From positions 1 through 64,000 of the IMG/VR virus record IMGVR_UViG_3300032315_000979: a stretch of DNA of 64,000 nucleotides. One strand, written 5' to 3'. The position numbers and the translations under genes are program-made. This document shows positions 1 to 64,000 of this stretch, in pieces. The notes beneath the pieces were generated by a model, which saw nothing but the letters and a program-made list of their open reading frames with translations, searched no databases and had not been told where the DNA came from. The DNA is from a virus. The stretch's first letter is position 1, and the number at the start of each line of letters is the position of its first letter.

Positions 1-277
1 CACCAAGAAGGATCAGAAAATTTTGTCAAATTGTTTACAGATTACACTAAAGGAGTTTTGATCAATGTCTAAAACAAAATATTGGCTTTGGATTGTTTGG
101 ATATGTATTGTACTTGGGATAACATCAATAATTGCATTACCTATTATTATTATTACACTTCCAATCATTTTGATTCTCATGATAGCTGCAGTTATCGTTT
201 AACTTTCTAAAATAGAAAATGTGTGATATGATAGATGAATGTAATTTAGCGGGCTACTAGCCAGATAAGGATTTGAA

Positions 278-628
278 ATGAAAGATGAATTAAATATTAA
301 TGATGAGTTGTACACCGATATTGCTTTGCAAATGCTTTCTGCATATATAAATGGAGATAAAGAAGTAACATCAGAATTAATAAACGGTTATGCATTATCT
401 AATGATGATGACCCGACATTTATGCCTGGATTGATATTTGCATCAATGATGCATATGGCAATACTATTGTCTGCGATTGCAGATAGTACAAATATTTCCA
501 CTGAAGAAGCATTAACGCATTACGCAAGTGTTTACAACCTTCAATTCAGAGAACAAATGGCTAAAATCCCTGCATTACATCAAGATATTGCAAAAGAAAT
601 GTATAAGAAGATCGCTCAAGGCGAATAA
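278..628 (+). CDS. hypothetical protein
   Basis: 116-aa ORF with AAGGA RBS; no recognisable motif. Confidence 0.6.
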   Translation: MKDELNINDELYTDIALQMLSAYINGDKEVTSELINGYALSNDDDPTFMPGLIFASMMHMAILLSAIADSTNISTEEALTHYASVYNLQFREQMAKIPALHQDIAKEMYKKIAQGE

Positions 629-774
629 TTTTTATTGCATTTAATGAGGATGGAGATTACTTTATAAGATAAAAAATCTGTAAAGCGAGTGAGCAAATTT
701 GTAGATTGCCCTCGTTTTGCATCTAAAGCTATGCTAATGCGAACTAATCGCAAAACCTAAACTATGGAGGCAAA

Positions 775-1311
775 ATGAAGACAAAAAGTTCTTTAATAAG
801 TGTAATTATAAGTATGTATATAGTAATCGTGGGCTCAATAGCTTACGCTTCTAGTGGTGATATGAGTATTGTTAATACAAACTCATATTCAGTGGTTATT
901 GATTTAGTTGAACTTAATACTAAGCCATTGGCTATTGATAGACCTGAGTGGTTGGATCATAGAGTACCTGATGATAAAAATAAGCGTTGCCCTCAGCATC
1001 ACGCTAAATTTAGAGAGTATGGATTACCTGTACAAGTATTTTCATATATTGCTTGGAGAGAAAGTGGTTGTAATCCAAAAGCAATAAATGCAAAATTTGA
1101 TTCAAATGGAAAGGTTATTTGGACATTGAATAAGAATGGTTCTATTGACAGAGGATTAGTCCAAATTAATAGTTCATGGAAAACAGTAACTAAAAATGTT
1201 TGCGGTACAGATTTGGATGGTCTATTAGAATTAGATTGCAATTTGAGTGTTGCAAAATATATCATGGACAATTCAAAAGGCAAGCTAATGAATTGGAAGA
1301 TTTCAAACTAA
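775..1311 (+). CDS. lytic transglycosylase (SLT/lysozyme-like) with N-terminal signal/anchor
   Basis: Motifs IAWRESGCNPKAIN (catalytic Glu) and DRGLVQIN; hydrophobic N-terminus; GGAGG RBS. Confidence 0.8.
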   Translation: MKTKSSLISVIISMYIVIVGSIAYASSGDMSIVNTNSYSVVIDLVELNTKPLAIDRPEWLDHRVPDDKNKRCPQHHAKFREYGLPVQVFSYIAWRESGCNPKAINAKFDSNGKVIWTLNKNGSIDRGLVQINSSWKTVTKNVCGTDLDGLLELDCNLSVAKYIMDNSKGKLMNWKISN

Positions 1312-1410
1312 AAGATTTTGGTATTAGAAACAGAATAGTAATTCTAGTGGGAACGGTTTTACTATTCTGGTATAGCCTTTGTATAAGGTTATATTCTAAT
1401 ACCAATTTAT

Positions 1411-1484
1411 GTATCCGTAGCTCAATTGGATAGAGCAACAGACTTCTAATCTGTAGGTTATAGGTTCAATTCCTATCGGATACG
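1411..1484 (+). tRNA. tRNA-Arg(TCT)
   Basis: Cloverleaf: acceptor GTATCCG/CGGATAC, anticodon arm ACAGA-CTTCTAA-TCTGT, T-loop TTCAATT; CCA not encoded. Confidence 0.92.
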
Positions 1485-1486
1485 CT

Positions 1487-1622
1487 AAGACATAGGCTAA
1501 GCCCAACCTTTCGGGTTAAGAAAAATATGCATTTGCTCATTTGGGGTATGAATGGGAAATGTCAAATATGGAGTTTTTAGTTTCATTGGTACTTCATAAA
1601 TGTTTTTTGCCTATGTCTTTTT
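1487..1622 (+). ncRNA. candidate structured RNA downstream of tRNA-Arg
   Basis: 11-bp closing stem AAGACATAGGC (1487-1497)/GCCTATGTCTT (1609-1619) enclosing several internal hairpins; no ORF. Confidence 0.4.
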
Positions 1623-1656
1623 CTATATATAAACACAAATTAGGAGCTACATAAAC

Positions 1657-2043
1657 ATGAAATACATATTAATTAAAGAAAATAGTGAAATAGAAATGAT
1701 TTTCACAAATAAAAAAATGACACTTGAAGAACTACAAAAACATGTTGACGGTTATATTCAATGGATTACGATTGATCCAAAGAATAACACTGGTTATTGG
1801 CTGAATGAGGAAGGCAAATTTAATAAGGGAACAAATGAACTTGCTACTAAATGGTGGTATTGGAATATTCTTAAGGAAAGAGACAGCCTAAAAGGATTTA
1901 ATGATTTCATTTCAGGCGATGTTATTTATACAAAAATGGATGATGAAAGGGAGCAATGTTCACTAACTGAAAACGATATTCTTGATTTTGAAGCATTTGT
2001 AGTTGCATTTAAAGTATTGACACAGAAAGATGAGAATAAATAA
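1657..2043 (+). CDS. DUF3846-like phage protein
   Basis: TLEELQKHVDGYIQ...NEEGK...NELAT...GDV pattern. Confidence 0.65.
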   Translation: MKYILIKENSEIEMIFTNKKMTLEELQKHVDGYIQWITIDPKNNTGYWLNEEGKFNKGTNELATKWWYWNILKERDSLKGFNDFISGDVIYTKMDDEREQCSLTENDILDFEAFVVAFKVLTQKDENK

Positions 2044-3051
2044 ATGACAGATAGCAATGAATATGCAATTCTTTTTTATAAAGAAGAGAAGGTGGTAGGT
2101 GTTAGTTCAATAACATCAACATTAGATGAAGTGAGAGGTGTTACAAACCTTATGGCAAATAGTGAAGGTGACTATTTACCAAATAGCGGGGATTACAATT
2201 TAGTTGGGTTTATGAAAGCACATGATATCAATGTGCTTTTACCTAAAGTAATAGAAGAATACGATCAACAAAACAAAGAAGGAAAATAAAATGCCATTAA
2301 ATTACGATATATCAGATATTGCAATGTACAAAGATAATTATGACGAAGCGTATACAGAATATACCCAGTTTGGTGATACTTATAAGGATGTAAAACCATT
2401 CCTTAAAGGTTTGATTTTTGCTGGTGGTATGGTTGCGCTTGGTTCAATTACTTACAAAAATGTAGGTGAATGGTATGCAAGATTGAAATTGTGTGAAGAA
2501 ATGTATAAGACTTTTCTTACAACTCAGTATGATGAAAAGGTAGAGAGCTATGTAGATAAGCCATTGGAAGCAAAAGAATTGGTTAAGTATATTGGTTTGC
2601 ATACAAATCACTCAACCATTACAAGAGGTCAATGGGTTAAGAATGTAAAGCGTAATCAAAATGTTTCTCTTACTCATGCACAAATGCAGTATCGTTTAAA
2701 GAAACTAGAAGAACAATTTGAAAAGGAAGTGTTCGCATGATTAAACCAAGTCAAATAAATATGTATCCAAGAGTATCCGATTGGTATGAAACTAATGTTA
2801 TTGTACACCGAGAAAACTCGGTGTTTGATAAATGGTATATAGAAGTTGTTTATTTTGAAGCAGATGCAGAATACACTTATGGTTCAGATAAAAAACACAT
2901 CATGGCTGGTGGATATCAAAGAGTTGAAATTACTGATAAACTAACTGGTAATTTTTGGGAAGATGCATTTCTTGGTGAAACTGCTCAACCTGACGCTAAT
3001 AGATGGGCTAATGATATTGTTACAAAAATTAAATATGGAAAGGTTAAGTGA
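2044..3051 (+). CDS. three tightly coupled hypothetical genes (2044-2289, 2291-2740, 2737-3051)
   Basis: Abutting or overlapping start-stop junctions with RBSs. Confidence 0.65.
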
Positions 3052-3440
3052 TGGTACTTGTAAATTTAGAAACAGATTATGATGTATTTAACTATGTTAA
3101 GCAACATCTTTTGAATCAGAATGAAAAATCAGTAGACCCTTGGTCATTATCATGTTATTATCGTGCGCAAAAAGAAGACGGTAAAGTATTGATGTGCGCT
3201 GTTGGTTGTCTAATAGATGATAATTACTATTCAGATGAATTTGAAAATAGTTCACCAGGTGATCTAAGAGTTAAGCGAGCAATTGAAAGTTCAATTACCA
3301 ATTGGAATTACAATGTAAGTTTACTTAGTGAATTGCAAAATATTCATGATGAGTATGAACCTGATCAATGGTCTTTAAAATTAGAATACCTTGAAAGTTA
3401 TTTTGGGGGAGTAAACAATGAATATATACAGGCAGGTTAA
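3048..3440 (+). CDS. conserved phage hypothetical protein, paralog of 5580-6128
   Basis: Shared YV..LL.Q..KS, C.YR, L.CAVG..I.D..Y, L..LQ.IHD motifs. Confidence 0.7.
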   Translation: MMVLVNLETDYDVFNYVKQHLLNQNEKSVDPWSLSCYYRAQKEDGKVLMCAVGCLIDDNYYSDEFENSSPGDLRVKRAIESSITNWNYNVSLLSELQNIHDEYEPDQWSLKLEYLESYFGGVNNEYIQAG

Positions 3441-3442
3441 TC

Positions 3443-4530
3443 ATGGCATTAATATATAATTACATCCTAGGTTATGATACAACTGACAATACTTGGTTTC
3501 ATAATGTTGAAGCTGAGTCTGATTTTATGGATGGTAAAACAGTATTCAATACTAAATATGAAGAGTATATAACTGAGTATCAAGGTGACGGTATCTATCT
3601 TTCAGATGTAGAGAGATTGATTGAATCATTTAATGAGGCAATTGAAACTCTAAATGCTAAAGAATTAGAAGCCGTTCGTCAAAAGATGATTAGATTCAAT
3701 GAAGCATTAGACAATGTAGTAAAGGATAGAGAAGGATGATACACGGAGATATCCATAGAAAAGAACATCATTTTATTGTAATAGCATGGCTTGATAAAGA
3801 TGACAAGATTAACTTTGATTTAGACATGGAGAATGTTGAAGTATTTTATCCAACCCCAGTTTTTAATATGGGTACTGGTGAATGGGTAAAATTAGATAAC
3901 GAGGAGATCATGGCAATAGATACAAGAATGTTACAACTACTACAAGAAAGATTGAGTATTAATAATGGCAACTAAAAAGACTGCAGTAAAGCTAGACAAA
4001 AAGACAGAGCAAGAACAATTGATTCAAGGAGCGATTAATGGAAATTATAGCTTATTGATTCCTTGCCAGGATGCAAAATTTGTTTATGTAAGAAATCCAC
4101 TTACAGGCAAAATTACTCATTTTGAAACTAATAAGCCTGAGTTTGTTTCTTGTATAAAGGAACTAGCTGATCTTGGGTTGAACGATAAGCTGGAGAAAGA
4201 CTTCTATGATTTGGGTGCGCTTAAGGATCAGAGATGGCTTCAGGTATTGGATTTCCTAAGAGTTGAGAATGCATTGGAGTTTATAGCATGACAACAGTAA
4301 AAGAAGCGATCAAGATGCTAAATGATCATTTAGACCAAGATGAAGAAATTTGTATTGCATGGTGGTCTAAAGAATTGTTTGAAGGTGCATTTGATTCAGA
4401 CATAAAAGAAGAAGCTTGGGTAATGGTAGTCAATGAGTTTGATGATATGACTATATATCCTCAAGAGTTAATATATAACCAAATAGTACAAACATTAGAC
4501 GATAACAAAGGTTGGGTTGAAAATGAGTAA
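3443..4530 (+). CDS. four small hypothetical genes (3443-3739, 3736-3975, 3965-4291, 4288-4530)
   Basis: Overlapping start-stop junctions, phage operon pattern. Confidence 0.65.
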
Positions 4531-4665
4531 AATAGACGGAGATAAGTTACGGTCAAAGATAGAAAAGCTTTTGCCTAATTGTTCTTTTGATGAAGATAAT
4601 GAAGGTCAAGTTATTATTTATACAAACCTAAAAGAAACAACAAACGGAAATTACAAGGAGCTAAA

Positions 4666-5292
4666 ATGAATAAGGAAAATCTGCAAAGAGTAATTGATGC
4701 CATCAAATTTGATGGACAAAAGAAATTTAATATGGCTGCCTTTATTGGTAAGTTAAGTGATGATAGAAATGAAGAATATATATTTGAAGATGGTGAGTTA
4801 GCAAGTAAATATAATGTAAGTAGAGTTCTTCGTATTGAAGAAGGTACAAAAATCTTTAATTGTACATCAATGGGTTGTATTGCAGGATTTGCTACAGCAA
4901 TAGCAAATGAATGGAAAGCGCCTAAGTGGTTGACAATTGATGATCATTCAGCTCATCTTCAAGGTTTTGAAAGCACATCAAATGAATTTTTAGGTTTCAC
5001 ATATGAAGAGGGTAGAAATCTTTATTATGGTGATGGTGCTTCTATTTGGAAATGGTTGATGTATATGGAGTCAGATAAATATTCTGATTTGCGAGTAGAA
5101 GAGTATGGATCATTAGAAGATGCTGAAGAATACGGTATGCAGTGGGATGATTCAGATCTTATGATTGACTTTACAACTATTGATTATCTAACAGCAGTAG
5201 ATGTATTAACAAGAATACTAAATGAAGAAATTTGTTTAGCTGATATGGATGGTGAACCATATTACATTAAGAAAGAAGCGGTAGTTTCATGA
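4666..5292 (+). CDS. hypothetical protein (CIAG motif)
   Basis: 208-aa acidic ORF, C...GCIAGFA motif, AAGGAG RBS. Confidence 0.6.
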   Translation: MNKENLQRVIDAIKFDGQKKFNMAAFIGKLSDDRNEEYIFEDGELASKYNVSRVLRIEEGTKIFNCTSMGCIAGFATAIANEWKAPKWLTIDDHSAHLQGFESTSNEFLGFTYEEGRNLYYGDGASIWKWLMYMESDKYSDLRVEEYGSLEDAEEYGMQWDDSDLMIDFTTIDYLTAVDVLTRILNEEICLADMDGEPYYIKKEAVVS

Positions 5293-5486
5293 AAAATAAA
5301 TACCCAGCCTATTGGAGAAGTATGGTAAAAGATGCACTTGGATGTGATGATGATTATGCTGAAATTCTTTTAGATTTTCAACATACTGTATCTAATGGCA
5401 TAGATTCATCTGAGGCTACAAATGCTGAATTAAGGAAATATTGGAAATCTATCCACAAGATGTATCAAGAAGATAATAAAGCTTAA
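5289..5486 (+). CDS. hypothetical protein
   Basis: ATGA overlap with the upstream gene. Confidence 0.55.
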   Translation: MKNKYPAYWRSMVKDALGCDDDYAEILLDFQHTVSNGIDSSEATNAELRKYWKSIHKMYQEDNKA

Positions 5487-5490
5487 ACTT

Positions 5491-5533
5491 TGTAAAATCC
5501 CCCAGGTAAGTATATCTGGGGGATTTTACATTT
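5491..5533 (+). terminator. stem-loop / probable terminator
   Basis: TGTAAAATCCCCCAG...CTGGGGGATTTTACA perfect inverted repeat after 5486. Confidence 0.6.
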
Positions 5534-5579
5534 AAAAACGAAAATAGAGCCAAATAGAGCTAAATGGAGGCATTTTAGA

Positions 5580-6128
5580 ATGGCTATGCAATTGAGTGAT
5601 TTAGAAAATGATATGCAGGTGATGGATTATGTTGTTTCAAATCTATTGAAGCAGGGTAAGAAATCAGTTGAAAGTTTCATGAATTATGATACTGACGAAT
5701 ATGAGGAGAGTGGAGATTGCTCTTACCGTGGTTTTATAAGAAATGATGACGGTCAGATTATTGATACCCTAAAGTGTGCCGTTGGTCATATCATTAGTGA
5801 TGAGGTTTATGATGAGCAATTGGAATCACAAACTATTGATAATACACATGTGCTTGACGCTGTAAAATTATCTTGTGAAAACTGGGTGGTTTCAGATAAC
5901 TCTTTGGGTATGTTAAAAGTTCTCCAAAGGATTCACGATATGATTGACCCTGAGAAATGGGAAACCTTTTTCACTTATATCAGAAGAGATATTATAGATG
6001 ATATTAGTGGTCATTCAATAATGAGTTCAGAATCAGCTACGCCTTACGCTCAGACATTGACAAGGTTTCAAAAAGATATAAAACTCAATGAACATGTCTT
6101 TGGAAACTATCCTAAGATTGAGCTGTAA
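5580..6128 (+). CDS. conserved phage hypothetical protein, paralog of 3048-3440
   Basis: CSYRG...LKCAVGHII...LQRIHD motifs; GGAGG RBS. Confidence 0.7.
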   Translation: MAMQLSDLENDMQVMDYVVSNLLKQGKKSVESFMNYDTDEYEESGDCSYRGFIRNDDGQIIDTLKCAVGHIISDEVYDEQLESQTIDNTHVLDAVKLSCENWVVSDNSLGMLKVLQRIHDMIDPEKWETFFTYIRRDIIDDISGHSIMSSESATPYAQTLTRFQKDIKLNEHVFGNYPKIEL

Positions 6129-6187
6129 TTATCATTAGGAAAAAGTAATATATCAACAATATTTTTATCATATATAAAAGGGAATAA

Positions 6188-6517
6188 ATGGCATACAGTC
6201 CAGAGTCAAGAAAAGTGAAATACGAAAACAAAAAAGAGCTGATGAAGGTTGATCCTAACTTTCGGACTGAAGCAAATCGTAAGAGACAAGAATCAAGAAA
6301 ACGAAGGATAACTAGTCGTTTAATGAATATTGGCTTTGATGTGACAAAGGTAAATACTGGTGTTTGCTGTTATGTTGAATGTGAGACTAAACTAAGCAGG
6401 TATAACCAGGATTATTGTTGCGCTTTGCATCAGACAAAAGTTATCAAAAATGGCTTGAATCAGATCATTGAATATGATGATGTTCGTGGTTTTGGCTTGA
6501 AGAAACAGGAGTTCTAA
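6188..6517 (+). CDS. basic protein with putative Cys/His Zn finger
   Basis: CCYVECETKLSRYNQDYCCALH. Confidence 0.55.
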   Translation: MAYSPESRKVKYENKKELMKVDPNFRTEANRKRQESRKRRITSRLMNIGFDVTKVNTGVCCYVECETKLSRYNQDYCCALHQTKVIKNGLNQIIEYDDVRGFGLKKQEF

Positions 6518-6877
6518 TGGGTTTTGATGAAGTTAGAGTAATATTAGCAATTATGGGTTTTATTATAATACTAGTAGTAGTAGGGAGTTAAGATGAAGAC
6601 AATATTGGCGTTATTGATCGGCGTATTTGCTGGCATTCAGTTTCATATTCATGTGGTTAGAAGAGCAATTGAAAAGCATGATCAATATGGAACTCAATGG
6701 GAAGAAGAATATAAATGGAATAGAAAAGGACCAGGTGGCAAAAAATGACTAATGTTAAATACAAAGCTGACGCAGTGCATATGGCTCGCATAAATATTGC
6801 GGGAATAAAAGCCCTTCAGGATATAGAAACAGGTACGCTTTATTATGATGTTTGTGATGAGTGTGAGATGTTATTAG

Positions 6878-7307
6878 ATGAGAATGAGATGGGGTATGGA
6901 CATGAATGCCAGTAAGACATTGGAATTGTATGGGAACTTCCCTTTGAATGTTTTAAAAGCTGGGGAGAAAGTTCTGGTTTATTGTAAGGAATGTAATACG
7001 GAATTAGATCTGGATCAGGTCATAGAACACATGACGGTTAATGATGAGAACCCAGGTGGGCATAGTGTTCACTTTACGATTGAGAAAGGATAAGGATATG
7101 AATACGGATCTGTTTCTAAAAATGGTTGGCTCGTACTTCATGATATTTGGCGGGGTATATCTATTGGTTACTATGATAGAACTTATAGAGGATTGCCTCA
7201 GAAGAAAGAGACTGTTGAAGACTCTGAATAGGATTGAATCTAAGGTAGACCAATTACCTGGAGTAGATCAAGATAAGGAAGATGAATGGTGGTTTGCTAA
7301 TAGATAG
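6878..7307 (+). CDS. small Zn-finger-like protein (6878-7093) and membrane protein (ends 7307)
   Basis: CKEC...EH...H in the first; one TM segment in the second; true starts probably downstream of the track starts. Confidence 0.5.
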
Positions 7308-7312
7308 GCTAC

Positions 7313-7356
7313 CCGTATACCTTTGAATAGGATACCGTATACCTAACCGTATACCT
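7313..7356 (+). repeat. three direct repeats CCGTATACCT at the start of a long AT-rich non-coding tract
   Basis: Copies at 7313, 7335 and 7347. Confidence 0.8.
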
Positions 7357-8021
7357 AAATTGTTGTAGTAAACGCTCAATAAAGGTGTAAAATCTATTAA
7401 ATACATAGGTGTTTTATACGAAAACCATACAAAATAAGGTAAATATACCCTATTTCCTTAGGATTTTTATATGCGACATACAATGAGACCCTATATAGCC
7501 CCTTATAAAGGTTCTAGAAAGATAAATATATATATTCCCCAAAATTTATATCATCATCTATGTAAATTATTTAGTGTGATATATCAAGAGGATATTAGTG
7601 AACAATTATATCCAAGAATTTGTAATTGAATTCGGGGGTGAATTAGGTCTGCCTAATGGATCAGGCATTAGCTTGAAATTACAATGATGTAAGACCTCAG
7701 ATAACTAGTTGAATAATAGATGTCCCATAAAGGTATTGGTTTATCTAAAAGTTTAGATAAATCATTACCTATTTTTTTATACGCACTCCATGTAATATTA
7801 CAAGGGCGTATTATTACAATGGTGTGTAATATTACAGGGCAACAAACGGATAAAAAAATGGGTAAAACAATAGATCACTGATCTAATATTTTTCAGGTTA
7901 ATTTTTGGGCAAGGTTGGTTTTCATTGGATTAGACGATAGAATGGTTAACGAAATGAGAGATTAATTTCTCAAATAAATAAATAATCAAATAAACAATTA
8001 AACAAAGAATAGGACAAAACA

Positions 8022-8357
8022 TTGGAACAAGAAATGCAATTTGAATTTATTAACGAAAATGAAATGGAATTCGCTAAGAGAGGGCGTAAATCTAATCTTG
8101 ACGAAAAGTTTGTTAATTCAGTTAAAGAAATGATCAAAAAAAATGATTCGGTTGCGAAAAAGCAATTTGTTATCATTTCAAGTTTGGCAATTCCTTCGGA
8201 TTTGACTGACATTAAGGATATCAAAAACTATAAGGCTAAAGTTGCAGCAATGCTTCGTACATTGGCTAAGAATTTGGGTTATGGTTCAGAAATCCGTTGG
8301 CATAAGGAAACAGTTCCAGCTATTCGTTTTACTTCAGTTAAGGGTAAAACTAAATAA
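8022..8357 (+). CDS. small basic RGRKS-motif protein, paralog 1 (putative DNA-binding)
   Basis: FEFINENEMEFAKRGRKSN shared with 8828-9124 and 9692-9973. Confidence 0.8.
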   Translation: MEQEMQFEFINENEMEFAKRGRKSNLDEKFVNSVKEMIKKNDSVAKKQFVIISSLAIPSDLTDIKDIKNYKAKVAAMLRTLAKNLGYGSEIRWHKETVPAIRFTSVKGKTK

Positions 8358-8385
8358 ATAGCTAAAACTATAGTCTCTCATTTCA

Positions 8386-8421
8386 ATAAGGCTTAGGGTA
8401 AAACCTAAGCCTTATTTTTTT
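8386..8421 (+). terminator. intrinsic terminator
   Basis: AATAAGGCTTAGG-GTAAAA-CCTAAGCCTTATT followed by T-run. Confidence 0.8.
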
Positions 8422-8549
8422 GTCTAAAAATAAGGTTGTCATAAAGGTTCACATAAAGATTTGAATTAGAATTCGGAATTGGATTTGGTCTAATGTAAAG
8501 ATACAGATAAGCATACTCAATTAGATAAAGGTTTCGTGTAATATTACAT

Positions 8550-8585
8550 GGGTGTAATTTTTTGAATAGACCAAAAATTACACCC
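8550..8585. repeat. cassette-boundary hairpin H1
   Basis: GGGTGTAATTTTT-N10-AAAAATTACACCC. Confidence 0.9.
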
Positions 8586-8827
8586 GCCCGCTGTAATATT
8601 ACAGGAAAGCCAGGCAGCTTCTGTAACTTTACAGCCGTGTAACATTAGGGTAGGCAAAAAAAATATCCCCAACAAGCGGGGTTATTCAGACAACGCTGTA
8701 ATCAGTATGCCTACTGTTACAGGGCTGGAATATTATGCCCGCTTGCTGGGGTTCTGTTGCCAAGCGTAATTTTAGACGCTCCGTACTTACCGTCAGACGC
8801 TCAGAGTTGAGTTACTATGGTGTAACT

Positions 8828-9124
8828 TTACTTGCGCTTTTCGGTGCGAACCACTTGCGGTACGCCTGATGACGACCACATGATGGTTACTGTAACATTA
8901 GCCTGCTTGCTAGCAGAACGGATAATAGCACCGTAACGGGCTTTATCAGTCTTTGCTTTGGCAGACTTCATGTCAACCGAAAAGGAAGTCAACTTGAGCG
9001 CTTGCTTTGGTGTAAGTTTACGCAACGCCTCAACAAGTTGAGGCGGGACGGTTGACTTACGACCACGGCTAGTAAACTCAAGTTCGTTTTCACCAATGAA
9101 CTCAAACGAGAAATCGTCAGCCAT
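8828..9124 (-). CDS. small basic RGRKS-motif protein, paralog 2
   Basis: FEFIGENELEFTSRGRKSTVPP...W...GVPQVVR; AAGGA RBS. Confidence 0.85.
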   Translation of the reverse strand: MADDFSFEFIGENELEFTSRGRKSTVPPQLVEALRKLTPKQALKLTSFSVDMKSAKAKTDKARYGAIIRSASKQANVTVTIMWSSSGVPQVVRTEKRK

Positions 9125-9522
9125 TAGTTACATCCTTGTAAGTTTTGGTTGGCAATAACACTATGCCTAGTGTTACCTCGGTGTAATTTTTGGAAGGTAC
9201 ACCACCTACCCATCCCCAACTTTGGTGCGGACACCGTGAGCCTACAAGTCTAAAATTACCGACTTGCCGTACCTCACGGCTGGGGTCAACCGCTAACCAA
9301 AAGTGTAGCCAAACCCAAACCCAAAAACTCAGCATTTCTAATATTACAGAACTTTTTTTCGGGTCTATTTGGGGACATAATCCCCTAAAGTTACATCTAA
9401 TGTTACAGAAGCTTATACCGTAAAGATAAAGGTCTAGAATTACATTCCTGTAAAGTTACAGAGAGCCCAGGCGGTGTTCCGTAATGTTACTAAAAATAGT
9501 GAGAGCTCCTGTAATATTACAA

Positions 9523-9560
9523 CGGGTGTAACTTTTAGTGGAGAGCAAAAGTTACACCCG
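9523..9560. repeat. cassette-boundary hairpin H2
   Basis: CGGGTGTAACTTTT-AGTGGAGAGC-AAAAGTTACACCCG. Confidence 0.9.
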
Positions 9561-9691
9561 CTCGCCTGTAATATTACACGGACTTTGGGCAAAAAAAATT
9601 ACAACCATGTAATTTTACTACTGTGTAATAATAGAGAGCCTGTCTCGCAGGGGTTACGAGACAGGCTACTCTTACGGGCGTGTAACTTTAG

Positions 9692-9973
9692 TTACTTGCG
9701 CACGATCTGCGGCACGCCATCTGGCGACCAGAGAATTTGCACCTTGACCTTCGCCTGCACACTTGCCGAGCGAATGGTTGCGCCGATCCGAGCCTTGTCG
9801 GTCTTGACCGTTGCTGACTTGACATTGACCTTCAAGGCTGACAAGCGAACGCCCTTGCCCTTTGGCATGTCTTTGATCGCCTGCACGAGTGCTGGTGGAA
9901 CATTAGACTTGCGACCTCGTTGGGTGAATTCCATTGAATTTTCGTCAATGAATTCAAATTCAAACTCTGACAT
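9692..9973 (-). CDS. small basic RGRKS-motif protein, paralog 3
   Basis: FEFIDENSMEFTQRGRKSNVPP...WSPDGVPQIVR; AAGGA RBS; upstream TTGCAA-17-TATCGT promoter. Confidence 0.85.
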   Translation of the reverse strand: MSEFEFEFIDENSMEFTQRGRKSNVPPALVQAIKDMPKGKGVRLSALKVNVKSATVKTDKARIGATIRSASVQAKVKVQILWSPDGVPQIVRK

Positions 9974-10334
9974 GGTTTATCCTTAGTGATCTCACCCCGC
10001 AGGGTGTGTCTTGGCGTTATTGCCTTGACATGAATAACGATAAGGCTTAGGGATAAGAATTGCAAGGTAATCAGATCGTAACAATGCCCGCAAACCCAAT
10101 GCCCATATGAGATATATCACCGACATTGTTACAATATGGTTACAACTCTAAAGTTACACGAGAAACTCTAAAATTACATGATCGGGGCTAATGTTACACA
10201 GAGCGGCGAGATCGCCCAGATCGGGGGTCGTAAAGTTACACGAGTGTAAAGTTACATTCTCATAAAGGTGAGATCAGGTAATGTTACATCCATAAAACAT
10301 ACTAAACTAATGATACACACGGGTAATATTACAT

Positions 10335-10372
10335 CTGGTGTAAGTTTTAGTGGAGCGCAAAACTTACACCAG
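10335..10372. repeat. cassette-boundary hairpin H3
   Basis: CTGGTGTAAGTTTT-AGTGGAGCGC-AAAACTTACACCAG. Confidence 0.9.
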
Positions 10373-10438
10373 CCCCCAAGCTCTGTAATTTTACAGCCTG
10401 GTAACTTTACTGGTGTGTAACTTTACTCGTGTGTAACT

Positions 10439-10924
10439 TTACACGAGCCGTTCGCTGTATTCTTGGCTATGCTCTAGAGCCCATGAGAGACCACCCTCTT
10501 TACCATAGACCCAATCGGTCTCCATGTCGGTCTCAATTTCTAAATCGGGCGTAGTGTAGAAATCGTTATAGACAGGCGTATTCTCTATTGCTAAAGTTAC
10601 GGTAGGGTAATTTTCCCTAACCTTGTCAAAGAAATCCCGCACCGCATTATCCCCGATAGATTTCAGCAAGGCTAATTGACAAGCGAAAATGTCGGGCTCT
10701 GTAATTTTAGGCAGGATTAGTTGCCCACCCTTACCCCTACCCGTAGGCAATAAATTACCGTAAATATCGGTAGGGAATACATCTGTCAAAACTTCCTTGA
10801 CTGTAACTTTACGCAGACCAAACCATTTGGCAATATCTGCAGGCGGTACGCCATCATGATACATCTCGCAGATATCATCTACAAGGTCGGCTGTAAGTTT
10901 AGACACTCTCATTTTTGTCTCCAT
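10439..10924 (-). CDS. N-terminal HTH domain protein
   Basis: KLTADLVDDICEMYHDGVPPADIAKWFGLRKVTVKEVL is a typical HTH. Confidence 0.7.
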   Translation of the reverse strand: METKMRVSKLTADLVDDICEMYHDGVPPADIAKWFGLRKVTVKEVLTDVFPTDIYGNLLPTGRGKGGQLILPKITEPDIFACQLALLKSIGDNAVRDFFDKVRENYPTVTLAIENTPVYNDFYTTPDLEIETDMETDWVYGKEGGLSWALEHSQEYSERLV

Positions 10925-11243
10925 GTAATTTTACCCTTGAGCGGGTTTGGTTTGGTTACAGCGTTCAGTAATTTTACAGTAGAGTTTTCACCTTTGGTTA
11001 GTCCTGGCGAAATCTCTTTGTATTCCTTTGGTGTAACTTTAGATAGGCTTTGTAATATTTCTAGTATGTGTCGTAATTTCATAAGCTTATTCTAGCCTAT
11101 TCTCGTGTAATGTTAGAAGTAATTTTAGGCAATTTTTGAGGTATATAAAGGGTAAGTAACATTACTATTACGATAAAACCTGCTCTGTAATATTAGTTTC
11201 ATAAACTTACACTAAACTAATCTTACAAGGGTCTAATGTTACT

Positions 11244-11283
11244 GCGGGCGTAATATTTGGTGAAGCTCAAATATTACGCCCGC
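11244..11283. repeat. cassette-boundary hairpin H4
   Basis: GCGGGCGTAATATTTG-GTGAAGCT-CAAATATTACGCCCGC. Confidence 0.9.
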
Positions 11284-11320
11284 CTGTAATTTTACAGTCC
11301 TGTAATTTTAGACAGAGACA

Positions 11321-11356
11321 AAGAAAAACCCCTGCGGAGGGCGCAGGGGTTTTCTT
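11321..11356 (-). terminator. intrinsic terminator (possibly bidirectional)
   Basis: AAGAAAAACCCCTGCG...CGCAGGGGTTTTCTT. Confidence 0.8.
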
Positions 11357-11370
11357 ACTCGCTTGTAAGT

Positions 11371-11613
11371 TTAGAACTCAGTGAGTATGTCCTCAGGCAA
11401 CTCATCAGTGATATCTCGCTCATCGGCATCGTCAATGTCATCGTCTAACACTTGTGCAAAAATTACACTCATGTCAGGGTCATCGCCATTGTTGTTTTTG
11501 ATAGAACGCAATATTTTACCTAGATGCTCAACGCTCTCGGCTTCATACAGAAAACTATCTGCCCATTCTGCATCGCCTTGCTCAAATTGCCAAGATACTT
11601 CGTAAGTGTTCAT
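11371..11613 (-). CDS. small very acidic protein
   Basis: 80 aa, D/E-rich; AAGGGAG RBS. Confidence 0.75.
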   Translation of the reverse strand: MNTYEVSWQFEQGDAEWADSFLYEAESVEHLGKILRSIKNNNGDDPDMSVIFAQVLDDDIDDADERDITDELPEDILTEF

Positions 11614-11630
11614 GTAATTTTACTCCCTTG

Positions 11631-11855
11631 TTATTTTTGGGTCTCGCCCAAGATTTGTGAAAATGAATGTTCGCTATCTTCAATTTGTGTTGTTGTGTTT
11701 AGGACACCACAAAACTTACACACGGCATGGATTTGGGTAATTGTAAACTTACCATGCTGTACTTCTACGGAATTGCTACCGATGAATGAATACTCATGCG
11801 GTAGGTTATCCCGATAATTTATGCGGTTCCTAATCTTACAAGTGAGATATGACAT
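11631..11855 (-). CDS. small hypothetical protein (C, H, CxxC)
   Basis: GAAGGG RBS, leader hairpin, -10 TACGAT upstream. Confidence 0.65.
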   Translation of the reverse strand: MSYLTCKIRNRINYRDNLPHEYSFIGSNSVEVQHGKFTITQIHAVCKFCGVLNTTTQIEDSEHSFSQILGETQK

Positions 11856-12029
11856 TGTGTAACTTTACCCTTCGGTCTAATGGCTGGCATTATTGCCAAC
11901 ACAAACATCGTAGCAAATTTTCGTGTAATAGTAGAGGTAATTTTAGATTATTTTTTAGTCAAAAAGCGGTAAGTAATTTTACGATCATAAACATATATTA
12001 AACTAAAGTTACAGCTCCCTAATGTTACA

Positions 12030-12069
12030 GCAGGTGTAACTTTTGGAAGAGCGCAAAAGTTACACCTGC
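12030..12069. repeat. cassette-boundary hairpin H5
   Basis: GCAGGTGTAACTTTTG-GAAGAGCG-CAAAAGTTACACCTGC. Confidence 0.9.
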
Positions 12070-12105
12070 CTGTAATTTTACAGCCGTGTAATTTTAGACC
12101 AGGCA

Positions 12106-12141
12106 AAGAAAAAGCCCCCGCTTTTGGCGGGGGCTTTTCTT
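12106..12141 (-). terminator. intrinsic terminator (possibly bidirectional)
   Basis: AAGAAAAAGCCCCCGC...GCGGGGGCTTTTCTT. Confidence 0.8.
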
Positions 12142-12155
12142 ACTTGCTTGTAACT

Positions 12156-12248
12156 TTAGTCTCGCTCAAAGTACCAAGCAAGTGCTACGGGGATAATTAT
12201 CCATGACCAAAGAATTACAACCCCGTAGATGATTTTGATGATGCTCAT
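12156..12248 (-). CDS. 30-aa membrane peptide (not in ORF track)
   Basis: MSIIKIIYGVVILWSWIIIPVALAWYFERD; upstream CAAGGGAGTAAAATTAC identical to that of 11613. Confidence 0.7.
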   Translation of the reverse strand: MSIIKIIYGVVILWSWIIIPVALAWYFERD

Positions 12249-12269
12249 GTAATTTTACTCCCTTGTAAT

Positions 12270-12626
12270 TTATGAATTGGCTAATTCTGCGATTAGTTGG
12301 CGAAATGCGTCAGTTGGCAAAGACAAGTCCTGCCCGACAATGTGCGAAACTTTTTCGCTCATGCGGTCAAGGCTAATCACTAGGTCAAGTGAATTGATTA
12401 ATACGGTGGATACCCAGTCACGATTATCCATAGGCATATCGTCTGCTGTAACTTTACCCTCCAGTAATTTTGCAAGGTTGGTAACGCTATCGGCATAGTC
12501 GCAACCGTCAGTCACATAGTCAAAGTCAATTTCCAGTATGTCAAAAGTTACAGTAGTGAAAATTTCTGTAACGGTGCAAAGGCTCTCATTTAGGTAGAGC
12601 ATTTTCTTTTGGAATTCGGTGGTCAT
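12270..12626 (-). CDS. acidic hypothetical protein
   Basis: GAAGGG RBS, leader hairpin, TGATATGCT extended -10. Confidence 0.75.
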   Translation of the reverse strand: MTTEFQKKMLYLNESLCTVTEIFTTVTFDILEIDFDYVTDGCDYADSVTNLAKLLEGKVTADDMPMDNRDWVSTVLINSLDLVISLDRMSEKVSHIVGQDLSLPTDAFRQLIAELANS

Positions 12627-12830
12627 GTAATTTTACCCTTCGGATTATTGGTCGGCATTATTACCGACACAAACAGCATATCAAATCCTCGTGTAATAAT
12701 AGAGGTAATTTTAGGCTATTTTTGAGCCTATTTTCGGGGTTGGTAAGATTAGATTTCGTAAAGTTACAAGCTTCTAAAGTTACAAGTAGAAATATGTACT
12801 CCACATAAAGGTAGAGTGTCTAATATTACA

Positions 12831-12870
12831 GCAGGTGTAAGTTTAGCATAGCGCCTAAACTTACACCTGC
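12831..12870. repeat. cassette-boundary hairpin H6
   Basis: GCAGGTGTAAGTTTAG-CATAGCGC-CTAAACTTACACCTGC. Confidence 0.9.
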
Positions 12871-13084
12871 CTGACTGCCTCATAAAGATTTACTAAACTA
12901 ATATTACAGCACAGTAACATACACAGTGGTGTAATGTTACACGGTATACCATGTATGCCCATGTAATATTAGAGTGAATAATTATGCAAGGTAATGCATA
13001 ACTAATTAGTTGCGCCTGGTCTTACATGGTGGTAGTATTTGGTTGTTGGGCAATTCCGCTCAACCAGTAATGAAAGGTAGTCCA

Positions 13085-13540
13085 ATGGCTACAAGTAAGG
13101 CGAAAGCCAAAGTGTCGGTGAAAGTTGCAGTGTCGGCTACTGCAAATAAGGTAGACAAAGCCCGTACCACTAATGCCCGCAAAGGCGTAAAGCAACACTA
13201 TTCCGATAGCAAAGCCGTTGCGTTCTGGCAACTCTTAGCGTTGGTAGTCAAGTCACCACTAATCGCAAAGGACTTGCGTGTTGCAACTAAGAACAACGCT
13301 CAAGCCCGTAGGCAATGGTGCATAGACAATGGTGCAGTAGTGGTATCTCGTGCAGATGTCACACACAAGGTACAAGGCGATAGACCAGACAATGCAGTGA
13401 GGGCAAGACTTATCTCACTTGCCAAAGTAGACGCAAGCGCAAAGCGTGTCGGCTATATCCGTGTGCTAGACGCATACACTGCAAGTCGTAATCCAAAGCA
13501 TGCAGACATAGACAAGGTATATCTATATCGCATTGCGTAA
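13085..13540 (+). CDS. highly basic protein, paralog A of 13949-14428
   Basis: ATG 13085 after GAAAGG RBS; DLRVA.KNNA.ARR.WC, RPDN.VRAR, GY.RVLDAYTA, KVY.YRIA shared. Confidence 0.85.
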   Translation: MATSKAKAKVSVKVAVSATANKVDKARTTNARKGVKQHYSDSKAVAFWQLLALVVKSPLIAKDLRVATKNNAQARRQWCIDNGAVVVSRADVTHKVQGDRPDNAVRARLISLAKVDASAKRVGYIRVLDAYTASRNPKHADIDKVYLYRIA

Positions 13541-13562
13541 CGCTTAGGCGTTGCAATAAAGA

Positions 13563-13592
13563 TACGGGGCATAGATGCCCCGTATTTTTTTT
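13563..13592 (+). terminator. intrinsic terminator
   Basis: TACGGGGCAT-AG-ATGCCCCGTA + T8. Confidence 0.85.
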
Positions 13593-13948
13593 GTATGCGT
13601 TGTTGCGTAAACACAACACTGATTACTTGTTGCATAAAGACAACAAGTGCCCATGTAATATTACATCATATACTAAATATGGTACTCGTTGCATGTATGC
13701 AACGGCGGGTGCGTCTTCTACGCTAGCTGGGAAGCTCCACCCGCCCAACCATGCTAAAAACATTCAAACCCCTCGCATGGTTGGGTTGGTGCAAGCCAGC
13801 TCAGGGCGGGGGGTCGCCCTGAGCCGAACCTGAACGGGGTTCGCATAAACGCTTTCATAAAGAGACACACACACTAAAAATGAGACCAACTCGCCGTAAG
13901 GTTGGCTGGGTGTTTGGGGGGGGTTGCCCCCCCCCCGAACCTATCGGA

Positions 13949-14428
13949 TCAAGCGATCCGATAGACATACACCTTTTGGCTGTCGGGGTGTGTCGGGTTT
14001 TTCTTGGCGGTGTAAGCGTCAAGCACTCGGACATATCCAACCTTTTTGGCGTTCGGGATTACCGAGCGTAGGGAATGGATCCGAGCCCGAACGGAATTGT
14101 CAGGTCGCTCGGCTGGCGTAGCCTGCCCAGCCTTCACGCCGTCAATTTTCTGAACGGCGAGCCAATCAACCTTCACAGCCTTATTCATGACACACCATGA
14201 ACGGCGAGCGCTGGCGTTATTTTTGCTGGCGACCCGTAGATCCTTGTCAATGATTTTTTGCCCTGAAACGCTGGCGAGCAAACCGATCAACAATTCCGCA
14301 GGCTTATCTGTGTAGAATTGCTTGACCCCTGCCGTAGCGTTCTTGGTGTTTTTTGCCGTGATCTTGGTGATCTCGGTTTTTGCCGAGACCGTAGCCTTGA
14401 CACTAGCCTTCACTTTTTTCGTTGCCAT
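13949..14428 (-). CDS. highly basic protein, paralog B of 13085-13540
   Basis: Same motifs; GAAGGGG RBS; convergent with paralog A. Confidence 0.85.
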   Translation of the reverse strand: MATKKVKASVKATVSAKTEITKITAKNTKNATAGVKQFYTDKPAELLIGLLASVSGQKIIDKDLRVASKNNASARRSWCVMNKAVKVDWLAVQKIDGVKAGQATPAERPDNSVRARIHSLRSVIPNAKKVGYVRVLDAYTAKKNPTHPDSQKVYVYRIA

Positions 14429-14731
14429 TTCTGACCCCTTCTATCTTGGGGGATCCCGTTGATCCCCGCTAATAGAAACAATACTGGAACATTACAGAAA
14501 ATCCAAATCATTAGATCCCCGCAAACCCTTATGGAATAAGGGTTTCATAAAAAGATCAAAAAAAAGATCAAAAAATTGCGGGGAATTGGATCAGATCGGG
14601 CATTGACCCTACCGAACATAGGTTCGCCCGTAGGGAAATAGCATAGCATTACCCTCTTGGATTATATACTCAATTTTTCTAAAAAATGGCGTGGGCGGGA
14701 AATGGGCGGGAGCTGGTTTAAAATGCGGGAG

Positions 14732-14770
14732 AATAGAAAAGAGACCGCTTTGCGGGCGGTCTCTCTTTCT
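14732..14770 (-). terminator. intrinsic terminator
   Basis: GAGACCGC-N7-GCGGTCTC followed by TTTTCT on the - strand. Confidence 0.7.
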
Positions 14771-14774
14771 TCTC

Positions 14775-14886
14775 AGTGTGTTAACATCCTTGCGGATGGT
14801 TACTATAACGGTCCTAAGATAGCGAAATTCGTTCTGCTCTGGTGATAGTGCAGATCACGATTGCCGCTTGACACTTTTAGGGTGCC
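14775..14886. ncRNA. candidate small RNA containing a 23S rRNA H69-H70 segment
   Basis: 14799-14830 matches GTAACTATAACGGTCCTAAGGTAGCGAAATTC at 30/32; bracketed by a - strand TGATATAAT and a terminator. Confidence 0.6.
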
Positions 14887-14898
14887 ATAAGTATTATA

Positions 14899-15075
14899 TC
14901 ACTTCTTAGAGTTACGGTAAAATCCACTGCCTTTGAGTTCTATCATCGGCGGGGAATAGATTTGTTTTAGCGTAGCGTTGCACTCGGGGCAAACATCTAT
15001 CTTCCTATCTTCCAGAATGGATCTCATCTCAGTGTGGGTGTGTCCATTAGAACATTTGTAGTCATACTGTGGCAT
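14899..15075 (-). CDS. FmdB-family zinc-ribbon protein (not in ORF track)
   Basis: MPQYDYKCSNGH...CPEC...LKGSGFY. Confidence 0.8.
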   Translation of the reverse strand: MPQYDYKCSNGHTHTEMRSILEDRKIDVCPECNATLKQIYSPPMIELKGSGFYRNSKK

Positions 15076-15128
15076 AGCTTATATATTATACACGGATGTG
15101 TATCCTTGTATACATGGTACAATAGGTT

Positions 15129-15542
15129 ATGTACGAATATCGTGTGAAGAAGGTTTTGAAGATTGTTGACGGAGATACCATTGATGTGGACATTGATTTG
15201 GGGTTTGACATCTCCTATACGCAAAGAGTTAGACTGGCGGGAATTGATACCCCTGAATCTCGCACAAAAGACGCACGAGAGAAGGCTTTGGGGCTTGAGG
15301 TAAAAGACAGACTCAAGAAAGCCATTGATGCCGCCAAAGATGTAATCATTGTAACCGAAAAGCCAGACAGCACCGAAAAGTACGGGCGCATTCTGGGTTG
15401 GGTATATCTTGACAAATCTTCCAAGTCAATCAACGAACAACTCATTGAAGAAGGTTACGCTTGGGGATACATGGGCGAAACCAAGATCAAAGACTTTGAT
15501 GCTCTGCTTGCAAAGCGAGAATCCTTTTCCAAGAAGAAGTAG
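15129..15542 (+). CDS. thermonuclease (SNase-like)
   Basis: VDGDTIDV, RVRLAGIDTPE, KYGRILG motifs; leaderless. Confidence 0.9.
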   Translation: MYEYRVKKVLKIVDGDTIDVDIDLGFDISYTQRVRLAGIDTPESRTKDAREKALGLEVKDRLKKAIDAAKDVIIVTEKPDSTEKYGRILGWVYLDKSSKSINEQLIEEGYAWGYMGETKIKDFDALLAKRESFSKKK

Positions 15543-15730
15543 TCACTCGTCAAAAGAGTTGCGAAAGCTATTGCGAACTCTATGCTGGATAAGGGATTTC
15601 TGACGATGCCTTTGGCTTAGTCCGATTTTTGCCACCCACCCCAATAAGATTATTCCAAGAATGTAGTATGCCATATCCGCTAAGAATAGCAGGCATAATT
15701 CAAATAACCACCATATCCAAAAAAAATAAT

Positions 15731-16291
15731 TCATCTGTATGTTTGGAAGTCAATATTGACAACCAACCTAAACGGAGAGCGAACGGGATTTGAAGCGGCA
15801 TGGATGTTGCTACCGTCAAAGATGATAGCTCGCCCTGGCTTTGGATATACGGTGTCTTGGAGCTCGTGTGCTTCGTTAAAAAAGTAAGTTGGTCCATCTG
15901 AGTCGTTTATGTAATATAGAAGAACTTTATGATCAACGGGCTCGCCATTGTCGTACTCTAAATCAACATGGGGGACTTGGGACTCGTAATGCATCATTGG
16001 GGGGTAAGGAGAGGTAACATTCACTTTAGCCCGCAATAGGTTGATATTTCCAAACTTATCTGCTAGATTACCTACAAGCTTCTGAATTGCTGGAAGGTGA
16101 GTTGAGGCAATGTCTGATTCCGACTCATACAGGTGATGAGACATCTGCATCGGTGCGTGTGACCACTTACTATCTTCATGGTAAATATGACTGCGGTAGA
16201 AGCGGTAAGGAACTTTGGGGTTAGTAAAATAATCGTAAAGATACGACTGTTCTTCTATGGATACATAGTTATCTACGATTTGCATTTGCAA
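15731..16291 (-). CDS. 2OG-Fe(II) oxygenase-like protein
   Basis: PHVD...LYYINDSDGPT...H...R.V.NI. Confidence 0.8.
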   Translation of the reverse strand: MQMQIVDNYVSIEEQSYLYDYFTNPKVPYRFYRSHIYHEDSKWSHAPMQMSHHLYESESDIASTHLPAIQKLVGNLADKFGNINLLRAKVNVTSPYPPMMHYESQVPHVDLEYDNGEPVDHKVLLYYINDSDGPTYFFNEAHELQDTVYPKPGRAIIFDGSNIHAASNPVRSPFRLVVNIDFQTYR

Positions 16292-16947
16292 TTCTTACAA
16301 CCTTTCTTACAACCTTCTTCACCGCCAATATGAATCAGTGTCCCGTTTGGAACAGCACGACCAATTGTGCCTTGAAAAAAGCTGTTAATAGAAATTGCAA
16401 TTCTTGTTACATCTTCAGTTACAGTTGGAACAAAATGAATTAGCTCTGACGGGAATAGAACAATATCACCAGGTTTTGCAACAGCTGCGTATGTATCTGA
16501 GTTATAGTAGTTCTCTTCTCTGTTATTTAGACTCCATCGCTTAACACCTGGTCTAAAGAACATAGTGCCATCTATACTGGCTAATGAAACATATAAAACA
16601 CCTGAAACAACACTGTTCTGATGTGCATGTGGTGGGTGATGATCCCCTTTTTCCAATTTTGTAATCCAGGATGATGTCAATCTCAATCTAACATCATCTG
16701 TTGTATCATAGACACTCTTTAGATATGTATCTAAATTAATTTGAATTCTATCTTTGATATCTGAAAGAATTGGGTTATCAAGAATAAGTCTATCATCTGT
16801 TACCCGAACACCATCAAACTGCTGCGTATTGTTTGCTTGCTCTATTAGAAAATCCATTTCTTCTTGTGTGAAGTCTCTACCAATTGATGACTTGTACACA
16901 GGTGTTCCAAATGGGTTATATACTATTGCTTCCATGTTTGTTTCCAT
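16273..16947 (-). CDS. putative 2OG-Fe(II) oxygenase (TIGR02466-like)
   Basis: HPPHAHQNSVVSGVLY...LFPS.LIH.V...RIAISIN; start moved to 16947 (AGGAG RBS) because the track start lies inside tRNA-Asn. Confidence 0.8.
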   Translation of the reverse strand: METNMEAIVYNPFGTPVYKSSIGRDFTQEEMDFLIEQANNTQQFDGVRVTDDRLILDNPILSDIKDRIQINLDTYLKSVYDTTDDVRLRLTSSWITKLEKGDHHPPHAHQNSVVSGVLYVSLASIDGTMFFRPGVKRWSLNNREENYYNSDTYAAVAKPGDIVLFPSELIHFVPTVTEDVTRIAISINSFFQGTIGRAVPNGTLIHIGGEEGCKKGCKNCKCKS

Positions 16948-16958
16948 ATTTCTCCTTT

Positions 16959-17034
16959 TGGCTGGCGAGGTAGGGTTTGAACCTACGACCCAGGGATTAA
17001 CAGTCCCTTGCTCTGCCAACTGAGCTACTCGCCA
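16959..17034 (-). tRNA. tRNA-Asn(GTT)
   Basis: Cloverleaf, anticodon loop CTGTTAA, encoded CCA. Confidence 0.93.
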
Positions 17035-17119
17035 TTGTATTACTTAATTAACAGTATAGCAATTGTAATTGCATGAAGTGCAAAATACACTGCGTGTGTA
17101 ATCTTATCTTGTTTTGACA

Positions 17120-17809
17120 TCACACCTCTCCTCTAAAGACAGCCCTGTTGCCATCTCCAATAATTTTGTATTGAATATTTTTTAATCCAGCATCAGTCAT
17201 TATACCAGTAATAGCCAGCGGGTTCATTCCCCAGTAGTCATTAACTTCACTTCCATTATTCCTACCAGAGTAGTATCTAGCTGCTGGGAAATCCACATCA
17301 ATCATATCTATGTGTGATTCAATAATTAGGTATCCCTTACACATTGACTTGGCTATCTCAATATATTGAACTGGATTTTTAGAAAGGCATACGAGGCATA
17401 AAAGTAAAACATAATCAAATTTACCAAGATGATCTGAGCTTAGATTTTCAATGTTTGATATTACTTTTTCAACTTTTGAATTAAGATATTTATGAGCAAA
17501 ATCAAATCCTTTATCCTTTGACCAAAAATCAGATTCTTTTTCCCATATATATTTATCTACTGCTACAACACGACTAGCATTTCTTTTTTCGCATTCAAAA
17601 GAATAATAACCATCCCAGCAACCAATATCTAAAACAGACTTTCCTGACAGATCACTTGGAATAAAAATGTCCTCTAGATTATTCTGAAGTAGATAATTGG
17701 CACCTGGTGTTTGATATTCACCAAGGTCAATTTTGTGGTACCAGTTGATATTGTTTATTTCCTCTTGAGGATTATTCAGAAACGATGTCATAATCATATC
17801 TATCGTCAT
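17120..17809 (-). CDS. class I SAM-dependent methyltransferase (CmoB/DUF1698-like)
   Basis: WYHKIDL, GKSVLDIGCWDGYYSF. Confidence 0.8.
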   Translation of the reverse strand: MTIDMIMTSFLNNPQEEINNINWYHKIDLGEYQTPGANYLLQNNLEDIFIPSDLSGKSVLDIGCWDGYYSFECEKRNASRVVAVDKYIWEKESDFWSKDKGFDFAHKYLNSKVEKVISNIENLSSDHLGKFDYVLLLCLVCLSKNPVQYIEIAKSMCKGYLIIESHIDMIDVDFPAARYYSGRNNGSEVNDYWGMNPLAITGIMTDAGLKNIQYKIIGDGNRAVFRGEV

Positions 17810-18407
17810 CTGATGTTATCCACTTATCCCCATCCTCTACATCCCAGACTTTTGTGTTGATCAATCTTTCAATTAATCTTTCGTTTTTCTTTGTTGTATA
17901 AGAAGGATCCCACAGCCTAACCCTGTTATTTGGCTGAATAGCAAAGTTGCCATCTTTTCTGTTTATTACATGACCACACTTGTGCTGACCTGGATTAATT
18001 GAATAACCAGTGTTTATAATATTTGAATCTGGCGTGTGCCAATCTAGTGTAAACATGTATTTGCCATCAACTTTATTTTTACGCCTATCAAGGTAAGTCA
18101 TAGACATACCACGCATGTGTTCAAAAGTTGTCACTGTAATATGGGAAGAGAAACTGTTCCACATAACTAAATCATGTAGATCAACCTCGGGGCTGTCTAA
18201 GGATGAGCAAAAGGCATTTATTGGAGCTCTCCACCAAACACCACCATCTTCCATTAAAAAATGAAACACTGGTGCTCTATCTGGTATTGATGCTACTCCA
18301 AAAATTACACATGGAAATTTAACATCATGGCTATCAACTTGATTTCTCAAGAAGTTACCACGCACATAACATTCAATTGGTGGAATATTTGCATTTAGTT
18401 CTGGCAT
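17772..18407 (-). CDS. conserved phage hypothetical protein
   Basis: LNANIPP, YMFTLDW, HKCGH, GNFAIQPNNR; function unknown. Confidence 0.7.
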   Translation of the reverse strand: MPELNANIPPIECYVRGNFLRNQVDSHDVKFPCVIFGVASIPDRAPVFHFLMEDGGVWWRAPINAFCSSLDSPEVDLHDLVMWNSFSSHITVTTFEHMRGMSMTYLDRRKNKVDGKYMFTLDWHTPDSNIINTGYSINPGQHKCGHVINRKDGNFAIQPNNRVRLWDPSYTTKKNERLIERLINTKVWDVEDGDKWITSDDDRYDYDIVSE

Positions 18408-18429
18408 ATTATATTGCTCCTTATATCAG

Positions 18430-18501
18430 AGCCCCCTCTCGGACTTGAACCGAGGACCGCTTCATTACAAGTGAAGTGCTCTACCGCTGAGCTAAAGGGG
18501 C
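18430..18501 (-). tRNA. tRNA-Thr(TGT)
   Basis: Cloverleaf, anticodon arm CTTCA-CTTGTAA-TGAAG; CCA not encoded. Confidence 0.92.
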
Positions 18502-18502
18502 G

Positions 18503-19102
18503 TTATTCATATCTTATTTTACTTGATAAGAAATACTTTACAATGCCGTAATCTGGATGGGCAATATCTGCAGATACCAAAGTGTAGTCATATAATATAT
18601 TATCAATTCTTCTTCTGTTGTATGCTGAGTGGTACTCAATCAAATAAACATCTGGTTTGATAACCATATTTTCTAGTATTTCAATTTCAGCACCTTCGGT
18701 ATCAATTTTCACAATGTCTGCTTTTGGCAGTAAACTTGCTGCTACAACAGAAACATTTTCGCCCTCTTCAACTTGCTCAGCGCCATGCTGGAAACTGCAC
18801 TCACCAACATTGTGAGCTCCATAATACATTCTTCTTTGTTCTGTTTTTGAACCTATTGCAAGGTTCATAACCATGATGTTTTCAAGATCTTTTGTATTTT
18901 TTTTTAAATACTCAAAATTATTTTTAATTGGTTCATATGAATAGATTTTTGAATTATTCCATCTTTTATTAGCCCATAAACAAAATCCACCAACATTACC
19001 GCCGATATCCAGAATCACTGGATTTTCTTTTTCATACGGAATGTCATATTCCCCTTTAAATATTTTTTCAATATGGGGAGTCATGTTTTTTGGAACTTGC
19101 AT
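18503..19102 (-). CDS. FkbM-family methyltransferase
   Basis: ILDIGGNVG, YSYEP, VKIDTEGAE. Confidence 0.85.
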   Translation of the reverse strand: MQVPKNMTPHIEKIFKGEYDIPYEKENPVILDIGGNVGGFCLWANKRWNNSKIYSYEPIKNNFEYLKKNTKDLENIMVMNLAIGSKTEQRRMYYGAHNVGECSFQHGAEQVEEGENVSVVAASLLPKADIVKIDTEGAEIEILENMVIKPDVYLIEYHSAYNRRRIDNILYDYTLVSADIAHPDYGIVKYFLSSKIRYE

Positions 19103-19605
19103 TAAGACTTCTTCCTTATTTGTTTTTTTACAACTTTCTTTACATTTTTTTTCTGAGCTCTCGGCTTAGGCATATCAGGAACTGGCATCCACTTACCCAT
19201 TGATTCAGCAAGAGCGTCAATAATTCTTTCACACTCGTAATCAATCAAGGATGTTACCATTTTATGAACAGCTTTGCTTTTTTGATCATCCGCATCTGGC
19301 TTTAACATTTCATTAACAGCTTCTTCAATTACTGCCATATGACAATGCAACAACTCGTGAACAATTGTTGCACGAACATCTTCTGGTGTATCTTTTCTAA
19401 AATCTTTATGTAAATACATTTTTGCAAGATGTTGACCATGAACAACTTCTGTCTCACCAAGCGCATCAGGGCTACAGGGCTTTGCTTGCACAAGAATTGT
19501 CCAGTGAGATAAACCCATCATATTCTTAAGCTTGTTTACATAGCGAATAACCCAGGCATCCATCTCTTCAACTTTTGCAGGTTGTCTTGCCATTTTATAT
19601 ACCAC
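19102..19605 (-). CDS. HEXXH zincin-like metallopeptidase domain protein
   Basis: TIVHELLHCH followed by a downstream E. Confidence 0.6.
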   Translation of the reverse strand: MVYKMARQPAKVEEMDAWVIRYVNKLKNMMGLSHWTILVQAKPCSPDALGETEVVHGQHLAKMYLHKDFRKDTPEDVRATIVHELLHCHMAVIEEAVNEMLKPDADDQKSKAVHKMVTSLIDYECERIIDALAESMGKWMPVPDMPKPRAQKKNVKKVVKKQIRKKS

Positions 19606-20108
19606 AGTTGTCCTTTACAGCTTTTCTTTCTTCATCATCTGCAAATAGACGAACAGCGTAGATACATGGATCCCCGCCCTCTTCCCATTCCACATCCTCA
19701 TCATGCGTGGTTGGAACACCATCATGTGTTGAACACACTGGTCTACTGATCCAGCCCTTATCTATTCCAGTAGTAATCCATTGCTCAAAATTTACTTCCA
19801 TTGTTCCAAAAAATGGATTAAAATTTTTTTCTGGGTCATTAAAATTATCTGTCATTTTTCCTCCATACAAAAGCGTTTCTTAAATAAACAATACTATATG
19901 CAAATGATCCAAGTATGAAACCATATTGCTTTGTGATTACTGCGTAGTATGTCCAACAACATTCTACACAAATCATCCACAGAAAAGCTTCCCATTTTTT
20001 TTTACCAATGAAAAACATTCCTATAATCCCCATAGCTGCTAACAGCCATGACCACGCCTGATTGCTCACGGAGTTTCCATTGGAAGAAGAAACTCTCCAC
20101 GAATCCAC
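19595..20108 (-). CDS. hypothetical protein (19595-19870) and small PnuC-like membrane protein (19845-20108)
   Basis: C..HDG.P motif in the first; three hydrophobic segments in the second. Confidence 0.55.
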
Positions 20109-20707
20109 ATTAATGCAATCGCAGCATAACCGCCAATATCAAGCAATGTGTCATAAACGCTTTCATCTGAGACTGCATTAACAACTCCTTTTGGTTTTGA
20201 TAAAAGATTTTCTAATCTTGCAACTTTATCATGCAATCTGATTGTTAAGCCATTAAGACCAAATCTTTCAATATTTTTTGGACCGTAATCTTTTTGTTTT
20301 TTAATTAAAGTAGATATAAGCATTTCTTTATCTAAAGAAATACCATTTATCTTACAGTAATGCAAAGCGGCAGCACCAATCATTGACCATAACCAACTAT
20401 GGTACTGCCGACAATACATTAACTTATCTTCATTACTGTCTTTGTAATAATGTGGATCACTTTCCCATGTCTTATTGTCAATGCACCAATCAATAATATT
20501 TTTAATATTACTAACATGATCGCCTGACAAATTAATATTCAAGTTATCCCAGTAGAAATTACTCATCCGTGATTTCCAAGAGGTACCACATTCAGTAGTC
20601 ATGCCAGTTATATCAAACCTATCTACGAACCAAAACAAATCTTTTACGGCTTCTTCCGCACAGAATTCCCATGATTTCATATTTCGCACAACTACCAATT
20701 TTTCCAT
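20066..20707 (-). CDS. DUF1599 / nucleotide-modification-associated domain protein
   Basis: KKQKDYG..NI...GLTIRLHDKVARL.NL...DTLLDIGGYA. Confidence 0.75.
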   Translation of the reverse strand: MEKLVVVRNMKSWEFCAEEAVKDLFWFVDRFDITGMTTECGTSWKSRMSNFYWDNLNINLSGDHVSNIKNIIDWCIDNKTWESDPHYYKDSNEDKLMYCRQYHSWLWSMIGAAALHYCKINGISLDKEMLISTLIKKQKDYGPKNIERFGLNGLTIRLHDKVARLENLLSKPKGVVNAVSDESVYDTLLDIGGYAAIALMWIRGEFLLPMETP

Positions 20708-20709
20708 AA

Positions 20710-21219
20710 TTAGCTATTTGCTCGCTCAACCTTTGGATCTACAATTTCAAAATGTCCACGCTTTACCTTCTTGAAGTAAGAACGATTTGCATTGTAGAAG
20801 TTGTAAAAAGTTGGAAGTGAGATTTCTACATCTGTTGCAAGCTGCACAGGTGTAATAACCTTACCAACATTTCCACTAAGGAAACTAACGATATTATCTT
20901 GCTTTGACTTTCTTCCACTCACTTGATTTACCACCTTTTCTTTGAACTTAAAAAGCTCAGCGTATGTTGAATATGATTTTTCATCAATGTTGTAATACTT
21001 GATGGTCTTTGATGGAGACCAACCTTTATAGTGACCGTAAATAACAGAAGCGGCTTCTCTATGGTCTGAAACTGGGATCAAGCCAATAAGCTTGTCAAAA
21101 ATTACACTGAACTCTTTTGTTGCAGTAAATCCAGAATCTTCTTCGTTGATGTTTTCTTCTGACATGTATAGCCTTTCTCTAGGTATGAAGAGACTATCAT
21201 TTTTAGAAAACAAAATCAA
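20710..21219 (-). CDS. putative HTH DNA-binding protein
   Basis: ITPVQLATDVEISLPTFYNF wHTH-like C-terminus. Confidence 0.5.
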   Translation of the reverse strand: MILFSKNDSLFIPRERLYMSEENINEEDSGFTATKEFSVIFDKLIGLIPVSDHREAASVIYGHYKGWSPSKTIKYYNIDEKSYSTYAELFKFKEKVVNQVSGRKSKQDNIVSFLSGNVGKVITPVQLATDVEISLPTFYNFYNANRSYFKKVKRGHFEIVDPKVERANS

Positions 21220-21315
21220 CGGGATAAATGATTATTTTAAAAATAAAAACAGGCATCCTCACACATTTATAATAACCTTTCGGAATACTATAAACCTGAA
21301 GATGCCCGTTTAAAT

Positions 21316-21987
21316 TTATTTTTTAGTTGATACTTTTTTAACAGCTTTAGTTGTTACTGGCTTTGTTTCTTGTTTTGGATTATGTGACTCAATGTGTTTA
21401 TCAAGTTTGTTTTCTACAACCGCAACATCACTATGAAGATCTCTTAGTAAAGAAGCGACTACGCCATGATCGTTTTTGTTTTCTACTCTTCCTTTTTGTA
21501 CCAAAGCTACCAGGATTCCCCCGACAGCAGCAATTAGAGCAACAGTTACGGCTTCCATCAACCCTCACTATTATGCAAGCAAAAAGCTTGCAATATCCTC
21601 TACTGACATATCAAACTTGCCGAACTCTTCTTCAAAAGAAGAAAGTGCCGTAACAAGATCGCTCTTCTTAACTGTTTTTGGGTCAAGAGGGACTTCTTTT
21701 GTGCCTGATGTTTTTCCAGCACCAGATGTTGGTGTTGATGCAGAACCAGCTGTTGGGACTGAACTCACCTTCTTTTCTGGATCAAGAGGAACTTCATTAA
21801 TCATTCCCTTGATAATATCAACTTGCGAATTATGCCATGCGGCAGCCTTAATGTGATCTTGCATTTGTTCTGCGGCAGCTTTTGCAGCAGTTTCGTGCCA
21901 AGACTTCATTGAGTTGTGGTCAGAGACCATTTTCTTCATATTGTCTTTCATATATTCTCCTTGTATTAAAGATATACTAACTAGCAT
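21316..21987 (-). CDS. membrane-anchored small protein (21316-21561) and hypothetical protein (21571-21987)
   Basis: N-terminal TM plus coiled coil in the first; duplicated EVPLDP in the second. Confidence 0.55.
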
Positions 21988-21988
21988 A

Positions 21989-22831
21989 TCATAGTAAATT
22001 TTTTATAACCTCATCAGCAATGCTGATTCCGACATTTTTATCCATTTCTTCTTCCATATCATCTTCCATGTCATCATCCCCTTCTGGAGTTACGACTCCA
22101 TCTGGAATAATGGCAAATCTGCACATTCCTTCATCTTCAACTTTTTGGGCAATTATCATGCACACTCCATTTTTTTCATACAAAACGCAGTTTGCGCACT
22201 TTACACCGATATCCTTAACATTATTTTCTTCTGCACTTTCATAGCCAGCCCAAATTCCAGTTTCGTCTTCATTAAACTTTCCAAATTTCCTGGCAATTGT
22301 TACTAAGGCATCAGCAAGAGCTGCCTCTTCTTCTGCAAGATCTTCAGCAATTTTTGAAATATCAAACGCTTTACTCACTGTTCTATAACCTCCACCTCTT
22401 TTTTTATACTCACGAACCAACCAAGCATTTGCATAGGCAGATGGGTAAACATCAAACTTAGCTTTTGCTTCAGCTTTAACCCTTGCATATAGCGCTGGGT
22501 TGGTTGGAACATTTCTTGTTGCTTTTTCTACATCTGTTGAAACATTAATTGGTTTCTTGTCCTCTCTAGTTTCAGTAGACTCAGCTCTTCGTTTTCTCTG
22601 CACTGCAGAACGAATCTGTTCTGGTGTCATTCTTGCCGCTCTTGAGGCAGGGACACATTTTGGGTACTTACCAGACTCTGCGTCTGCACGACCACATGGC
22701 TCAAATCCACCACCAGCTTTTGGTCTTGAAATATCAACCCATTTTTCTTTAAACCATTCTTTCAATGATTTAATTGCGTATTCAATTTCCTCTTCTGACA
22801 GAGTATTTTCAGGGTTGTTATTTGCTGACAT
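21989..22831 (-). CDS. modular phage protein (DUF5872-like short modules)
   Basis: LKEWFKEKWVDI, KYPKCVP, YPSAYANAWLVREYKKRGG, C.NC...C modules. Confidence 0.6.
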   Translation of the reverse strand: MSANNNPENTLSEEEIEYAIKSLKEWFKEKWVDISRPKAGGGFEPCGRADAESGKYPKCVPASRAARMTPEQIRSAVQRKRRAESTETREDKKPINVSTDVEKATRNVPTNPALYARVKAEAKAKFDVYPSAYANAWLVREYKKRGGGYRTVSKAFDISKIAEDLAEEEAALADALVTIARKFGKFNEDETGIWAGYESAEENNVKDIGVKCANCVLYEKNGVCMIIAQKVEDEGMCRFAIIPDGVVTPEGDDDMEDDMEEEMDKNVGISIADEVIKNLL

Positions 22832-22850
22832 AATTTACAATTTTACCATG

Positions 22851-23615
22851 TTATTCATAAATACTCACAACATCAGCCTGCTCCCAGCGCTGGACTGGGA
22901 TTTGTACCCTCCAGAAATAGGCAGCAGCATCTTCGGATGAGTATACAATTCTTGCATATGCTTTCTTAGCACCCTCATCATAAACAGGGCATTTAGCATA
23001 AGAGCAAAAATAAAGAGCTTTATATTGATATCTATCTTCATGCCAATGCACTGCATTAACAACAACTAGATTTTTATTACAGTATGGACATGTTCTTGTC
23101 GGATACGGGAAGTCTTTAATTATCTGTCCCAAAATCATATCTATCTTCTCCATTTTCATTAAATATTTTTTTTCTTAAAATATATGTAATGATTTCATCA
23201 ACTTTGTTCCTTGCTATTTCTATGCCATCCATCAAAGAGTTAAGTTCATCAATTGTCATTTCGTATTTATCTTCTGGAGACATTATAACAAATGCTGGTA
23301 CATAACTATCCTCAAAAGGCACAGCCTTAATTATAATCTGGAGAGACTCAATATCCTCTAGATTAATATCAGAGTTAAAACTAGTTATTCTCATTTACGC
23401 TTATTTCTATTAACTGTATTTGGTGGAGGTAATGTTTTAGTTTTATCGTTATTAGTTTTATCTAATGGTTTAGCAAACCTAATCCATTGGTAAATAAGCA
23501 TAAGTATAATACTTGTTTGAAAAGTAATATTTTCATTAAGTAACTTGTCCGCAGAGTATTTTACTCCAAGAGCGGATATAGTTAACCAGATTGCCCAGAA
23601 TATAAAATTTGACAT
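22851..23615 (-). CDS. three small genes: Zn-ribbon protein (22851-23159), hypothetical (23116-23394), membrane protein (23391-23615)
   Basis: CPYC...C....C; overlapping junctions; leaderless start at 23615. Confidence 0.6.
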
Positions 23616-23811
23616 GTAGAGAGCATATCAGAAAAATTAAAAAAAAATCATTTGCGCAAACTTTTTCTCAGAATTCATGGTATGCTTCGCATGCGGGCAT
23701 GCGGGTAAACCTAGCATACTATTATACTTATAAACTATATATACTTATATACTTAGTATACTAAGCATACGGACATTATGTTCCAAATGAAAAAGGTGAT
23801 AAGGTAGAAGT

Positions 23812-24051
23812 ATGCAGATCATTGCCATTGTTGAATCAGATGATTATGGTCCTGCTGCAATTATTGACCCCGACCATATCAGCGTGGTCAGGTTTGACGA
23901 TTTCTATCTTGCAGCAACTAGGTGTGTTTTTACTAATATGCCAATTAGTGTGGAAATATCTGAAGAAACAGCCAACGAGCTGATCCAAAAAGGTGTAAAA
24001 TGTTTGTCTATGTCATCAGACAAAACTGTTCTGGAGAATGAAAAAGAGTAA
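23812..24051 (+). CDS. hypothetical protein
   Basis: Leaderless after TGATAAGGT. Confidence 0.6.
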   Translation: MQIIAIVESDDYGPAAIIDPDHISVVRFDDFYLAATRCVFTNMPISVEISEETANELIQKGVKCLSMSSDKTVLENEKE

Positions 24052-24059
24052 CACCTTTA

Positions 24060-25073
24060 ATGAAAAAAATTAGCTGGTTTAGTTTAAATCATATGGATGC
24101 ATCTGGTGACACTTGGTATAGCCAGGGTTACTACAACGCTGCCCTTTCTACAATCAAAGCTTTGCAGGAAAAAGAATGCGCTGTCTTTTACACAAGAGAA
24201 GATATTTTATATCACATCAACTTCTGCCCGCCAACTTACTATCAGATGAAGTCAAAATACAATATTGGTTATACTCCCTGGGAATCAACCAAGATCCCTC
24301 CACACTGGATTGACAACATGCGCAAGTGCGATGAAATCTGGGCTACATCTGATTTCATCAGAGATATTTATATTAAACATAATGTTAATGCAAATGTATT
24401 TACTATTCCTCACGGTATTTCTCCAGAATTTTCTATACTTGAAAGAGAGCTAACTGGTAAGTTTAACTTCTTACATGTTGGTGGAGATTCAAAAAGAAAA
24501 AATGCACAAATGGTTGTTGATGCCTTTCTTGAGCTATATGATGGCAATGAGGATTTTCAACTAGTTCTAAAGTACAACAAGTTCTGCTATGCAGAATGCT
24601 ATGTTAACGATCAGCTTGTACCAGCTTACAACCATCCTCAAATTCTTGGAATCCCAGATAACTTTAATACAGAAGATTTAGTATCTTTGTATCACAAATG
24701 CCATTGTATGGTTTATCCAACAATGGGTGAAGGCTTTGGAATGATTCCTTTTGAAGCAATTGCAACTGGTCTACCAACAATTGTCACAAACCTAACTGGT
24801 TGTGCTGATTTTGCAAAATATGGTATTCCTCTTGAGGCTAGTTTTGTAAAAGCTGATTGGCAAGATCATCTCTACGACTGTGACACTGGAGAATGGGCAA
24901 GCCCAAATTTCCAACAACTTCTTGACTTAATGGAAAATGTTGTAAATGAGTATGATGACTTTAAAAAGTATGCTCTTAAATCAGCAAGGATTATTCACTC
25001 TGAGTGGTCTTGGTCATCCGTTGCTGATAAAATTTTAAATCGTTTTGATTTTTATCAAAATTCTTTGTCGTAG
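24060..25073 (+). CDS. GT-B (family 4-like) glycosyltransferase
   Basis: YTPWES, IPHGI, RKN, YPTMGEGFGMIPFEAIATGLPTI. Confidence 0.9.
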   Translation: MKKISWFSLNHMDASGDTWYSQGYYNAALSTIKALQEKECAVFYTREDILYHINFCPPTYYQMKSKYNIGYTPWESTKIPPHWIDNMRKCDEIWATSDFIRDIYIKHNVNANVFTIPHGISPEFSILERELTGKFNFLHVGGDSKRKNAQMVVDAFLELYDGNEDFQLVLKYNKFCYAECYVNDQLVPAYNHPQILGIPDNFNTEDLVSLYHKCHCMVYPTMGEGFGMIPFEAIATGLPTIVTNLTGCADFAKYGIPLEASFVKADWQDHLYDCDTGEWASPNFQQLLDLMENVVNEYDDFKKYALKSARIIHSEWSWSSVADKILNRFDFYQNSLS

Positions 25074-25146
25074 TCCTAAGTACTAATCTTTGACTCTGCT
25101 ATGCTCAGCGTCTAAACTAGTTGTTCTTACTTTTGGAGGTATGTAG

Positions 25147-27075
25147 ATGTCACTGTTGTCAAATGATTTTATTGCTAGTTATGGTTCAAAGACCCCGCCT
25201 TGGGGTTTTGGTGGACTTGGAGAAGTTGTGTTCCTTAGGACATACAGTCGCAAGATTGAAGGAACTGACTCAACAGAGTCTTGGGTTCAAACTATAAAAA
25301 GAATTATTGATGGCGCTATTGAAATCGGAGTTCCTTTCTCTCAGGAAGAGGCAGAGAAGTTATTTGATCACATGTTTAATCTTAGGTGCTCAGTCTCTGG
25401 CAGAGCCCTCTGGCAGCTCGGCACACCTCTTGTAAGTAAGTTTTCTGGAACTTCACTTAATAATTGTTTTTATACAAACATTGAAAAGATTGAAGACTTT
25501 GAACTTTTGTTTGATTACTTGATGCTTGGTGGTGGTGTTGGCTTTTCTGTTGAGCGTTCAAAGATTCATGATCTGCCAAAGATTAAAAAAGTCAATTACA
25601 TTACAGCAGAAAGAACAGCAGATGCTGACTTCATTGTTCCAGACTCAAGACAGGGCTGGAGAGAACTTCTCCACAAGGTTCTTGAATCTTATTTTGTTAC
25701 TGGAAAATCCTTTACATACTCAACAATTCTTATTCGTGAGTATGGAGCACCACTAAAGACATTTGGTGGTATTGCCTCTGGTCCAGGAGCTCTCGTAGAG
25801 GGTCTTGTTGATATTGGCAAAGTTCTTGATAATCGTGTTGGGAAGAAACTTCGTTCAATTGATGTGTTGGATATTTGCAACATCATTGGTCGTATCGTAA
25901 TTTCTGGCTCTTCACGCCGTTCAGCACAGATTGCTATTGGCGATCCTGATGACATGCTATTCCTTCGTGCAAAAAACTGGGGGAGCGGTAATGTTCCAGC
26001 TTGGAGATCAAATAGCAATAACAGTATTTACGCAGACTCCTATGATGAAATTGTTCCAGAATTCTGGAAGGGTTATGACGGGACTGGTGAACCATACGGT
26101 TTGCTAAACAGAAAGATGGCAAGAACATATGGAAGATTGGGTGAGAAGTCACCAGATCCAACAGTTGAAGGATTTAACCCATGCGCAGAAATTGCGCTAT
26201 CAGATGGTGAATCTTGTAACCTATCTACAATCTTTTTGCCAAACATTGAGTCGCTGGCTCAAATGCTTGAGATTTCAAGACTCCTGTATATGGTTCAGAA
26301 ACAAATTACAAGGCTTTCATATCCATACGAGAAGACAAACACTATTGTTCACAAGAATGGTCGCCTCGGTCAATCTGTGACTGGTATTCTTCAGGCAACA
26401 GAAAAGCAAGTTGGATGGCTTGATGAGGCTTATGTATATCTTAAGAGCTTTGATAAGGCTTACAGTGAAGATCACGGCTGGAATCCTTCGGTCAGACTTA
26501 CCACTGTCCAGCCATCTGGAACCCTTTCGCTTCTGCCAGGTGTGACACCAGGTATTCACCCAGCATTTGCTAACTTCTATACAAGAAGAGTTCGTTTTAG
26601 TTCTGTTGATCCACTAGTTGATGCTTGTCGTAAGCGTGGTTATAAAGTTGTTTGGGACATTGGGTTAGATGGTCGTGAAGATCATACTCGCTATGTCGTT
26701 GAGTTCCCATGTAAATCACCAGAAGGTGCTGTGTTAGCCGCAAACATGACTGCAATAGATCAGCTTGAATGGGTAAAGAAGATGCAGACTGAGTGGGCTG
26801 ACAATGCTGTTTCCGTAACAGTGTATTATCGTAAAGAAGAACTGCCAGCAATTCAGGAATGGTTGTCTAAGAACTACGATAAGAGTGTTAAGTCTGTTTC
26901 ATTCCTTTTGCATGTTGATCACAACTTCCCGCTTCCTCCGTATGAAGAGATTACTGAGGAAGAGTATAACAAGTCGGTTGCAAAACTAGACTTTTCAATC
27001 CCGCTTCAACAGAATTCTAGCGATCTAATGATTGATATGGATGATTGTGCAACGGGTGCATGTCCGATACGCTGA
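25147..27075 (+). CDS. nrdJ: class II (adenosylcobalamin) ribonucleotide reductase
   Basis: RTYSR, SGRALW, LNNC, RRSAQI, NPCAEI, CNL, TVQPSGT, C-terminal C...ACP. Confidence 0.93.
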   Translation: MSLLSNDFIASYGSKTPPWGFGGLGEVVFLRTYSRKIEGTDSTESWVQTIKRIIDGAIEIGVPFSQEEAEKLFDHMFNLRCSVSGRALWQLGTPLVSKFSGTSLNNCFYTNIEKIEDFELLFDYLMLGGGVGFSVERSKIHDLPKIKKVNYITAERTADADFIVPDSRQGWRELLHKVLESYFVTGKSFTYSTILIREYGAPLKTFGGIASGPGALVEGLVDIGKVLDNRVGKKLRSIDVLDICNIIGRIVISGSSRRSAQIAIGDPDDMLFLRAKNWGSGNVPAWRSNSNNSIYADSYDEIVPEFWKGYDGTGEPYGLLNRKMARTYGRLGEKSPDPTVEGFNPCAEIALSDGESCNLSTIFLPNIESLAQMLEISRLLYMVQKQITRLSYPYEKTNTIVHKNGRLGQSVTGILQATEKQVGWLDEAYVYLKSFDKAYSEDHGWNPSVRLTTVQPSGTLSLLPGVTPGIHPAFANFYTRRVRFSSVDPLVDACRKRGYKVVWDIGLDGREDHTRYVVEFPCKSPEGAVLAANMTAIDQLEWVKKMQTEWADNAVSVTVYYRKEELPAIQEWLSKNYDKSVKSVSFLLHVDHNFPLPPYEEITEEEYNKSVAKLDFSIPLQQNSSDLMIDMDDCATGACPIR

Positions 27076-27128
27076 TATCTGAACACAGCTGTACTGTTTT
27101 TGATTAAAACTAGTGTATAATTAAACCT

Positions 27129-27470
27129 ATGTCGTCAGATATGATCAAAGATAAGAATATTTGGGTTCCAGAGCGCTCTTACGGAGTGTGCGTATACTTT
27201 ACTGCTGAAGGTGAAGCGTTGTCGGATGGCGATGGTGTCCTTTCAGCAGAGGGTGTTATGTATGACTTAAGCATTGAGAAAAGAGTTCTTGATGCTGGTA
27301 AGTACTGGTCTGGCGATGATGATGGACATGTTAGATGGATTGCTGGAGGTAGGAAAATTTCTGCCGCAGAAAGAGATGATCAAACAGAGAGGTTGGCTAA
27401 TGGGTTTGTAGCTGACCCATTTGAAGATATGTTTGATGAACACTTTGACAATAGGAGACAGAATGGATAA
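27129..27470 (+). CDS. hypothetical protein upstream of portal
   Basis: Leaderless after GTGTATAAT; overlaps the portal start. Confidence 0.65.
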   Translation: MSSDMIKDKNIWVPERSYGVCVYFTAEGEALSDGDGVLSAEGVMYDLSIEKRVLDAGKYWSGDDDGHVRWIAGGRKISAAERDDQTERLANGFVADPFEDMFDEHFDNRRQNG

Positions 27471-29112
27471 GAAAATGGAACTTGCGCAAGATGATTTTGC
27501 CGAAAATGAAATAGATGATATTTCATACATGGGTTTTACATCAAAGACTGAAGATTCAGATCCTTTTTCTTTTGTAAAGATTTCATCCCTTTCTCCAAAA
27601 ATGAAGCGCAAAGCAATGCGCTTGCAAAAAAAACATGAGGGAGAAGATGGTACTAAGTCAAAATATGTTGACCCAGAAGTTGTAAGTGGATATTCACTTT
27701 ACGACATTGTAAATCCCCCATACGATTTAGACACACTCGCTGGTCTCTATGACCAAAGTGCAATTCACTATGCAGCAATTAATGCTCGTGTTATGAACAC
27801 CGTTGGTCTCGGATATGAATTTGTAGAAACACTTAAAGCTAAAAGAAAAATTGAAAAAGCTCAAGGCAGTGAAGAAAAGATTACAAGACTTAGACAGCAG
27901 TATCAAGATCTCAAAGAGAATCTTGATGAAACATTTGAGAACTTAAATATTGAAGAGACTTTGATTGAAACCTTAGTTCGTGTATGGCAAGATGTCTTAA
28001 CTGTTGGCAATGGTTATCTTGAAATTGGTCGTAACAACGCTGGTCAGATTGGGTACATTGGGCATGTCCCAGCAACGCTTGTCCGTGTTCGCAGAAAGCG
28101 TGATGGCTATGTTCAGATTGCAAAAACAAATAAGATTCAAGCAGTATTCTTTAGACAGTTTCAGGATAAAGAAACTCCTGATTCAATCAATAATGATCCA
28201 AAACCGAATGAGCTGATTCATTTCAAAATCTACTCACCAAACAATACATACTATGGAATTCCATCAGCAGTTTCTGCTGCTGCTGCAATTGTTGGTGATA
28301 AGTTTGCAAAAGAATACAACATTGATTATTTTGAAAATAAAGCAATTCCTCGCTACGCAATTCTTATCAAAGGCGCAAAGCTAAGCAATAAGTCAAAACA
28401 AGAGTTGATTAATTATTTTAGAAATGAAGTTAAGGGTCGTAATCACGGAACATTGGTTATTCCAATTCCTGCTAATCTTGGAACAGACACAGATATTAAG
28501 TTTGAAAAGCTTGAAGCTGGTATTCAAGATTCTTCTTTTGATAAATATCGTAAATCAAATCGTGATGAAATTCTTGTTGCAAACAGAGTTCCTGCACCGA
28601 AAGTTGGTGTTTATGATAATGCCAACCTTGCTGTGTCAAGAGATGCCGACAAGAGTTTCAAGATGCAAGTGATTGGTCCAGATCAATCAATTATTGAAAA
28701 GAAACTAAACAGGCTTATTGCCGAGTTTACCGATCTGATGGCAATTCGGTTGAAGAAGATTGACCTTGTTGATGAAGATATCCAGTCAAGAATTAATGAC
28801 AGATATCTACGCACAGAGGTAATCACCCCTAACGAGGTTAGAGGTCAAATCGGTTTACCAGAGCGATACAATGGAGATAGCGTTTTGCCTTTCCCAACAA
28901 ATGTTAAAAAAGAGCAAAATGCGGCTGGCAACTCCAGCCCAGGGGCTCCTCCAGGAAACGATAACAATTCTGCTTCTGATCCACCTAAGTCACCAACTGG
29001 TGATGGAGTAACAAGTGATCCAGTAGCAGACGGAGCCCAAGCCGAGCGTGGTCAAAATCAAGATTCTGGAATGAACAACGATTCAACCAGTAAGTTTAAT
29101 CAAGGAGAATAA
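27463..29112 (+). CDS. portal protein
   Basis: GNGYLEI.R, ELIHFK, YYGIP, YFENKAIP, ITPNEVR..IGL; start set at ATG 27463 after AGGAGA. Confidence 0.92.
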   Translation: MDKKMELAQDDFAENEIDDISYMGFTSKTEDSDPFSFVKISSLSPKMKRKAMRLQKKHEGEDGTKSKYVDPEVVSGYSLYDIVNPPYDLDTLAGLYDQSAIHYAAINARVMNTVGLGYEFVETLKAKRKIEKAQGSEEKITRLRQQYQDLKENLDETFENLNIEETLIETLVRVWQDVLTVGNGYLEIGRNNAGQIGYIGHVPATLVRVRRKRDGYVQIAKTNKIQAVFFRQFQDKETPDSINNDPKPNELIHFKIYSPNNTYYGIPSAVSAAAAIVGDKFAKEYNIDYFENKAIPRYAILIKGAKLSNKSKQELINYFRNEVKGRNHGTLVIPIPANLGTDTDIKFEKLEAGIQDSSFDKYRKSNRDEILVANRVPAPKVGVYDNANLAVSRDADKSFKMQVIGPDQSIIEKKLNRLIAEFTDLMAIRLKKIDLVDEDIQSRINDRYLRTEVITPNEVRGQIGLPERYNGDSVLPFPTNVKKEQNAAGNSSPGAPPGNDNNSASDPPKSPTGDGVTSDPVADGAQAERGQNQDSGMNNDSTSKFNQGE

Positions 29113-29113
29113 A

Positions 29114-29365
29114 ATGAGTGAAAGTAGTTTGGTATATTCAAATAAGAATTTAGTGACAGCTGATGGTGTTGTAAATATTGGACAACACACAAGTGAGTTG
29201 TATGTTTATAATAAAGGGGCAACTGATGTTGACATTAAGCTTAATAATCAATACACAATCCTTCTTCCAGCAGAGTCTACGGATTACATAGAAATTGATG
29301 GCGATTATACAACCATTCAGGTAGTCACCGCCTCTTCTGCTGTAGCAGTTTTTGCAGTAGGCTGA
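29114..29365 (+). CDS. small beta-rich virion-associated protein
   Basis: Position between portal and protease. Confidence 0.55.
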   Translation: MSESSLVYSNKNLVTADGVVNIGQHTSELYVYNKGATDVDIKLNNQYTILLPAESTDYIEIDGDYTTIQVVTASSAVAVFAVG

Positions 29366-29414
29366 TTTGCAATATTGTTAAAAACAATATATGCTGGTAG
29401 GCTACGAGGGCTAA

Positions 29415-31238
29415 ATGTCGGATTTTAATATTTCATTCCCAATTGATATGGTTAAGCGGGAACAAAGAATTGTGGTAGGTATTGCTACTGCAGACAATAT
29501 TGATAAAGCTGGTGATATTGTTGACTTTGAGGCATCCAAGGAAGCTTTTGCAAACTGGGGTGGAAACATTAGAGAGATGCATTCTCCTATTGCTGTAGGC
29601 AAAGCTGTCAGTTATGAACCAGTAGTTATCACTGGCGCTGACGGAACATCATACAATGCTGTTAAAGTAGAAGCTTACATCTCAAAAGGTGCTGAGGATA
29701 CTTGGCAAAAAGTTCTTGATGGAACACTTCGTTCTTTTTCAATTGGCGGCAAGGTGATTGAGAAATCCGCATCAGCAGATAAATTTTTTCGTGGTAAGCC
29801 AGTAAATATTATTAAGAAGTATGTTCTTGGCGAGCTTAGTCTTGTAGATAATCCTGCAAACGCCTTGGCTATTATTGATATTATCAAAATGAATGATGAC
29901 GGTCTTTTCAAGTATGCTCTTGATTGTGACCTTGATTGCCAATTGGCAAAAGCAAAGCAACCTCTTAAGGATCCAAAAGGTGGTCTTACCGCAGCTGGTA
30001 GAAGACACTTTAAGCAAACAGAAGGTGCAAATCTAAAACCAGGTGTTCGTGGTGCTGCTGATACACCAGAGAAATTGCGCCGCAAGGGATCATTCCTTAC
30101 AAGATTTTTTACTAACCCATCTGGACCGATGAAGAAGCCAAATGGTGAACCAACACGACTTGCGCTCTCCGCAGCAGCGTGGGGTGAGCCTGTCCCTCAA
30201 GACAGAGCTGATGCAGCAAGGCTTGCTGCAAAAGGTCGCAGAATGCTTGAACGCTATGCGAACTCAAAGAAAAAAGGTTTCTTAGAAAACGATTTTGACG
30301 AGGATTTGTTGGATGTTGTTCTGGAATTAATGAAGGATCAGGGTTGTGACTGTGGTTGCGATTCTTGTGAAGATGTTGAGAAGGATGCGTCTGTAACAAC
30401 AGAGAACGCAGAGTCTAAATATCCAGCAAGAAATGGTATTACATCACCAACCGTTCCACCATTTCCATCTGGCTCTCCGAAGTTTAAGCCAAAAAAGAAA
30501 GTTAAGAAAGAAGACCTTTCCTGTGGGGAGGGTTATCACCAAGAAGGTGAAAAGAAGGGTGCAAATGGAAACATGGTTCCAAATTGTGTTCCAAACAACC
30601 CTGCTCAAAATACAACAAAAAGTGAAATGTCCTTACAAGACAGTGAATTTTTTGATACAATTAAGGAGATGATTGAGAAAATGGAATCTATTATTCAGCA
30701 AGACTCTGAATTGCAATTAAATGATACTTATGATAAGATCTCTGACATGAATGAACAAGAAATTAGTAAGCTTAGTCTATTGAAAAAGTTTATTGGATGG
30801 CTTGTTCCAGATGTCGCAGAAGAAACAACTTCAACTTCCGTTGAAGTAAGTGGAGACACACAGGAGGAAGAAATGGACATTAATGTTCTTAAAGATGCTC
30901 TGAGTGCTGTTGTTGATGAAAAACTGGCTAGTTTTGCTACTTCAATCAAGGAAGAAGTTGAAGCCTCTGTTCAGGAAAAAATTGAAGCAGTTGCTAAGGG
31001 TTTTGAAGTTCAGAGTACTGAACTTCATCAGAAGCTGGAAACAGCAGAGTTGGCTCTCGCTGAGCAAACAGAAAAGGTTGAGGCATTTGCCGCAGCTGGA
31101 GCTGTTAAAAAGAGCGTAGATCCAGAAGATGAAGAGGAAGTAGCAGAAGAGGCACTTGCCAAGTCTGCACCTACTTCATTCTGGAGAAATACATATTTGC
31201 CACAGGAGTTAATTAACTCCCTAGGTTATAGGTCATAA
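29415..31238 (+). CDS. prohead protease fused to inserted modules and a scaffold-like coiled coil
   Basis: IDKAGDIV, IREMH, SFSIGG, ELSLVDNPAN; KDPKGGLTAAGR module; acidic helical C-terminus. Confidence 0.88.
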   Translation: MSDFNISFPIDMVKREQRIVVGIATADNIDKAGDIVDFEASKEAFANWGGNIREMHSPIAVGKAVSYEPVVITGADGTSYNAVKVEAYISKGAEDTWQKVLDGTLRSFSIGGKVIEKSASADKFFRGKPVNIIKKYVLGELSLVDNPANALAIIDIIKMNDDGLFKYALDCDLDCQLAKAKQPLKDPKGGLTAAGRRHFKQTEGANLKPGVRGAADTPEKLRRKGSFLTRFFTNPSGPMKKPNGEPTRLALSAAAWGEPVPQDRADAARLAAKGRRMLERYANSKKKGFLENDFDEDLLDVVLELMKDQGCDCGCDSCEDVEKDASVTTENAESKYPARNGITSPTVPPFPSGSPKFKPKKKVKKEDLSCGEGYHQEGEKKGANGNMVPNCVPNNPAQNTTKSEMSLQDSEFFDTIKEMIEKMESIIQQDSELQLNDTYDKISDMNEQEISKLSLLKKFIGWLVPDVAEETTSTSVEVSGDTQEEEMDINVLKDALSAVVDEKLASFATSIKEEVEASVQEKIEAVAKGFEVQSTELHQKLETAELALAEQTEKVEAFAAAGAVKKSVDPEDEEEVAEEALAKSAPTSFWRNTYLPQELINSLGYRS

Positions 31239-31252
31239 GGGAGGATTAACAT

Positions 31253-32299
31253 ATGGCATCACAAGAAGAAATTTTGGCAAAAGCCAACGAAGTCACTACA
31301 ACGGTGGTTTCAAACAGCAGCCCAGTCAGTGGTGGTGGTGGACTTCTCTACCCAGAGCAAGCTAATCGCTTCCTTGACTTCGTTGTTGATCAGTCAGTAT
31401 TGATGAAGAACGCACGAGTAATTCGTATGCGTACTCCACAGATGGACATTGACAAGGTGTCTGTCGGCACTCGTTTGCTTGCAAAGGCAACCGAAGCAAC
31501 AGATGACGGTGCAAACGCAGCCGTTACATTCAGCAAGGTATCGCTTTCAACTGTAAAGCTTCGTCTTGACTGGAATATTTCAACGGAATCGTTGGAAGAC
31601 AACATTGAGGGCGCTTCACTGGAAGACCATATCGCACAGATCATGGCTCGCCAGACAGCAAACGACCTTGATGACTTGTTTATCAACGGTAACACATCGT
31701 CAAACAATGGTCTTATTAAGGCTCTTGATGGTTTCAACAAGCTTGCAAGAACAAGCGGAGATGTTGTAGACTTCGCAGGAAATAACATTTCCCGCTCGGT
31801 CTTTGACAAAGTTCTTCGTAACTTGCCAAGCAAGTACTTGCAGCGCCGCAATGAATTGCGATTCTTCACAGGTCCAGGACTTGTTCAGGATTCAATTTAC
31901 AGCTTGGGCAATCCAAACTCGGCAACTGAGGCAACAGCAGGCGCACCTGCTCCAATGTCAACAGCTGGTGAAATGGCGTTCTTGCAAGGTTCAATGAGAG
32001 CAAATGGTGGTCCAGGTGCAACTGGTCTATCACCATTTGGTATTCCTTTGATTGAAGTACCTTTGATGCCAGAAACCGCTACTGGTGACTACTCAGCAGC
32101 TGCAGGCAGTCATGGTTTTGTGGAACTTACATTCCCTAACAACCGTGTAATTGGTATCCACCGTGACATCACAGTGTACCGCCAGTTCAAGCCAAAGACT
32201 GACACAATTGAGTACACACAGTACATGAGAGTTGCAGCCAACATTGAAAATGCTGATTCATATGTAATCGGTAAGAATGTTAAGTTGCGTTCACTCTAA
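31253..32299 (+). CDS. major capsid protein (HK97 fold)
   Basis: GGLLYPEQANRFLD, SLEDNIEG, NDLDDLFING; position; followed by a terminator. Confidence 0.92.
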   Translation: MASQEEILAKANEVTTTVVSNSSPVSGGGGLLYPEQANRFLDFVVDQSVLMKNARVIRMRTPQMDIDKVSVGTRLLAKATEATDDGANAAVTFSKVSLSTVKLRLDWNISTESLEDNIEGASLEDHIAQIMARQTANDLDDLFINGNTSSNNGLIKALDGFNKLARTSGDVVDFAGNNISRSVFDKVLRNLPSKYLQRRNELRFFTGPGLVQDSIYSLGNPNSATEATAGAPAPMSTAGEMAFLQGSMRANGGPGATGLSPFGIPLIEVPLMPETATGDYSAAAGSHGFVELTFPNNRVIGIHRDITVYRQFKPKTDTIEYTQYMRVAANIENADSYVIGKNVKLRSL

Positions 32300-32323
32300 T
32301 TTAAACAATTAAAGTAGATATTG

Positions 32324-32351
32324 GGCGGGGTTCACAAGAACCCCGCCTTTT
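32324..32351 (+). terminator. intrinsic terminator
   Basis: GGCGGGGTTC-ACAA-GAACCCCGCC-TTTT. Confidence 0.85.
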
Positions 32352-32399
32352 ATCATATTTAAATTGATTTAAATTAACATAAGTGGTAAGATTGATCAT

Positions 32400-34127
32400 A
32401 TGACTAATAAAGAAACAAGTGTAACATCTAAAGAAATTAATAAACCAAAGAAGGCTGTAGCAAAAAAAGTTGCAGTGAAAAAAGAAATTACTCAAGAAAA
32501 CATTTCTGAAGAAGGAAGGGTTTTGATTGTGTTTGAAAGTGGAGCTGGGTATTCAACTGCATCTGGATTCCGTTTTTCACAAAGAAATAAAATGGGCTTG
32601 CTTCCAGCAGAAGAAGCCAACTTGCTTCTTGCATTGGATAATTTTAGATTACCTAGTGATGAAGAAAAAGAAATGTATTATACTAATCAGGAGGATTAAT
32701 AATGGCAGGCAATCTTACAAACTATCTTGAGAATAAACTGATTGATCATTTTCTTGGAACGACAACATATACCAAACCTACGAATGTTTATGTAGCGCTA
32801 TTTACAGTCGCACCATCTGATGCAGCTGGTGGAACAGAAGTTACTGGTGGTTCATATGCTCGCAAAATTGCAACATTCACCGCTGCTTCAAGCGGTGCAA
32901 CATCAAATGATGGCAATATTGACTTTACAGGAATGCCAGCAGTAACAACTGTAGCAATTGGTATTTTTGATGCAATTACAACTGGAAACATGTTGTTGTA
33001 TGGAACACTTACAACAAATAAAACAACAGATGCTGGGGATACTTTAAGAATCGCAACTGGCGATCTTGATATCAGCATTGACTAAGGGGTTTTGATGCTG
33101 AGAAGAGAATTTACAGGAGCTGCGCTAAGAACAAACTTAAGTGCAAATATTTCAAGTGGTGACTCTTCTTTTACTGTAACCGATGCTATTGGTTTTCCAT
33201 CTGGATCAAACCCTTTTGCAGTAGTTGTTGACAGAGGAACATCTGATGAAGAGAAGATGCTTATCTCTTCAAGAAGTACAAATACTTTTACAATCCAGAT
33301 TCGTGGTTATGATGGAACAACCGCAAGATCACACACATCTGGTGCGTTTATAGACCATGTTCTTGACGCAGCAACTATTCAAGACATGAATACAACAACT
33401 TATGATAATGAAGTTTTAATGTGGATGGGGGCATAAATGGCAAATCTAGTTCCGAAGTCTTTATATCTAGGCAATTCAACGGGTTCTAATGTTTATACTG
33501 TTGCAAATACTGCTGGTAATTACACAATTATTAAAGCAATAAATGTTTGTAACACAAGCGATACAGCAAATGCTACAGTTAGCATTCATATTCTAACAGC
33601 AGGAGCTTCTCCAGCAAATAATAACAAGATTATCAGTAATGCTAATGTTATTAAAAGTGATGTTTTGTACTACAACACATCAATTGTCGTTCCAGTAAAT
33701 AGCAATGTCTATGTATCATCCAGTAATAGTTCTGTAACCTTTAATATTAGCGGAGTAGAATATGCCTAATCTTATTAATAGTGGTGGAACTGGTGGTTCT
33801 GGTGCTTCTGCAATTATAACCTGGGACACGACAAAAGAAGAGTTTAAGATTGGCGATAAGTTTTATGGGTTTCAGTACTACCCAGCAAATGCAAAGCTGA
33901 TAGTTCAAGAAATCCTTGAACCAGGTACGATTACAAATGAATATGACACTGGAACCAATGTGGTGTCAATTCCAAAACATAGATTAGGGGATACTTTTAC
34001 TGCAGATAATGAGTATTTTGATCCTTCAAATCATGCTATATATAAAAATTGGCTAACCAGTCAAGCTGAATTAACATTTTCTTGGTATACTGGTAACGAA
34101 AAGAATTTAATAGTGGAGGTTGCATAA
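32400..34127 (+). CDS. five small virion/tail-associated genes (32400-32699, 32702-33085, 33092-33436, 33437-33769, 33762-34127)
   Basis: Coupled ORFs; 32702 has YLENKL...YVALFT..P...GGTEVTGGSYAR typical of phage tail proteins. Confidence 0.7.
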
Positions 34128-36125
34128 ATGGCTGCAATAGATCTTGGTAGACTAAGGTTCTACCACCAGGGTGTGTATAGTAGTGCTACTACATATGAAA
34201 TGAATGATGTTGTGGCATATGGTGGTAAATCCTATGTATACATCAATACAACCAATGCAAGTAATAATCTCCCAACTAATGCAACATACTGGAGTGTCAT
34301 GTCTGAAGGACAAGACTACAAGGGTAACTGGGCAACAGCAACTGCTTATGTAGTAGATGATATTGTTGTTAGAGGTGGTTCAACCTATATTTGTTTGATC
34401 GCAAACACATCTGGAACATTCTCTACCGATCTCGCAGCAAATAAGTGGGAGTCATTCACCCGTGGTATTAGAAATCGTGGTTCGTGGGCTGCAAACACAG
34501 CTTATTTGAAAGATGATGTTGTTTACAACGGTATTGACTATGCAATTGCTACATCAGACTTTACATCAAACTCACCTGGCTTTGCTAACGAAACAGGTGG
34601 AAGATGGGAAACGATTGTCAATGGCGCTGACCCTATTCCATCACAGGTCGGTAATTCGGGTAAATTAATAACAACAGACGGAACAAATGCTTCTTGGACA
34701 TCAACTCCAAGCGTAAATACAATTGCTGTTGCTGGAAACACCTTTATTGGCGCAAACGCCGCAGCATTTGCAAATACACTAACTAATCCGACACTTGTTG
34801 TACAATCAAATACGCTAAATTACTCACAGATTGCATTTAGAAACTTAGGTGCAAACGCAAATAGCTCAACAGACTTTATTGCATACGCTGATATTAGTGA
34901 TGACGATACTGGTTGGATTGATATGGGTATTACATCCTCAAACTTTAACGATCCATCATTCACCATTACTGGTGCTCATGACGGATATGTTTTCGTAGAA
35001 GCTCCAGCAAACACTGCAGGAAAGGGAAACTTGATTCTTGCAACTGGTGGTAATGGAACACAGAATAAAATTATCTTTGCTGCTGGTGGTTTGTTGAGTG
35101 ACAAAACTCAAATGGTTATTACTCCAAACACATCTGTTGCAATCAATATCGCAACCAACTCTACAAGCGCAACAACTGGTGCGCTAACTGTTGCTGGTGG
35201 TCTTGGTGTTGGCGGTAATGTTTACATTAACGGTAATACTAATATCGTTGGTACAATCACTGTTGGTGGTGGTGCGTTTCAGTCAAACAACCTGACTGTA
35301 TCAGACCCAATTGTATTCATGGGTAATACAAACACTGGTGATACTTTTGATCTAGGATTTGCTGGTAAGTTTAATGATGGAGCTGTCAAGTACGCAGGTC
35401 TTTTGCGAGATGCATCGGATAGCGGAAAGTTCAAGCTGTTTACAAACCTAACAGCTGCCCCTTCATCAACAGCAAACTTTGCTGCAGCAGCAAGTGCATC
35501 GCTAGTCGTGGCAGGTGTTGAGGCAAGCGGAAATGTTGTAATCACATCCAATGTCGCTTCAGCAAATACAACATCTGGATCACTTATCATAACTGGTGGT
35601 GCTGGTATCTCTAATAATGTTTTTGTTGGAGGTAACATCTCAGTTGCTGGAAACGCAACTGTTACAACAAATCTAACTGTTACTGGAAACACAACTCTTT
35701 CAACCGATCTTGCTGTGACTGGTAATACCACCTTAACTGGTGGTCTGACAGTTTCTGGAGCGCTCGTAGCAGCGGAGATGTCAGAAATTGCAACATCTGG
35801 AACAATCAGTACGAATGTTTTGACACTTGATTGGACAGCTACAAATATCAGTTATGTAAGTTCTCCATCAGCAAACTTTACAATCAATGTTACCAATGCT
35901 CCAACTACAAATGATAGAGCATTGTCTGTAACCGTAATTGTTACTCAAGGAGCAACTCCATATATTCCAAGCGCATTGCAAATTGCTGGATCTGCACAAA
36001 CAATTAAATGGGGTGGTGGTTCTGCTCCGTCTGGAACAGCAAGTAAAATTGACATCTTTAGCTTCGTGTTGCTAAGAACAGGAAGTGCATGGACAGTCTT
36101 TGGTAGTTCAAGCTTGAACTACTAA
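34128..36125 (+). CDS. tail fibre / receptor-binding protein
   Basis: N-terminal W...TAY..DD.V repeats; TGAL.VAGG.GV.GN.. repeats; C-terminal beta domain. Confidence 0.8.
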   Translation: MAAIDLGRLRFYHQGVYSSATTYEMNDVVAYGGKSYVYINTTNASNNLPTNATYWSVMSEGQDYKGNWATATAYVVDDIVVRGGSTYICLIANTSGTFSTDLAANKWESFTRGIRNRGSWAANTAYLKDDVVYNGIDYAIATSDFTSNSPGFANETGGRWETIVNGADPIPSQVGNSGKLITTDGTNASWTSTPSVNTIAVAGNTFIGANAAAFANTLTNPTLVVQSNTLNYSQIAFRNLGANANSSTDFIAYADISDDDTGWIDMGITSSNFNDPSFTITGAHDGYVFVEAPANTAGKGNLILATGGNGTQNKIIFAAGGLLSDKTQMVITPNTSVAINIATNSTSATTGALTVAGGLGVGGNVYINGNTNIVGTITVGGGAFQSNNLTVSDPIVFMGNTNTGDTFDLGFAGKFNDGAVKYAGLLRDASDSGKFKLFTNLTAAPSSTANFAAAASASLVVAGVEASGNVVITSNVASANTTSGSLIITGGAGISNNVFVGGNISVAGNATVTTNLTVTGNTTLSTDLAVTGNTTLTGGLTVSGALVAAEMSEIATSGTISTNVLTLDWTATNISYVSSPSANFTINVTNAPTTNDRALSVTVIVTQGATPYIPSALQIAGSAQTIKWGGGSAPSGTASKIDIFSFVLLRTGSAWTVFGSSSLNY

Positions 36126-36137
36126 TCGGAGGATATA

Positions 36138-37052
36138 ATGGGTTTTCTTTTTAAAGCATCTAAATCTCTTGGACCACTAAGCCCAAGACAACTTCTTTCA
36201 AGACTTGCTGGCTTTACAGATTCTTTTACAGCTAGTAATAGCGCATCAGCGCTTCCTACATCAGTAGCGACTCCTTGGGAAGCAACAAGAGGAACATGGG
36301 GTATTACAAGCAATAAAGCCTATGCAGTAAACGCCCCTTCAAGCTATGCTGTTGCGGCATTTGATGCAAAAACAGAAAATGCTACTGTTAGATCTACAAC
36401 TGATAATACTGGTGCTGGTGTTGGTGTCTCATTTTGGGTAACTGATTCTAATAACTGGTGGGGAGCCCACTCTAAAAAAACATCCACAACGGGAACTCCG
36501 TATATTTGTCCATCTGGTGGAACCGTGTCTGGGTCTAACTGCAACTACTCATACGGAGCAACTGGGTTTGCAAACGCCTACTACTTCTGCCCAGGTGGTT
36601 ACACATATCATGGTATTTGTTGTTTGTTAAATGGTCATGAATGGGTTGGTTGCATTGGTCCAAGCAGTTCCCCTGCCCCAACCACTTATGGATGCCCAAG
36701 CGGTGGTTCATTAAGCGGTACAACATGTTATGTTACATATGCTGCAAGTTTGACAACATATTACAACCATACCCTTGAGACAGTTAAGAATACTGCTGGA
36801 ACTATCACAACAGTTAACTCAACAGCAATAGCAAACACCACTAATAATAGTGATTATGTTGCTTATGTGCAGGCTAGTACAACAGCACCAAGCGCTGTTG
36901 TTACTGCACAAATGACATCTGGTGGAGCAGTTGCATCTTATACAGCACCTGCTGGAACACCAGCAATATCTAAAAAGCATGGTATGCTTGTTGGACCTAG
37001 TACGCTAAACGGTGTAACAACTGTTGAGACCTTTACATACACTCCAAACTGA
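36138..37052 (+). CDS. tail-associated protein with CPSGG Cys-rich repeats
   Basis: CPSGGTVSGSNC, CPGGYT, CPSGGSLSGTTC. Confidence 0.65.
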   Translation: MGFLFKASKSLGPLSPRQLLSRLAGFTDSFTASNSASALPTSVATPWEATRGTWGITSNKAYAVNAPSSYAVAAFDAKTENATVRSTTDNTGAGVGVSFWVTDSNNWWGAHSKKTSTTGTPYICPSGGTVSGSNCNYSYGATGFANAYYFCPGGYTYHGICCLLNGHEWVGCIGPSSSPAPTTYGCPSGGSLSGTTCYVTYAASLTTYYNHTLETVKNTAGTITTVNSTAIANTTNNSDYVAYVQASTTAPSAVVTAQMTSGGAVASYTAPAGTPAISKKHGMLVGPSTLNGVTTVETFTYTPN

Positions 37053-37055
37053 TCT

Positions 37056-37220
37056 ATGGATAAAGAAAATATAAGTTTAAGCAAGGCTGCGGAGCGCTTG
37101 GCTATTTGCAGAGAATGTCCTCGGCTGTTCAAACCAACCGTCACATGCAAAGAGTGCAATTGCTTTATGAAAATAAAAACACATCTTATAAATGCTACAT
37201 GTCCATTAGGAAAGTGGTAG
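37056..37220 (+). CDS. small Cys-rich protein (DUF6171-like; not in ORF track)
   Basis: RLAICRECP...CKECNCFM..K......CPLGKW. Confidence 0.75.
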   Translation: MDKENISLSKAAERLAICRECPRLFKPTVTCKECNCFMKIKTHLINATCPLGKW

Positions 37221-37229
37221 TATTATTGT

Positions 37230-37625
37230 GTGAAAAAATACGAAATCAAGCATACAATACACGGTCCAGCTGTAATCTATGAAGGAGAAATTCTTTTTTT
37301 AGATCAAACTTTGAATTTTTTTGATATCATTGATGAGAATGCAGAGTTTTTGTTTGATATAACAGATGCTCTAATATCAAACATCAAAGAAGAGGTTGGA
37401 TATTTACTGTCAGCACTAGAAGACCGCCATCCAGCTAATGTTGGACCAGCCTATGCTGTAATTGGATCAATAAGCCATTACTGGAGATTGGTTCATAACG
37501 AATACCCAGAGTATAGTCAAGCAATGCTTAAGGCTAAAGGCGAAGAAAACACATGGGATATGAATAACCAAAACAATGCTTTGATTCACAAATTTTACAC
37601 AAAAGGAAAATTAAATGATAATTAA
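37230..37625 (+). CDS. hypothetical protein
   Basis: Leaderless GTG after TGGTAGTAT. Confidence 0.55.
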   Translation: MKKYEIKHTIHGPAVIYEGEILFLDQTLNFFDIIDENAEFLFDITDALISNIKEEVGYLLSALEDRHPANVGPAYAVIGSISHYWRLVHNEYPEYSQAMLKAKGEENTWDMNNQNNALIHKFYTKGKLNDN

Positions 37626-38223
37626 TCCAAATTTCCATTATAGCGTAACTCATCCGTTTATTGCTTTAAGTAATGTTTTTACTAGCGATGAATGTGATTT
37701 GATATCTGAAATTGGCAATCGTTTGCCAATGGTTGACTCTGTTGTTGGTGGTGAAAAACCAACTCATACCCAACACAGACAGTCAACAAATTCTTTTATG
37801 GAGCCAAATTCAGAAACAGAATGGATTTTTAATAGAATTATTGAAGCATCAACTTTTGTTAATGAAAGATATTTTCAATATGATTTGTACGGATTTTCTT
37901 TTTTGCAATACACAGAGTATTGCGACAAGTTAGATCACTATAACTGGCATATGGATATTGATCCACTTAGGGATGTCCAGAGTGGTCATATTGCACTCAC
38001 TAGAAAATTATCAGCAAGTGTTATTTTAAGTGACCCATCTGAATATGAAGGTGGTGATTTGGAAATGTATATTAATCTAGACACAACGGCGGAGCATACA
38101 GTTGCTCAGGAAAAGGGAGGAATTATTTTTTTCCCATCATATGCAATGCATAGAGTCACGCCAGTATCTGATGGATTAAGAAAAAGTCTTGTTGTTTGGA
38201 TAGAGGGTCCAAGATTTAAATGA
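37615..38223 (+). CDS. PKHD-type 2OG-Fe(II) oxygenase
   Basis: YNWHMD, RKLS, YEGGDL, FFPS..MHRVTPV..G.RKSLV.W. Confidence 0.9.
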   Translation: MIINPNFHYSVTHPFIALSNVFTSDECDLISEIGNRLPMVDSVVGGEKPTHTQHRQSTNSFMEPNSETEWIFNRIIEASTFVNERYFQYDLYGFSFLQYTEYCDKLDHYNWHMDIDPLRDVQSGHIALTRKLSASVILSDPSEYEGGDLEMYINLDTTAEHTVAQEKGGIIFFPSYAMHRVTPVSDGLRKSLVVWIEGPRFK

Positions 38224-39706
38224 GTTTAGATATTAGATTTATTCCAATTGGGAAACTAGCAGCTACAACAACACCAAGTCCAAAACCAGCAAAAAATTAT
38301 ATTCCTGAGTGGTGGAAAAAGATTGATTCATATATTGGTGGAAAAGCAGATTTTCTATCTGACTCAAGCCTCAACACTACAGTAAAGCATTGTATGCCGT
38401 ATATTGATGCGCTCACTGGTGGTTATATTCAAGAACTATCAACTGATATTTATGTAGACATAAAAAAAGATGCGGATAATAATTTTGTTATTAAGATAAA
38501 TCATTCCCTTCAAATTCCAGGTCTTGCCCCCATAAAATACCGAACATATCCTAAAGATGCTTCAATTCAAAAATTTCCAGAAGGCTACTATCCAATTGAA
38601 TTCACTTGGTCTGAAAACTGGGTAACTGACACCCCAGATGGGTGGTCAACATTATATACTCATCCTATGAATAGATATGATTTACCTTTTATAACACTGT
38701 CTGGTCTGGTTGATACGGACAGGGGTAAGGTTAATATTGATGGCTCAATCCCTTTTTATATCAAAGATGGGTTCTCTGGGGTTATTCCAGCGGGGACACC
38801 TATCTATCAAATGCTGCCTGTTAAAAGAGAGTCCTGGGTGTCTGATGTTGAAGAGTATAGTGAGTATAGATACTTTAGAGATCTTCCCAGATTAAAAAAA
38901 TACTTTACTGGTGGTTATGTAAAAAATATTTGGCACAAGAAGAGGTATGAGTGATGAAATCAAAAGAATCAAATGAAATAATTGTTTACTGGGCTCCCTG
39001 GTGGACTCCAGAACCTGGTATTAATCTAGACATTGTATATCATGATCCAGTAAATATATACAAAGATTTTATTTCAAGAGGCGACCCTGATAGACCGTAC
39101 CCAAACTTCATCAATTGCCCAGCTGTTTCTGAAAAGTTTAAACGAACTTTTATGGTTAAAAATGTTGCTGAAACAGCTTTGCGTTGTGATCTTGATGAAA
39201 ATAAAGAAATTAAAATTAGTTATTTAAATTCTAGAACAACAAATAGTGCTGCGGGTATTCGTCATCAACCAACCTTAAAAGAAAATCTTTTGTTTGAATA
39301 TCACATGGCATATGCGCTATTTTCAGAAGAAAGCCTAACATTGGCAACTAGCTCTCCATATTTCCATAAAACGCCTCATTTACAGTATGGTGCGCTAGTT
39401 CCTGGGTCTTTTGATATTGGTCGTTGGTATAGACCGATTATTGCAGAATTTAATTTATGGACAGACAATGATTACTTCCATATTCAGCCAGACGAGCCAT
39501 TAATGTATTGGGAATTTTTTACAAACAAAAAAATTATCTTAAAGCGATATGAAAGAACTCAAAAGCTTTATGACATTACTAGTTCTGTAATAAATTTTAA
39601 ATTGGTAAAGAGGGGTTCCAACCTTCTTTCAAGATATAAAAAATTTGATGAATCATCTTTAAGAGCTATAATTCTTAAAGAAATTAAAGCTAATTTGGTG
39701 GAGTGA
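38220..39706 (+). CDS. two conserved aquatic-phage hypothetical proteins (38220-38954, 38951-39706)
   Basis: TVKHCMPY.DA...GY / GTPIYQMLP and CPA / PGSFDIGRWYRP patterns. Confidence 0.65.
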
Positions 39707-39709
39707 TAA

Positions 39710-41182
39710 ATGAATATTGTCATTGTTGGTTCTGGTACAGCTGGTTTAATATCTTGTATATATTTAAAACAGGCTTTCCCAAAATATAATATAAAAGTTA
39801 TATCATCATCTTCAATCGGTATTATTGGTGTTGGTGAAGGCTCAACTGAGCACTGGAAGCAGTTTCAGGATTATTGCGGCATTGACCCTCACGACATGGT
39901 TATCAATACTGATGCTACTTATAAACTAGGTATCAAGTTTGAAAATTGGACCAAGCATACTCGTGAGTATTTTCATAGCGTTAATTCATCTGGAGCTCTG
40001 CATAAAGGAGGCTTTATACCAAGTTACGCAGATGCTGTTTTGAAAAATGAGTTATTAACAAATAGATTTTCATCTCTCGGTATTAATAAAAATGAAATTG
40101 ATGATGTTCAAAACCATCCTCACTATGCAAATCAATTTCATTTTGATACATTCAAAGTTAATGAATATCTTACTAAAGTTGCAAAATCAAGAGGTATTGT
40201 TTTTGTTGATGATGAAGTAACTTCTATAAAAAGAGATTCTGAATCTGGCTTTATTACTAAGGTTTCTTTGAAAAAAAATAGAGATATTAAAGGTGATTTT
40301 TTTATTGACGCAAGTGGATTTAAAAGGATCTTAGCAAGTGAATTTGACGATCAAAATTTTGTTTCATACGAAGAATATCTCCCATGCGATTCAGCAATTG
40401 CTTTTCCAACAGAAAGTGATCCTTCTGGTCAGATTAGACCTTACACTAGAGCCATCGCAATGAATTCTGGATGGGTTTGGGAAATTCCTACTCAAAAAAG
40501 AAGAGGAAATGGATATGTGTTTTCCTCCAGGTATGCAACTGAAATAGATGCTGTTGATGAGTTGTCTAAAATTTTTTCTCGTGAGATTATTCCAGCCAGA
40601 TCATTTAGGTTTAAACCTGGATATTATAAAAAAACTTGGCAGTTTAATTGCGTTGCAGTCGGTCTTGCTGCGTCTTTTGTTGAGCCATTAGAGGCAACTT
40701 CAATTAGCACAACTATTCAGCAAATTATGATTATCTCATCTCATCTATCTACATTTAATAATAAAACAAAATTTGGTATTGATGAATATCATAAACATAT
40801 GGATTCTGTGATGGAAAATATTTTGGCAATGATTTCAATGCACTACATTTCTGACAGAGACGATACAGACATGTGGAAAGACCAGAAATACACCAAGAGA
40901 CCAGATCTGGTTAATAGGTTACTAGGTCTCTGGCAAGAAAGACTTCCAGAAGCTCAAGACATCCCAAGGACTGGATTTGAATTATTTCACACCTATCACT
41001 TCTATCACATTGCTCAAGGTCAGGGGTTGATCAATACAAAAAATGCAAAAGCTCAATTGGATGCATACGATGCCAATGCTGTTATAAAAGATTGGTATGC
41101 TCAATACAGCAAGCAAAGATCTGCTAAAAAACTGATAGATCACGGAAAAGCTTTGAAGGGTCTGTATGTTGGAAATAGATAA
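39710..41182 (+). CDS. flavin-dependent tryptophan halogenase family protein
   Basis: GSGTAG, IGVGEGS, ATYKLGI, GWVWEIP (WxWxIP), FVEPLEATSI. Confidence 0.9.
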   Translation: MNIVIVGSGTAGLISCIYLKQAFPKYNIKVISSSSIGIIGVGEGSTEHWKQFQDYCGIDPHDMVINTDATYKLGIKFENWTKHTREYFHSVNSSGALHKGGFIPSYADAVLKNELLTNRFSSLGINKNEIDDVQNHPHYANQFHFDTFKVNEYLTKVAKSRGIVFVDDEVTSIKRDSESGFITKVSLKKNRDIKGDFFIDASGFKRILASEFDDQNFVSYEEYLPCDSAIAFPTESDPSGQIRPYTRAIAMNSGWVWEIPTQKRRGNGYVFSSRYATEIDAVDELSKIFSREIIPARSFRFKPGYYKKTWQFNCVAVGLAASFVEPLEATSISTTIQQIMIISSHLSTFNNKTKFGIDEYHKHMDSVMENILAMISMHYISDRDDTDMWKDQKYTKRPDLVNRLLGLWQERLPEAQDIPRTGFELFHTYHFYHIAQGQGLINTKNAKAQLDAYDANAVIKDWYAQYSKQRSAKKLIDHGKALKGLYVGNR

Positions 41183-42941
41183 CTTTATTCCAGAATTTTA
41201 TCAAGACTCAATTTTAAAAACACTGTCTGAGTCAAATATTCAATGGTTATATGTTGATGGGGTTGCTGGAACAACGACTGATGTCAACACTCCTGGAGTT
41301 CAGATGTCACAGGACCAAACTGCATTCTACCATGTCGCTTTCAGAGATGGCAAGCCAGAATCTCATTTGTTTTATACACTTAGACCGATGATAGACGCAA
41401 TTCAATATCAAATTAAAAAACCAATATCTGATCTGTCTAGAATAAGAATAGGTCTTACTACATCATCATTCCATCCTGGACATCATGCTCCACATGTTGA
41501 TTTTTATGCAAGGCATAAATCTCTGCTATACTATGTAAACGATAGTGACGGAGATACTGTCTTTTACAATGAGCATTACAATGGTGATACCAGTGTAAAG
41601 GATTTTACTGTTCAAAAAAAAGTTACTCCTAAAAAGGGTAAAGCAGTATTTTTTGATGGCTTTCATTATCACAGCTCTGGAGTTCCACAAAAAACGCTCA
41701 AGAGAATGGTGATCAATATAAATTACAGGGATGACTGATGGAAGTTGTAGACAATTTTTTACCAAGATTTTATCAGGAAACAATATATAAAAGTATATTG
41801 CTTGAGCAAACACCGTGGACTATTATTGATGAAATTAGTGGTGCAAGCTCCGATGTAGATATTGATGGCATAAAAGTATTAAAAAAACAAACTGGTTTTT
41901 ATCATATGTGCTTCGGTGACGATCAGGTTTACTCAAATCTTTTTTACACTATAAGACCAATTCTTGATGCGATAGAGCACTACTGCAATAAGCCAATTGA
42001 AAGTCTAATTAGGGTTAGGGTAGGCATGTTTACCAAATCATCAGAATCTGGAACAAATTCACCGCATGTAGACTTTTCTGACGAGCATAAATCTTTTCTA
42101 TACTATGTAAACAATAGTGACGGAGATACTGTTTTTTATAATGAAAACTATAAAAACATAAAAGATGGAAGTGGATTTAGTGTAAAGCAAAAAGTGTCCC
42201 CAGTAATGGGTAAAGCTGTTCTTTTTGATGGGCTGCAGTATCATAGCTCTTCACCACCAGTTCTTAACGACAGAAGAGTTGTTATTAATATAAATTATTT
42301 GTGAGGTACAGATGTTTAAAGTTGTAGATAATTCAATTCCATTTCATTTTCAAGAATCTCTAAAACAGATGGTTCTTGATCCAGACTTGCCTTGGTCATA
42401 TGCTGAACATTTTTCATCAGATGGTTTAAGAAACAATCCTAAGAGGACAAAGTTTATTTCAAAAGGTATGGATTTTGAAAGAAGTTATGGTTTTAATCAT
42501 AATATTTACTTTTATCAAAATAATATGGAAATACAAAAAAGCCCCCTGTTTGACCGCTTCTACCCAGTTGTGTATTCATGGATGGATCAAGTTGATATTG
42601 TTAGAGTGATTAGAATGAATTTAAGATTAACAACTAAAATTACAGATAAACCAGTTGTTGATGAACCGCATGTTGATTACAGCGATAAGGGGATTTGCAC
42701 TGTAGTTTATTATCTTTTTGATACTGATGGTAAAACAATTTTCTTTGATAGAAAATTTGAAAAAGGCGATCCTTCACAAGATGAAATTGAACTAACACCT
42801 CTGCACTCAATATCACCCAAGCAGGGTCGTGCTGTATTTTTTGATTCTGATACTTATCACTCAGCATCTCATCCATCAATGACAAATAATAGAATAACCC
42901 TCAATGTTCAATATCTAAGCTCGGAGTTTAAAGGTGCTTAA
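41166..42941 (+). CDS. three tandem 2OG-Fe(II) oxygenase-like paralogs (41166-41738, 41738-42304, 42312-42941)
   Basis: Each has PHVD...YY....DG.T.F...P..G.AV.FD...YHS...R..IN. Confidence 0.85.
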
Positions 42942-43224
42942 ACCGATTGATATTATAGAAGTTTCAAAAAAATGGGGCAGTCGTGAATACTGGACTAAGA
43001 CAAATATAGTTGAAGCTTGGGCTTTTATGACTAAGATCGCCATCATATTTCCAGGTCTGTTGTTTGGGGTGCAGTTTTGGTGGTTATATATATTTGCTCT
43101 TGTGTCAAGTTTGGCTTTGATTCTGACATCAACAATTAAGACTATGCCAACCATTATTTGGTTTAATATCGCATGGGTACTTCTTGCTTCTGCATCAATA
43201 ATTAAATATTGGTGGTGGTCTTAA
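42934..43224 (+). CDS. small membrane protein
   Basis: Three hydrophobic segments. Confidence 0.6.
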   Translation: MLKPIDIIEVSKKWGSREYWTKTNIVEAWAFMTKIAIIFPGLLFGVQFWWLYIFALVSSLALILTSTIKTMPTIIWFNIAWVLLASASIIKYWWWS

Positions 43225-43314
43225 TTTGCCCGTTCAGTATTATATTTATCGTTATTCTATTTAATAGGTTTAAAGCTTTTGTCAAATTAACTTTTTCTAA
43301 GTTATAATCTTTAT

Positions 43315-45702
43315 GTGAACATTAACTTTCGTAAAGGCTCTTGGGCGATATTGCCTGCACTAATTGTATCTCTTGTATCTATATTTATATCTTCTCCATA
43401 TGCAAACGCAAATTCTGTTTCTATTCCAAATGCAGGGTTTGAAGATAACACTTTTACTGGCTGGTCAAGAGGGTCGCAGACAGGAAATCTTGGGGCATCA
43501 ATTAACGGAGGCGGCACTGGAGTAACCATATTTAATGGCTCAAGAACATTTACTCATGGTCCAAATGGCGCAATGGGAAGCCCAACAGTTAATGGTGCGC
43601 CAAACCCATATTATGCCCCTGCAGTCGCTGCGGGTAGCTGGACTTTTTCTCCAAAAGGTGGAACATACGCTGTTGCTCTGCAACCAAAGGGTGAACAGAC
43701 ATTTAATCAAGCAGCCGCTGCCCTCGGTCTTTCTAATTCTGAAACATCTGGCATCAGATCTATGCTCGCAAGTCAGGCTTCTGCTGCTGGTTTTGGTGCT
43801 GGCAATCCAACCGATGCTGCATGGATTACTCGTGAAGTTCAATTAACCGCAGGAATAGTTTACACAATGTCTTGGAACTACATGGCAACTGATTATGTTC
43901 CATTTAATGATGGCTCAATTACCTCACTTGTCCCTGTCACCGTTGCATCAACTCCAGTTATAACTGTAAATAATTTTGAACAATCATATGCACTTCTTGG
44001 TTTTACAAATCCAGGCACAGGAGACTATTCAACAAACTCCTACGGTGCTACTGGCTGGCAAGTGTCAACTTATGAAGTTTCTGTGTCAGGAACATACAAA
44101 CTTGGCTTTACATCATTTAACCTAGATGACCAAGGTTTGTCACCAGTGTTGATGATTGATGATGAAGTAGGCGCAACGCAAAAATGCACTCAAGGAAGTG
44201 GATGTGCTGTTTTTGGTGGGGTTGAACCAAATAATGAAACAGCCCCGACACTTCCCCCAACCACTACTACGGAAGCAACTACTACTACAACCTCTACGAC
44301 TACTACGACAGTTCCACAAACTACGACAACTTCAACTACCACAACTACGACAACTTCAACTACCACAACTACGACAACTTCAACAACTAGCACTACCAGC
44401 ACAGTTCCAGAGTCAACTTCTACAACCGAGGTGGAAGTGACAACTACAACCACCACAGTTCTTATAAATACAACAGTGCCCCTAACTGTTCAACCTGAGG
44501 TTACAAATCCACCAGAAACGCTCCCAGAGGCTCCTGAGGAGGTGTTTCCACAGCCTAGCCCAGATGTAACTCCAGATCCAGAACCTGCCGTAGAAGAAAA
44601 CCCAGATGAAACCACAGACTCAATTTCTGAAGAAGTTCCTGTAGACACCAGTGTGCCAGAAGAAACAGTGACCACCGATCCAGAAGTTGTGACTACAATT
44701 CCAGAAGAGGAGACCACAACTACAGAACCAGTTGATACTGCGCCTGAAGAAGTGACCGCAGAAGAGGTAGCGGTAATTCTAGAAGAAATTGCGAACGCCT
44801 CTGCTGAAGAAGTTATTGATGTGCTGTCTACATTAAGCATTGAGGAAGTGACAGCGGTAATTGAAAATATCTCAGTTGAGCAACTTACTGAGGTTCTTAA
44901 TGATCTACCTGTGGAAGAGGTTATAAATCTGATTGAGTCAATTGACTCTGCAGAAGCGCTTGAAAATATTGTTGACGCAATCAGCGAAGAAACAATTGAT
45001 CCAGATACTGCAATTGCGGTTATTGAAAATGGAAACTTTGAAGAGCTACCAATTGAGCAAATTGCGGAAGTATTCGCTGCAATTGAACCAGATCAGTTTA
45101 CCGAAGAACAGAAAACGGAATTAGCAGCAGCACTTACTGACGCTCCTGTTGAGATTAAGGAATCGTTTGAGGAAGAAGTTGACATCTATGGAGATGGGTT
45201 TGATGACTACATCCCAACAGGTTCATCTATTGATGTTGGAACTCGTAAGACAGTTCTCGCTGCAGCTGCAGCCATGACAGCGATAACTGCAGTTGGTGCA
45301 GCAACATCTGGTGGATCTACTGGTGGTTCAACTGGTGGATCTGGAGGCTCTGGCGGCTCTGGCGGTTCTGGTAGCACAGAAGGTCGTTCCAGAAAAGAAG
45401 AAGAATCTGAAGGCGGGTTCTCTGGAGAAATTGCAGGTCCAGGAGAAGACGATGGTGAAGATTTTACAAAAAATAGTATATACAAGTATTATATAAGGGA
45501 GGGTAAAGAAATGAAAAAGTTTAATTTGTTTGGTTTTAGCAAAAAGGTGTGGGATATTACTGCTGGATTGGCATTTACCCTCGCAGGAAGCCTTGTAGTT
45601 TATATTACACTTTCTGGTGTAACACAGAAAATTGCTGGAATTGCAACATTAACAGCTATTCTTGTGCATTATGTACATGAAATTCTAAAGAATGACGAAT
45701 AA
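43315..45702 (+). CDS. large exported, membrane-anchored protein with Thr-rich stalk
   Basis: Signal peptide, beta-sandwich-like domain, poly-Thr/Pro-Glu linker, acidic helical repeats, two C-terminal TM segments. Confidence 0.8.
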   Translation: MNINFRKGSWAILPALIVSLVSIFISSPYANANSVSIPNAGFEDNTFTGWSRGSQTGNLGASINGGGTGVTIFNGSRTFTHGPNGAMGSPTVNGAPNPYYAPAVAAGSWTFSPKGGTYAVALQPKGEQTFNQAAAALGLSNSETSGIRSMLASQASAAGFGAGNPTDAAWITREVQLTAGIVYTMSWNYMATDYVPFNDGSITSLVPVTVASTPVITVNNFEQSYALLGFTNPGTGDYSTNSYGATGWQVSTYEVSVSGTYKLGFTSFNLDDQGLSPVLMIDDEVGATQKCTQGSGCAVFGGVEPNNETAPTLPPTTTTEATTTTTSTTTTTVPQTTTTSTTTTTTTSTTTTTTTSTTSTTSTVPESTSTTEVEVTTTTTTVLINTTVPLTVQPEVTNPPETLPEAPEEVFPQPSPDVTPDPEPAVEENPDETTDSISEEVPVDTSVPEETVTTDPEVVTTIPEEETTTTEPVDTAPEEVTAEEVAVILEEIANASAEEVIDVLSTLSIEEVTAVIENISVEQLTEVLNDLPVEEVINLIESIDSAEALENIVDAISEETIDPDTAIAVIENGNFEELPIEQIAEVFAAIEPDQFTEEQKTELAAALTDAPVEIKESFEEEVDIYGDGFDDYIPTGSSIDVGTRKTVLAAAAAMTAITAVGAATSGGSTGGSTGGSGGSGGSGGSGSTEGRSRKEEESEGGFSGEIAGPGEDDGEDFTKNSIYKYYIREGKEMKKFNLFGFSKKVWDITAGLAFTLAGSLVVYITLSGVTQKIAGIATLTAILVHYVHEILKNDE
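44320..44384 (+). repeat. 24-bp tandem repeat (about 2.7 copies) in Thr-rich linker
   Basis: ACTACGACAACTTCAACTACCACA unit. Confidence 0.85.
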
Positions 45703-45754
45703 ATAACTCTGAGATATAATAGGTATTGACCCGTTGGGGTAAGGAGGTGGTCTT

Positions 45755-46213
45755 TTGTCTACTTTGTTGAATGAATCAAATAAGAAAATGCTCTCGTCAT
45801 GGGCGAGATCGTTTTTTGGAGCTGCTTTGGCTGTCTATATGACAGGCAATCATGACCCGAAAGCAATTGCTACAGCAGGTGTCGCTGCTATTGCACCAGT
45901 AATTATGCGTTGGTTGAATCCAAACGATTCGGCTTTCGGAAGAAAGAAGTAAGGTTAATTTAAAATGGCACAGATACAAAACATCCTCCTTAGAATTATT
46001 GCAACATTTGCTGCTTCTGGCTTGGGTGTTGTCGGTGCTGGCACGATTGCTGGTGTCCCGCTATGGAAAGCGATTTTCATGGCGGGCATCGCAGGAGTAG
46101 CAACCGTTATTGAAGGATTGTCAAGAGCATTCCTGGATGATGGTAAACTTAGTCTAGACGAAATTGATCGTGTCTTTTCAAAAACTGAAAAGAGAAAAGA
46201 GGAGATTAAGTAA
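45755..46213 (+). CDS. two holin-like membrane proteins (45755-45952, 45965-46213)
   Basis: SWARSF...RWLNPND.AFG; two-TM proteins directly before the endolysin. Confidence 0.7.
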
Positions 46214-47055
46214 TGGCTAAGAGAACAGAATGGGATTATATCGTTGAAGTAAAGATGCCTGTTGCGCTTAAAGGTGTTGAACCAGGTAAATTACATGCAA
46301 GTTTGCTCAGGGATATTCCAGGCGGTGGAAAGTTGTTTTACCTTGCGGCTGATGCATGGTTAGCAATGGTTGAGGCTGCAAAGGCTGATGGTGTTGAGCT
46401 TAAGCCCACGAGCAGCGGCGATCTATATCGCAGTTATGAGAGCCAAAAGGCAGGATTTCTTACTCGCTACACTCTTGAGAATACAGGAACTGGATCAACA
46501 AAAACTTTTGAAGGTAAGACTTGGTACTTGAAGAAAGGTATGGCGATGCTTGCCACACCTGGTAAGTCACAGCACAACCTCGGCTTGGCAGTTGATATTG
46601 CCAATGCAAGTGATAAGAAAAGAATTAATTGGTTGATTGCTAATGTTGAAAAGTTTGGGTGGAGTTGGGAAGTAGTTCCTTCAGAGCCTTGGCATATCCG
46701 TTATGTTTGTGGTGACGCAGTACCTCAAGCAGTAAAAGATTATGTTGCTCGTAATCCAAAGCCAGGCAGTCCCTTTGGTTCAGTAGCAGAGCAAAAAGCT
46801 GCTGCTGAAGCAAAAGCAGCAATCCCTGCTCCAAACAAAATAGCTGCTGCATCTAAGCCAAACATTATAAAAGATAATAAAGGCTCTGCTGTAAAAGAAG
46901 CGCAAACTCTTCTTGTAAAACATGGTTTTGCTTGTAAGCCAGATGGTGATTTTGGACCTAAAACACAAGAGCTTGTAAAGCAATTTCAAAAATCAAAAGG
47001 TCTTTCAGTTACAGGTGATGTTGATCAAAACACTTGGGCTGCGTTGCTGGCATAA
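46213..47055 (+). CDS. endolysin: M15 (VanY-like) peptidase + peptidoglycan-binding domain
   Basis: YRSY..Q, PGKSQHNLGLAVD, EPWH; DGDFGPKT...VKQFQ..KGL. Confidence 0.9.
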   Translation: MAKRTEWDYIVEVKMPVALKGVEPGKLHASLLRDIPGGGKLFYLAADAWLAMVEAAKADGVELKPTSSGDLYRSYESQKAGFLTRYTLENTGTGSTKTFEGKTWYLKKGMAMLATPGKSQHNLGLAVDIANASDKKRINWLIANVEKFGWSWEVVPSEPWHIRYVCGDAVPQAVKDYVARNPKPGSPFGSVAEQKAAAEAKAAIPAPNKIAAASKPNIIKDNKGSAVKEAQTLLVKHGFACKPDGDFGPKTQELVKQFQKSKGLSVTGDVDQNTWAALLA

Positions 47056-47087
47056 CCAATCTTTGATAATATCTTATAGGAGATATT

Positions 47088-47719
47088 ATGGCTGCAACTA
47101 GAAATATTACTATTTATCAAGGCGATACTTATGCTCATGAGCTACGCATTAGAAATAGTGCTAATGCTAATGTAACTATTACATCTAGAACTTACTCTGG
47201 TCAGATTAGAAAGAAAAGAAACTCTGACACGGCTGCAGCGACATTTACATCTGAAATCACAAACGGTGCTAATGGCATTGTTGTTATGTCTTTGTCTGCT
47301 GCGGCTACAGCAAATATTGCTGCAGGGACATATGTTTATGATTTTCAAGAAACTAATGGCACCATTATCACCACACTGATTACTGGAACAGTAACAGTAA
47401 CTGGTGAGGTAAGTAGGTAATGGCTGGGGACATCACAACCGTTCAGGTAACTAGCGGTGACATAACATCCCTATCTGTATCTACAGATGTCTCAAATATC
47501 ACGGTTGCTTCTGAGATTACAGCAGTAACCGTACAAACGAATGATACAACAGTACTAACTCAATCCCCTGGAACTATAAATTTAGCATCACTTTCCTTTG
47601 CTACATCAGATCCAGCCGATGTCGCTAGAACTGCAAGTGTTGGAGTAAGCAATTTAGCGGCTAGGGCAGATCATGTTCATAGTGCAGCAAATCTATTAAT
47701 GGATGGAGGAAATTACTAA
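47088..47719 (+). CDS. two small virion proteins (47088-47420, 47420-47719)
   Basis: NITIYQGDT...GQIRK...GTYVYD; ARADHVH motif. Confidence 0.65.
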
Positions 47720-50062
47720 TGGCGAATACGCTGAGAATTAAAAGAAGGGCGACTGGCAGTGCTGGCGCACCTACAAGTTTGGAGAATGCAGAATTAGCAT
47801 TTAACGAAGTAGATAATATTCTTTACTACGGTAAGGGAACTGGTGGCGCAGGTGGATCTGCAACCACTGTTGAAGTAATTGGCGGTCTTGGTGCTTTTCT
47901 TGCTTTAACAACTGATCAAACAATTACTGGCAACAAGACATTTAATGGCACAACGATTGTCGCAACTCCAACTGCAAACGGTCACGCAGCTACTAAGCTT
48001 TATGTTGATAGTGCAGTTGCCAATGTCGCAACTTCGTTTACAGCGGCTGGCGATAGCGGCACAGTCACTATCTCTAGCGGAACTGACACTCTTACAATTG
48101 CTGGTGGAACTGGTTTAACATCGTCAGCAGCATCTGTTGATACGATTACACTTAATCTTGATAACACAGCAGTTACGGCAGCTAACTACGGTGCGGCTGG
48201 ATCTGTTGCAACATTCACTGTTGATGCACAAGGTCGTTTAACTGCTGCTGCAAACACAACTATTTCAATCACTGCTTCACAAGTTAGTGATAGAGCAACA
48301 AACCTTGTAACGGGTTTGACAGGAACTGCAAATGAAATTGCAGTATCAAACTCTGGTGTTGGTGCAGTAACACTTAGCCTTCCAGCTAATGTTACGATCA
48401 GTAATAACCTCACAGTTTCTGGGGATTTGATTGTTAATGGTAATACAACAACTCTTAACACAGCAACACTCGTTGTTGAGGATAAGAACATTGTTCTTGC
48501 AAATGTTGAATCACCAACGGACACGACAGCTGATGGTGCTGGATTTACAATCAAAGGTGCAACAGATAAGACATTGAACTGGGTTGATGCTACTGACGCT
48601 TGGACATCCTCTGAGCACTTCAATATTGTTTCTGGTAAGTCATTCTACATTGGGGGCTCGGCTGTACTTTCAAATACAACTTTGGCTTCAAGTGTCGTTA
48701 CCTCAAGTCTTACATCTGTAGGTACAATTGGTACAGGTGTATGGCAAGGAACTGCTGTAGCAATTGCTTATGGCGGTACTGGCTCTGCAAATGCTTCTGA
48801 TGCAAGAACTGCATTAGGTCTTGCAATCGGTTCAAATGTTCAAGCCTACAGCGCTCAGCTCACAGCACTTGCTGCGAACACTGCTACAATTGATGGTGGT
48901 ACTTTCTAATTAAGAGGCTTGAATGGCTAATGTAATTAAGTTAAAAAATTCAGGAACAGCGAATAGCGCCCCTACTTCACTTGAGGTGGGGGAGCTTGCT
49001 ATTAACTATGCTGATGGAAAAATTTATTATAAAAATTCAAGCAATGTAATTGTACAATTTTCCACTTCTAGCGGTTCTGGAATAACAGTATCTGAAACAC
49101 CGCCTGCATCACCATCTGCTGGAAACTTGTGGTATGAATCTGATACTGGTAAAACATTTATTTATTACGATAGTTATTGGGTTGAAACATCTGGCGCTGA
49201 TGGCTCTCAAGGTGCTACTGGCTCTACAGGTCCAGAAGGTGGTACAACAACCTTAACAACAAAGGGCGATATTTTAGCAAGAGATGCTTCAGCATCTGTG
49301 CGTCTTCCCGTTGGAACTAATGGAAAGGTATTGACTGCAAATTCGTCTACTACGACTGGCTTAGAATGGGTAACACCAACAGTTTATGCAACAGTTGCAA
49401 ATCTAAGTACATTGTCAAACACTGTAACAGATATTTCAGGTAATGCAAGTACTCTTTCAAATACTGTTACAACTCTGTCTGCCAATGTCAGCACTCTTTC
49501 AAATACAGTCACTTTAAAAGCTAACATTGCATCCCCAGCATTTACTGGAGTACCAACAGCCCCAACTGCCGCTAACACAGTAAATAATACACAAATCGCA
49601 ACGACTGCTTATGTAAAAACCGTTATTGGGGATTTGATAAATTCAGCACCAGCAACACTAGACACTCTTGGTGAGATTGCAACATCGCTTGCAAATAACG
49701 AATCTCTGTCATCAACATTGACAACATCAATCGCTCTTAAAGCACCGCTTGCGGATCCTACCTTCACAGGAACTGTTTCGGGTATTACAAAATCAATGGT
49801 TGGTCTTGGAAGTGTTGATAACACAACAGACCTTGGAAAACCAATCTCAAACGCTACACAAACAGCGCTTGATCTAAAAGCCCCTCTTGCAAATGCTACA
49901 TTTACGGGGACAATTGTTCTCCCAGCAACAACATCAATTGCTAATGTTACATCAACAGAGATTGGATATTTAGATGGTGTTACATCTGATATTCAAACAC
50001 AGTTAAACACAAAAGCATCAACAGGAAAAGCCATAGCAATGGCAATAGTATTCGGAGGATAA
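47719..50062 (+). CDS. two tail fibre-like proteins (47719-48909, 48923-50062)
   Basis: IKR....APTSL..GELA.N N-termini; ATTAYV, APATLDTL.EIA, KAPLA.PTFTG repeats. Confidence 0.8.
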
Positions 50063-50065
50063 GAT

Positions 50066-52438
50066 ATGGCAGCGCCAAATATAGTCAATGTAACAACGAT
50101 TACAGGCAAGACAGCGGTTCTTGCTGTAACCACTACAGCAACAGCAATTGTTACGAATTCTGGTTCAAGCGGAAAAGTATTTAAAGTTAATGCTCTTTAT
50201 GTCTCCAATATTGACGGAGCTGCTGCTGCTGATGTGAATGTGGATATATTCAGATCTTCTACTGCGTATCATATTGCTAAAACAGTTTCGGTACCAGCAG
50301 ATGCAACGCTAGATGTCATTAGCAAATCTATTTATTTGGAGGAAGGTGACACGCTTCGTCTTACTGCTTCTGCTAACTCTGACCTTGAAGCCGTGTGTAG
50401 TTATGAGGAGATTAGTTAATGCCGCAGTTTCCTGGGCAAAGCATCGGTGCATCTGGTTTATGGAGTTTAAATGAAGTACGAGATGCTGTATCTGGTTTTA
50501 ATTGGGTATCTCAAAAACCAAATGCTGTTGAGTATTTAGTAGTAGGCGGTGGAGGCGGTGGTGGTAATTATGTCGGTGGCGGTGGAGGCGGTGGTGGATT
50601 TGTTGAAGGAACAGTGTCTGTTGCTGCTGGAGTTACTTACACAATAACAGTCGGTAATGGTGGTGCTGGAGATGCTGCTGGAGCAAACTCAAGCATTGTT
50701 GGCGGAAGTATAAATATCGTTGCTCTGGGCGGTGGTCCTGGCGGAAGATACGCAGATAACCCTGGAACTGCTGGTGGTAGCGGAGGTGGATGCGGTGGAG
50801 TGTCAAATACATCAACCCGCCCTGCTGGTGGTGGAGGATTACAGCCAACCTCAGCGTCTGGTGGTTATGGAAACGCTGGCGGTTCATCAACTTTTGGTGG
50901 AAGAACTGGTACTCCAACATCTGGGCATGGTGGAGGCGGAGCAGGTGGTCCAGGAGGGAACGGAGATGGCGCTTTAACAACAAAAGGCGGAGATGGGAGG
51001 GCTTCATCTATAACAGGAGCAACACTGGTTTACGCAGGCGGAGGTGGAGGCGGTGGCTACTACAGTCCAGGTTCTGACGGAGGAAGAGGTGGTGGAGGAG
51101 GCGGTGGAGGTCATGGCGCAACTGGTGCTGGAGCTGGTGGCACAGGCGGATCTAGCAATGGTTCAGCAGGAAGCACCGTAGGTGAAGGACCAGGTGGTGC
51201 TGGTGCCGCAAACACTGGAGGCGGTGGTGGAGGAACTGGTCATAGCCAAGCATCTGGCGGAGGTGGTTCAGGAATTGTTGTAGTTCGCTACTCAGACTCT
51301 TTTACGGCTGCTACAACTACTGGCTCTCCAACAATAAACCTGTTAAATGGATATAGAATTTATGTATTCAATGCTACTGGGAGTATCACTTTCTAATGCC
51401 GCAATTTCCATCATCAAGAGGAGCTTCTGGTATTTGGTCGTTAAAAAAACATAGAAATTTTAAGATAGGGAATAACCTTCCTCCTGCACTTGACGGTTCC
51501 ACTGAAGCGTTGGCTGCACCAAGCGCTCTTTACTTGCGTAATGAACTTGAAATAAAAACAAGTGGTAATTATTGGATAAAGCCAGCAGGATATAGTGGAG
51601 CAGCAGTTCTTCTTTGGTGCGATATGACCAATCTTGGTGGAGGTTGGGTTCTTATTGGTAAAGGTCGTCAATCTTCTGATAACAGTGGTGGTTGGTTTGG
51701 AACAAATAACGAACTATCTCTTTCTGGACTGCAGCAAGCAAATGCTTTTTCCGCAGGCATAAGCAAAGTGAGTTCTTCATTTGTTAATTATTTAATGAAC
51801 GGAACATCTAGCGGATGGAAAAATTTTGACGGCGAAAACTATCTTGTAGCAAATAGAATTAGCAATGCCACCGATGGCTATTCTGGCATTGGAGATAGCT
51901 TTTATCATAAGATAACTAATCAATCAGCATTTGCGTGGGTTGATCAATTTGGTTCCACCCCAACAGACGGTGGAACTAATGCAGGGACAGGAGTTAATCG
52001 CCGTTATCCAAATATTTGGCTAGGCGGGACTCAAACATCTACAGATGTTTCTGGATTTCGTGATAATGATTTTGGTTCAGGAAATGGAACGGCAAGACTA
52101 TTTACTTGGCACTGGAGTGGTCACGGTGTCCATCATGGTTGGTCTTCTGGCTCAACTGAAACTCGTGGTTTTCAAAATGGTTCTGAAGCCCACGCTATTC
52201 AATTTGTCCAATTATGGGCAAGATAAGCATAAAAATTCGTAAAAAAGTTCTTTATAATCTATAATGGATACTAACTATGGCTGCCATTAATTTTCCCTCT
52301 GATCCTGATATTGATGATACGCATTCTGCCAATGGAAAAACTTGGATTTGGGATGGGGAAAAGTGGATTATGAATACGCAAAATGTTACTAATAAAATTA
52401 ATGATTTAGAAGTATCGTTAGCAATGCAGACTTTTTAA
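50066..52438 (+). CDS. fibre accessory genes: 50066-50419, Gly-rich 50419-51396, fibrinogen-C-like 51396-52226, short module 52277-52438
   Basis: YLVVGGGGGGG...GGSGIVVVRY; SGNYWIKP...WCDMT..GGGWVLI; INFPS.P...TW.WDGEKW. Confidence 0.7.
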
Positions 52439-52473
52439 AGGCTGAAAAATAGTAATACTGTTATAATTGTATT

Positions 52474-53403
52474 ATGGATGATGTAAAGATTGAAACAAGC
52501 AAAACACTAACTTTAACGCTTCCAAGCGACCCTACATCTAATGTGGTGTCAGTTAGTTTGTATCATGAGTTTGGATCACTTGTTTCTGGTCCAACAAACG
52601 CAACAAGATCAAGTGCTGGAGTTTATACCATCACCTATGGTCAAGCAGCTTCTGGTATCTATATCTTAAATGCTGCGGGAAGATATCGTGCTGATTTTAC
52701 ATATACGATAAGTTCAACATCATACACACAGTCACAATACTTTAATGTCTATACGCCATACATTGATATTGACACCTTCTTTGAAGACCATCCAGAGCTT
52801 GAAACCGATTGGTATGACAAGTTTGAAAAGATGGAAAAGAAGGTAAGGAATATTATCAATACTTATTGTGGTCAGTCCTTTGAATACTATCCTAATAAAT
52901 ATCTTGAAGTCATGGGTTCTGGAAAGAATACACTTCATATCCCAAACCCAATCACTACGCTAAGAAAAGTCACATCCGACCCAGGAACAAATGATGAAAC
53001 GGTTCTGCACGACTACTCCGATGCAACTTTAAATCACATTGAGAAAATCAGAGAGCCTCACAGCTTCGGTAGCTCCTACTACCTGCAATTTAGAAAATCT
53101 GTTCTGGATAGCGTGAATGTTCTTTTGCTTGTAAATAGATTTGATAAGCAAAGTATTTACAGAGTTGAAGGCGATTTTGGTTGGCAATTTGTTCCGAACA
53201 ATATTGAGCAGGCAGCGGATCTTTTGCTGGTTGACATGATGAATGATGATTCTGAATTCAGAAGGCATGGAATTCAAAGAGTTGAAATGGATACAATTAG
53301 ATATGAAATCAATACCACAAACTTCTTTGAGACAACGGGCAACATTGATGCAGATGTCCTTCTTATGGACTACACGCTGTTTGTAATGGACTATGTGGTT
53401 TAA
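52474..53403 (+). CDS. head-tail adaptor
   Basis: INTYCGQSF, G.FGW..VP..IEQAA..L, TGNIDAD.LL.DY; position. Confidence 0.7.
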   Translation: MDDVKIETSKTLTLTLPSDPTSNVVSVSLYHEFGSLVSGPTNATRSSAGVYTITYGQAASGIYILNAAGRYRADFTYTISSTSYTQSQYFNVYTPYIDIDTFFEDHPELETDWYDKFEKMEKKVRNIINTYCGQSFEYYPNKYLEVMGSGKNTLHIPNPITTLRKVTSDPGTNDETVLHDYSDATLNHIEKIREPHSFGSSYYLQFRKSVLDSVNVLLLVNRFDKQSIYRVEGDFGWQFVPNNIEQAADLLLVDMMNDDSEFRRHGIQRVEMDTIRYEINTTNFFETTGNIDADVLLMDYTLFVMDYVV

Positions 53404-54715
53404 ATGTCTAACGGTGTTTTTATAAACCTTCCGCACAAAATGGATGTCTACACTAAGACAACATCTGTTAATGCTGCTGGGCAACAAACAACATCATACA
53501 CAATGTCGGGAACAATTAAAGCCCTGTATCAGTCAATGTCTTCTGAAAGAAGAACATATCCGTATGTTGCAAATATTGACGAAGTTGAATTTTTTATTTC
53601 ACACAAAGATGCTCAGTATGCAAACTATAGCAATAAAATTCAAAATGTAGTTGACCGCTACGGTAATTCAATAGTTGATTATCCAGTAGAGATTGTAAAC
53701 ATTGATAAAAGAACTGGTTATAACGGTAAGGTTAGAATGATTCTTTTAACTTGTAGGAAGATTACAGAAAATGCTTAGTATTCAGGTCAACAAGTCAGCT
53801 TTGATTCAAACAGAGATGGCGGCTATCTACTATTCAGTCCTACCAGTCCGAGTTCAGCATGCACAGGTGCAGGCAATGATGAGGTCAAAGCGTGACATGA
53901 AGATGGCAACAGCCGATCTAGGAAGGGCTGCAAAGTATTTACAATACGAAATCATTCCATTTGGTCCAACAGGCATGACTTTAAAAGTAAAACCATATCC
54001 AAAAGGGTCATTTAGAAAAGATGGTGGAAATATCCAGATCGGGTCTGCAATTCTTTTAACTGGTAAAAAAGGTGGTGGTGTAATCAGAGGAAAAGGAAAT
54101 GGGATTATGAAAGTAAGATCAGCCTCTGTTGCACAAGGCTATTCGGAGTTCTATAGAGCTGTTAGAAAAGTAGCAATTCCTTCAAAAAGAAAAGAAATTA
54201 GAGAGATTGCAAAACAAGTTATTATTAAAAACCTTAAACAAGAATTTATTAGACAAGGTTTTACCGCAAGAGGTGCTGGCGGGGTGGATGTGGTAAGGTA
54301 GTTTATGCCAATTAGCGTCTATTCTATAAACACTTATCTTAAGGCAGATACTACTCTGGCTAATATTGCTGGAAAAGTTATGAACTTTTTTCCAGTAATT
54401 GGCTACAGCACAGAAACAGCTCCTTTTGTAATTTACTATTACAATCCACATATCCCATCTGTTGAGTCATACTGGAACAGGTATGACGCAATTAGGTATT
54501 CTATTTATGATTCGGATGTTGACAGGTTATTTCAAATCTCAGAAAGATTAATCAAACTCCTTGGAGAAGGAGATCAGATTCAAGGAAATGTTGCCAGTTC
54601 AAGCGTAAGAGTTCTTAGCTCACAACTGGTATCAAGTTCTTTGTCAGAGCCTATTGAGAAAGAAGGTTGGTACCAAATGGACCTTGATTTCTCGCTGTTC
54701 TCAGTGAGCCTCTGA
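53404..54715 (+). CDS. head closure (53404-53778), neck (53771-54301) and tail terminator (54305-54715) proteins
   Basis: Canonical siphovirus order and sizes between adaptor and tail tube. Confidence 0.65.
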
Positions 54716-54740
54716 TATATTTGTGGTATCATAAAAGTAT

Positions 54741-54935
54741 ATGAAGTATAATGTAATTACATACATCGGCAAGACTCCAGGGTTTTCCGTGAAACTAGGT
54801 AAAGAGGTTTATGAGTTTGAGTGGCAAAAAGGCGTAGGAATAGGTCGCCGCTCAGATGAAATAAAATTAGATCACGCCGTGAAGATTTCTAAATGGCGAG
54901 ATCGCAAGGGCAAGAAAATATTTGTCCTTGAATAA
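54741..54935 (+). CDS. small basic hypothetical protein
   Basis: Leaderless after TGGTATCAT. Confidence 0.55.
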   Translation: MKYNVITYIGKTPGFSVKLGKEVYEFEWQKGVGIGRRSDEIKLDHAVKISKWRDRKGKKIFVLE

Positions 54936-54950
54936 CAGGAGGATAGTAAA

Positions 54951-55529
54951 ATGGCAGTAACAACTTCCAATATCGTAGTTGGTGAGGCTTCAGTAAAGAC
55001 TGGTGCTTCTAACATTACGATGACGAATGCAGATTTTGATAGCTTGACAGATGTGGGCGCAACCCAAGGTGGTCTTGAAATTTCGTGGGAACCAGACATG
55101 GTTGACATTGAAATTGACCAGTACGGTGACGCAGCAAAGGTCATTCAGTCAAAGGTGAAAGTAATGGTTAAGACAACCCTTGCAGAAGGAACTCTTAATA
55201 ACCTTGCAACAGCATGGAGCTATGACAATACAACTGGTGGAAATGACATCAAAGCAAACAATGATGGCGCAAACACCAAGACCTTGTTGTTCGGTTCGCA
55301 GAGCGTGTACCCATACGAGTACGCAATCCAAGTAACTGGATATGCCCCAGGTTCAACAGCAGCAGTGACAAAGACACGCAAGTTTAACACTAAGCGAGCA
55401 GTGTCAATGACCACTTCAATGCTATCAATGAAGAGAGCAGAAGCTTCAGTTTTTGAAGTTTCGTTCCGTGTTCTTCCAGTAGTCGGTGACACTGGTTACG
55501 AATATGGCAAGATCATTGACCAAAGCTAA
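54951..55529 (+). CDS. major tail (tube) protein
   Basis: NIVVG, VGATQGGLEI, TTLAE.TL.NL, F.V.FR.LP; AGGAGG RBS. Confidence 0.85.
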   Translation: MAVTTSNIVVGEASVKTGASNITMTNADFDSLTDVGATQGGLEISWEPDMVDIEIDQYGDAAKVIQSKVKVMVKTTLAEGTLNNLATAWSYDNTTGGNDIKANNDGANTKTLLFGSQSVYPYEYAIQVTGYAPGSTAAVTKTRKFNTKRAVSMTTSMLSMKRAEASVFEVSFRVLPVVGDTGYEYGKIIDQS

Positions 55530-55641
55530 TTAAAACCAAAAGTTTGTACTAAGCGAAAACTCCTGAGAGTCGGTATGATATACTGAAACTTGGGAGTTTT
55601 TGCATTATTCCCACTATTATAAAACAAGGAGCACATAAAAA

Positions 55642-55950
55642 ATGGCAACAAATACTGATCTGTTTAAGGGTACTGAGATTACATTTTCTGATGGAAAGAA
55701 GAGAATCGTAAAGCCTTTGACAATTAAGCACCTTCGTGAATTCATGAAGGTTGCAAACGATATGAAGTCCAATGATGAAGCTGGAATGACTGATGAGGAC
55801 ATTGATAAGATGATCGCAGCAGCCTCAATCGCACTGAGAAAGGCTGATCCAGAGTTGGCTGCAAATCGTGATTTGCTTGAAGACATTCTTGACCTTAGAA
55901 CATTTGGTGAAGTAATGGCTGCAGCAATGGGTAACGACCCAAACCAATAA
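55642..55950 (+). CDS. tail assembly chaperone (G)
   Basis: Between tail tube and tape measure; ends in a slippery site. Confidence 0.85.
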   Translation: MATNTDLFKGTEITFSDGKKRIVKPLTIKHLREFMKVANDMKSNDEAGMTDEDIDKMIAAASIALRKADPELAANRDLLEDILDLRTFGEVMAAAMGNDPNQ

Positions 55951-56273
55951 ACGGGGATGGCGAGGGTGGTGAACCCTTGTCATGGAATGAGATTCCCCTT
56001 CTCAAATATGAATCAGAAATATTTGTACAGGTCGGTGCATGGAAAAATCTAGAGGAGTTAGAGGAATCTCTAATCCTTCATGAGATGTTTCTATTGTACC
56101 GAGCTTGTACCAATGAATTCAGTAAGAATATCAAAGCACTCGCCTTGGCTCAAGGCGCTGATGTTGACTTTGAAGATGACTGGTACTCGCCAGAAGATAG
56201 AGTACCAGATGAGCCAATGAGACCATTTGAAGTAATGAACTTCGGCATTCCATTGGGATATCAAGCAGATTAA
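55938..56273 (+). CDS. tail assembly chaperone extension (GT) via -1 frameshift at C-CCA-AAC (55938-55944)
   Basis: X-XXY-YYZ heptamer; the -1 frame is open (PINGDGEGGEPLSWNEI...) into ORF 55977-56273. Confidence 0.85.
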   Translation, partial: PKPINGDGEGGEPLSWNEIPLLKYESEIFVQVGAWKNLEELEESLILHEMFLLYRACTNEFSKNIKALALAQGADVDFEDDWYSPEDRVPDEPMRPFEVMNFGIPLGYQAD

Positions 56274-56321
56274 TGATTGCTGATTATCTAAAAAAATGGG
56301 ATAATATTTGTTGGTACAAAC

Positions 56322-59300
56322 ATGTCTGATGTTGATCTAATAATTAATGTACATACTAATGGCGTTAAGGATATTACTAACCTTAGTGCTGCCACTAGAG
56401 CCTTAGCCCTCAATCTAAGGGGTATTACAGTACCAATGAGCAAGCTTGATGCTCACAGCCGAGCTGTGAACAAAGCTCTTGGAATGACAAACAGAAGCAT
56501 GAATGATCATGCAAAGACTGCCAAGCAGATGATTGCAAATCAGAAGGCTCTGAGTGCAGAAACTAAGCGTGTTCAATCAAACATCAAGTCATACGCTATG
56601 GCTATTCAATCAGCTGGTGGTACAACCACAGCGTTTGGTAGAGAGCTGATCCAAAGCAGGAATGAATTAAAGCAATTTAGTTCAACCCTAAGAGGCTTGC
56701 GAATTAGAGCATTTGGCTCAGACCTTGGTTCAATATCACTAAAACTACAACGAATTGGTAAAGACGCACAGTTTGTTGGTAGAAGCTTGATGATTAACCT
56801 CACAGCTCCAATCCTTCTATTTGCAAGAATGGGCTTCCAGAGCTTGTTGAAGGTTGATGAGCAATTTGTAAGATTGACAAAGGTTCTTGAAGGCGTTGCT
56901 ATGACAACCGATCAAGCAAACTCAAAGCTTAAAGATTATCTTGGTCCAGACAAGGAGAAGAGAGTCAAGCAAATGACCGACTCCTTTAGAGAACTAAATA
57001 CCGCTTTGACCGAGCAAAGCGCAAGATTCGGTGTCGCAAAAGATTTAGTAGTTAGTCTGGCTGTTGATTTTGCAGAACTTGGTGTTACTGCAAATGAAAA
57101 TATTGTAGCACTTACTGAATTAGCATTAGCTGCAGAAAAATTGGGAGGAATGGATGCATCTGGTGCGCAAGATCTATCCTCAGCCTTGTTCTTTAATGCA
57201 ACGAGAGCATACGAGGTTGCTGGTGCATTTGATGATGTAACAACAGCTGCTGAGCGTGAATCTAAAGCTATAGCGTCAGCAACAGTTCAGCTCAACATGT
57301 TCAACACAATTGAAAATGTCACCGCACTTTCATTGAAAGACCTTGCTGATTCACTACCTGAACTTGGAGGTATGGCGCTAAGTTTCGGACTATCAATGAC
57401 AGAAGCAGCCGCTCTGCTTGCACCAATGAAGGCTGCTGGTTTTGATATTGGCGCATCTGCAAACTCAATTAAAGTATCTTTGCAAAGAGCAATTGTTCCA
57501 ACTAAGCAAAATGTTGAACTACTAGCAAAACTTTCTAAGCAATATGGTGTTACTGGCAAATCTGGTAACGCATTTAGCGAATCAACAAAGACTGGTCTAA
57601 CAGGACTTCAAGCTATTGTTGATATTTTTGGAAAAGTTGTTGAAGGTGGAAAAAACACTGAAGCTGGACTGAAACTGATGTCTGAAATATTTGAAAAGCG
57701 TCAGGGTCCAAGAATGTATGTTGCTATTGAACAATTGAATCAGTTTGATGCTGCTTTGAAAAATGTTAATGCTAATCAATCACCAGAAAGATTGATGGCA
57801 GGTGTTGCTGAAGCATCCATTAGAGCCTTTAATAAACTTAACGGCACAGCACTCCCAGAAACAATAAGTCAGTTTAGTGATATTGGTGTTATCGCAAGAA
57901 TTGCTACTGCTGAAGTTGGAGCATTAGTTGATGGGTTTAAAGGCAAAGGTGCAGGCGGTGGTATTACAGCAGCAGAAAAGAAAGGTGCTATGGAGGCACG
58001 AGATGCTGTAGCCAAGCTGATTAAAGAGAAGAAATTAAATGAAGATATTGACTTAATCAGCCAAGTTAAAACACAGGCTGGTCGTGCTCTGCTTGTTGAG
58101 CTTGCAGGTGCATCTGGCGCTGCGGATGTAGCAAACATGGAATTAGAGCAGTCATTGAAATCTCTTTCGGTTGCTACTCAGAGAATAAAGATTGCATTTA
58201 AAAACTTTGCTGCAGATGTGCTTAGAAATGTAGCTCCATCACTAAAGAAGTTGTCTGATACGATCAACAGTCTTTATCTAAAATGGCAAGCACTAAGTGA
58301 CACAACAAGAGAAAGAATATCCAAATTAATTCTTGGCTTCCTCGGTTTCTTAGCAGTAATGGCACCAGTAATTCTTGCATTAGGAACAATGCAATCATCT
58401 ATCGGTGTGCTTGGAAGAACCGCTACATTCTTCTTACCGAAGCTAAAGAATTTTGAAGGTGGTCTTGTAGGAATTGCTGGTGGAGCAAAGAAAGCAACCA
58501 CGGCAATGACAGATATGTATAACAGTTTCCTTGGCAAGAAACAACCACTTTCTATGCTTCCAAGTTTTGCACCTGCTGGCGGTACAGCATCATCAATGAT
58601 TGGTATGCCAACAAGAGTTGGTCGCAACATCACACTCCCTGGCAATATTGCTCCAACCCCAACACCACTAACTGGACTTACAGGCGCTGCTAGAACAAGT
58701 GCCATCAATGCAAACAGAGCAGCGAGGCTTTCTCATGCAGCAACAGGAAGACTGGGTGTAGATCAGTATCTTAGAAATGAAGCAAGTATGCTTTCTGCTA
58801 ATAATATGCGACTTAATGCTCGTGGTCGTGTAATTGGTCCAAGGGGTGGTTTTGTTGGTGGTAACATTCTTGGAAAAATTTCTGAAGCATCAGTATTAAG
58901 AGAAGCCGCTCTTGCGGATTCTGGAATCTCTAGAACAATGTCTGGAGGCGCAAGGCTTGCTACAAAGAGAGGCTTTGTAGATGTTACTGAAGACAGAGCA
59001 TTAAGAATTGCTCGTGGTGGTATTGGTGGTGCAATAGCAAGAAGAACAGCGGCGCTTCCTGGTTTGGCTGATTCATTTACTTCAGCTACTGGCGTAACAG
59101 GAAGAGGTTTTGCAAGAGGAATGCTACCTACCCGTGGAGGGATCGCAACTGGTGCAGGAAATGTTAGAGGTTTAGCGTCAGCTGCATTTAACGCTGGTCC
59201 AGTTGCTGCTTACACAAAGTCGGTGCAAGGTGCTAAAGCTGCAGTTCAAGCAATGAAGATTGAACAGATGGCTTTGGGTGGTAGCGCTGGAAAAATTAGA

Positions 59301-62300
59301 ACAATGTCAACTGCAATGACTGGTTTTATGAAAGCTACAAAGCTTGGAACGGTTGCTCTTAAGTTAATGAAGATTGCTTTGATATCAACTGGTATTGGCG
59401 CAATCATGCTGGGCATCGGTGTTGCTGTTTATATCATTGTTAAAAACTTTAGTGCTTTTAAAGATAAAGCATCTAATGCAATACTAAGAGTCAAGAACGC
59501 ATGGGCAATATTTAAAGAATCTATTGGGATGCTAATTCAGCCTTTTGTAGATTTGTTTTCAATAATCGGTGGTGGTTCTAAGAAAGGTGGAGATGCTGTT
59601 GGCGGTCTTGCAAGCGCATTTGATTTAGTTGGGAAAGTACTACAGAAAGTAGCTTCTTGGTTTAAGATGCTGGTTGAAAACTTTATTCAGCCATATCTGT
59701 ACATGATTATTGATATTGTAATGTTTGTTGTTTCAATATTCCAAGGCAACTGGGGTAAAGCTTTTGATTACCTTGTTGCCGCTACCTCTGGTGCAGTAAA
59801 GATTGTTATTAAGTTAATTGCCGCTTTGCTAAAAGGAATGGTGTGGATCACCGCTGGTGGAATTAAGTTGATAATCGGATACTTTACACTAATTCCAAAA
59901 GCTGTTGCTAAAGTGTTTAGTTTCCTTGAAAGAATTCCAGGTGTTGGTGGAATATTTGGATGGATTGGTGACAGTATCAATTTCGTTATTGACGGTCTTT
60001 ATGGATTGGTTGATGCGGGTAAAAATGCTGCTAGTGGTGCCATTGATGCAGTAGCTAACGCAGCAACTGGATTGCTAGATAAGGGCGTATCTAAGGGTAT
60101 CAGCTCAGCCGAGGGTAAAATCAGTAATGATACAAAGATTAAAGACGCAGCAGAAGAAACTGGTGAAGAAGCTGGCGAAATCATGGGTAACTCCTTTGGT
60201 GATGGCTTTGAAGAGTCTGACGCTACTGGAAAAATTGCAAAAGCCATTGAAGAGGGCATTGTTGATGCCATTCAGAAACTTCAAGATTATGTTGCTGGAG
60301 AGATGGCAGATGCATTAACTAAGTTTGTAGATGCATCCGTTAAGGCTCTTGAAAAGCAAAAAACATCTGCTCTAAAAGTATTTGATGTCCAAATCAAAAC
60401 ACTTGGTAAGCTTGAAAAAGCAGAAGAATCGCTTACCAAGAAGAAAGAATACGAAAATAATAGAAGAAAGATTATTGACAACCAAGCTCTTAGTAATGAG
60501 CAGTTCCGTAGAAACTATGCATTGGCTGTTTATGAAGGTCGTGTTGATGACGCAAGAATGCTACAGCTTCAGCAGAGCGCTGATGAAAAAGGATTTAGTA
60601 GTGACCTTTTAACAATTGAGCAAGAAAGGTCAAAGGATCTCGCAAAAGAAAACCTTGATGCTCTCAAGGAAGCTATTAACGAAGCAAAAGATGCAGCTTC
60701 ATTATTCTTTGAAGAATCAATTGCTAAGTTCCAAGAGTCTGCTGCTCTAATTACAAAGGTTGCACCAGTTACTGTTGAACAATATACGGCGCAACTACAA
60801 GAACTTCAAACATTAACAGAAACAAACGCTACCAATATGAATACAACATTTGGTGCGATGTTTGAAATTTTTGCAACCACAATTGCAGACAAGATGCCAA
60901 ACAAGGTTATTGGACCATTTGCAACAAATCTTGACGAACTTGTATTAGTAGCAAAAGAAAAATTTGGTCTTGGATCTGATAAGAGTGAAAACACTGTAAT
61001 TGGTATTACTATCGGAATGCTCGCTGGAATGGGAGTACAGTTTGGTGAAGGAAAGCAATTAGTAATTGATTCGTTCGGTGTAATAACATCTGGTCTCGCT
61101 CAAAACTTTACGGATATGAAGACCAAGTTCTTGGATGAGGTTAAGAGCGATTTCATTACAAACTTTAAGAAGGCACTGGATGAAGCAGAGCCAACAAAGG
61201 TTTTCAATCAAGCAATCATTGATGGAAACCTAAGCATCCTTAGAAGCTTCCAGAACATGGTGGATCTAAACCCAGCACTGATGGAGAAGTTAAGAAAGAG
61301 TCTTGATCCAGCAATTAATAAATACCTTGAACTAAAAGCAGCCGCAGATGCAGCAAAAGATGCAGCAGGAGCTGCAGCAGACGCAGCAGCAGGCGGTGGG
61401 GGCGGTGGTGGTGGAGGTGGAGGCACTGGTTCCCAACCAGGACCAGGAACACCTGCAGGTGGAAGAGCAGATGCATTTGCAAGAAATAATGAACTCAGAG
61501 CTGCCAGAAATCTAAGAGCACTTACATATCAAGAATTTATTGGAAATTACAAGGGCTTCAAGAAGGGTGGAATAATTCCATCAAGAACGCAAAATCAAAA
61601 TCAAGGGTATCCAGAGGGCTTCATCCCAGCTCCAACACAAGAAGGTGTACCAACGCTTCTTCATGGTGGAGAATACATTCTTAATGCGAAGGCGGTTTCA
61701 AGAATCGGTGTAGGTGCTTTGAATAAGATGAATAATAACCTTATTCCAAAATTCCTTAAGGGTGGTCAGGTTCCAGGTGGAAAGAAAGGTACAGCTTCAA
61801 ACACAAGAGGAACGGCAGATCGTCTTGAACAGAAAGTTACCAATAAAACATCTGCTTCGCCAAGTTCATTAAAAGCTCCAATAGACTTGTCAAAAATTCA
61901 AGGCGTTACTTTAAAACCGACTACACCTGTTAGTCCAAAAATTCCAGGAATTGCAACACCTGGTCACACCTATAGCTCCTCAGAGATAAAAAAACTTACA
62001 ATGCGACCAAACACTTATTTGGTTCCAGCCCCATCTTTCACATCCCCTGGAACTAAACAAGCGCCTAAAGAGTTCTTCCAAGTTGCAACAAGACAAGAAG
62101 CGCTTTCTTATGCACAAATAAAAATGCAAAATGATGCTAAGGCAGCACAAAGAGCAGAGCAAGAAAAGTGGACAACATGGGAAAGATTTATTGGTCAAAA
62201 CACAGTTAATGGGGTCTCAACAATAGGTGGTCCATATAAACAATCGGGTATTGCAAGTGCAATTGAAAAATTCCCACTCGCAGGACTTCTTGTAAAAGAT

Positions 62301-64000
62301 CTTGCTGTTGAATCAGCTAAGTCATTTGGAAGAACATTTTCTGGAAGCAATGCTCGTCAGTATTTAAACTTCGGCTCGGAAGGTCCAGGAATAACAGGTC
62401 GTTTGTTGATGGGCGCAGAGGATATTCTTAATATCATCAGCGCAGCTCAAATAACAAAGCCGTTTACAGAGCCTCTCAGAATGCCTCTTACTGCGGTTTT
62501 GAAGAAAAGAGGACTTGCTGAGGCATCAAGTGTTTGGCAAGAAGCAACTGGAACTAGTTTTATAAGTCAACTTGAAACAATGGCTGGTGGTAATACATTT
62601 AAGGGTCTTCAAACTCAGGGTCGCATATTAACACAACTTGAAGCTAGAACATGGGATGAAGGTCTTTTCACGCTAGATAAGTTTATTAAAGAACAAGCTC
62701 GTATAAAATTGATGCAAGGCGCTGCAATTGATACAACCCTTGCTTCAACCGCTGCTTCAACCGCTGGGGTAAGAGGTGTTGGTTCAAATATACTTAGCAG
62801 TAATCCAAGAATGCTGTCATTGAATGCTGGTAAGCAAATTAAGATTTCTATGGGTGCTAGAGGTGTAGATCTTTCTAACATGATTGAATCTGGAGTCATA
62901 GATTCCACCCTTGCTAGTGGAAGTGGTTACATTAGTAATCAAAAATTCTTGTCTGAGCTTGGAATAATTAATCCAGAATACAGTAGTTATAACTCTACCA
63001 GAAGTAGGATGCAAACACCTGATGGTGTACTAAAAGGAAATATTAACTATGGATATGCAAGATTAGCTGATGATTTTGCAACAGCAGCTAATTATAGAGA
63101 GTTCCACATGAATATTGGTGAGGCTGGGGCGCTTTATATGAATGAAACTGGTGCTTGGAGAAGAAATATACAAGGTGAGCTTGACAAGATTCTTGGTGGT
63201 GCAATTATTAATTTGAAACCAAGTGCTGCTATGACATACACTCAGGGCGACAGTTATAACATGTTCTTAAGAAGTTTACTTACTAGCAATAATCCAGCAC
63301 AAAATCTACCACAATACCTTGGTGATATTCCTTTAGTTGCTGAATATGGTGATAAATTAATTGCTGATGCTGCTGGTAACTATACTGAAGTTCAATTCCC
63401 ATCAATCCCATTTGATGGTTCAGCAATTGAATCCATAATTCTAAGCAGAGAAAATTTAATGCAATATTATTCACCACCTGGCACAGTAAATCAAAGTGGT
63501 TGGGGTAGTCAATATTTATCAATTGCTGGACCACAAGAGCAATTAGTAATGCAAAGAGAGCTTGCAAAGCAATTAGCAGCTCGTGGTATTGATGTTAAAA
63601 CTGGTTTAGATGATTTAATATTCAATGAGAACTATACTAATGCAACTAGAACAGTTAAATTTGATCCAGTTCCTCTCCATCAAATTCCGCAAGATGAATT
63701 TGACAAGATGCTACTCAGTATTACACAGAAGTTAAGAGCAGATCAAGGCTTGCCATCAATACCACAAGATGTTATCACATCTGACACATTTAATATTAAA
63801 TCAATACAAGACGGAATCAAGGGGTTCATTGCTAACTATAGAACAGCAAACTCATTACTATCAATGCCAACAGAGAGTGTTAGCGCTGCATTGAATACAT
63901 CTATTTTTGAAAGTGCTGGTGGAAGACTTGCAGGAGGCTTAAATCGTGTTAGAGGAGCTTTTTTTGGACCTAGATCTGGCAGTTCAGTTAGTCGTTTAGA
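56322..64000 (+). CDS. tape measure protein, >2550 aa, truncated by the window end
   Basis: ATG 56322 (MSDVDLIINVHTNG); absent from the ORF track, consistent with no stop in the window; helical Ala/Gly-rich, TM stretches, GGEYILNAKAV motif. Confidence 0.88.
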   Translation, partial: MSDVDLIINVHTNGVKDITNLSAATRALALNLRGITVPMSKLDAHSRAVNKALGMTNRSMNDHAKTAKQMIANQKALSAETKRVQSNIKSYAMAIQSAGGTTTAFGRELIQSRNELKQFSSTLRGLRIRAFGSDLGSISLKLQRIGKDAQFVGRSLMINLTAPILLFARMGFQSLLKVDEQFVRLTKVLEGVAMTTDQANSKLKDYLGPDKEKRVKQMTDSFRELNTALTEQSARFGVAKDLVVSLAVDFAELGVTANENIVALTELALAAEKLGGMDASGAQDLSSALFFNATRAYEVAGAFDDVTTAAERESKAIASATVQLNMFNTIENVTALSLKDLADSLPELGGMALSFGLSMTEAAALLAPMKAAGFDIGASANSIKVSLQRAIVPTKQNVELLAKLSKQYGVTGKSGNAFSESTKTGLTGLQAIVDIFGKVVEGGKNTEAGLKLMSEIFEKRQGPRMYVAIEQLNQFDAALKNVNANQSPERLMAGVAEASIRAFNKLNGTALPETISQFSDIGVIARIATAEVGALVDGFKGKGAGGGITAAEKKGAMEARDAVAKLIKEKKLNEDIDLISQVKTQAGRALLVELAGASGAADVANMELEQSLKSLSVATQRIKIAFKNFAADVLRNVAPSLKKLSDTINSLYLKWQALSDTTRERISKLILGFLGFLAVMAPVILALGTMQSSIGVLGRTATFFLPKLKNFEGGLVGIAGGAKKATTAMTDMYNSFLGKKQPLSMLPSFAPAGGTASSMIGMPTRVGRNITLPGNIAPTPTPLTGLTGAARTSAINANRAARLSHAATGRLGVDQYLRNEASMLSANNMRLNARGRVIGPRGGFVGGNILGKISEASVLREAALADSGISRTMSGGARLATKRGFVDVTEDRALRIARGGIGGAIARRTAALPGLADSFTSATGVTGRGFARGMLPTRGGIATGAGNVRGLASAAFNAGPVAAYTKSVQGAKAAVQAMKIEQMALGGSAGKIRTMSTAMTGFMKATKLGTVALKLMKIALISTGIGAIMLGIGVAVYIIVKNFSAFKDKASNAILRVKNAWAIFKESIGMLIQPFVDLFSIIGGGSKKGGDAVGGLASAFDLVGKVLQKVASWFKMLVENFIQPYLYMIIDIVMFVVSIFQGNWGKAFDYLVAATSGAVKIVIKLIAALLKGMVWITAGGIKLIIGYFTLIPKAVAKVFSFLERIPGVGGIFGWIGDSINFVIDGLYGLVDAGKNAASGAIDAVANAATGLLDKGVSKGISSAEGKISNDTKIKDAAEETGEEAGEIMGNSFGDGFEESDATGKIAKAIEEGIVDAIQKLQDYVAGEMADALTKFVDASVKALEKQKTSALKVFDVQIKTLGKLEKAEESLTKKKEYENNRRKIIDNQALSNEQFRRNYALAVYEGRVDDARMLQLQQSADEKGFSSDLLTIEQERSKDLAKENLDALKEAINEAKDAASLFFEESIAKFQESAALITKVAPVTVEQYTAQLQELQTLTETNATNMNTTFGAMFEIFATTIADKMPNKVIGPFATNLDELVLVAKEKFGLGSDKSENTVIGITIGMLAGMGVQFGEGKQLVIDSFGVITSGLAQNFTDMKTKFLDEVKSDFITNFKKALDEAEPTKVFNQAIIDGNLSILRSFQNMVDLNPALMEKLRKSLDPAINKYLELKAAADAAKDAAGAAADAAAGGGGGGGGGGGTGSQPGPGTPAGGRADAFARNNELRAARNLRALTYQEFIGNYKGFKKGGIIPSRTQNQNQGYPEGFIPAPTQEGVPTLLHGGEYILNAKAVSRIGVGALNKMNNNLIPKFLKGGQVPGGKKGTASNTRGTADRLEQKVTNKTSASPSSLKAPIDLSKIQGVTLKPTTPVSPKIPGIATPGHTYSSSEIKKLTMRPNTYLVPAPSFTSPGTKQAPKEFFQVATRQEALSYAQIKMQNDAKAAQRAEQEKWTTWERFIGQNTVNGVSTIGGPYKQSGIASAIEKFPLAGLLVKDLAVESAKSFGRTFSGSNARQYLNFGSEGPGITGRLLMGAEDILNIISAAQITKPFTEPLRMPLTAVLKKRGLAEASSVWQEATGTSFISQLETMAGGNTFKGLQTQGRILTQLEARTWDEGLFTLDKFIKEQARIKLMQGAAIDTTLASTAASTAGVRGVGSNILSSNPRMLSLNAGKQIKISMGARGVDLSNMIESGVIDSTLASGSGYISNQKFLSELGIINPEYSSYNSTRSRMQTPDGVLKGNINYGYARLADDFATAANYREFHMNIGEAGALYMNETGAWRRNIQGELDKILGGAIINLKPSAAMTYTQGDSYNMFLRSLLTSNNPAQNLPQYLGDIPLVAEYGDKLIADAAGNYTEVQFPSIPFDGSAIESIILSRENLMQYYSPPGTVNQSGWGSQYLSIAGPQEQLVMQRELAKQLAARGIDVKTGLDDLIFNENYTNATRTVKFDPVPLHQIPQDEFDKMLLSITQKLRADQGLPSIPQDVITSDTFNIKSIQDGIKGFIANYRTANSLLSMPTESVSAALNTSIFESAGGRLAGGLNRVRGAFFGPRSGSSVSRL

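Follow-up and report, generated by a model that had tools for sequence, protein, structure and literature searches.

A phased palindrome array between the small genes of an uncultured actinobacterial phage, conserved beside a novel protein family

The 64,000-nucleotide window considered here (positions 1 to 64,000 of IMG/VR record IMGVR_UViG_3300032315_000979) is part of a 108.7 kb phage genome that sequence comparison places as a distant relative of the Streptomyces BE/BK phages. Its closest cultured relatives are the Streptomyces BE1 phages represented by Jay2Jay, whose gene order it matches (capsid protein 54% and portal 43-47% identical). Between 7792 and 13664 lies an array of 72 copies of the palindrome STAANNTTAS (core T-GTAA-NN-TTAC-A; no strand is assigned to the array or to its spacer clusters), at a place syntenic with the ~11-kb terminal repeat of the BE/BK phages. 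The first-pass annotation had suggested that this might be first-injected DNA, an idea left unsupported because it rests on contig coordinates without physical meaning: the 123-bp 'DTR' of the contig is an assembly overlap, and the related contig G3 runs straight across the end junction. Synteny with the terminal repeat of the BE1 phages is the only indirect hint in that direction.

Genes of two families flank or interrupt the array. Three RGRKS paralogs lie at 8034..8357 (plus strand, opposite to the others and at the array edge), 8828..9124 (minus) and 9692..9973 (minus; the query of alignment A1 and of a pLDDT 80 model), and two basic paralogs of family A2 at 13085..13540 (plus, the other edge) and 13949..14428 (minus). 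The first spacer cluster (8538..8648) consists of a palindromic site, a hairpin (8549-8592), another site and a pair of sites 16 bp apart (8623/8639), followed by the terminator of gene 8828-9124 (8667-8681). Upstream of that gene is a cluster of 10 sites (9250..9691) with a hairpin (9523-9567) and the terminator of gene 9692-9973 (9637-9667), and upstream of the latter gene a cluster of 11 sites (10148..10442), four of them in exact 16-bp register (10385-10442), where a hairpin (10337-10373) is accompanied by two minus-strand CTTTATG-type elements. The following minus-strand cassette (10439..11082; 161-aa and 57-aa ORFs) has 7 in-frame site copies encoding K-[VIL]-T or T-V-T-L. A cluster of 9 sites (11107..11374; hairpin 11244-11283, minus-strand terminator 11324-11354) separates it from a minus-strand cassette of 80-aa acidic and 74-aa ORFs (11371..11855) that is replaced in near-identical contig G3. 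Next come a cluster of 8 sites (11859..12159; hairpin 12030-12069) with a putative minus-strand terminator at ~12105-12135, recognized by eye from a GC-rich stem and T-run and absent from the terminator scan, and a minus-strand cassette of 30-aa hydrophobic and 118-aa ORFs (12156..12626), both with a site between Shine-Dalgarno and ATG. The last cluster (12627..12972) contains 11 sites, a hairpin (12831-12870) and two minus-strand CTTTATG elements at 12810 and 12887. Rfam matches across 7000-15500 were all far below the gathering score.

The palindrome is enriched approximately 100-fold, and in this one region only. The 72 copies counted compare with 0.7 predicted from regional composition, bearing out the first-pass annotation's estimate of about 70 copies against one expected, and the whole window holds 85 against 5.4 +/- 2.7 (maximum 14) in dinucleotide shuffles. 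The motif was also said to be rare elsewhere; a genome-wide count agrees, with 19 copies in the remaining 102.7 kb (~13 expected) and 72 of 91 packed into 6 kb. Three further sites occur in a distant intergenic region before another small-gene block, where they are conserved in contig G1. The true repeat unit is 12 bp long and dyad-symmetric, T-GTAA-NN-TTAC-A, and the motif of this phage can be written TGTAANNTTACA.

Sixty of the 72 sites are non-coding, lying 3-11 per spacer between small, separately terminated minus-strand genes, at a density of 19.6/kb in non-coding versus 4.1/kb in coding DNA; to our knowledge, ~20 sites per kb of spacer is the highest local density of such a repeat. The 12-bp footprints of exact and one-mismatch sites occupy 945 of 3080 spacer bases (~31%). 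The remaining 12 sites are within ORFs, as had been remarked, including 4 in 10439-10924. In G1, 61 of 63 sites are intergenic. The sites thus cluster in spacers and do not coat the region, contrary to the earlier picture of a continuous polymer.

Within the spacers, which are paralogous modules, sites lie on both sides of two conserved elements, a hairpin and the strand-specific CTTTATG. Each hairpin pairs perfectly over 13-17 bp and has arms that look like operators themselves; a site precedes the GTAA of the arm by 16-17 bp in all six, just as first described. CTTTATG is positioned 8-10 nt after one palindrome and 3-8 nt before the next, with a pronounced strand bias (59 sense versus 4 antisense; 8-20 versus 0-5 per locus). 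In G1 this unit, O-N9-CTTTATG with O the palindrome, is present in all spacers but one, at ~1-2 per cassette. Many palindromes nonetheless occur without CTTTATG, in both orientations, after terminators, between Shine-Dalgarno and ATG, and in ORFs. A scan for sigma-70 consensus promoters returned matches not above chance. Hexamers of the TAnnnT type (TAGAGT, TAGTAT, TATAGT) can be seen by eye directly before a palindrome in G1 and G2 spacers, but the order of -10-like hexamer, palindrome and CTTTATG varies between lineages, and no consistent placement of the promoters emerged.

Neighboring sites are phased. Every 16-bp pair listed by the first-pass annotation exists, and there are 10 exact pairs compared with a mean of 1.05 (maximum 6) when sites were re-placed within their own non-coding segments in 2000 trials, a comparison to be read with the qualification that several pairs occupy equivalent spots of paralogous modules and so represent fewer independent events. 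The 16-bp phase is limited to one clade; spacing is 17-19 bp in G1 and G2, and mixed in the lineages with CTAA and TTAA half-sites.

In at least 20 related IMG/VR contigs from uncultured actinobacterial phages the same layout is found again in syntenic position, with 63, 15 and 66 in-array copies in G1, G2 and G3, respectively. Architecture is constant while the half-site switches by lineage: palindromes are TGTAAnnTTACA, TCTAACGTTAGA, TTAACGTTAA, or the direct repeat CTAAC-CTAAC, which replaces the inverted repeat in locus L138. GTAA is the half-site in most lineages, whereas L045 has CTAA-CG-TTAG (36 copies) and L047 TTAA-CG-TTAA (23 copies). The 10-12-bp dyad has been preserved exactly in lineages between which the rest of the spacer sequence cannot be aligned, and CTTTATG is invariant while the palindrome changes, suggesting that each is recognized by a factor of its own. 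Although G0 and G3 are 90-100% identical, their cassettes are not the same, and the breakpoints fall at spacer modules.

RGRKS is a novel family of ~95 aa proteins with 2-3 genes in every array, without Pfam, PDB or fold match. Arrays are present in 18 of 18 loci found via the RGRKS protein. A DNA-only search for phased site pairs returned 78 loci; RGRKS and/or A2 genes occur in every one of the 16 loci that have 14 copies or more, and RGRKS in none of the ~60 chance loci. This co-occurrence arises partly by construction, since the genes sit inside the arrays. Because A2 genes are absent around L045-L047, RGRKS is the only family always present, and its constancy as the half-site switches has strengthened its initial nomination as a candidate binder. 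By contrast, the 10439 protein, nominated as an 'HTH' binder, is not conserved past the nearest relative and has only a sub-threshold DUF433 match. Array proteins in general gave no Pfam or PHROG match and no classical DNA-binding domain was found among them; for RGRKS and A2, no DNA-binding fold was recognizable (best structural match Z 5.9). One lead is the R-G-R motif, nearly invariant among 77 diverged RGRKS members, because the (Q/R)GR motif of Lsr2/H-NS-type proteins contacts the minor groove.

Because related phages keep this layout next to RGRKS, the array most likely serves a new DNA-binding protein as a control region with many sites. Specifically, we suggest with middling confidence that a dimeric regulator encoded by the phage, probably RGRKS, uses the palindromes as operators and so co-ordinates the promoters of the cassettes. 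The region is a row of moron-like cassettes, each a small gene or gene pair with its own terminator, and each spacer is built of 3-11 putative operators around a hairpin and CTTTATG. The RGRKS paralogs inside the array are the best candidates for the binder of TGTAATATTACA arrays; dimers may co-operate with neighbors at 16-19 bp (opposite helix faces) and 30-34 bp (same face), and could fill the promoter-proximal DNA of every cassette simultaneously, such that the block is switched co-ordinately. Repression or timing appears more likely than activation. An earlier proposal that a dimeric protein polymerizes over the region survives in part: dyad symmetry, tandem phasing, conservation in diverged relatives, and a half-site switch with RGRKS constant make the sites look like targets of a phage-encoded dimer, though not of a continuous 6-kb polymer. 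In favor of operators, no other obvious binder domain turned up among those searched in the genome, and a TAnnnT hexamer directly before the operator in G1 and G2 is expected if operators overlap the start site, given an actinobacterial host. On the other side, the fixed O-N9-CTTTATG geometry (59 versus 4) resembles a promoter or activator unit more than freely placed repressor sites, neither RGRKS nor A2 has a recognizable DNA-binding fold, and the promoters resisted consistent placement, with the sigma-70 scan not above chance. A bolder version, which we put forward tentatively and think somewhat doubtful, is that RGRKS proteins, marked by an invariant RGR, represent a new type of small DNA binder with sequence specificity and assemble a phased nucleoprotein domain (phage 'chromatin') over the block of early genes in a family of large actinophages. 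Evolution would have adjusted the half-site specificity on several occasions (G/C/T-TAA; inverted or direct), and the exchangeable cassettes would share a single insulated switch made up of paralog sets, hairpins and CTTTATG.

Alternative explanations must accommodate the same features. It seems unlikely that the array is a structural nucleoprotein domain, situated in a long terminal repeat collapsed by assembly, in which bound dimers help to protect the ends, to pair or recombine the repeats, to package the DNA or to inject it stepwise, although the repeat-rich part of the T5 terminal repeat has reportedly been suggested to act in a comparable way. Among the related contigs, half do terminate within or beside the array, nearly a third of spacer DNA is covered by sites, and copies are kept even in ORFs; gene order also matches Jay2Jay, where the equivalent block of 20-25 small leftward genes is a 10,778-bp terminal repeat (PMC5764925) and has a repeated palindrome in its spacers. 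However, the 'DTR' is an overlap crossed by G3, three sites conserved in G1 lie far away before another small-gene block, and the sites are depleted in coding DNA and associated with spacers, with terminators and with an element of defined strand, which points to transcription units. Less probable still, in our estimation, is that O-N9-CTTTATG is itself the cassette promoter, with the palindrome in the -35 place and host RNA polymerase assisted by a phage activator, by a logic like that of T4 MotA boxes in middle promoters. The unit's fixed 8-10 nt spacing, strand bias and ~1-2 copies per G1 cassette fit this, as do the resemblance of the operator right half plus flank (TTACA) to TTGACA and the phage's two genes for WhiB-type factors, which work on sigma region 4. 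Yet each spacer has 3-11 palindromes, many lacking CTTTATG, in either orientation and also after terminators, between Shine-Dalgarno and start codon, and within ORFs; CTTTATG breaks the TAnnnT -10 rule and has no -10 hexamer at a fixed distance; and its invariance beside a variable palindrome again implies different factors.

Both remaining possibilities appear very improbable. A decoy array soaking up a host transcription factor or nucleoid protein would account for the high copy number and density and for array proteins in which no classical DNA-binding domain was found, but hardly for half-sites that switch between closely syntenic lineages alongside divergence of a phage protein family, or for the precise register in which the sites stand to CTTTATG and to the phage-specific hairpins. 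Repeats that bind no protein, maintained as selfish mini-repeats or as recombination homology for cassette shuffling in the manner of PeSL or integron attC, would fit the paralogous spacer modules, the G0-G3 breakpoints and the hairpin bases (G[TC]GTAAC / GTTAC[AG]C), which we take to be loosely like integron R boxes. But homology shuffling needs no exact 10-12-bp dyad across otherwise unalignable spacers. An integron attC array was rejected on the grounds that the genome gave no match to a tyrosine integrase or recombinase (Phage_integrase), each cassette is separately terminated, and the hairpins pair perfectly, lacking the bulges typical of attC.

Several known systems provide comparisons. 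No match to HTH_3, ParB_N, Lsr2 or Sigma70_r4 (the sole sigma-factor domain looked for) was found in the genome. ParB/parS centromeres are compact, whereas the array extends over 6 kb of genes. As regards an Lsr2/H-NS-type silencer, RGRKS proteins have a nearly invariant RGR and a model with no fold match. In the Streptomyces phage phiC31, conserved inverted repeats (CIR) at early promoters are bound by one phage repressor, likewise many copies of one inverted repeat at early transcription units; phiC31 differs in being temperate, with ~18 sites, far fewer than here, and a repressor of known family. A lysogeny-type repressor is unlikely in our phage because there is no integrase match and no RGRKS relative among 185,579 prokaryote genomes. 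T4-type PeSL (promoter-early stem-loop) cassettes are small early genes bracketed by a repeated promoter-plus-stem-loop module, and halovirus HF2 reportedly has intergenic repeats carrying promoters (PMC8707807). There too repeated modules coincide with cassette exchange points, but they are plain promoters without dense palindromic operator sets.

Cluster A stoperators, as reported (PMC6550527, PMC9283540), resemble the array in being many copies of one phage-regulator site that co-evolves with its protein between lineages; they are asymmetric, genome-wide and oriented with transcription, unlike the symmetric and local sites here, and serve a monomeric HTH immunity repressor of temperate phages, whereas we found no HTH_3, integrase or prophage relatives. 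We rejected a stoperator/immunity system of this type, given dyad-symmetric sites, 72 of 91 in 6 kb, in a genome without HTH_3, Phage_integrase or ParB_N match. Short palindromes in dozens of copies are already known from a few actinophage groups, for example the Cluster O mycobacteriophages, whose 17-bp dyad repeats TGTTCGGNNNCCGAACA, numbering 34 in Corndog, are the predicted binding sites of a dimer (PMC4351075). Like our phage, these are actinobacteriophages without integrase in which a short palindrome occurs over 30 times, mainly between genes, with some copies in ORFs and a higher density in a leftward small-gene block (PMC4351075). But TGTTCGGNNNCCGAACA is unrelated to TGTAANNTTACA, making the array an analogue and not a member, and Cluster O sites are genome-wide at about one per gap, as opposed to 3-11 per spacer in a single 6-8-kb block. 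To this the array adds phasing, a hairpin, the co-motif CTTTATG, a half-site that switches by lineage and a protein family linked to it; a precise conserved architecture and one always-linked protein family distinguish the array. Together with its density and natural specificity variants (GTAA, CTAA and TTAA inverted; CTAAC direct), these make the role of such repeats directly testable with a few proteins and oligonucleotides.

The BE1 phages likewise have small leftward genes separated by spacers carrying a terminator and a palindrome, TGTCCGG-NN-CGGACA, which occurs only in the 10.8-kb repeat and at its edge, unrelated in sequence to that of our phage, and present once per spacer (~16 in all). 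No RGRKS or A2 homologues were found in these phages, nor any description of their spacer palindromes in the literature searched. The array thereby draws attention to the cultured Streptomyces BE1 phages, in which genetics is possible and whose terminal repeats show an apparently unnoticed pattern of one palindrome per spacer.

The window, which covers bases 1-64000 of an IMG/VR virus contig 108,687 bp long, contains 85 copies of the palindrome STAANNTTAS, whereas its dinucleotide shuffles contain 5.4 +/- 2.7 copies (maximum 14), and 72 of the 85 are concentrated at 7792-13664, a region whose composition predicts 0.7; the remaining 102.7 kb of the genome hold 19 copies against approximately 13 expected. 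The first-pass annotation's estimate of about 70 copies where one is expected, and its description of the motif as rare elsewhere, are thus borne out. Flank analysis defines a 12 bp repeat unit, T-GTAA-NN-TTAC-A (also TGTAATATTACA), with a mild (C/T)GT preference on the gene-upstream side. All eight 16-bp runs named beforehand are present, and exact 16-bp site pairs number 10, against a mean of 1.05 (maximum 6) over 2000 trials in which sites were randomly re-placed within their own non-coding segments, although several pairs take corresponding places in paralogous spacer modules and therefore have fewer independent origins. The 16-bp signal was seen again in other genomes.

Sixty of the 72 sites fall in non-coding DNA, at a density of 19.6 per kb (4.1 per kb in ORFs); counting one-mismatch sites together with exact ones, 945 of 3080 spacer bases are covered. 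The spacers are built from operator units, rather than 6 kb of DNA being coated. The earlier proposal of a dimeric protein polymerising over the region therefore stands in part: dyad symmetry and tandem phasing agree with it, but the restriction of most sites to spacers leaves no 6-kb coat. The other 12 sites include the copies it had placed within ORFs such as 10439-10924; in-frame, copies inside ORFs translate as K-[VIL]-T or T-V-T-L.

The array genes form a row of small minus-strand genes with opposite-strand paralogs at its edges. Two minus-strand members (8828-9124, 9692-9973) encode paralogs of RGRKS, a family of small (~95 aa) proteins, and are accompanied by minus-strand gene pairs at 10439-10924 with 10909-11082, 11371-11613 with 11631-11855, and 12156-12248 with 12270-12626. 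A third RGRKS paralog, plus-strand 8034-8357, closes the row at one edge, and a pair of paralogs from a second, basic family closes it at the other, at 13085-13540 (plus) and 13949-14428 (minus). Read in gene sense, a spacer comprises the terminator of the upstream gene; a pair of sites, O-O, where O is one palindrome; a perfect hairpin (-17 to -28 kcal/mol as RNA); a further O or O-O; a short T(T/A)(T/G)A(G/A)T hexamer; a (C/G)TTTATG element; additional O copies; and a 5' leader in which an O often separates Shine-Dalgarno and ATG. The hairpins lie at 8549-8592, 9523-9567, 10337-10373, 11244-11283, 12030-12069 and 12831-12870, and their arms are themselves degenerate sites (GTAA-nn-TTnn). As first noticed by eye, a site precedes the arm GTAA by 16-17 bp in all six. 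Across 14 loci, 51 distinct hairpins comprise 34 different inner stems with perfect pairing in all; the base, G[TC]GTAAC / GTTAC[AG]C, is unchanged in every lineage, and the inner arm matches each lineage's own half-site. Minus-strand CTTTATG elements (CATAAAG on the plus strand) occur at 7726, 8440, 8452, 10261, 12804, 12881 and 13633.

The capsid and portal proteins are 54% and 43-47% identical, respectively, to those of Streptomyces BE/BK phages, and the genome encodes a giant tape measure protein. Two WhiB-family genes outside the window (G000:C1:103689-103877 and 77515-77694 of the full contig; 70 and 35 bits) indicate an actinobacterial host, despite 39% G+C. A cyanophage host was considered and rejected, as the HIP1 site (GCGATCGC) is absent and WhiB and actinophage structural genes are present. 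The genome has no match to Sigma70_r4 (the single sigma-factor domain searched), HTH_3, Lsr2, ParB_N or tyrosine integrase, and no RGRKS relative turned up in 185,579 prokaryote genomes, which together point to a lytic-type actinophage. Neither megablast nor blastn matched the array region to cultured phages. The related contig G3 is collinear through the end junction (window 1-1310, G000:C1:105471-108687), which marks the 123-bp 'direct terminal repeat' as an assembly overlap and makes the start of numbering an arbitrary one; the coordinates thus offer no basis for regarding this as 'first-injected' DNA. Relative to G3, cassettes (small genes or gene pairs between spacers) are swapped or deleted at 10800-11100 and 11400-11900, in genomes otherwise 90-100% identical.

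Relatives were recovered from IMG/VR by DNA pattern search and protein-guided search, and the same array feature was found in many contigs. One of these, G1 (105.7 kb), is collinear with the present genome, its proteins being 27-83% identical, and its syntenic array contains 63 copies, 61 of them intergenic. In G1 and a further relative, G2, cassette spacers begin with a terminator, an O and a second O 17 bp on; then, after ~15 nt, come TAGAGT, TAGTAT or TATAGT, 2 nt, an O, 8-9 nt and CTTTATG. The main close spacing is 16 bp in this phage's clade (5-14 pairs per locus, L031-L041) and 17-19 bp in G1/G2, L068 and L113; L045 and L047 show a mixture. This indicates that a short centre-to-centre distance is conserved and exact 16-bp phasing is not. 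Outside the array and the window, three copies 14 bp apart (G000:C1:97412-97449) lie inside a 400-bp gap ahead of a small plus-strand gene block starting at 97711, and have equivalents in G1 at 4519 and 4545. Half of the related contigs (L031, L035, L036, L038, L039, L041, L045, L046, L047) stop within 6 kb of RGRKS genes, either because assemblies break in the repeats or because genuine ends of the genome, or the boundaries of a repeat, lie there.

Arrays and proteins were linked in both directions. Arrays are present in all 18 loci found via RGRKS protein, and in a reverse, DNA-only search for loci with a phased GTAANNTTAC pair (n=78), every one of the 16 loci that hold 14 or more copies has genes for RGRKS and/or the basic family, while RGRKS occurs in 0 of roughly 60 chance loci. 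The palindrome differs in more distant loci, being TCTAACGTTAGA in L045 and L046 (36 and 29 copies) and TTAACGTTAA in L047 (23 copies). Since no basic-family gene lies within 6 kb of these three arrays, RGRKS, with 2-3 genes per array, is the sole family always present. A distant RGRKS-encoding phage (L138, IMGVR_UViG_3300023116_000035, 1241-8222) lacks palindromes and carries strand-biased CTAAC half-sites (102 vs 41), single or as direct CTAAC-CTAAC, the direct doublets CTAACCTAAC accounting for 17 of the 102; its CTTTATG counts are 14 vs 3.

Clustering at 50% identity gives 128 RGRKS representatives; almost all of them are stand-alone proteins 90-130 aa long, and their R-G-R is nearly invariant. 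Pfam and PHROGs returned no match for ten array ORFs, and Pfam no useful match among 77 diverged RGRKS members. PDB sequence searches with alignments of RGRKS, the basic family and distant RGRKS members gave nothing significant (a weak S4 domain match, E 0.19), Foldseek and VIA-align on both predicted models reached a best Z of 5.9 (RGRKS) and 4.6 (basic family), and the ESM Atlas yielded only unnamed viral clusters for either. No homology was found between the two family alignments, or between either and the ORFs of Streptomyces phage Jay2Jay; single-protein IMG/VR scans with distant RGRKS members found no match in two of three cases.

The CTTTATG element, as CTTTATG(G), also occurs in G1, G2, L031-L047 and L138. 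It is the same in all lineages, including those with a different palindrome, so its reader must be distinct from that of the palindrome. Counted over nine diverged loci, an O separated by 8-10 nt from a following CTTTATG is found 59 times in sense and 4 in antisense orientation, and the downstream O begins within 3-8 nt, giving rise to a secondary 30-34-bp spacing peak. The element matches neither a -10 rule or hexamer nor the start codon of a real ORF, and sigma-70 or TAnnnT promoters, when sought at a set distance from the element, showed no consistent register. Use as a leaderless start was rejected, as ORFs from its ATGs run, by eye, only 3-16 codons. Runs of 5-6-bp AAATCC / TAATC-like units follow CTTTATG at 8460-8500 (minus), in G1 (90345-90420) and in G2 (18551-18625), in the latter two entering a conserved stretch, ATCCAAATCCTAACATCC ... 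CTTTATGGCGGGCAATAGGCTTAC.

The sites are best explained as candidate operators of a phage-encoded dimeric protein, given their dyad symmetry, tandem phasing and restriction to spacers, their retention where surrounding spacer DNA cannot be aligned, and a half-site that switches with phage lineage while one phage protein family is always there. RGRKS is the best candidate for the putative binder, its small size fitting sites just 16-17 bp apart; neighbouring dimers at that distance would sit on roughly opposite helix faces. We favour, with about even confidence, co-ordinate repression or timing of putative cassette promoters, because there are many sites, their placement around TAnnnT-like hexamers varies, and they also follow terminators and overlie ribosome-binding sites. 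The main observation this leaves unexplained is the fixed, strand-specific O-N9-CTTTATG unit. That unit would suit an activator or promoter function, which we nevertheless think unlikely, as CTTTATG departs from the -10 rule and has no hexamer at a fixed distance. Breakpoints of cassette exchange between this genome and G3 coincide with spacer modules, as a purely recombinational role would have it, but such a role seems very improbable, and that the sites serve as a decoy is hardly more than conceivable. A structural role tied to a putative terminal repeat, the second rival to repression or timing, is doubtful; in the BE1 phage Jay2Jay, which shares gene order with this phage, the direct terminal repeat of 10,778 bp (PMC5764925) is a block of small leftward genes equivalent to the array block.

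Within that Jay2Jay block (NC_029098.1, 753-11509), almost every spacer (~16) carries one TGTCCGG-NN-CGGACA adjoining a CCCCGAAGGGG terminator, and the 18 kb beyond the repeat and its edge contain lone half-site 7-mers and 0 full palindromes. No description of these palindromes was found in the literature searched, and a search with the array's motif string returned nothing relevant; we regard them as a simpler analogue of the array, unrelated in sequence. We also take phiC31 CIR operators and T4-type PeSL cassettes to be analogues. The nearest described counterpart is the 17-bp dyad repeat of Cluster O mycobacteriophages, present in 34 copies and predicted to bind a dimer, with function unknown (PMC4351075). 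Cluster A stoperators resemble the array in multi-site logic and co-evolution with the binder, and differ in being asymmetric, genome-wide and found in temperate phages. The array belongs to none of the Cluster O, Cluster A, phiC31 CIR or PeSL families; it is new, and far denser and more structured than known features of this kind.

Follow-up and report, generated by a model that had tools for sequence, protein, structure and literature searches.

Palindromes built from a clustered 10-bp site separate the units of a small minus-strand gene array in a siphophage genome

Five small gene units on the minus strand of a siphophage genome are delimited by six palindromes, giving n+1 hairpins for n units. 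The hairpin arms are copies of a 10-bp site, GTAA-NN-TTAC, a point absent from the original prediction. Since this site is repeated across the whole region, the arms point to a DNA-binding protein over a structure-specific recombinase. The palindromes are tentatively read as boundary elements of a co-regulated, early-type array, putatively bound by a dimeric protein and also supplying homology for recombination; this reading is given somewhat less than an even chance. The palindromes most likely represent neither an integron-like nor a DNA-entry system. The window, which is the whole stretch of DNA analysed, comprises 64,000 nucleotides, and the genome searches cover the complete 108,687 bp.

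Hairpins: The palindromes, which belong to neither strand in particular, lie at 8550..8585 (H1, arms of 13 bp and a loop of 10 nt), 9523..9560 (H2, arms of 14 bp), 10335..10372 (H3, 14 bp), 11244..11283 (H4, 16 bp), 12030..12069 (H5, 16 bp), and 12831..12870 (H6, 16 bp). Loops in the window measure 8-10 nt and all arms are perfectly paired, so that both the positions and the pairing of 13-16 bp arms agree with the original prediction. Folded as single-stranded DNA, H1-H6 reach -11 to -19 kcal/mol, with z values of -5.9 to -8.9. Each palindrome consists of two inverted copies of the 10-bp site, ends in G+C-rich clamps, which are foreign to the ordinary site, and is flanked by extra site copies. 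GTAA-N20-TTAC with complementary arms is confined to H1-H6 across the complete genome, and a covariance model built from 29 variants returns exactly these six places. The 20 nt between GTAA and TTAC, earlier described as exact, are true of this genome, whereas N19 and N18 occur in relatives. In the distant relative L047/L048, every hairpin consists of two complete inverted 10-bp sites 16 bp apart, which makes the exact 20 nt a lineage-specific feature; the same 16 bp is the commonest tandem-pair spacing in the present genome.

Gene units: The phage, an uncultured siphovirus from freshwater, has Streptomyces phages as distant relatives. The array is the only minus-strand block in its otherwise one-directional genome. 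Unit 5 (12156..12626) comprises a 118-aa ORF (12270-12626) and a 30-aa hydrophobic ORF (12156-12248), for which a family search gave no match. Unit 4 (11371..11855) contains a 74-aa ORF (11631-11855) and an 80-aa ORF (11371-11613), and unit 3 (10439..11082) a 57-aa ORF (10909-11082) and a 161-aa ORF (10439-10924), the latter with a weak helix-turn-helix-like match at its N-terminus. Unit 2 (9692..9973) and unit 1 (8828..9124) each encode one protein of the RGRKS-motif family, of 93 and 98 aa, respectively. A third RGRKS paralogue (8034..8357) lies on the plus strand, convergent on the array, with two 10-bp sites ahead of it at 7792 and 7826. No clear fold or family was found for the RGRKS family, the basic paralogue pair, or the 161-aa helix-turn-helix-like protein.

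Terminators and promoters: Four minus-strand terminators accompany the units. Three came from a terminator scan, at 11324..11354 (unit 4, 41 bp before H4), at 9637..9667 (unit 2, 76 bp before H2), and as a terminator-like hairpin with a T run behind unit 1 (8667..8681). The fourth, that of unit 5 (12110..12138), was recognised by reading the sequence as a G+C stem followed by a minus-strand T run; transcription would reach it 40 bp ahead of H5. Neither approach found a terminator for unit 3. The canonical terminators stand 40-76 bp from H2, H4, and H5, and the family hairpins were therefore rejected as the terminators. The best sigma-70-like consensus match for unit 5 (10/12) lies at 12657..12684 and a similar match for unit 4 at 11889-11916, both on the minus strand and each immediately downstream of two conserved 10-bp sites with 12-bp spacing. 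The count of promoter-like matches shows no enrichment relative to shuffles (18 versus 15.5 expected), and the promoter positions are thus tentative. The unit make-up proposed earlier stands for the five minus-strand units and their terminators, but less so for the promoters. Each hairpin stands in an inter-unit spacer, behind one unit's terminator and ahead of the following unit's promoter region. At the ends of the array, H6 lies upstream of the first unit and has a full 10-bp site in each arm, and H1 lies 3' of the last unit, with no minus-strand gene further downstream.

The 10-bp site: A motif count gives 72 copies of [G/C]TAA-NN-TTA[C/G], irrespective of strand, at 7792..13664. These 72 copies in 6 kb (7.7-13.7 kb) compare with 19 in the remaining 103 kb, and exact GTAANNTTAC has 37 occurrences where 1.08 are expected. 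The most frequent spacing is 16 bp, and the central NN is strand-biased (TT 17, AA 2). Copies are located behind terminators, beside every hairpin, and immediately upstream of promoter-like sites, as well as in the interval from RBS to ATG and in gene interiors. Four tandem sites with exact 16-bp spacing (10385..10442, on neither strand in particular) lie right behind the stop codon of unit 3, where the relative L015 has three. Three tandem sites also occur at genome positions 97412-97449, in the 420-bp gap heading the long plus-strand gene block. Across relatives, the core of the site is 98.3% identical and its free NN positions 88%, compared with 89.6% for other intergenic DNA and 91% for coding DNA. 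Sites within genes are 97.3% identical.

Covariation and loops: The original prediction that the arms differ yet stay paired is borne out by the 29 distinct hairpins of the window and its relatives. Stem cells are paired in 99.5% of cases, compared with 86.9% in shuffles; changes on both sides occur at 6 of the 14 stem pairs, and none of 500 shuffles reached the observed covariation score. Compensated pairing extends to positions that the 10-bp site leaves free (pairs 5/40, 8/37, 13/32, and 14/31). The 12 inner stem pairs show no G-T pair in any variant, which fits DNA pairing on both strands. Four relatives (L015, L018, L026, and L030) carry in H2 a different, again palindromic sequence in place of the inner 20 nt, precisely from GTAA to TTAC. 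The loops are the least conserved part, with 81% identity among relatives compared with 95% for the arms. The central 8-mers, earlier described as related and pointing the same way, are hypervariable and have in common no more than a plus-strand bias of 70% purine and a loose AGCGC on that strand. The covariance model scores the plus strand 8-30 bits above the other.

Relatives: All relatives have a hairpin at each junction, even those whose proteins have diverged by about 50%, with exactly one per inter-unit spacer and at a conserved position within it. Cassette order is constant in every relative seen, and neither reordering nor inversion was found in about 20 related contigs. What differs is the content, as whole units or genes are lost, gained, or replaced. 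Whole-unit loss or gain is seen in L013/L018, L047, and L009. Unit 3 is entirely missing from L013, L018, and L047, and in L013 and L018 the H4 at its right is lost along with it. The 57-aa ORF of unit 3 is missing from L001, L005, and L028; this indel runs from one of the 10-bp sites to a degenerate sequence that resembles the site. L001 and L008 lack the 74-aa gene of unit 4 and carry a divergent allele of the 80-aa gene. Repeat copy number varies among relatives, and their divergence is mosaic, unit by unit. The idea of cassette shuffling is thus supported as regards a modular array with loss, gain, and replacement of whole units, but not as regards order. Breakpoints had been expected at the 8-nt cores. 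The single whole-unit junction mapped exactly, that of L013/L018, falls instead inside a shared 14-bp site, CTGTAATTTTACAG, 12 bp to the right of the hairpin. It sits within about 190 bp of 75% homology, and therefore fits homologous recombination.

That junction also weighs against site-specific cassette recombination, in which an unrecognised recombinase would excise and insert units at attC-, lox-, or FRT-like sites. The n+1 hairpins, the whole-unit losses and gains, and the swap of the H2 inner segment exactly between its half-sites would suit such a system. However, searches of the complete genome detected neither a recombinase of the tyrosine or serine type nor a Y1 (HUH) transposase, so the enzyme sought since the original prediction did not appear; searches for Viral_Rep and GPA-type Rep were likewise negative, with positive controls that scarcely scored. 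Partner sites of the lox/FRT type require matching cores, whereas the putative cores here, the loops, differ among copies and evolve fastest. The fixed order and the units' own promoter-like sites and terminators argue in the same direction, and this explanation is considered improbable. Little probability is likewise given to an RNA-level element acting as a read-through 3'-end stabiliser, an RNase III-type processing site, or a back-up terminator, as in the T7 early region. The hairpins are directly downstream of each unit with long, stable stems, H3 follows the unit for which no terminator was found, and H4 and H5 have weak terminator-like scores on the plus strand. Nevertheless, on reading the sequence, the minus (sense) strand has no U run behind the stems, canonical terminators precede H1, H2, H4, and H5, and H6 lies upstream of the first unit. 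The lack of G-U among the inner pairs is unusual for stems selected as RNA, and all Rfam families were below threshold.

A structure-dependent element, in which extruded cruciforms or one-strand hairpins act as promoters, priming or origin signals, topological barriers, or DNA-entry pause sites and the 10-bp sites are accessory, is unlikely, even though several features speak for it. These are the compensated pairing at site-free positions, the en bloc palindromic replacement in H2, the stability in single-stranded DNA, the plus-strand purine bias and model preference, and the absence of G-T pairs. In contrast, H1 has no downstream gene, and a promoter role therefore does not suit every copy; the loops evolve fastest, and template-switch correction within palindromes can also keep arms perfect without any function. 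Searches of the genome found no sigma factor and no T7-type RNA polymerase, the latter search having no positive control. Hairpin promoters of the N4 virion RNA polymerase have stems of 5-7 bp and loops of 3 nt and lie directly upstream of transcripts. They resemble the present elements as DNA hairpins in an early region, and their function needs extrusion, but here the stems are longer (13-16 bp), as are the loops (8-12 nt), one copy has no gene behind it, and a phage RNA polymerase was not detected. It is also doubtful, to a high degree, that the palindromes are functionless inverted duplications of the 10-bp site, with intramolecular template switching or mismatch correction preserving their perfect pairing. 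Every arm is a site copy, the loops look unconstrained, and a "collapsed" palindrome, GGTGTAA-TG-TTACAC, occurs at about 12925-12945. Against this stand the one palindrome per spacer at a conserved place, its persistence at every junction in divergent relatives, and the clamp that ordinary sites lack.

Among known systems, attC sites share a hairpin element defined by structure over sequence, with one per cassette junction. They differ in that no integrase was found here, the arms are perfect without extrahelical bases, cassettes have their own promoters and terminators, no reordering is seen, and the mapped junction is outside the hairpin. The T5 injection-stop (iss) region consists of a single long untranslated segment, located in the terminal repeat and containing DnaA boxes (bioRxiv 10.1101/866236), whereas the present repeats alternate gene by gene. 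Stoperators of the cluster A mycobacteriophages L5 and Bxb1 are asymmetric sites of 13-14 bp, distributed genome-wide in temperate phages, where a monomeric immunity repressor binds them (PMC9283540, PMC6550527). Many copies of a short repressor-type site within and between genes, the orientation bias relative to transcription, and the actinophage affinities of this phage are in line with them. In contrast, the site here is near-palindromic, its copies crowd into 6 kb and one further small cluster, the search for an integrase was negative, and pairs able to form hairpins are not a feature of stoperators.

The array also resembles PeSL, the promoter-early stem-loop regulatory cassettes of T4-type phages (Arbiol et al. 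2010, PMC2839356; Comeau et al. 2014, PMC4122927). In both, small genes of unknown function occupy a plastic region, and each gene has on its flanks a composite intergenic repeat that combines a stem-loop with a host-type promoter. Indels and replacements among relatives with breakpoints in the repeated element, and the use of the phage's own homologous recombination without a dedicated recombinase, are further common features. However, the PeSL stem-loop is a terminator and its repeat a promoter consensus, whereas here the hairpin and the canonical terminator are distinct elements. The hairpin arms covary rather than following one consensus and are built of a 10-bp site with about 70 copies, some inside genes. 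PeSL phages are also T4-type myoviruses, unlike this siphovirus.

In the preferred reading, the palindromes would be boundaries between five autonomous transcription units of early type, arranged in tandem. A putative dimeric, sequence-specific DNA-binding protein, of phage or host, would occupy roughly 70 sites, with the palindromes as its dyad-symmetric paired sites, and would co-regulate the whole array through shut-off or insulation of units. The binding, its regulatory effect, and the early timing of the array are what we infer. The operator model leaves unexplained the perfect arm-to-arm covariation of the free NN positions and of the G+C clamp, the one-strand purine bias of the loops, and the plus-strand preference of the model. 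The ability to form hairpins or cruciforms may be actively kept, through selection or arm-to-arm correction. In a second, partly shown role, the repeated boundary sequences would supply short homology. The genome has a RecA-like gene, and RecA-type recombination of the phage could use this homology to delete, insert, or replace whole units in a PeSL-like manner.

The six perfect inverted repeats of the original prediction (H1-H6) are present at 8550-8585, 9523-9560, 10335-10372, 11244-11283, 12030-12069 and 12831-12870. Perfect hairpins with arms of at least 11 bp occur at 13 places in the whole genome; these six form a family, and most of the others are terminator-like. A covariance model of 29 distinct variants matches exactly H1-H6 in the whole genome, and its scores are higher on the + strand by 8-30 bits. 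The covariation of the arms is borne out by these variants: 99.5% of the stem cells are paired, 6 of 14 pairs have changed on both sides, one stem pair shows all four base-pair types, and no shuffle or slid register approaches the observed covariation. The arms are perfect in the 29 variants, with G-T pairs confined to the outermost and innermost stem pairs. The stems have 13-16 bp and the loops 8-12 nt, and as single-stranded DNA H1-H6 fold with -11 to -19 kcal/mol (z -5.9 to -8.9). The distance of exactly 20 nt between GTAA and TTAC holds in the phage's own lineage, while N19 and N18 are found elsewhere, so the hairpin geometry is lineage-dependent; the dominance of N20 among the database matches is partly a search bias, since the pattern was fixed at N20. 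The loops retain a bias to purines (70%) on the + strand and, beside the right arm, a loose AGCGC. A reading of this AGCGC as a Firmicutes Chi-like sequence was dropped, the match being inexact. H6 stands before the first unit and H1 after the last, with no downstream gene, and the six palindromes bound five minus-strand gene units. The sequence GGTGTAA-TG-TTACAC at 12925-12945, immediately to the right of one copy of the conserved box described below, equals the outer arms of the family hairpin minus the inner 18 nt; a seventh palindrome in collapsed or ancestral form is a possible explanation.

The arms are not private sequence, a link that the original prediction missed. Each arm comprises a G+C clamp and one copy of a 10-bp site of the GTAA-NN-TTAC type, the loop-side half of which has decayed in the phage's own lineage. 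The hairpins of a more distant relative (contigs L047 and L048), whose proteins of the RGRKS family are about 50% identical, consist of two full 10-bp sites, inverted, 16 bp apart start to start. Tandem sites within the window are most often spaced by this same distance. The form [G/C]TAA-NN-TTA[C/G] has 72 copies in 7.7-13.7 kb versus 19 in the other 103 kb, and exact GTAANNTTAC occurs 37 times versus 1.08 expected. The sites are oriented, the central NN being TT in 17 and AA in 2, and GTAATTTT is found 21 times versus 5 on the opposite strand. A likeness of GTAATATTAC to the geminivirus nonanucleotide was dropped, since the sites lie outside the loops and the searches gave no Rep. The idea that extrusion restores the 16-bp spacing of the flanking sites was also rejected, the hand-computed values of 13, 13, 24, 19 and 19 bp being inconsistent.

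Compared with 15 related contigs, the site core is 98.3% identical and the core of sites within genes 97.3%, versus 88% at the free NN positions, 89.6% in other intergenic DNA and 91% in coding DNA. The identity of the core against this background indicates strong purifying selection on the 10-bp site. The hairpin arms are 95% identical and the loops 81%, the loops being the fastest-changing part. Three tandem sites spaced 14 bp are also present at 97412-97449 of the genome (4413-4450 of L042, a distal piece of the same genome). They lie in a 420-bp gap that runs from a glycosyltransferase-like gene to the start of a long G+C-poor + strand block, and it is possible that they are an operator tying this block to the same regulator.

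The spacers between the units have a common order on the minus strand. The stop codon is followed by a canonical intrinsic terminator (in 4 of 5 units) and then by one to four 10-bp sites, often paired at 16 bp. The family palindrome comes next, with an abutting site and a conserved box. Further sites follow, and in three units they include a pair spaced 12 bp that immediately precedes a sigma-70-like match. The spacer ends with a short leader (carrying a small hairpin), a ribosome-binding site and, in most units, a site directly before the ATG. Each spacer has a family hairpin and a weak promoter-like match, and the conserved repeat consists of the 10-bp site and a separate palindrome. The promoter-like matches are not above shuffle frequency, and for this reason the promoters are putative. 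CATAAAG occurs eight times on the + strand and not on the minus strand of 7726-13856, often within the conserved box (with ACTAAACTAAT) that adjoins the hairpins.

The proteins of the units have no significant match in Pfam or PHROGs. Two of them belong to the RGRKS family, which has four paralogues, each about 95-120 aa long, in which an acidic N-terminus precedes the invariant RGRKS motif. They are encoded at 8034-8357 (+), 8828-9124 (-; 98 aa, unit 1), 9692-9973 (-; 93 aa, unit 2) and, directly after the large terminase gene, at 96027-96389 of the genome (L042:3028-3390). The RGRKS profile matches 104 representative clusters in 1.8 billion proteins; one of these is a protein of 1753 aa in which six stretches match. 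A search of the viral collection did not find one distant member. The structure model of the family (pLDDT 80) has no Foldseek match, and its best VIA Z score is 5.8, to assorted winged-helix-like domains. Right of the array, a convergent pair of basic paralogues is encoded at 13070-13540 (+) and 13949-14428 (-). They have a Lys/Ala-rich N-terminal helix, are present in all relatives and are doubled also in the related contig L004. Their structure model (pLDDT 78) has no match. Atlas searches of the proteins gave scores of at most 0.79, which are leads only, as is a weak match of the basic paralogue to DUF3489 (0.77). Given the lack of a reliable fold or family match for the unit proteins and the basic paralogues, no site binder was found among them.

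The phage genome is a complete record of 108,687 bp with a 123-bp overlap of its ends, and the window is its first 64 kb. The portal protein shares 42-47% identity with that of BillNye-type Streptomyces siphophages, and a tape measure gene of giant size is present. The order of GT, ribonucleotide reductase and portal genes, with a minus-strand block carrying tRNA genes before them, is that of the BillNye left end. Nearly all genes are on the + strand, with the sole exception of a block at 8828-22831, at the left edge of which lies the array. Besides the array, this block contains 2OG-Fe(II) oxygenases, methyltransferases and two tRNA genes. Since its layout mirrors the BillNye left end, the array may be near the physical genome end. 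A staphylococcal-nuclease homologue is encoded just right of the array region (15129-15542, +). The replication genes comprise those for a RecA-like protein (genome 86119-87033, in the replication module), a DnaB-type helicase and a DnaG-type primase. Neither blastn of the array region nor tblastn of the 98-aa protein gave a match among cultured phage records, and the close relatives found are all freshwater metagenome or IMG/VR contigs.

The same system is present in about 20 related contigs. The gain and loss of cassettes that had been anticipated are both found among them, whereas reordering is not, the cassette order being identical in all. The contigs L013, L018 and L047 are without the whole unit of the 161-aa gene and one palindrome. 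In L013 and L018 the join falls in CTGTAATTTTACAG, a shared site of 14 bp; the two spacers are about 75% alike over the surrounding 190 bp or so. This join, the sole whole-unit junction mapped exactly, stands 12 bp right of the hairpin, and the breakpoint is thus outside the hairpin and not at it as had been proposed. A 57-aa ORF is present or absent as a segment that begins at a site copy and ends at degenerate site-like sequence. L001 and L008 lack the 74-aa gene and carry a divergent allele of the 80-aa gene. In L047 the place of the 118-aa gene is taken by a paralogue of the 80-aa gene, and this contig also contains an additional two-gene unit; two novel units occur in L009. Within H2, two groups of relatives have wholly different sequences over the inner 20 nt, bounded exactly by GTAA and TTAC, and each version is palindromic. 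The copy number of the 16-bp tandem sites varies, and the divergence from unit to unit is mosaic. A role of the palindrome boundaries as recombination seams in evolution is partly shown by the junctions among these changes.

Hairpin-pattern matches in bacterial genomes have no 10-bp site field around them and are therefore unrelated. In Methylobacter tundripaludum SV96 (loci L035, L037, L038, L040 and L041) the pattern matched a five-copy repeat with two direct TGTAAATTTACA copies between GGTG and CACC-like ends; having no site field, it is probably an unrelated element. Two back-to-back pattern hairpins at 3242-3318 of L031 (Ga0265780_10031117) were likewise set aside as an unrelated element, their contig having no site field.

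The array differs from integron attC sites in every attC feature tested. The attC palindrome is imperfect, has extrahelical bases and carries the conserved boxes RYYYAAC/GTTRRRY, whereas here the arms are perfect and AAC/GTT is present in some copies only, since the base after GTAA may be any of the four. Integron cassettes are promoterless and share a common promoter, their junctions fall inside attC, and an IntI-type tyrosine recombinase gene is adjacent to the array. In contrast, the units here have terminators, promoter-like sites and conserved leaders, the mapped junction is outside the hairpin with no reordering, and PF00589 has no match. N4 hairpin promoters have a stem of 5-7 bp and a 3-nt loop, lie upstream of early transcripts and are used by the virion RNA polymerase. 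The stems of H1-H6 are far longer and their loops larger, and H1 has no downstream gene. In the genome, sigma-70 region 2 was not found, nor was a T7-type RNA polymerase (PF00940), the latter a weak negative as its control was silent. Stoperators (PMC9283540) resemble the array in having many copies of one site with an orientation bias. They are, however, asymmetric, 13-14 bp long and genome-wide, whereas the site here is a near-palindromic 10-mer with 72 of 91 copies in 6 kb. Stoperators are served by the cognate immunity repressor of a temperate phage; the genome here gave no integrase match (PF00589). The T5 injection-stop region is one long untranslated repeat stretch inside the terminal repeat (10.1101/866236), whereas here the repeats alternate with five coding units. 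A further feature of the T5 type is a fixed position close to the end of the genome that enters first. The closest likeness is to the PeSLs of T4-type phages. These are repeated composites between genes, in which a stem-loop accompanies an early promoter of host type, and circular excision products (mini-circles) are among their features. They also flank uncharacterised small genes in a variable region whose content differs among relatives, with indel or replacement breakpoints within the repeated element (here the 14-bp site and the 57-aa ORF indel). By this analogy the array would work like PeSL cassettes, and the seam role, itself partly shown, fits the PeSL model (PMC2839356, PMC4122927). 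The differences are three: PeSLs belong to T4-type myoviruses and not to a BillNye-like siphophage, the hairpin here is separate from the terminator, and the nature of the repeat is different.

The simplest account of the array is a dimeric DNA-binding protein, as this covers the site field, its conservation, the composition of the palindromes, the pairing rule of 16 bp and the placement of sites around start codons and promoters. Such a protein would recognise the 10-bp site and co-regulate the array, and at each unit boundary it would bind a palindrome as a dyad-symmetric pair of its sites. Early timing, the promoter positions and protein binding are inferred. The reading of the palindromes as protein-bound boundary elements is tentative, with a probability a little short of even. 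A binder alone does not explain the perfect compensation at the free positions of a single site, nor the bias of the loops on one strand; either selection acts also on the formation of a hairpin or cruciform, or correction inside each palindrome keeps its arms identical. A primarily structure-dependent function would draw on the compensation and the strand bias, and is unlikely. Quite doubtful is the reading of the palindromes as boundary elements of a new, structure-encoded class in a dsDNA phage, with an unrecognised phage protein, perhaps of the RGRKS family with its four paralogues, reading the hairpin or cruciform instead of the duplex. With no known recombinase family involved, such a protein would bring about cassette exchange, or would initiate or halt a strand-specific process (transcription, priming or DNA entry, for example).

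Site-specific recombination at the palindromes has unit gain and loss and the exact replacement within H2 on its side, and the position of the mapped junction against it. The tyrosine recombinase or HUH nuclease that was to be sought in the rest of the genome was not found: a search of all 108.7 kb of the complete genome gave no PF00589 match, with controls positive in 14 of 14 genomes, and serine recombinase and the Y1 transposase gave none with good controls. Viral_Rep and GPA Rep also have no match in the genome, a weak negative given weak controls and a silent Viral_Rep control. Such recombination is accordingly very unlikely. An RNA-level role is given a similarly low probability. H4 and H5 alone have weak terminator scores on the + strand; an intrinsic terminator has a U run directly after a G+C-rich stem, whereas on the minus strand none of the six hairpins is followed by a run of T, and separate canonical terminators are nearby. 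Rfam 15 gave no match above the gathering score, the best being terminator look-alikes of at most 37 bits. Arm correction within the palindrome would also suit a functionless by-product, which is very unlikely. The protein-bound boundary element is the reading preferred here.

The early regions of phages have the fastest turnover of anti-host and anti-defence genes. To our knowledge, detailed knowledge of the DNA signals that organise this turnover is limited to T4-type phages, with their PeSLs. The freshwater phage clade described here has one 10-bp site in about 70 copies and, at each gene junction, one covarying palindrome built from this site, which is the new feature. If a binding protein is found, the array would be a compact system for the coordinated control of many promoters, and its hairpin boundaries could be tested as selected for regulation, recombination, or both.

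Follow-up and report, generated by a model that had tools for sequence, protein, structure and literature searches.

The cassettes described here lie in a single hyperplastic region of about 6 kb (7.8-13.7 kb) that holds all such units in a phage genome of roughly 108.7 kb; the window analysed covers 64,000 nucleotides of it. Two neighbouring cassettes encode proteins of 118 and 30 aa (cassette 2) and of 74 and 80 aa (cassette 1), and a third adjoins them (Table 1). The phage is probably a lytic freshwater actinophage. Its genome carries two WhiB genes and a portal 42-47% identical to Streptomyces phage portals, and no tyrosine or serine recombinase or integrase was found in the complete genome (PF00589 was absent, with positive controls). 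The clade to which it belongs consists of freshwater phages of roughly 105-110 kb, with low-GC Actinobacteria as probable hosts.

Table 1. Parts of cassettes 1 to 3 and the blocks shared by cassettes 1 and 2 (positions in the window)
Feature	Position	Strand	Remarks
Long hairpin H6, upstream boundary of cassette 2	12830..12871	-	17-bp stem from inverted motif pair; 100% identical in relatives at dS 0.6-1.7
Upstream array, cassette 2	12743..12829	-	four motif copies, three ~16 bp apart (15-16 bp start to start), mostly inverted
Promoter block, cassette 2	12689..12730	-	A-tract and two motif copies
Predicted extended -10, cassette 2	12675..12683	-	TGnTAnnnT type, fixed 24 nt after first motif copy; inferred from invariant columns of 12-copy alignment
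Leader hairpin, cassette 2	12651..12668	-	at predicted mRNA 5' end; from folding
Translation initiation region (TIR), cassette 2	12627..12641	-	Shine-Dalgarno and motif copy abutting ATG
118-aa acidic all-alpha ORFan, cassette 2	12270..12626	-	sub-clade only; dN/dS 0.16-0.18
Intergenic RBS and motif, cassette 2	12249..12269	-	same junction as between 74-aa and 80-aa genes; 91% over 33 nt
30-aa hydrophobic peptide gene (f9), cassette 2	12156..12248	-	dN/dS 0.06-0.10
Stop codon inside motif copy, then predicted terminator T5	12109..12159	-	GC-rich intrinsic terminator
Two sense-oriented motif copies 3' of terminator	12072..12097	-	16 bp apart
Long hairpin H5, between cassettes 1 and 2	12029..12070	-	
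Promoter block, cassette 1	11921..11960	-	
Predicted extended -10, cassette 1	11907..11915	-	inferred
Leader hairpin, cassette 1	11883..11900	-	stem changes compensatory to those of cassette 2
74-aa gene (f6), cassette 1	11631..11855	-	invariant Cys/His residues, predicted beta fold; most conserved cargo
80-aa acidic gene (f5), cassette 1	11371..11613	-	variable; 80-aa and 86-aa alleles
Stop codon inside motif copy, then predicted terminator T4	11324..11374	-	
Two motif copies and long hairpin H4	11243..11311	-	
14-bp direct repeat flanking cassette 3	11284-11297 and 10383-10396		motif copy as upstream arm, and second arm
Cassette 3	10383..11242	-	third promoter block (11103-11140), 57-aa ORF, 161-aa HTH-like protein, phased motif sites
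Shared block 1	11858-12013 vs 12626-12784	-	74%, 160 nt, E 1e-26; promoter block, leader hairpin, RBS
Shared block 2	11244-11374 vs 12030-12159	-	79%, 132 nt, E 9e-26; long hairpin, two motif sites, terminator, stop context
Shared block 3	11607-11639 vs 12242-12274	-	91%, 33 nt; intergenic RBS

The palindrome GTAAnnTTAC occurs 72 times within 5.9 kb (7.79-13.7 kb) against an expectation of 0.6, with about a dozen further copies scattered over the other ~103 kb of the genome. Each scaffold unit of 250-300 bp carries about 12 copies, placed in the promoter block, between the Shine-Dalgarno sequence and the ATG, over stop codons, after terminators and in the long hairpins, which have perfect 16-17-bp stems. 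Five unrelated minus-strand genes share the same Shine-Dalgarno-motif-ATG design, the motif ending 0-3 nt before the ATG. Motif orientation tracks the direction of transcription: from the promoter block to the post-terminator sites nearly all copies have a sense-type centre and therefore share one orientation, with few exceptions, and the copies upstream are mostly inverted. Untranscribed spacers hold about half of the copies, which there are inverted, phased at ~16 bp and contained within perfect DNA palindromes. The most likely role of GTAAnnTTAC is that of an operator through which a DNA-binding protein, encoded by the phage or possibly by the host, controls the region; this putative function would hold the scaffold at a much higher level of conservation than the genes. 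In Pfam, PHROGs, Atlas and PDB the neighbouring conserved families gave no matches that would identify a motif-binding protein or repressor, and a conserved family of 93-107 aa gained no annotation from an Atlas or PDB profile search. Candidate binders are the 161-aa HTH-like protein (10439-10924), three paralogues of 93-107 aa and two of 151-159 aa.

The promoter block consists of two copies of this palindrome upstream of a conserved extended -10-like element, which is invariant and at fixed spacing when the 12 promoter copies are aligned. As the first motif copy stands a fixed 24 nt before the predicted -10, its centre would fall near -41.5 relative to the predicted start. The starts so predicted lie about 7 nt past the -10, near 12668 in cassette 2 and near 11900 in cassette 1. 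The alignment contained no conserved -35, that space being filled by motif copies; a sigma-70 consensus scan returned 17 matches against 15.9 expected, which is no enrichment, and a test for enriched -10 spacing was weak and confounded, as the motif itself matches TAnnnT. In other relatives the same cargo sits behind a different, conventional-looking promoter. The leader hairpin of cassette 2 folds at -11.1 kcal/mol compared with about -2.7 for shuffles, and its pairing is kept through five different stem sequences across the copies, as judged from single-sequence folds (MAFFT set the arms out of register). Terminator-like stem-loops with T-runs, Shine-Dalgarno sequences and start codons are also present in the units; Rfam gave no family over threshold on 7.6-15.2 kb, with sub-threshold terminator-like matches only.

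A blastn dot-plot of cassette 1 against cassette 2 bore out the sequence-only reading that one regulatory scaffold surrounds both: three collinear non-coding blocks are 74-91% identical, with zero shared sequence between the ORF bodies. The variant promoter block that this reading had placed at 11103 is a real third copy. It had also described the four ORFs as mutually dissimilar, and the opposite case, that they are homologous, was checked with profiles and structure models and came out against homology. BLASTP among the four gave no alignment at E<=100, hhalign of the family profiles gave probabilities of 0.2% (74 aa against 118 aa) and 0.5% (80 aa against 118 aa), and the predicted folds of the 118-aa protein (an all-alpha bundle, pLDDT 93) and the 74-aa protein (mostly beta, pLDDT 63 with a core of about 80) differ. 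All four ORFs are under purifying selection, with dN/dS of 0.06-0.18 at dS 0.6-1.7 between relatives. At this divergence H6, the TIR and the stop context have stayed 100% identical and the remaining parts of the scaffold 81-100% identical, compared with 73-84% for the ORFs; the scaffold is clearly under purifying selection and more conserved than the genes that it serves.

Pfam and PHROGs gave no match for any of the small ORFs except a weak DUF433/HTH hint in the 161-aa protein. Homologue searches with the 118-aa protein returned its close relatives and one 120-aa protein at ~42% identity; a scan of viral contigs with the latter found nothing, and Foldseek gave no match to the confident 118-aa model in the PDB at E<=0.001. 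The 74-aa family (f6) is 88% conserved across the clade and therefore not fast-evolving. The 30-aa ORF is a single hydrophobic helix, and tblastn placed its family (f9) at 24 loci.

Across about 15 related contigs the same genes occur in at least seven operon layouts of one to four ORFs each. The commonest is a single operon with the 74-, 80- and 30-aa genes (f6-f5-f9); others are f6-f5-f216-f9, f6-f5-f200, f152-f6-f9, f152-f6-f5'-f9 and a lone f5, and the window itself carries 118-f9 and f6-f5 as two cassettes. The cassette for the 161-aa protein lies downstream of the f6 cassette in the window and upstream of it in L050. Cassette 3 is missing as one 901-bp unit in L105 and L106, which retain a single copy of the 14-bp direct repeats of the motif that flank it in the window, and on either side of the f216 insertion stands a 16-bp direct repeat with a motif copy in it. 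The TIR of one gene is joined to another gene in at least three cases: the 30-aa gene of the window bears the TIR of the 80-aa gene, for example, and an 86-aa allele in a relative has a TIR of the type that belongs to the 74-aa gene. Between conserved flanks, terminator stems and alleles have likewise been exchanged. Indel breakpoints between relatives fall on motif copies, and many different copies are used, not the hairpins alone. This coincidence is partly forced, because whole-gene indels that survive must break at gene boundaries, all of which carry motif copies; the mechanistic evidence is confined to the two indels with direct repeats on both sides. No cultured phage matched the region by megablast.

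The earlier idea of a reusable two-slot chassis with interchangeable cargo holds in part. The same scaffold recurs around unrelated genes, and what it carries varies between related phages at scaffold joints, but the number of slots is not fixed at two, as a cassette holds anything from one to four ORFs. In most relatives the 80-aa and 30-aa genes are adjacent in one operon and are therefore not alternatives for one slot. The window pair is best read as a tandem duplicate of the three-gene cassette in which genes were reciprocally lost and the 118-aa gene was gained, and thus not as a fixed two-slot chassis.

We propose, with a probability of about 0.6, that these are paralogous transcription units built from one standard scaffold, that short-homology recombination at the shared motif sequences shuffles their genes, and that the window pair arose by tandem duplication with reciprocal loss and gain. 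The scaffold would run from an inverted motif array, through an A-tract, two sense motifs and an extended -10-like element, to a predicted 5' stem-loop, and then through Shine-Dalgarno-motif-ATG for each ORF, a stop within a motif, an intrinsic terminator and two phased motifs to a 40-bp inverted-pair hairpin. Because the same 10-40-bp sequences occupy every gene and cassette boundary, short-homology recombination between these boundary repeats could delete, insert, replace and reorder ORFs and whole cassettes, and the comparative junctions display such outcomes. For the window, an ancestral cassette with the 74-, 80- and 30-aa genes between promoter and terminator would have been duplicated in tandem; one duplicate would have lost the 30-aa gene, and in the other the 118-aa ORFan would have replaced the 74-aa gene and the 80-aa gene would have been deleted. 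Such a history, whose sequence of duplication, loss and gain is read by parsimony, would account for unrelated ORFs within homologous scaffolds.

One alternative is that the scaffold is conserved solely as regulatory sequence and that gene turnover is ordinary illegitimate recombination, filtered by selection to gene boundaries, in which the repeats play no special part. The purifying selection on the scaffold would fit this, and with motif copies at all boundaries the breakpoints left after selection would be expected there. We consider it unlikely in view of the two indels with exact 14-16-bp flanking direct repeats and a single copy in the shorter genome, the fusions of TIR and gene, and the replacement of terminator stems and alleles between conserved flanks. 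Another possibility, and a rather improbable one, is that the motif acts mainly in RNA: a translational repressor, an RNase or a small antisense RNA would bind the sense-oriented copies at start and stop codons, and the DNA array would be secondary. The sense-type orientation from promoter block to post-terminator sites and the motif copy abutting each ATG are consistent with such a role, for which the start-associated sequences of Cluster K offer a precedent (PMC3203893). The half of the copies that lie inverted and phased in untranscribed palindromic spacers argues against it, as does the absence of any Rfam family over threshold.

Integron arrays have an adjacent IntI tyrosine recombinase and promoterless cassettes ending in attC sites with imperfect stems, and the present locus resembles them as an array of short cassettes with variable cargo bounded by hairpin-forming repeats. 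A dedicated site-specific system of this or a mobile-element kind, recombining at the long hairpins or at the palindrome, would be compatible with cassettes of 0.8-0.9 kb bounded by imperfectly conserved hairpins, with the presence or absence of one whole cassette as a unit and with a cassette order that varies between genomes. It is nevertheless very improbable: the cassettes come with promoter-like blocks and terminators of their own, the perfect-stem hairpins are without attC-type features, the breakpoints are spread over many motif copies, and the integron reading was rejected as no recombinase was found. A plain tandem duplication with ORFs diverged beyond recognition, for which the homologous and adjacent scaffolds would speak, was rejected as barely credible, given the 80-aa and 30-aa genes as operon neighbours in most relatives, hhalign probabilities of 0.2-0.5%, an alpha bundle against a beta fold in the predicted models and the conservation of the 74-aa family.

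The shuffling of paralogous units that we favour has a counterpart in the PeSL (promoter-early stem-loop) elements, mobile regulatory cassettes of T4-type phages that combine an early promoter and a stem-loop terminator in intergenic space and end in a Shine-Dalgarno sequence and start codon; their promoter follows the host sigma-70 consensus with -35 and -10 boxes, and recombination between neighbours yields encapsidated mini-circles (Arbiol et al. 2010, PMC2839356; Comeau et al. 2014, PMC4122927). As with PeSLs, repeated composite sequences, here of a predicted promoter, a predicted terminator and an RBS, precede small ORFans (without Pfam or PHROG match in our case) in a hyperplastic region, and where close relatives differ by indels, replacements or reshuffling, the breakpoints lie within the repeated element. 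By analogy, cassettes 1 and 2 are probably early transcription units. In contrast to PeSLs, however, the phage is a siphovirus-like actinophage and not a T4-like myovirus, the joint is a much longer scaffold of several parts, the palindrome also lies between Shine-Dalgarno and ATG and over stop codons, there is an additional 40-bp perfect hairpin, and the predicted promoter has motif copies in place of a -35.

Two actinophage systems share other features with the array. Stoperators, the sites of the L5/Bxb1 repressor in Cluster A mycobacteriophages, are asymmetric 13-mers present genome-wide at 20-30 per genome in temperate phages with a known repressor (PMC6550527, PMC9283540). They too are many copies of a short protein-binding site (putative in our case), oriented with transcription and in or near short intergenic spaces, whereas the present site is a palindrome with about 70 copies confined to 6 kb, in a phage for which searches found neither integrase nor repressor. 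The SAS and extended SAS (ESAS) of Cluster K mycobacteriophages (Pope et al. 2011, PMC3203893) place a conserved sequence 3-7 bp upstream of the ATG in different gene families, comparable to the motif before our five genes, sometimes with inverted repeats upstream and with stop codons inside the repeat. SAS differs in sequence, contains the Shine-Dalgarno itself and is non-palindromic, and there is no report of it at terminators, in phased arrays or as an indel joint. As the motif is unrelated to the SAS consensus, we regard it as an analogue of SAS and not a member.

Perhaps, although we hold this to be a long shot, a dedicated phage protein, possibly from one of the conserved paralogous families embedded in the array, recognises the palindrome and both silences the region and actively promotes exchange at its sites, making the 6-kb locus a self-contained, recombinase-independent device for gene capture and shuffling. 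If so, any ORF landing between two motif copies would at once gain a promoter, RBS, stop context and terminator.

On the sequence evidence, the cassettes of this uncultured lake phage appear to represent a variant form of the shuffling of promoter-terminator cassettes that T4-like phages show, in which genes and whole cassettes are lost, gained, swapped and reordered at shared sequences. Modular shuffling of the PeSL type, so far a matter of T4-like myoviruses with Gram-negative hosts, would thereby extend to a clade of freshwater phages, probably of low-GC Actinobacteria. The design is unusually explicit, one 10-bp palindrome serving as promoter element, RBS spacer, stop-codon context, post-terminator site and hairpin arm, so that the regulatory grammar and the recombination joints would be the same sequences. 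A scaffold more conserved than its genes provides a concrete target in the search for the regulator, and the clade offers a natural series of layouts in which to study how phages acquire and try out new small host-takeover genes.

The two neighbouring cassettes were compared by sensitive blastn, which returned three collinear blocks common to both and no match inside the ORFs (see table), bearing out the claim of the sequence-only reading that they share one scaffold; the further copy of its 'promoter block' at 11103 was also real. Its statement that the ORFs themselves show no similarity held as well. BLASTP gave no alignment between ORFs in corresponding positions, hhalign of family alignments A1, A2 and A3, built from relatives, gave probabilities of 0.2% and 0.5%, and the predicted folds differ: the 118-aa model is an all-alpha bundle (pLDDT 93) with no PDB neighbour and the 74-aa model is mainly beta (pLDDT 63, core about 80). 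The strongest argument against hidden homology comes from the operons of relatives: the 74-, 80- and 30-aa genes adjoin in a single operon in most of them, so that the 80-aa and 30-aa genes, which take the second position in each cassette, are neighbours and not alleles. All four ORFs had dN/dS values of 0.06-0.18 against relatives, indicating purifying selection, and are real, mutually unrelated genes. The 30-aa product is one hydrophobic helix, and invariant Cys and His residues in the 74-aa family alignment suggest a metal site.

Features of the cassettes and their surroundings (window coordinates)
Feature	Position	Strand	Remark
118-aa gene	12270-12626	minus	cassette 2
30-aa gene	12156-12248	minus	cassette 2
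74-aa gene	11631-11855	minus	cassette 1
80-aa gene	11371-11613	minus	cassette 1
Shared block	11858-12013 vs 12626-12784		74% over 160 nt, E 1e-26 (blastn)
Shared block	11244-11374 vs 12030-12159		79% over 132 nt, E 9e-26 (blastn)
Shared block	11607-11639 vs 12242-12274		91% over 33 nt (blastn)
TTTAGT...CTTTATG-like element	about 12800-12812, 11990-12000, 11195-11215, 10290-10300		also in relatives
Basic 93-107-aa family, 3 paralogues	8034-8357, 8831-9124, 9695-9973	plus, minus, minus	within or flanking the array
151-159-aa family, 2 paralogues	13085-13540, 13949-14428	plus, minus	within or flanking the array

In the direction of transcription, each unit of the scaffold consists of a 40-bp perfect hairpin; three to four copies of the palindrome GTAAnnTTAC, some at a phase of about 16 bp and most of them inverted; an A-tract with two sense copies, which is the 'promoter block' of the sequence-only reading; a conserved TGnTAnnnT-like element; a stem-loop; a Shine-Dalgarno sequence, palindrome and ATG; the ORFs, each preceded by the same kind of initiation region; a stop codon embedded in a palindrome copy; a terminator-like, GC-rich stem and its T-run; and two further sense copies 16 bp apart, after which the next long hairpin begins. 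The arms of the long hairpins are themselves an inverted palindrome pair. The stretch from 7.79 to 13.7 kb holds 72 palindrome copies where shuffles predict 0.6, and only about a dozen are scattered over the rest of the 108.7-kb genome. The consensus widens to 12 bp when flanking bases are included. Between the promoter block and the sites after the terminator, the centre of almost every copy is A-rich on the sense strand; upstream of the block most copies are inverted. Each long hairpin is followed 25-45 nt downstream by a recurrent TTTAGT that has a CTTTATG-like sequence within the next few nt. Recognisable copies of the -10-like element and leader hairpin accompany the plus-strand gene that starts at 13085 (12990-13090, plus), and thus a divergently transcribed gene is served by the scaffold too.

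Alignment A4 covers twelve promoter-leader copies, taken from the window and from relatives. Two elements were invariant in it, the first palindrome copy and a -10-like hexamer with TG or GG before it, and their spacing stayed at 24 nt in every case, including those with the second palindrome copy shifted by 2 nt. A consensus sigma-70 scan gave no enrichment, and the -10 spacing test is confounded by the palindrome itself. Assuming a transcription start at the usual distance of 7 nt past the hexamer, the first palindrome copy would be centred near -41.5, the mRNA 5' end would fall at the foot of the leader hairpin, and messages from the third unit, and from the corresponding unit of the closest relative, would be leaderless and begin with the ATG. 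The predicted -10 lies 7 nt before the ATG of the 57-aa ORF in the third unit (11080-11097) and 7 nt before the second ATG of a 165-aa ORF in the closest relative (L009:790-810), a spacing that suggests leaderless mRNAs in both. The leader hairpin itself is well supported by comparison of the copies, its pairing being kept through five different stem sequences with folding energies of -8.5 to -13 kcal/mol (shuffles, -2.5 to -5).

Between the window and the related contig L106, dS is 0.6-1.7 and the ORFs are 73-84% identical. Identity reaches 100% in long hairpin H6 and in the first initiation region and first stop context, and is 81-95% in most of the remaining scaffold parts. The exceptions are the stem of the cassette 2 terminator (T5, 45%), the cassette 1 leader (60%) and hairpin H4 (70%), whose aligned counterpart in L106 is another hairpin; these three look exchanged rather than slowly diverged.

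A scan for two phased palindrome copies yielded a clade of IMG/VR contigs that share the motif-dense region, several of them 95-109 kb long, and protein-based scans added metagenome contigs. Naming genes by product length, the layouts are 74-80-30 (L091); 74-80-69-30 (L078, L054); 74-80-34 (L086, L068); 71-74-30 after a lone 80 (L084); 71-74-85-30 after a lone 85 (L072); 118-30 and, separately, 74-80 (window, L102/103, L104, L105/106); and 118-30 and, separately, 86 alone behind another leader (L101 and the closest relative, L010+L009, at 93% nucleotide identity). Cassette order is permuted, as the cassette with the 161-aa HTH-like gene is downstream of the 74-aa one in the window (gene 10439-10924) and upstream of it in L050 (3918-4358, minus); L105/106 lack the 161-aa cassette altogether. 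A second group of relatives carries the same 74-80 cargo behind a different, conventional-looking promoter. Cargo and scaffold thus assort independently. The 80-aa protein is 100% identical to that of L054 (5043-5282) and L028, yet the genes differ at 22 positions, every one synonymous, and 13 lie in the final 45 nt; the pattern suggests a mosaic gene, with a centre exchanged recently and a C-terminus that is old and under strong constraint.

The window pair is best explained by tandem duplication of a three-gene cassette, after which one duplicate would have lost the 30-aa gene; in the other, the 118-aa ORFan, specific to a sub-clade, would have taken the place of the 74-aa gene, and the 80-aa gene would have been deleted. 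In front of the window 30-aa gene, and fused to it, is the initiation region that the 80-aa gene has in cassette 1 and in L091, and the window 80-aa stop context passes into the terminator exactly where its L091 counterpart passes into the 30-aa gene. Similarly, a relative's 86-aa allele has an initiation region of the 74-aa type, and the L084 30-aa gene has that of the L072 85-aa gene. Terminator stems have been swapped between conserved flanks (stem 41-45% identity; flanks 97-100% in L104, 81-100% in L106). Surviving whole-gene indels must break at boundaries and every boundary is palindrome-marked, so breakpoints at palindromes are partly forced, and only the repeat-flanked events argue for a recombination mechanism. 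Cassette 3 is a 901-bp unit between two copies of one 14-bp palindrome-containing sequence (11284-11297 and 10383-10396), of which L105/106, lacking this cassette, has a single copy. The 69-aa gene of L054 and L078 lies between 16-bp direct repeats that take in the end of the 80-aa gene (two codons and the stop) and one palindrome copy.

The window covers bases 1-64,000 of a phage genome of 108,687 bp (IMG/VR), whose ends close via a short terminal overlap of about 120 bp. Two WhiB-family genes outside the window (genome 77515-77694 and 103689-103877) suggest that this phage (39% G+C) infects an actinobacterium, and its portal shares 42-47% identity with the portals of BillNye, Wakanda and other large Streptomyces phages. 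Together with what we take, from IMG sample numbers, to be lake sources, these features indicate that the host is probably a low-GC freshwater actinobacterium. The predicted promoters with only a -10 element and the predicted leaderless messages would fit such a host, both being features of actinobacterial transcription. No tyrosine or serine recombinase was found in the genome, and the phage is therefore probably lytic. The window also carries three tRNA genes (Arg-tct, 1411-1485; Asn-gtt, 16959-17034; Thr-tgt, 18429-18501).

We propose that the palindrome is an operator for a putative regulator. As candidate binders we name the 161-aa HTH-like protein together with two paralogous families, of 93-107 aa and 151-159 aa, both of which accompany the array in all relatives and gave no function in database searches. 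The placement of the palindrome at starts and stops recalls the start-associated sequences of Cluster K (PMC3203893) and the stoperators of Cluster A mycobacteriophages, which are transcription-oriented (PMC6550527). In T4-type phages, promoter-early stem-loop (PeSL) promoter-terminator repeats mediate modular shuffling in hyperplastic regions (PMC2839356, PMC4122927). By analogy, the present region behaves like a hyperplastic region, although it differs in phage type, its scaffold is multi-part and built from one palindrome, and that palindrome also lies in the SD-ATG spacer and over stop codons. Although an active, dedicated exchange function may exist, nothing in the data calls for it; with the palindrome as an operator, the gene shuffling would be a consequence of the same short sequences standing at every boundary.

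Follow-up and report, generated by a model that had tools for sequence, protein, structure and literature searches.

The window analysed here, i.e. the whole stretch of 64,000 nucleotides, is the first 64 kb of a complete virus record of 108,687 bp with terminal repeats and a G+C content of 37.7%. The source is an uncultured lake phage whose portal protein is closest to those of Streptomyces phages (43-47% identity), and no near match to its genome was found in the isolate-phage collection. Two WhiB-family genes are located outside the window, at genome positions 77515-77694 and 103689-103877. Genes of this family are a hallmark of phages of Actinobacteria and, judged by its gene content, the phage is an actinophage. 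The locus under study (Table 1) is on the minus strand and consists of a zinc-ribbon gene followed by a candidate small RNA gene. The zinc-ribbon gene ends inside the -10 box, where the TGA within TGATATAAT doubles as its stop codon, and the RNA element begins 12 nt past this codon. No informative solved relative of the zinc-ribbon protein was found. Genes for a staphylococcal-nuclease-type protein, an oxygenase, a methyltransferase and a class II ribonucleotide reductase are present within 12 kb, and tRNA genes lie nearby on the same strand, one of them sitting 58 nt past the element in a related contig (L148). Over 90-130 nt, the staphylococcal-nuclease-type gene (15129-15542, plus strand) is 71-78% identical at the nucleotide level to endonuclease genes found in marine cyanomyoviruses (P-RSM4, S-TIM4, Syn19 and others), a likeness that suggests an exchange of genes among aquatic phages.

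Table 1. Features of the candidate small RNA gene and of the gene directly upstream of it (window positions)
Feature	Position	Strand	Basis and remarks
FmdB-type zinc-ribbon gene, 58 aa	14899..15075	-	Pfam Zn_ribbon_8, 1.3e-9; PHROG 1076; directly upstream of the RNA gene
-35-like TTTACC	14921-14916	-	
Extended -10 promoter box TGATATAAT	14893..14901	-	Consensus scan, 10/12 with TG
Candidate small RNA gene	14735-14886	-	Roughly 150 nt; start inferred
5'-terminal hairpin, GGCAC-loop-GUGUC	14870..14886	-	Minimum-energy fold; 5' end of the RNA predicted at ~14886
Second hairpin, including TCTGC/GCAGA	14821..14868	-	Fold
Antisense core, 29 nt, against 23S 1913-1941	14802..14830	-	28 Watson-Crick pairs and one U.G at G1930
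Family-wide invariant seed, complement of 23S 1914-1929	14803..14818	-	37 variants
Seed hairpin, stem UCUUAG/CUGAGA (14814-14819 with 14771-14776)	14771..14819	-	Folds
18-nt insertion, CAUCC-GCAA-GGAUG hairpin (GNRA tetraloop)	14785..14802	-	Indel polymorphism
Intrinsic terminator: A-tract, 8-11 bp GC-rich hairpin (14740-14764), UUUUCUAUU tail	14735..14770	-	Consensus scan and relatives

Positions 14802-14830 are 29 nucleotides of 23S rRNA, corresponding to positions 1913-1941 of E. coli, with a single change, G1930A. The 23S numbering is anchored on G1906 of helix 69 (H69) by way of the pseudouridines 1911, 1915 and 1917. The 29-mer occurred once, and 100 shuffles gave an expectation of 0 matches, even when 3 mismatches were allowed. 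The original prediction had described the slightly longer segment 14799-14830 as identical to 23S rRNA at 30 of 32 positions, which is the value obtained against the E. coli-type 23S segment present in one contig (L013). The sequence that it gave for 14775-14902 was read as such in the window, together with the TCTGC...GCAGA hairpin at 14833-14855, the rRNA-like CACGATTGCCG at 14857-14867, the heptamers GTGTTAA (14777-14783) and TTGACAC (14868-14874) and, on the minus strand, TGATATAAT (14901-14893) and the hairpin at 14740-14764.

The likeness to rRNA is limited to about 30 contiguous nucleotides and 11 degenerate ones. The bacterial large-subunit model of Rfam (RF02541) had no match in the phage genome, and none in the window either at the gathering threshold or at E<=10. 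At the gathering threshold, Rfam 15 gave only tRNAs in the window and in eight related loci, and the best sub-threshold matches were terminator look-alikes. The phage genome contained no other rRNA-like piece and no other stretch with at least 10 nt of 23S-sense sequence; an additional BLAST match at genome positions 95197-95224 was AT-rich, non-rRNA sequence and was rejected for this reason. The stretch to the right of the core is the complement of 23S positions ~1966-1975, and a hairpin replaces what would be H71. This layout shows that the gene arose from an inverted and shortened piece of 23S rDNA, covering positions ~1911-1975.

About 90 phage contigs share this short element, and its gene context in them is the same. 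A search with a 25-mer returned 14 short copies in viral contigs and one genuine 23S gene, and a 19-mer carrying the A at position 1930 returned 19 viral loci. The same 19-mer gave 40 loci in metagenomes, of which 26 were the phage element, 9 were real 23S genes with G1930A and 5 were chance matches. With a pattern that admitted wobble variants, 36 of 47 loci were true elements, and the remaining 11 were chance matches inside ORFs, without extended complementarity. When loci were retrieved through the neighbouring protein alone, the element was present in 25 of 80 by a substitution-tolerant search. The isolate-phage collection held no copy of it, all matches there being genuine 23S contamination. 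The copies form groups with unalignable flanks, and the core is letter-for-letter identical in groups A to D. It is followed by a short hairpin in group A, which includes the window copy, and by a longer and different hairpin in groups B and D, while group C is a minimal form of about 75 nt. Because the core recurs unchanged in groups whose flanks cannot be aligned, an assembly chimera and a decaying relic, two possibilities raised by the original prediction, are excluded.

Comparison of these relatives indicates that the functional strand is the minus strand. A TGnTAnAAT, TATACT or TACAAT box was located at a constant distance from the conserved 5' end of the RNA, in surroundings that differ between the groups. 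Downstream, the minus strand of the relatives has a conserved GC-rich hairpin and a U-rich tail; this tail was confined to that strand in group C and in others. In all cases the element and its flanking genes shared one strand, and all 25 loci retrieved through the neighbouring protein agreed in this respect. A promoter and a terminator had been predicted on the minus strand: the promoter box is conserved in relatives. The terminator was scored by the consensus scan on the plus strand only, and its reading on the minus strand comes from the UUUUCUAUU tail and from the minus-strand-only U-tail of the relatives. A TTGACA/TATTAT pair detected on the plus strand by the consensus scan was lost in close relatives, among which no conserved plus-strand promoter was found.

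The folds pointed to the same strand. RNAalifold on groups B and D gave a long 5' hairpin, the seed hairpin and the terminator. The 5' hairpin of these groups, the counterpart of the second hairpin of the window copy, comprised 206 Watson-Crick cells and contained compensatory changes. A further 30 cells form G.U pairs when read on the minus strand but would be C.A on the plus strand, with 0 in the reverse direction. As the B/D structure had been derived on the minus strand, the plus strand was folded as well for comparison: the alignment energy was -49.3 kcal/mol on the minus strand versus -29.1 kcal/mol on the plus strand, and 10 of 10 sequences were more stable on the minus strand. The z-score of the window copy separates the strands (-4.9 on the minus strand versus -3.1 on the plus strand), while its absolute energy was slightly better on the plus strand (-53.3 versus -51.6 kcal/mol) and does not discriminate between the two. 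The loop of the inserted hairpin reads GCAA on the minus strand only.

The predicted RNA, whose start was placed 7 nt past the -10 box, can be divided into several parts. The pair of heptamers GTGTTAA/TTGACAC, previously taken for a closing stem, is not conserved as a pair; the right arm is part of the hairpin at the 5' end of the minus-strand RNA. This hairpin is GGCAC/GUGUC in the window and GACAC/GUGUC in distant relatives; in groups F and H the homologous hairpin follows the -10 box and the G.U pair becomes A-U. At the base of the second hairpin, the complement of 23S 1932-1936 pairs with an upstream part that comes from the complement of ~1966-1975. In group B, the change U1939C covaries with A1970G (in plus-strand terms), which is in the other arm of the RNA's own hairpin. 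The segments that form this covarying helix are not paired together in the Rfam LSU structure, and the helix is therefore a scaffold of the small RNA rather than a mimic of rRNA; its interpretation as a copy of rRNA helix 70 was dropped after inspection of the same structure.

The target of the seed, 23S 1914-1929, comprises the 3' half of the H69 loop, the 3' strand of the helix and the C1925-G1929 mini-hairpin. In the predicted folds, the seed hairpin encloses the H69 complement, which is largely unpaired; in the window copy, its loop contains the inserted GNRA hairpin in addition to the complement of the H69 loop and 3' strand. The stem of this hairpin covaries across lineages (CUUAGG/CCUAAG, CUUGGG/CCCAAG and UCUUAG/CUAAGA). 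Groups C, E and F do not form this stem, so that display of the seed in a loop is common and not universal. The 18-nt insertion was present in L005, L009 and L011 and absent from L003, L006-L008 and L010. The hairpin at 14785-14798, which the original prediction had likened to H68, is this indel, missing in close relatives, and the supposed echo of the H69 stem is likewise indel or unconserved sequence. The terminator hairpin shows compensatory changes in relatives. In two group A copies (L009 and L036), the spacer between the seed and the terminator contains an extra insertion of about 25 nt, which folds into a CCCAG/CUGGG hairpin; this spacer collects hairpin insertions.

The perfect complement of 23S 1896-1980 then served as the reference for an alignment of 37 distinct variants, in which every mismatch carried the same score, so that the type of change had no influence. 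Opposite 23S 1914-1929, there were 0 mismatches in the 37 variants, and all 18 cells that were not Watson-Crick pairs were G.U pairs, produced by A>G opposite U1917 (2 variants) and U1926 (9 variants) and by C>U opposite G1922 (7 variants). The base opposite G1930 was U in 20 variants and C in 11, with a mismatch in 3. Beyond it, A>G changes giving G.U were also found opposite U1939, U1943 and U1946, and opposite U1940 in L042, L046 and L047, where they were read from the sequences since the local alignments end at 1938; position 1942 was mismatched in nearly all variants. A random substitution in the 16-mer would keep pairing with a probability of about 0.22-0.29 by our arithmetic (7 of 16 sites being A or C, multiplied by the chance of a transition), and at least five independent pairing-preserving events give p < ~0.002 by the same arithmetic. 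The length of the complementarity was specific to the lineage: it extends to ~1905-1910 in groups F and G and in L148, L156 and L180 (to ~1905 in L156, L084 and L148), and it reaches 1941-1948 in groups A to D.

The wobble-only changes and the lineage-specific extensions are what pairing with 23S rRNA as a constant partner predicts, and would not be predicted by a sense mimic, a protein site or a DNA site. On these comparisons, selection maintains the complementarity of the conserved seed to 23S 1914-1929 and beyond. The antisense reading offered in the original prediction is thus supported by the strand-specific G.U pairs, by the wobble-only substitutions and by the constant orientation of the element, and the suggestion that the G-to-A change is tolerated as a G.U pair agrees with the wobble-only changes opposite rRNA. 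The Rfam consensus of the bacterial large subunit is almost invariant over the target stretch, with the limit that the 23S of the natural host itself may differ; the RNA of L156 gave antisense matches to 23S rRNA from Klebsiella, Listeria, Staphylococcus, Acinetobacter and Paenibacillus. Co-folding of the RNA with an isolated 23S fragment, a calculation that concerns the fragment and not the assembled ribosome, gave a helix of 29 bp with a net gain of about -37 kcal/mol. Duplex prediction on full-length RNAs (RNA.duplexfold) was uninformative, as it produced long spurious duplexes, with shuffles at -51 kcal/mol.

The form with A1930 was also found in genuine 23S genes. The 23S gene of contig L023 (Ga0242650_1001954) carries A1930 together with G1942 (C1942G), and therefore shares 33-34 identical nt with the group A core; the short copies agree with it at 100% and the window copy at 34 of 35 positions. 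Six other contigs (L024, L028, L031, L048, L051 and L057) contained genuine 23S genes with G1930A. This form was not found among 185,579 species genomes, a collection in which the rRNA is often missing and for which the search had no positive control.

If the core of the structured minus-strand RNA bound a protein, such as the zinc-ribbon product, or another RNA, its resemblance to rRNA would merely reflect where it came from. The tight linkage to the zinc-ribbon gene is in favour of such a partner; however, a protein partner predicts neither substitutions that are exclusively A>G or C>U nor the extension of separate lineages along 23S in both directions, and no other complementary RNA partner was found in the phage genome. 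We regard this explanation as unlikely. Still less credit can be given to a site acting at the DNA level, i.e. a site cut by a homing endonuclease similar to I-CeuI, or a signal for recombination or packaging, derived from rDNA by chance, which we consider extremely unlikely. The core overlaps the I-CeuI recognition sequence, and the genes that flank the element differ between relatives; but the LAGLIDADG families PF00961 and PF14528 were absent from the complete 108,687-bp genome, the element was uninterrupted in all of the ~90 contigs and framed by a promoter and a terminator, and wobble-only substitutions and strand-specific G.U pairs are signatures of RNA.

The original prediction had also proposed an rRNA mimic that is a decoy for toxins or ribosome-binding factors. 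Such a plus-strand RNA would mimic domain IV of 23S and serve as a decoy for a ribotoxin of the MazF-mt6 type, for an H69-binding factor or for a modification enzyme. The plus strand does carry the rRNA-sense sequence and folds well in the window copy, and the host is an actinobacterium by the two WhiB genes, MazF-mt6 being a mycobacterial, hence actinobacterial, enzyme. However, the relatives have no conserved plus-strand promoter, the stem mismatches that read as C.A on the plus strand are G.U pairs on the other strand, by 30 to 0, and the substitutions keep complementarity to rRNA and not identity with it. The covarying helix is absent from the Rfam LSU structure, and the echoes of H68 and of the H69 stem were indel or unconserved, as described above. 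At the MazF-mt6 site, UUCCU is not kept, and 1939-1943 is outside the family-conserved 1914-1929 and absent from many lineages. This decoy role is accordingly very unlikely.

Among loci with a zinc-ribbon gene, the RNA element followed this gene at a distance of 57-241 nt in 15 of 20. The other five loci lacked the RNA, which is thus dispensable in some relatives; all five had a more distant zinc-ribbon subtype. This RNA-less subtype (L098, L113, L114 and L133) ends in GRGFYRNGG instead of KGxGFYRNS[RK], and most of the RNA-linked zinc-ribbon copies have CxxxH...CxxC instead of four cysteines. Several lineages carry the RNA with no detectable zinc-ribbon gene upstream.

These arrangements bear on the main alternative to a trans-acting antisense RNA, namely a cis-acting role in which the same RNA, with the same pairing, is the 3' tail of the mRNAs of the zinc-ribbon gene or of other phage genes, and, instead of inhibiting ribosomes, would catch 50S subunits after their release so that they re-initiate preferentially on phage messages. 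The 12-nt distance from the stop codon and the 15 of 20 loci are what such a tail predicts, and H69 is exposed only after the subunits have split, which is also in its favour. On the other hand, the element has kept its own -10 box even across 25-150 nt of unrelated spacer that separate it from the upstream gene, the zinc-ribbon gene is lacking in the lineages just mentioned and, to our knowledge, no such mechanism is known in bacteria. We consider a role as an mRNA tail rather unlikely.

The explanation that we prefer, with a probability of roughly 0.65, is that 14735-14886 on the minus strand is a phage small RNA gene of about 150 nt, the RNA of which is selected to base-pair in trans with H69 and loop 70 of the host 23S rRNA. 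Through this RNA, as far as sequence comparison can indicate, the phage probably pairs directly with the large-subunit RNA of its host. H69 forms the intersubunit bridge B2a. On free 50S subunits, the loop of this helix is exposed. In mature ribosomes H69 is base-paired and modified, with pseudouridines and with the m3-pseudouridine at 1915, which is added on 70S ribosomes and cannot form a Watson-Crick pair. Since full pairing over 17-34 bp requires that the H69 stem and the linker be open, and since the m3-pseudouridine 1915 cannot pair, nascent 23S rRNA and late pre-50S particles would be the most accessible targets.

The effect on the ribosome is what we infer from here. The host RNA polymerase would probably transcribe the RNA from the extended -10 promoter, and the transcript would fold into the 5' hairpin, the long second hairpin, the seed region and the intrinsic terminator. 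The seed, in the sense of the whole complement of 1913-1941, would cover the H69 loop, its 3' strand, the linker and loop 70. Contact would begin at the exposed H69 loop of free or immature 50S subunits and then spread, and the pairing would hide or unfold H69 and thereby bridge B2a. The outcome could be a block of the maturation or joining of 50S subunits, mainly new ones, or a double-stranded substrate for RNase III; alternatively, the RNA may simply tether 50S subunits. The scenario that we favour, at roughly even odds, is an RNA made early by the host polymerase, which would trap newly made large subunits, or tag them for RNase III, and spare mature ribosomes. The abundance of ribosomes, and the need of the phage itself for them, make a benefit from targeting them less obvious. 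A peptide nucleic acid (PNA) against H69 blocks translation and the growth of E. coli (Kulik et al. 2017, as cited in PMC12828698), which shows that an antisense agent can reach this helix.

Complements of H69 were also found outside this family. A scan with the canonical core gave seven non-rRNA copies, in unrelated viral contigs (L200-L206) that carry a canonical H69 complement of 20-24 nt. In three of them (L202, L203 and L205), the complement of ~1966-1975 was kept, with a replacement hairpin in between, which is the inverted domain IV layout of the window. The family described here is a separate lineage, that of a freshwater actinophage, with its own scaffold, a fixed U opposite G1930 and the linkage to the zinc-ribbon gene. 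It may be, with about an equal chance of being wrong, that unrelated phage lineages have repeatedly captured or exchanged inverted 23S rDNA and turned it into an RNA that pairs with H69, the central bridge between the ribosomal subunits; it would be a natural 'antisense drug' or handle that would act preferentially on new, unmodified 50S subunits and would stop the production of host ribosomes or capture subunits without a protein factor.

Base-pairing small RNAs are regulators of mRNAs, and CopA/CopT of plasmid R1 and RNA I/RNA II of ColE1 are loop-presenting plasmid antisense RNAs, cis-antisense to their own locus. As in these pairs, the complement of the H69 loop is placed in a hairpin loop in most lineages, which by analogy suggests loop-loop initiation followed by helix extension. 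The plasmid RNAs act on transcripts of the same locus, whereas the predicted target of the phage RNA is an unlinked and universal host RNA. Actinobacteria, the host group of this phage, are not known to have Hfq. The box C/D and H/ACA guide RNAs of archaea and eukaryotes are likewise small RNAs that pair with conserved rRNA, including H69, during ribosome biogenesis; unlike them, the phage RNA has no conserved C/D boxes or H/ACA pocket, and its duplex is much longer. We know of no partner proteins of guide RNAs in bacteria. A box C/D guide RNA was also rejected on the sequences themselves, as CUGA follows the seed only in group A (CCAAGA, CUAAGA and others being present elsewhere) and no conserved box C (RUGAUGA) was found.

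With the trans-acting small RNAs of the RybB/OmrA type and the small RNA of phage lambda (bioRxiv 10.1101/2024.10.31.621285), the phage RNA would share a short primary transcript from a predicted promoter of its own, a conserved single-stranded seed, flanking hairpins and a predicted U-tail terminator. Like the lambda RNA, it is phage-encoded and, as predicted here from sequence, aimed at a host RNA. The trans-acting small RNAs target mRNAs over 7-12 nt, whereas this RNA would pair with 23S rRNA over 17-34 nt. The H69 PNA, as described in the citing source (Kulik et al. 2017, cited in PMC12828698), has the same target helix and is a steric antisense agent on rRNA; it is man-made and short and has a peptide backbone, whereas the phage RNA is natural, structured and longer, and also covers the 3' strand of H69 and the linker. 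Our literature search found no description of a phage or bacterial antisense RNA against 23S; one match, PMC4647672, contained only a primer description and was set aside. No small RNA aimed at the functional core of bacterial rRNA, from a phage or from a cell, was found described. What is new here is the phage lineage, the fixed U.G at 1930, the zinc-ribbon linkage and the test based on wobble-only substitutions. Should the pairing prove real, it would represent a novel means of taking over the host or of controlling translation. It would also be a proof from nature that antisense agents can target H69, a point of importance for antisense antibacterials. As the target is universal, the RNA would also be a ready-made probe of 50S maturation, usable in any bacterium.

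Further features were observed to the left of the terminator. Three repeats of the GGGCGGG type (14688-14731) and the motif ATATACTCAATTTTT (14665-14679) were conserved, including in group C, which has different flanks otherwise. Read on the minus strand, these are C-rich repeats upstream of a TATAAT box (14660-14732), probably the operator and promoter of the gene at 13949-14428. In the leader of this gene (14440-14620), GATC is frequent, units of GATCCCCGC and AAAAGATCAAAA recur, and a perfect hairpin is present at 14524-14546. The gene itself (minus strand) and the gene at 13010-13540 (plus strand), both of unassigned function, are paralogues in opposite orientation with about 53% identity, and the relatives hold one or two copies of them, at varying distances from the RNA gene.
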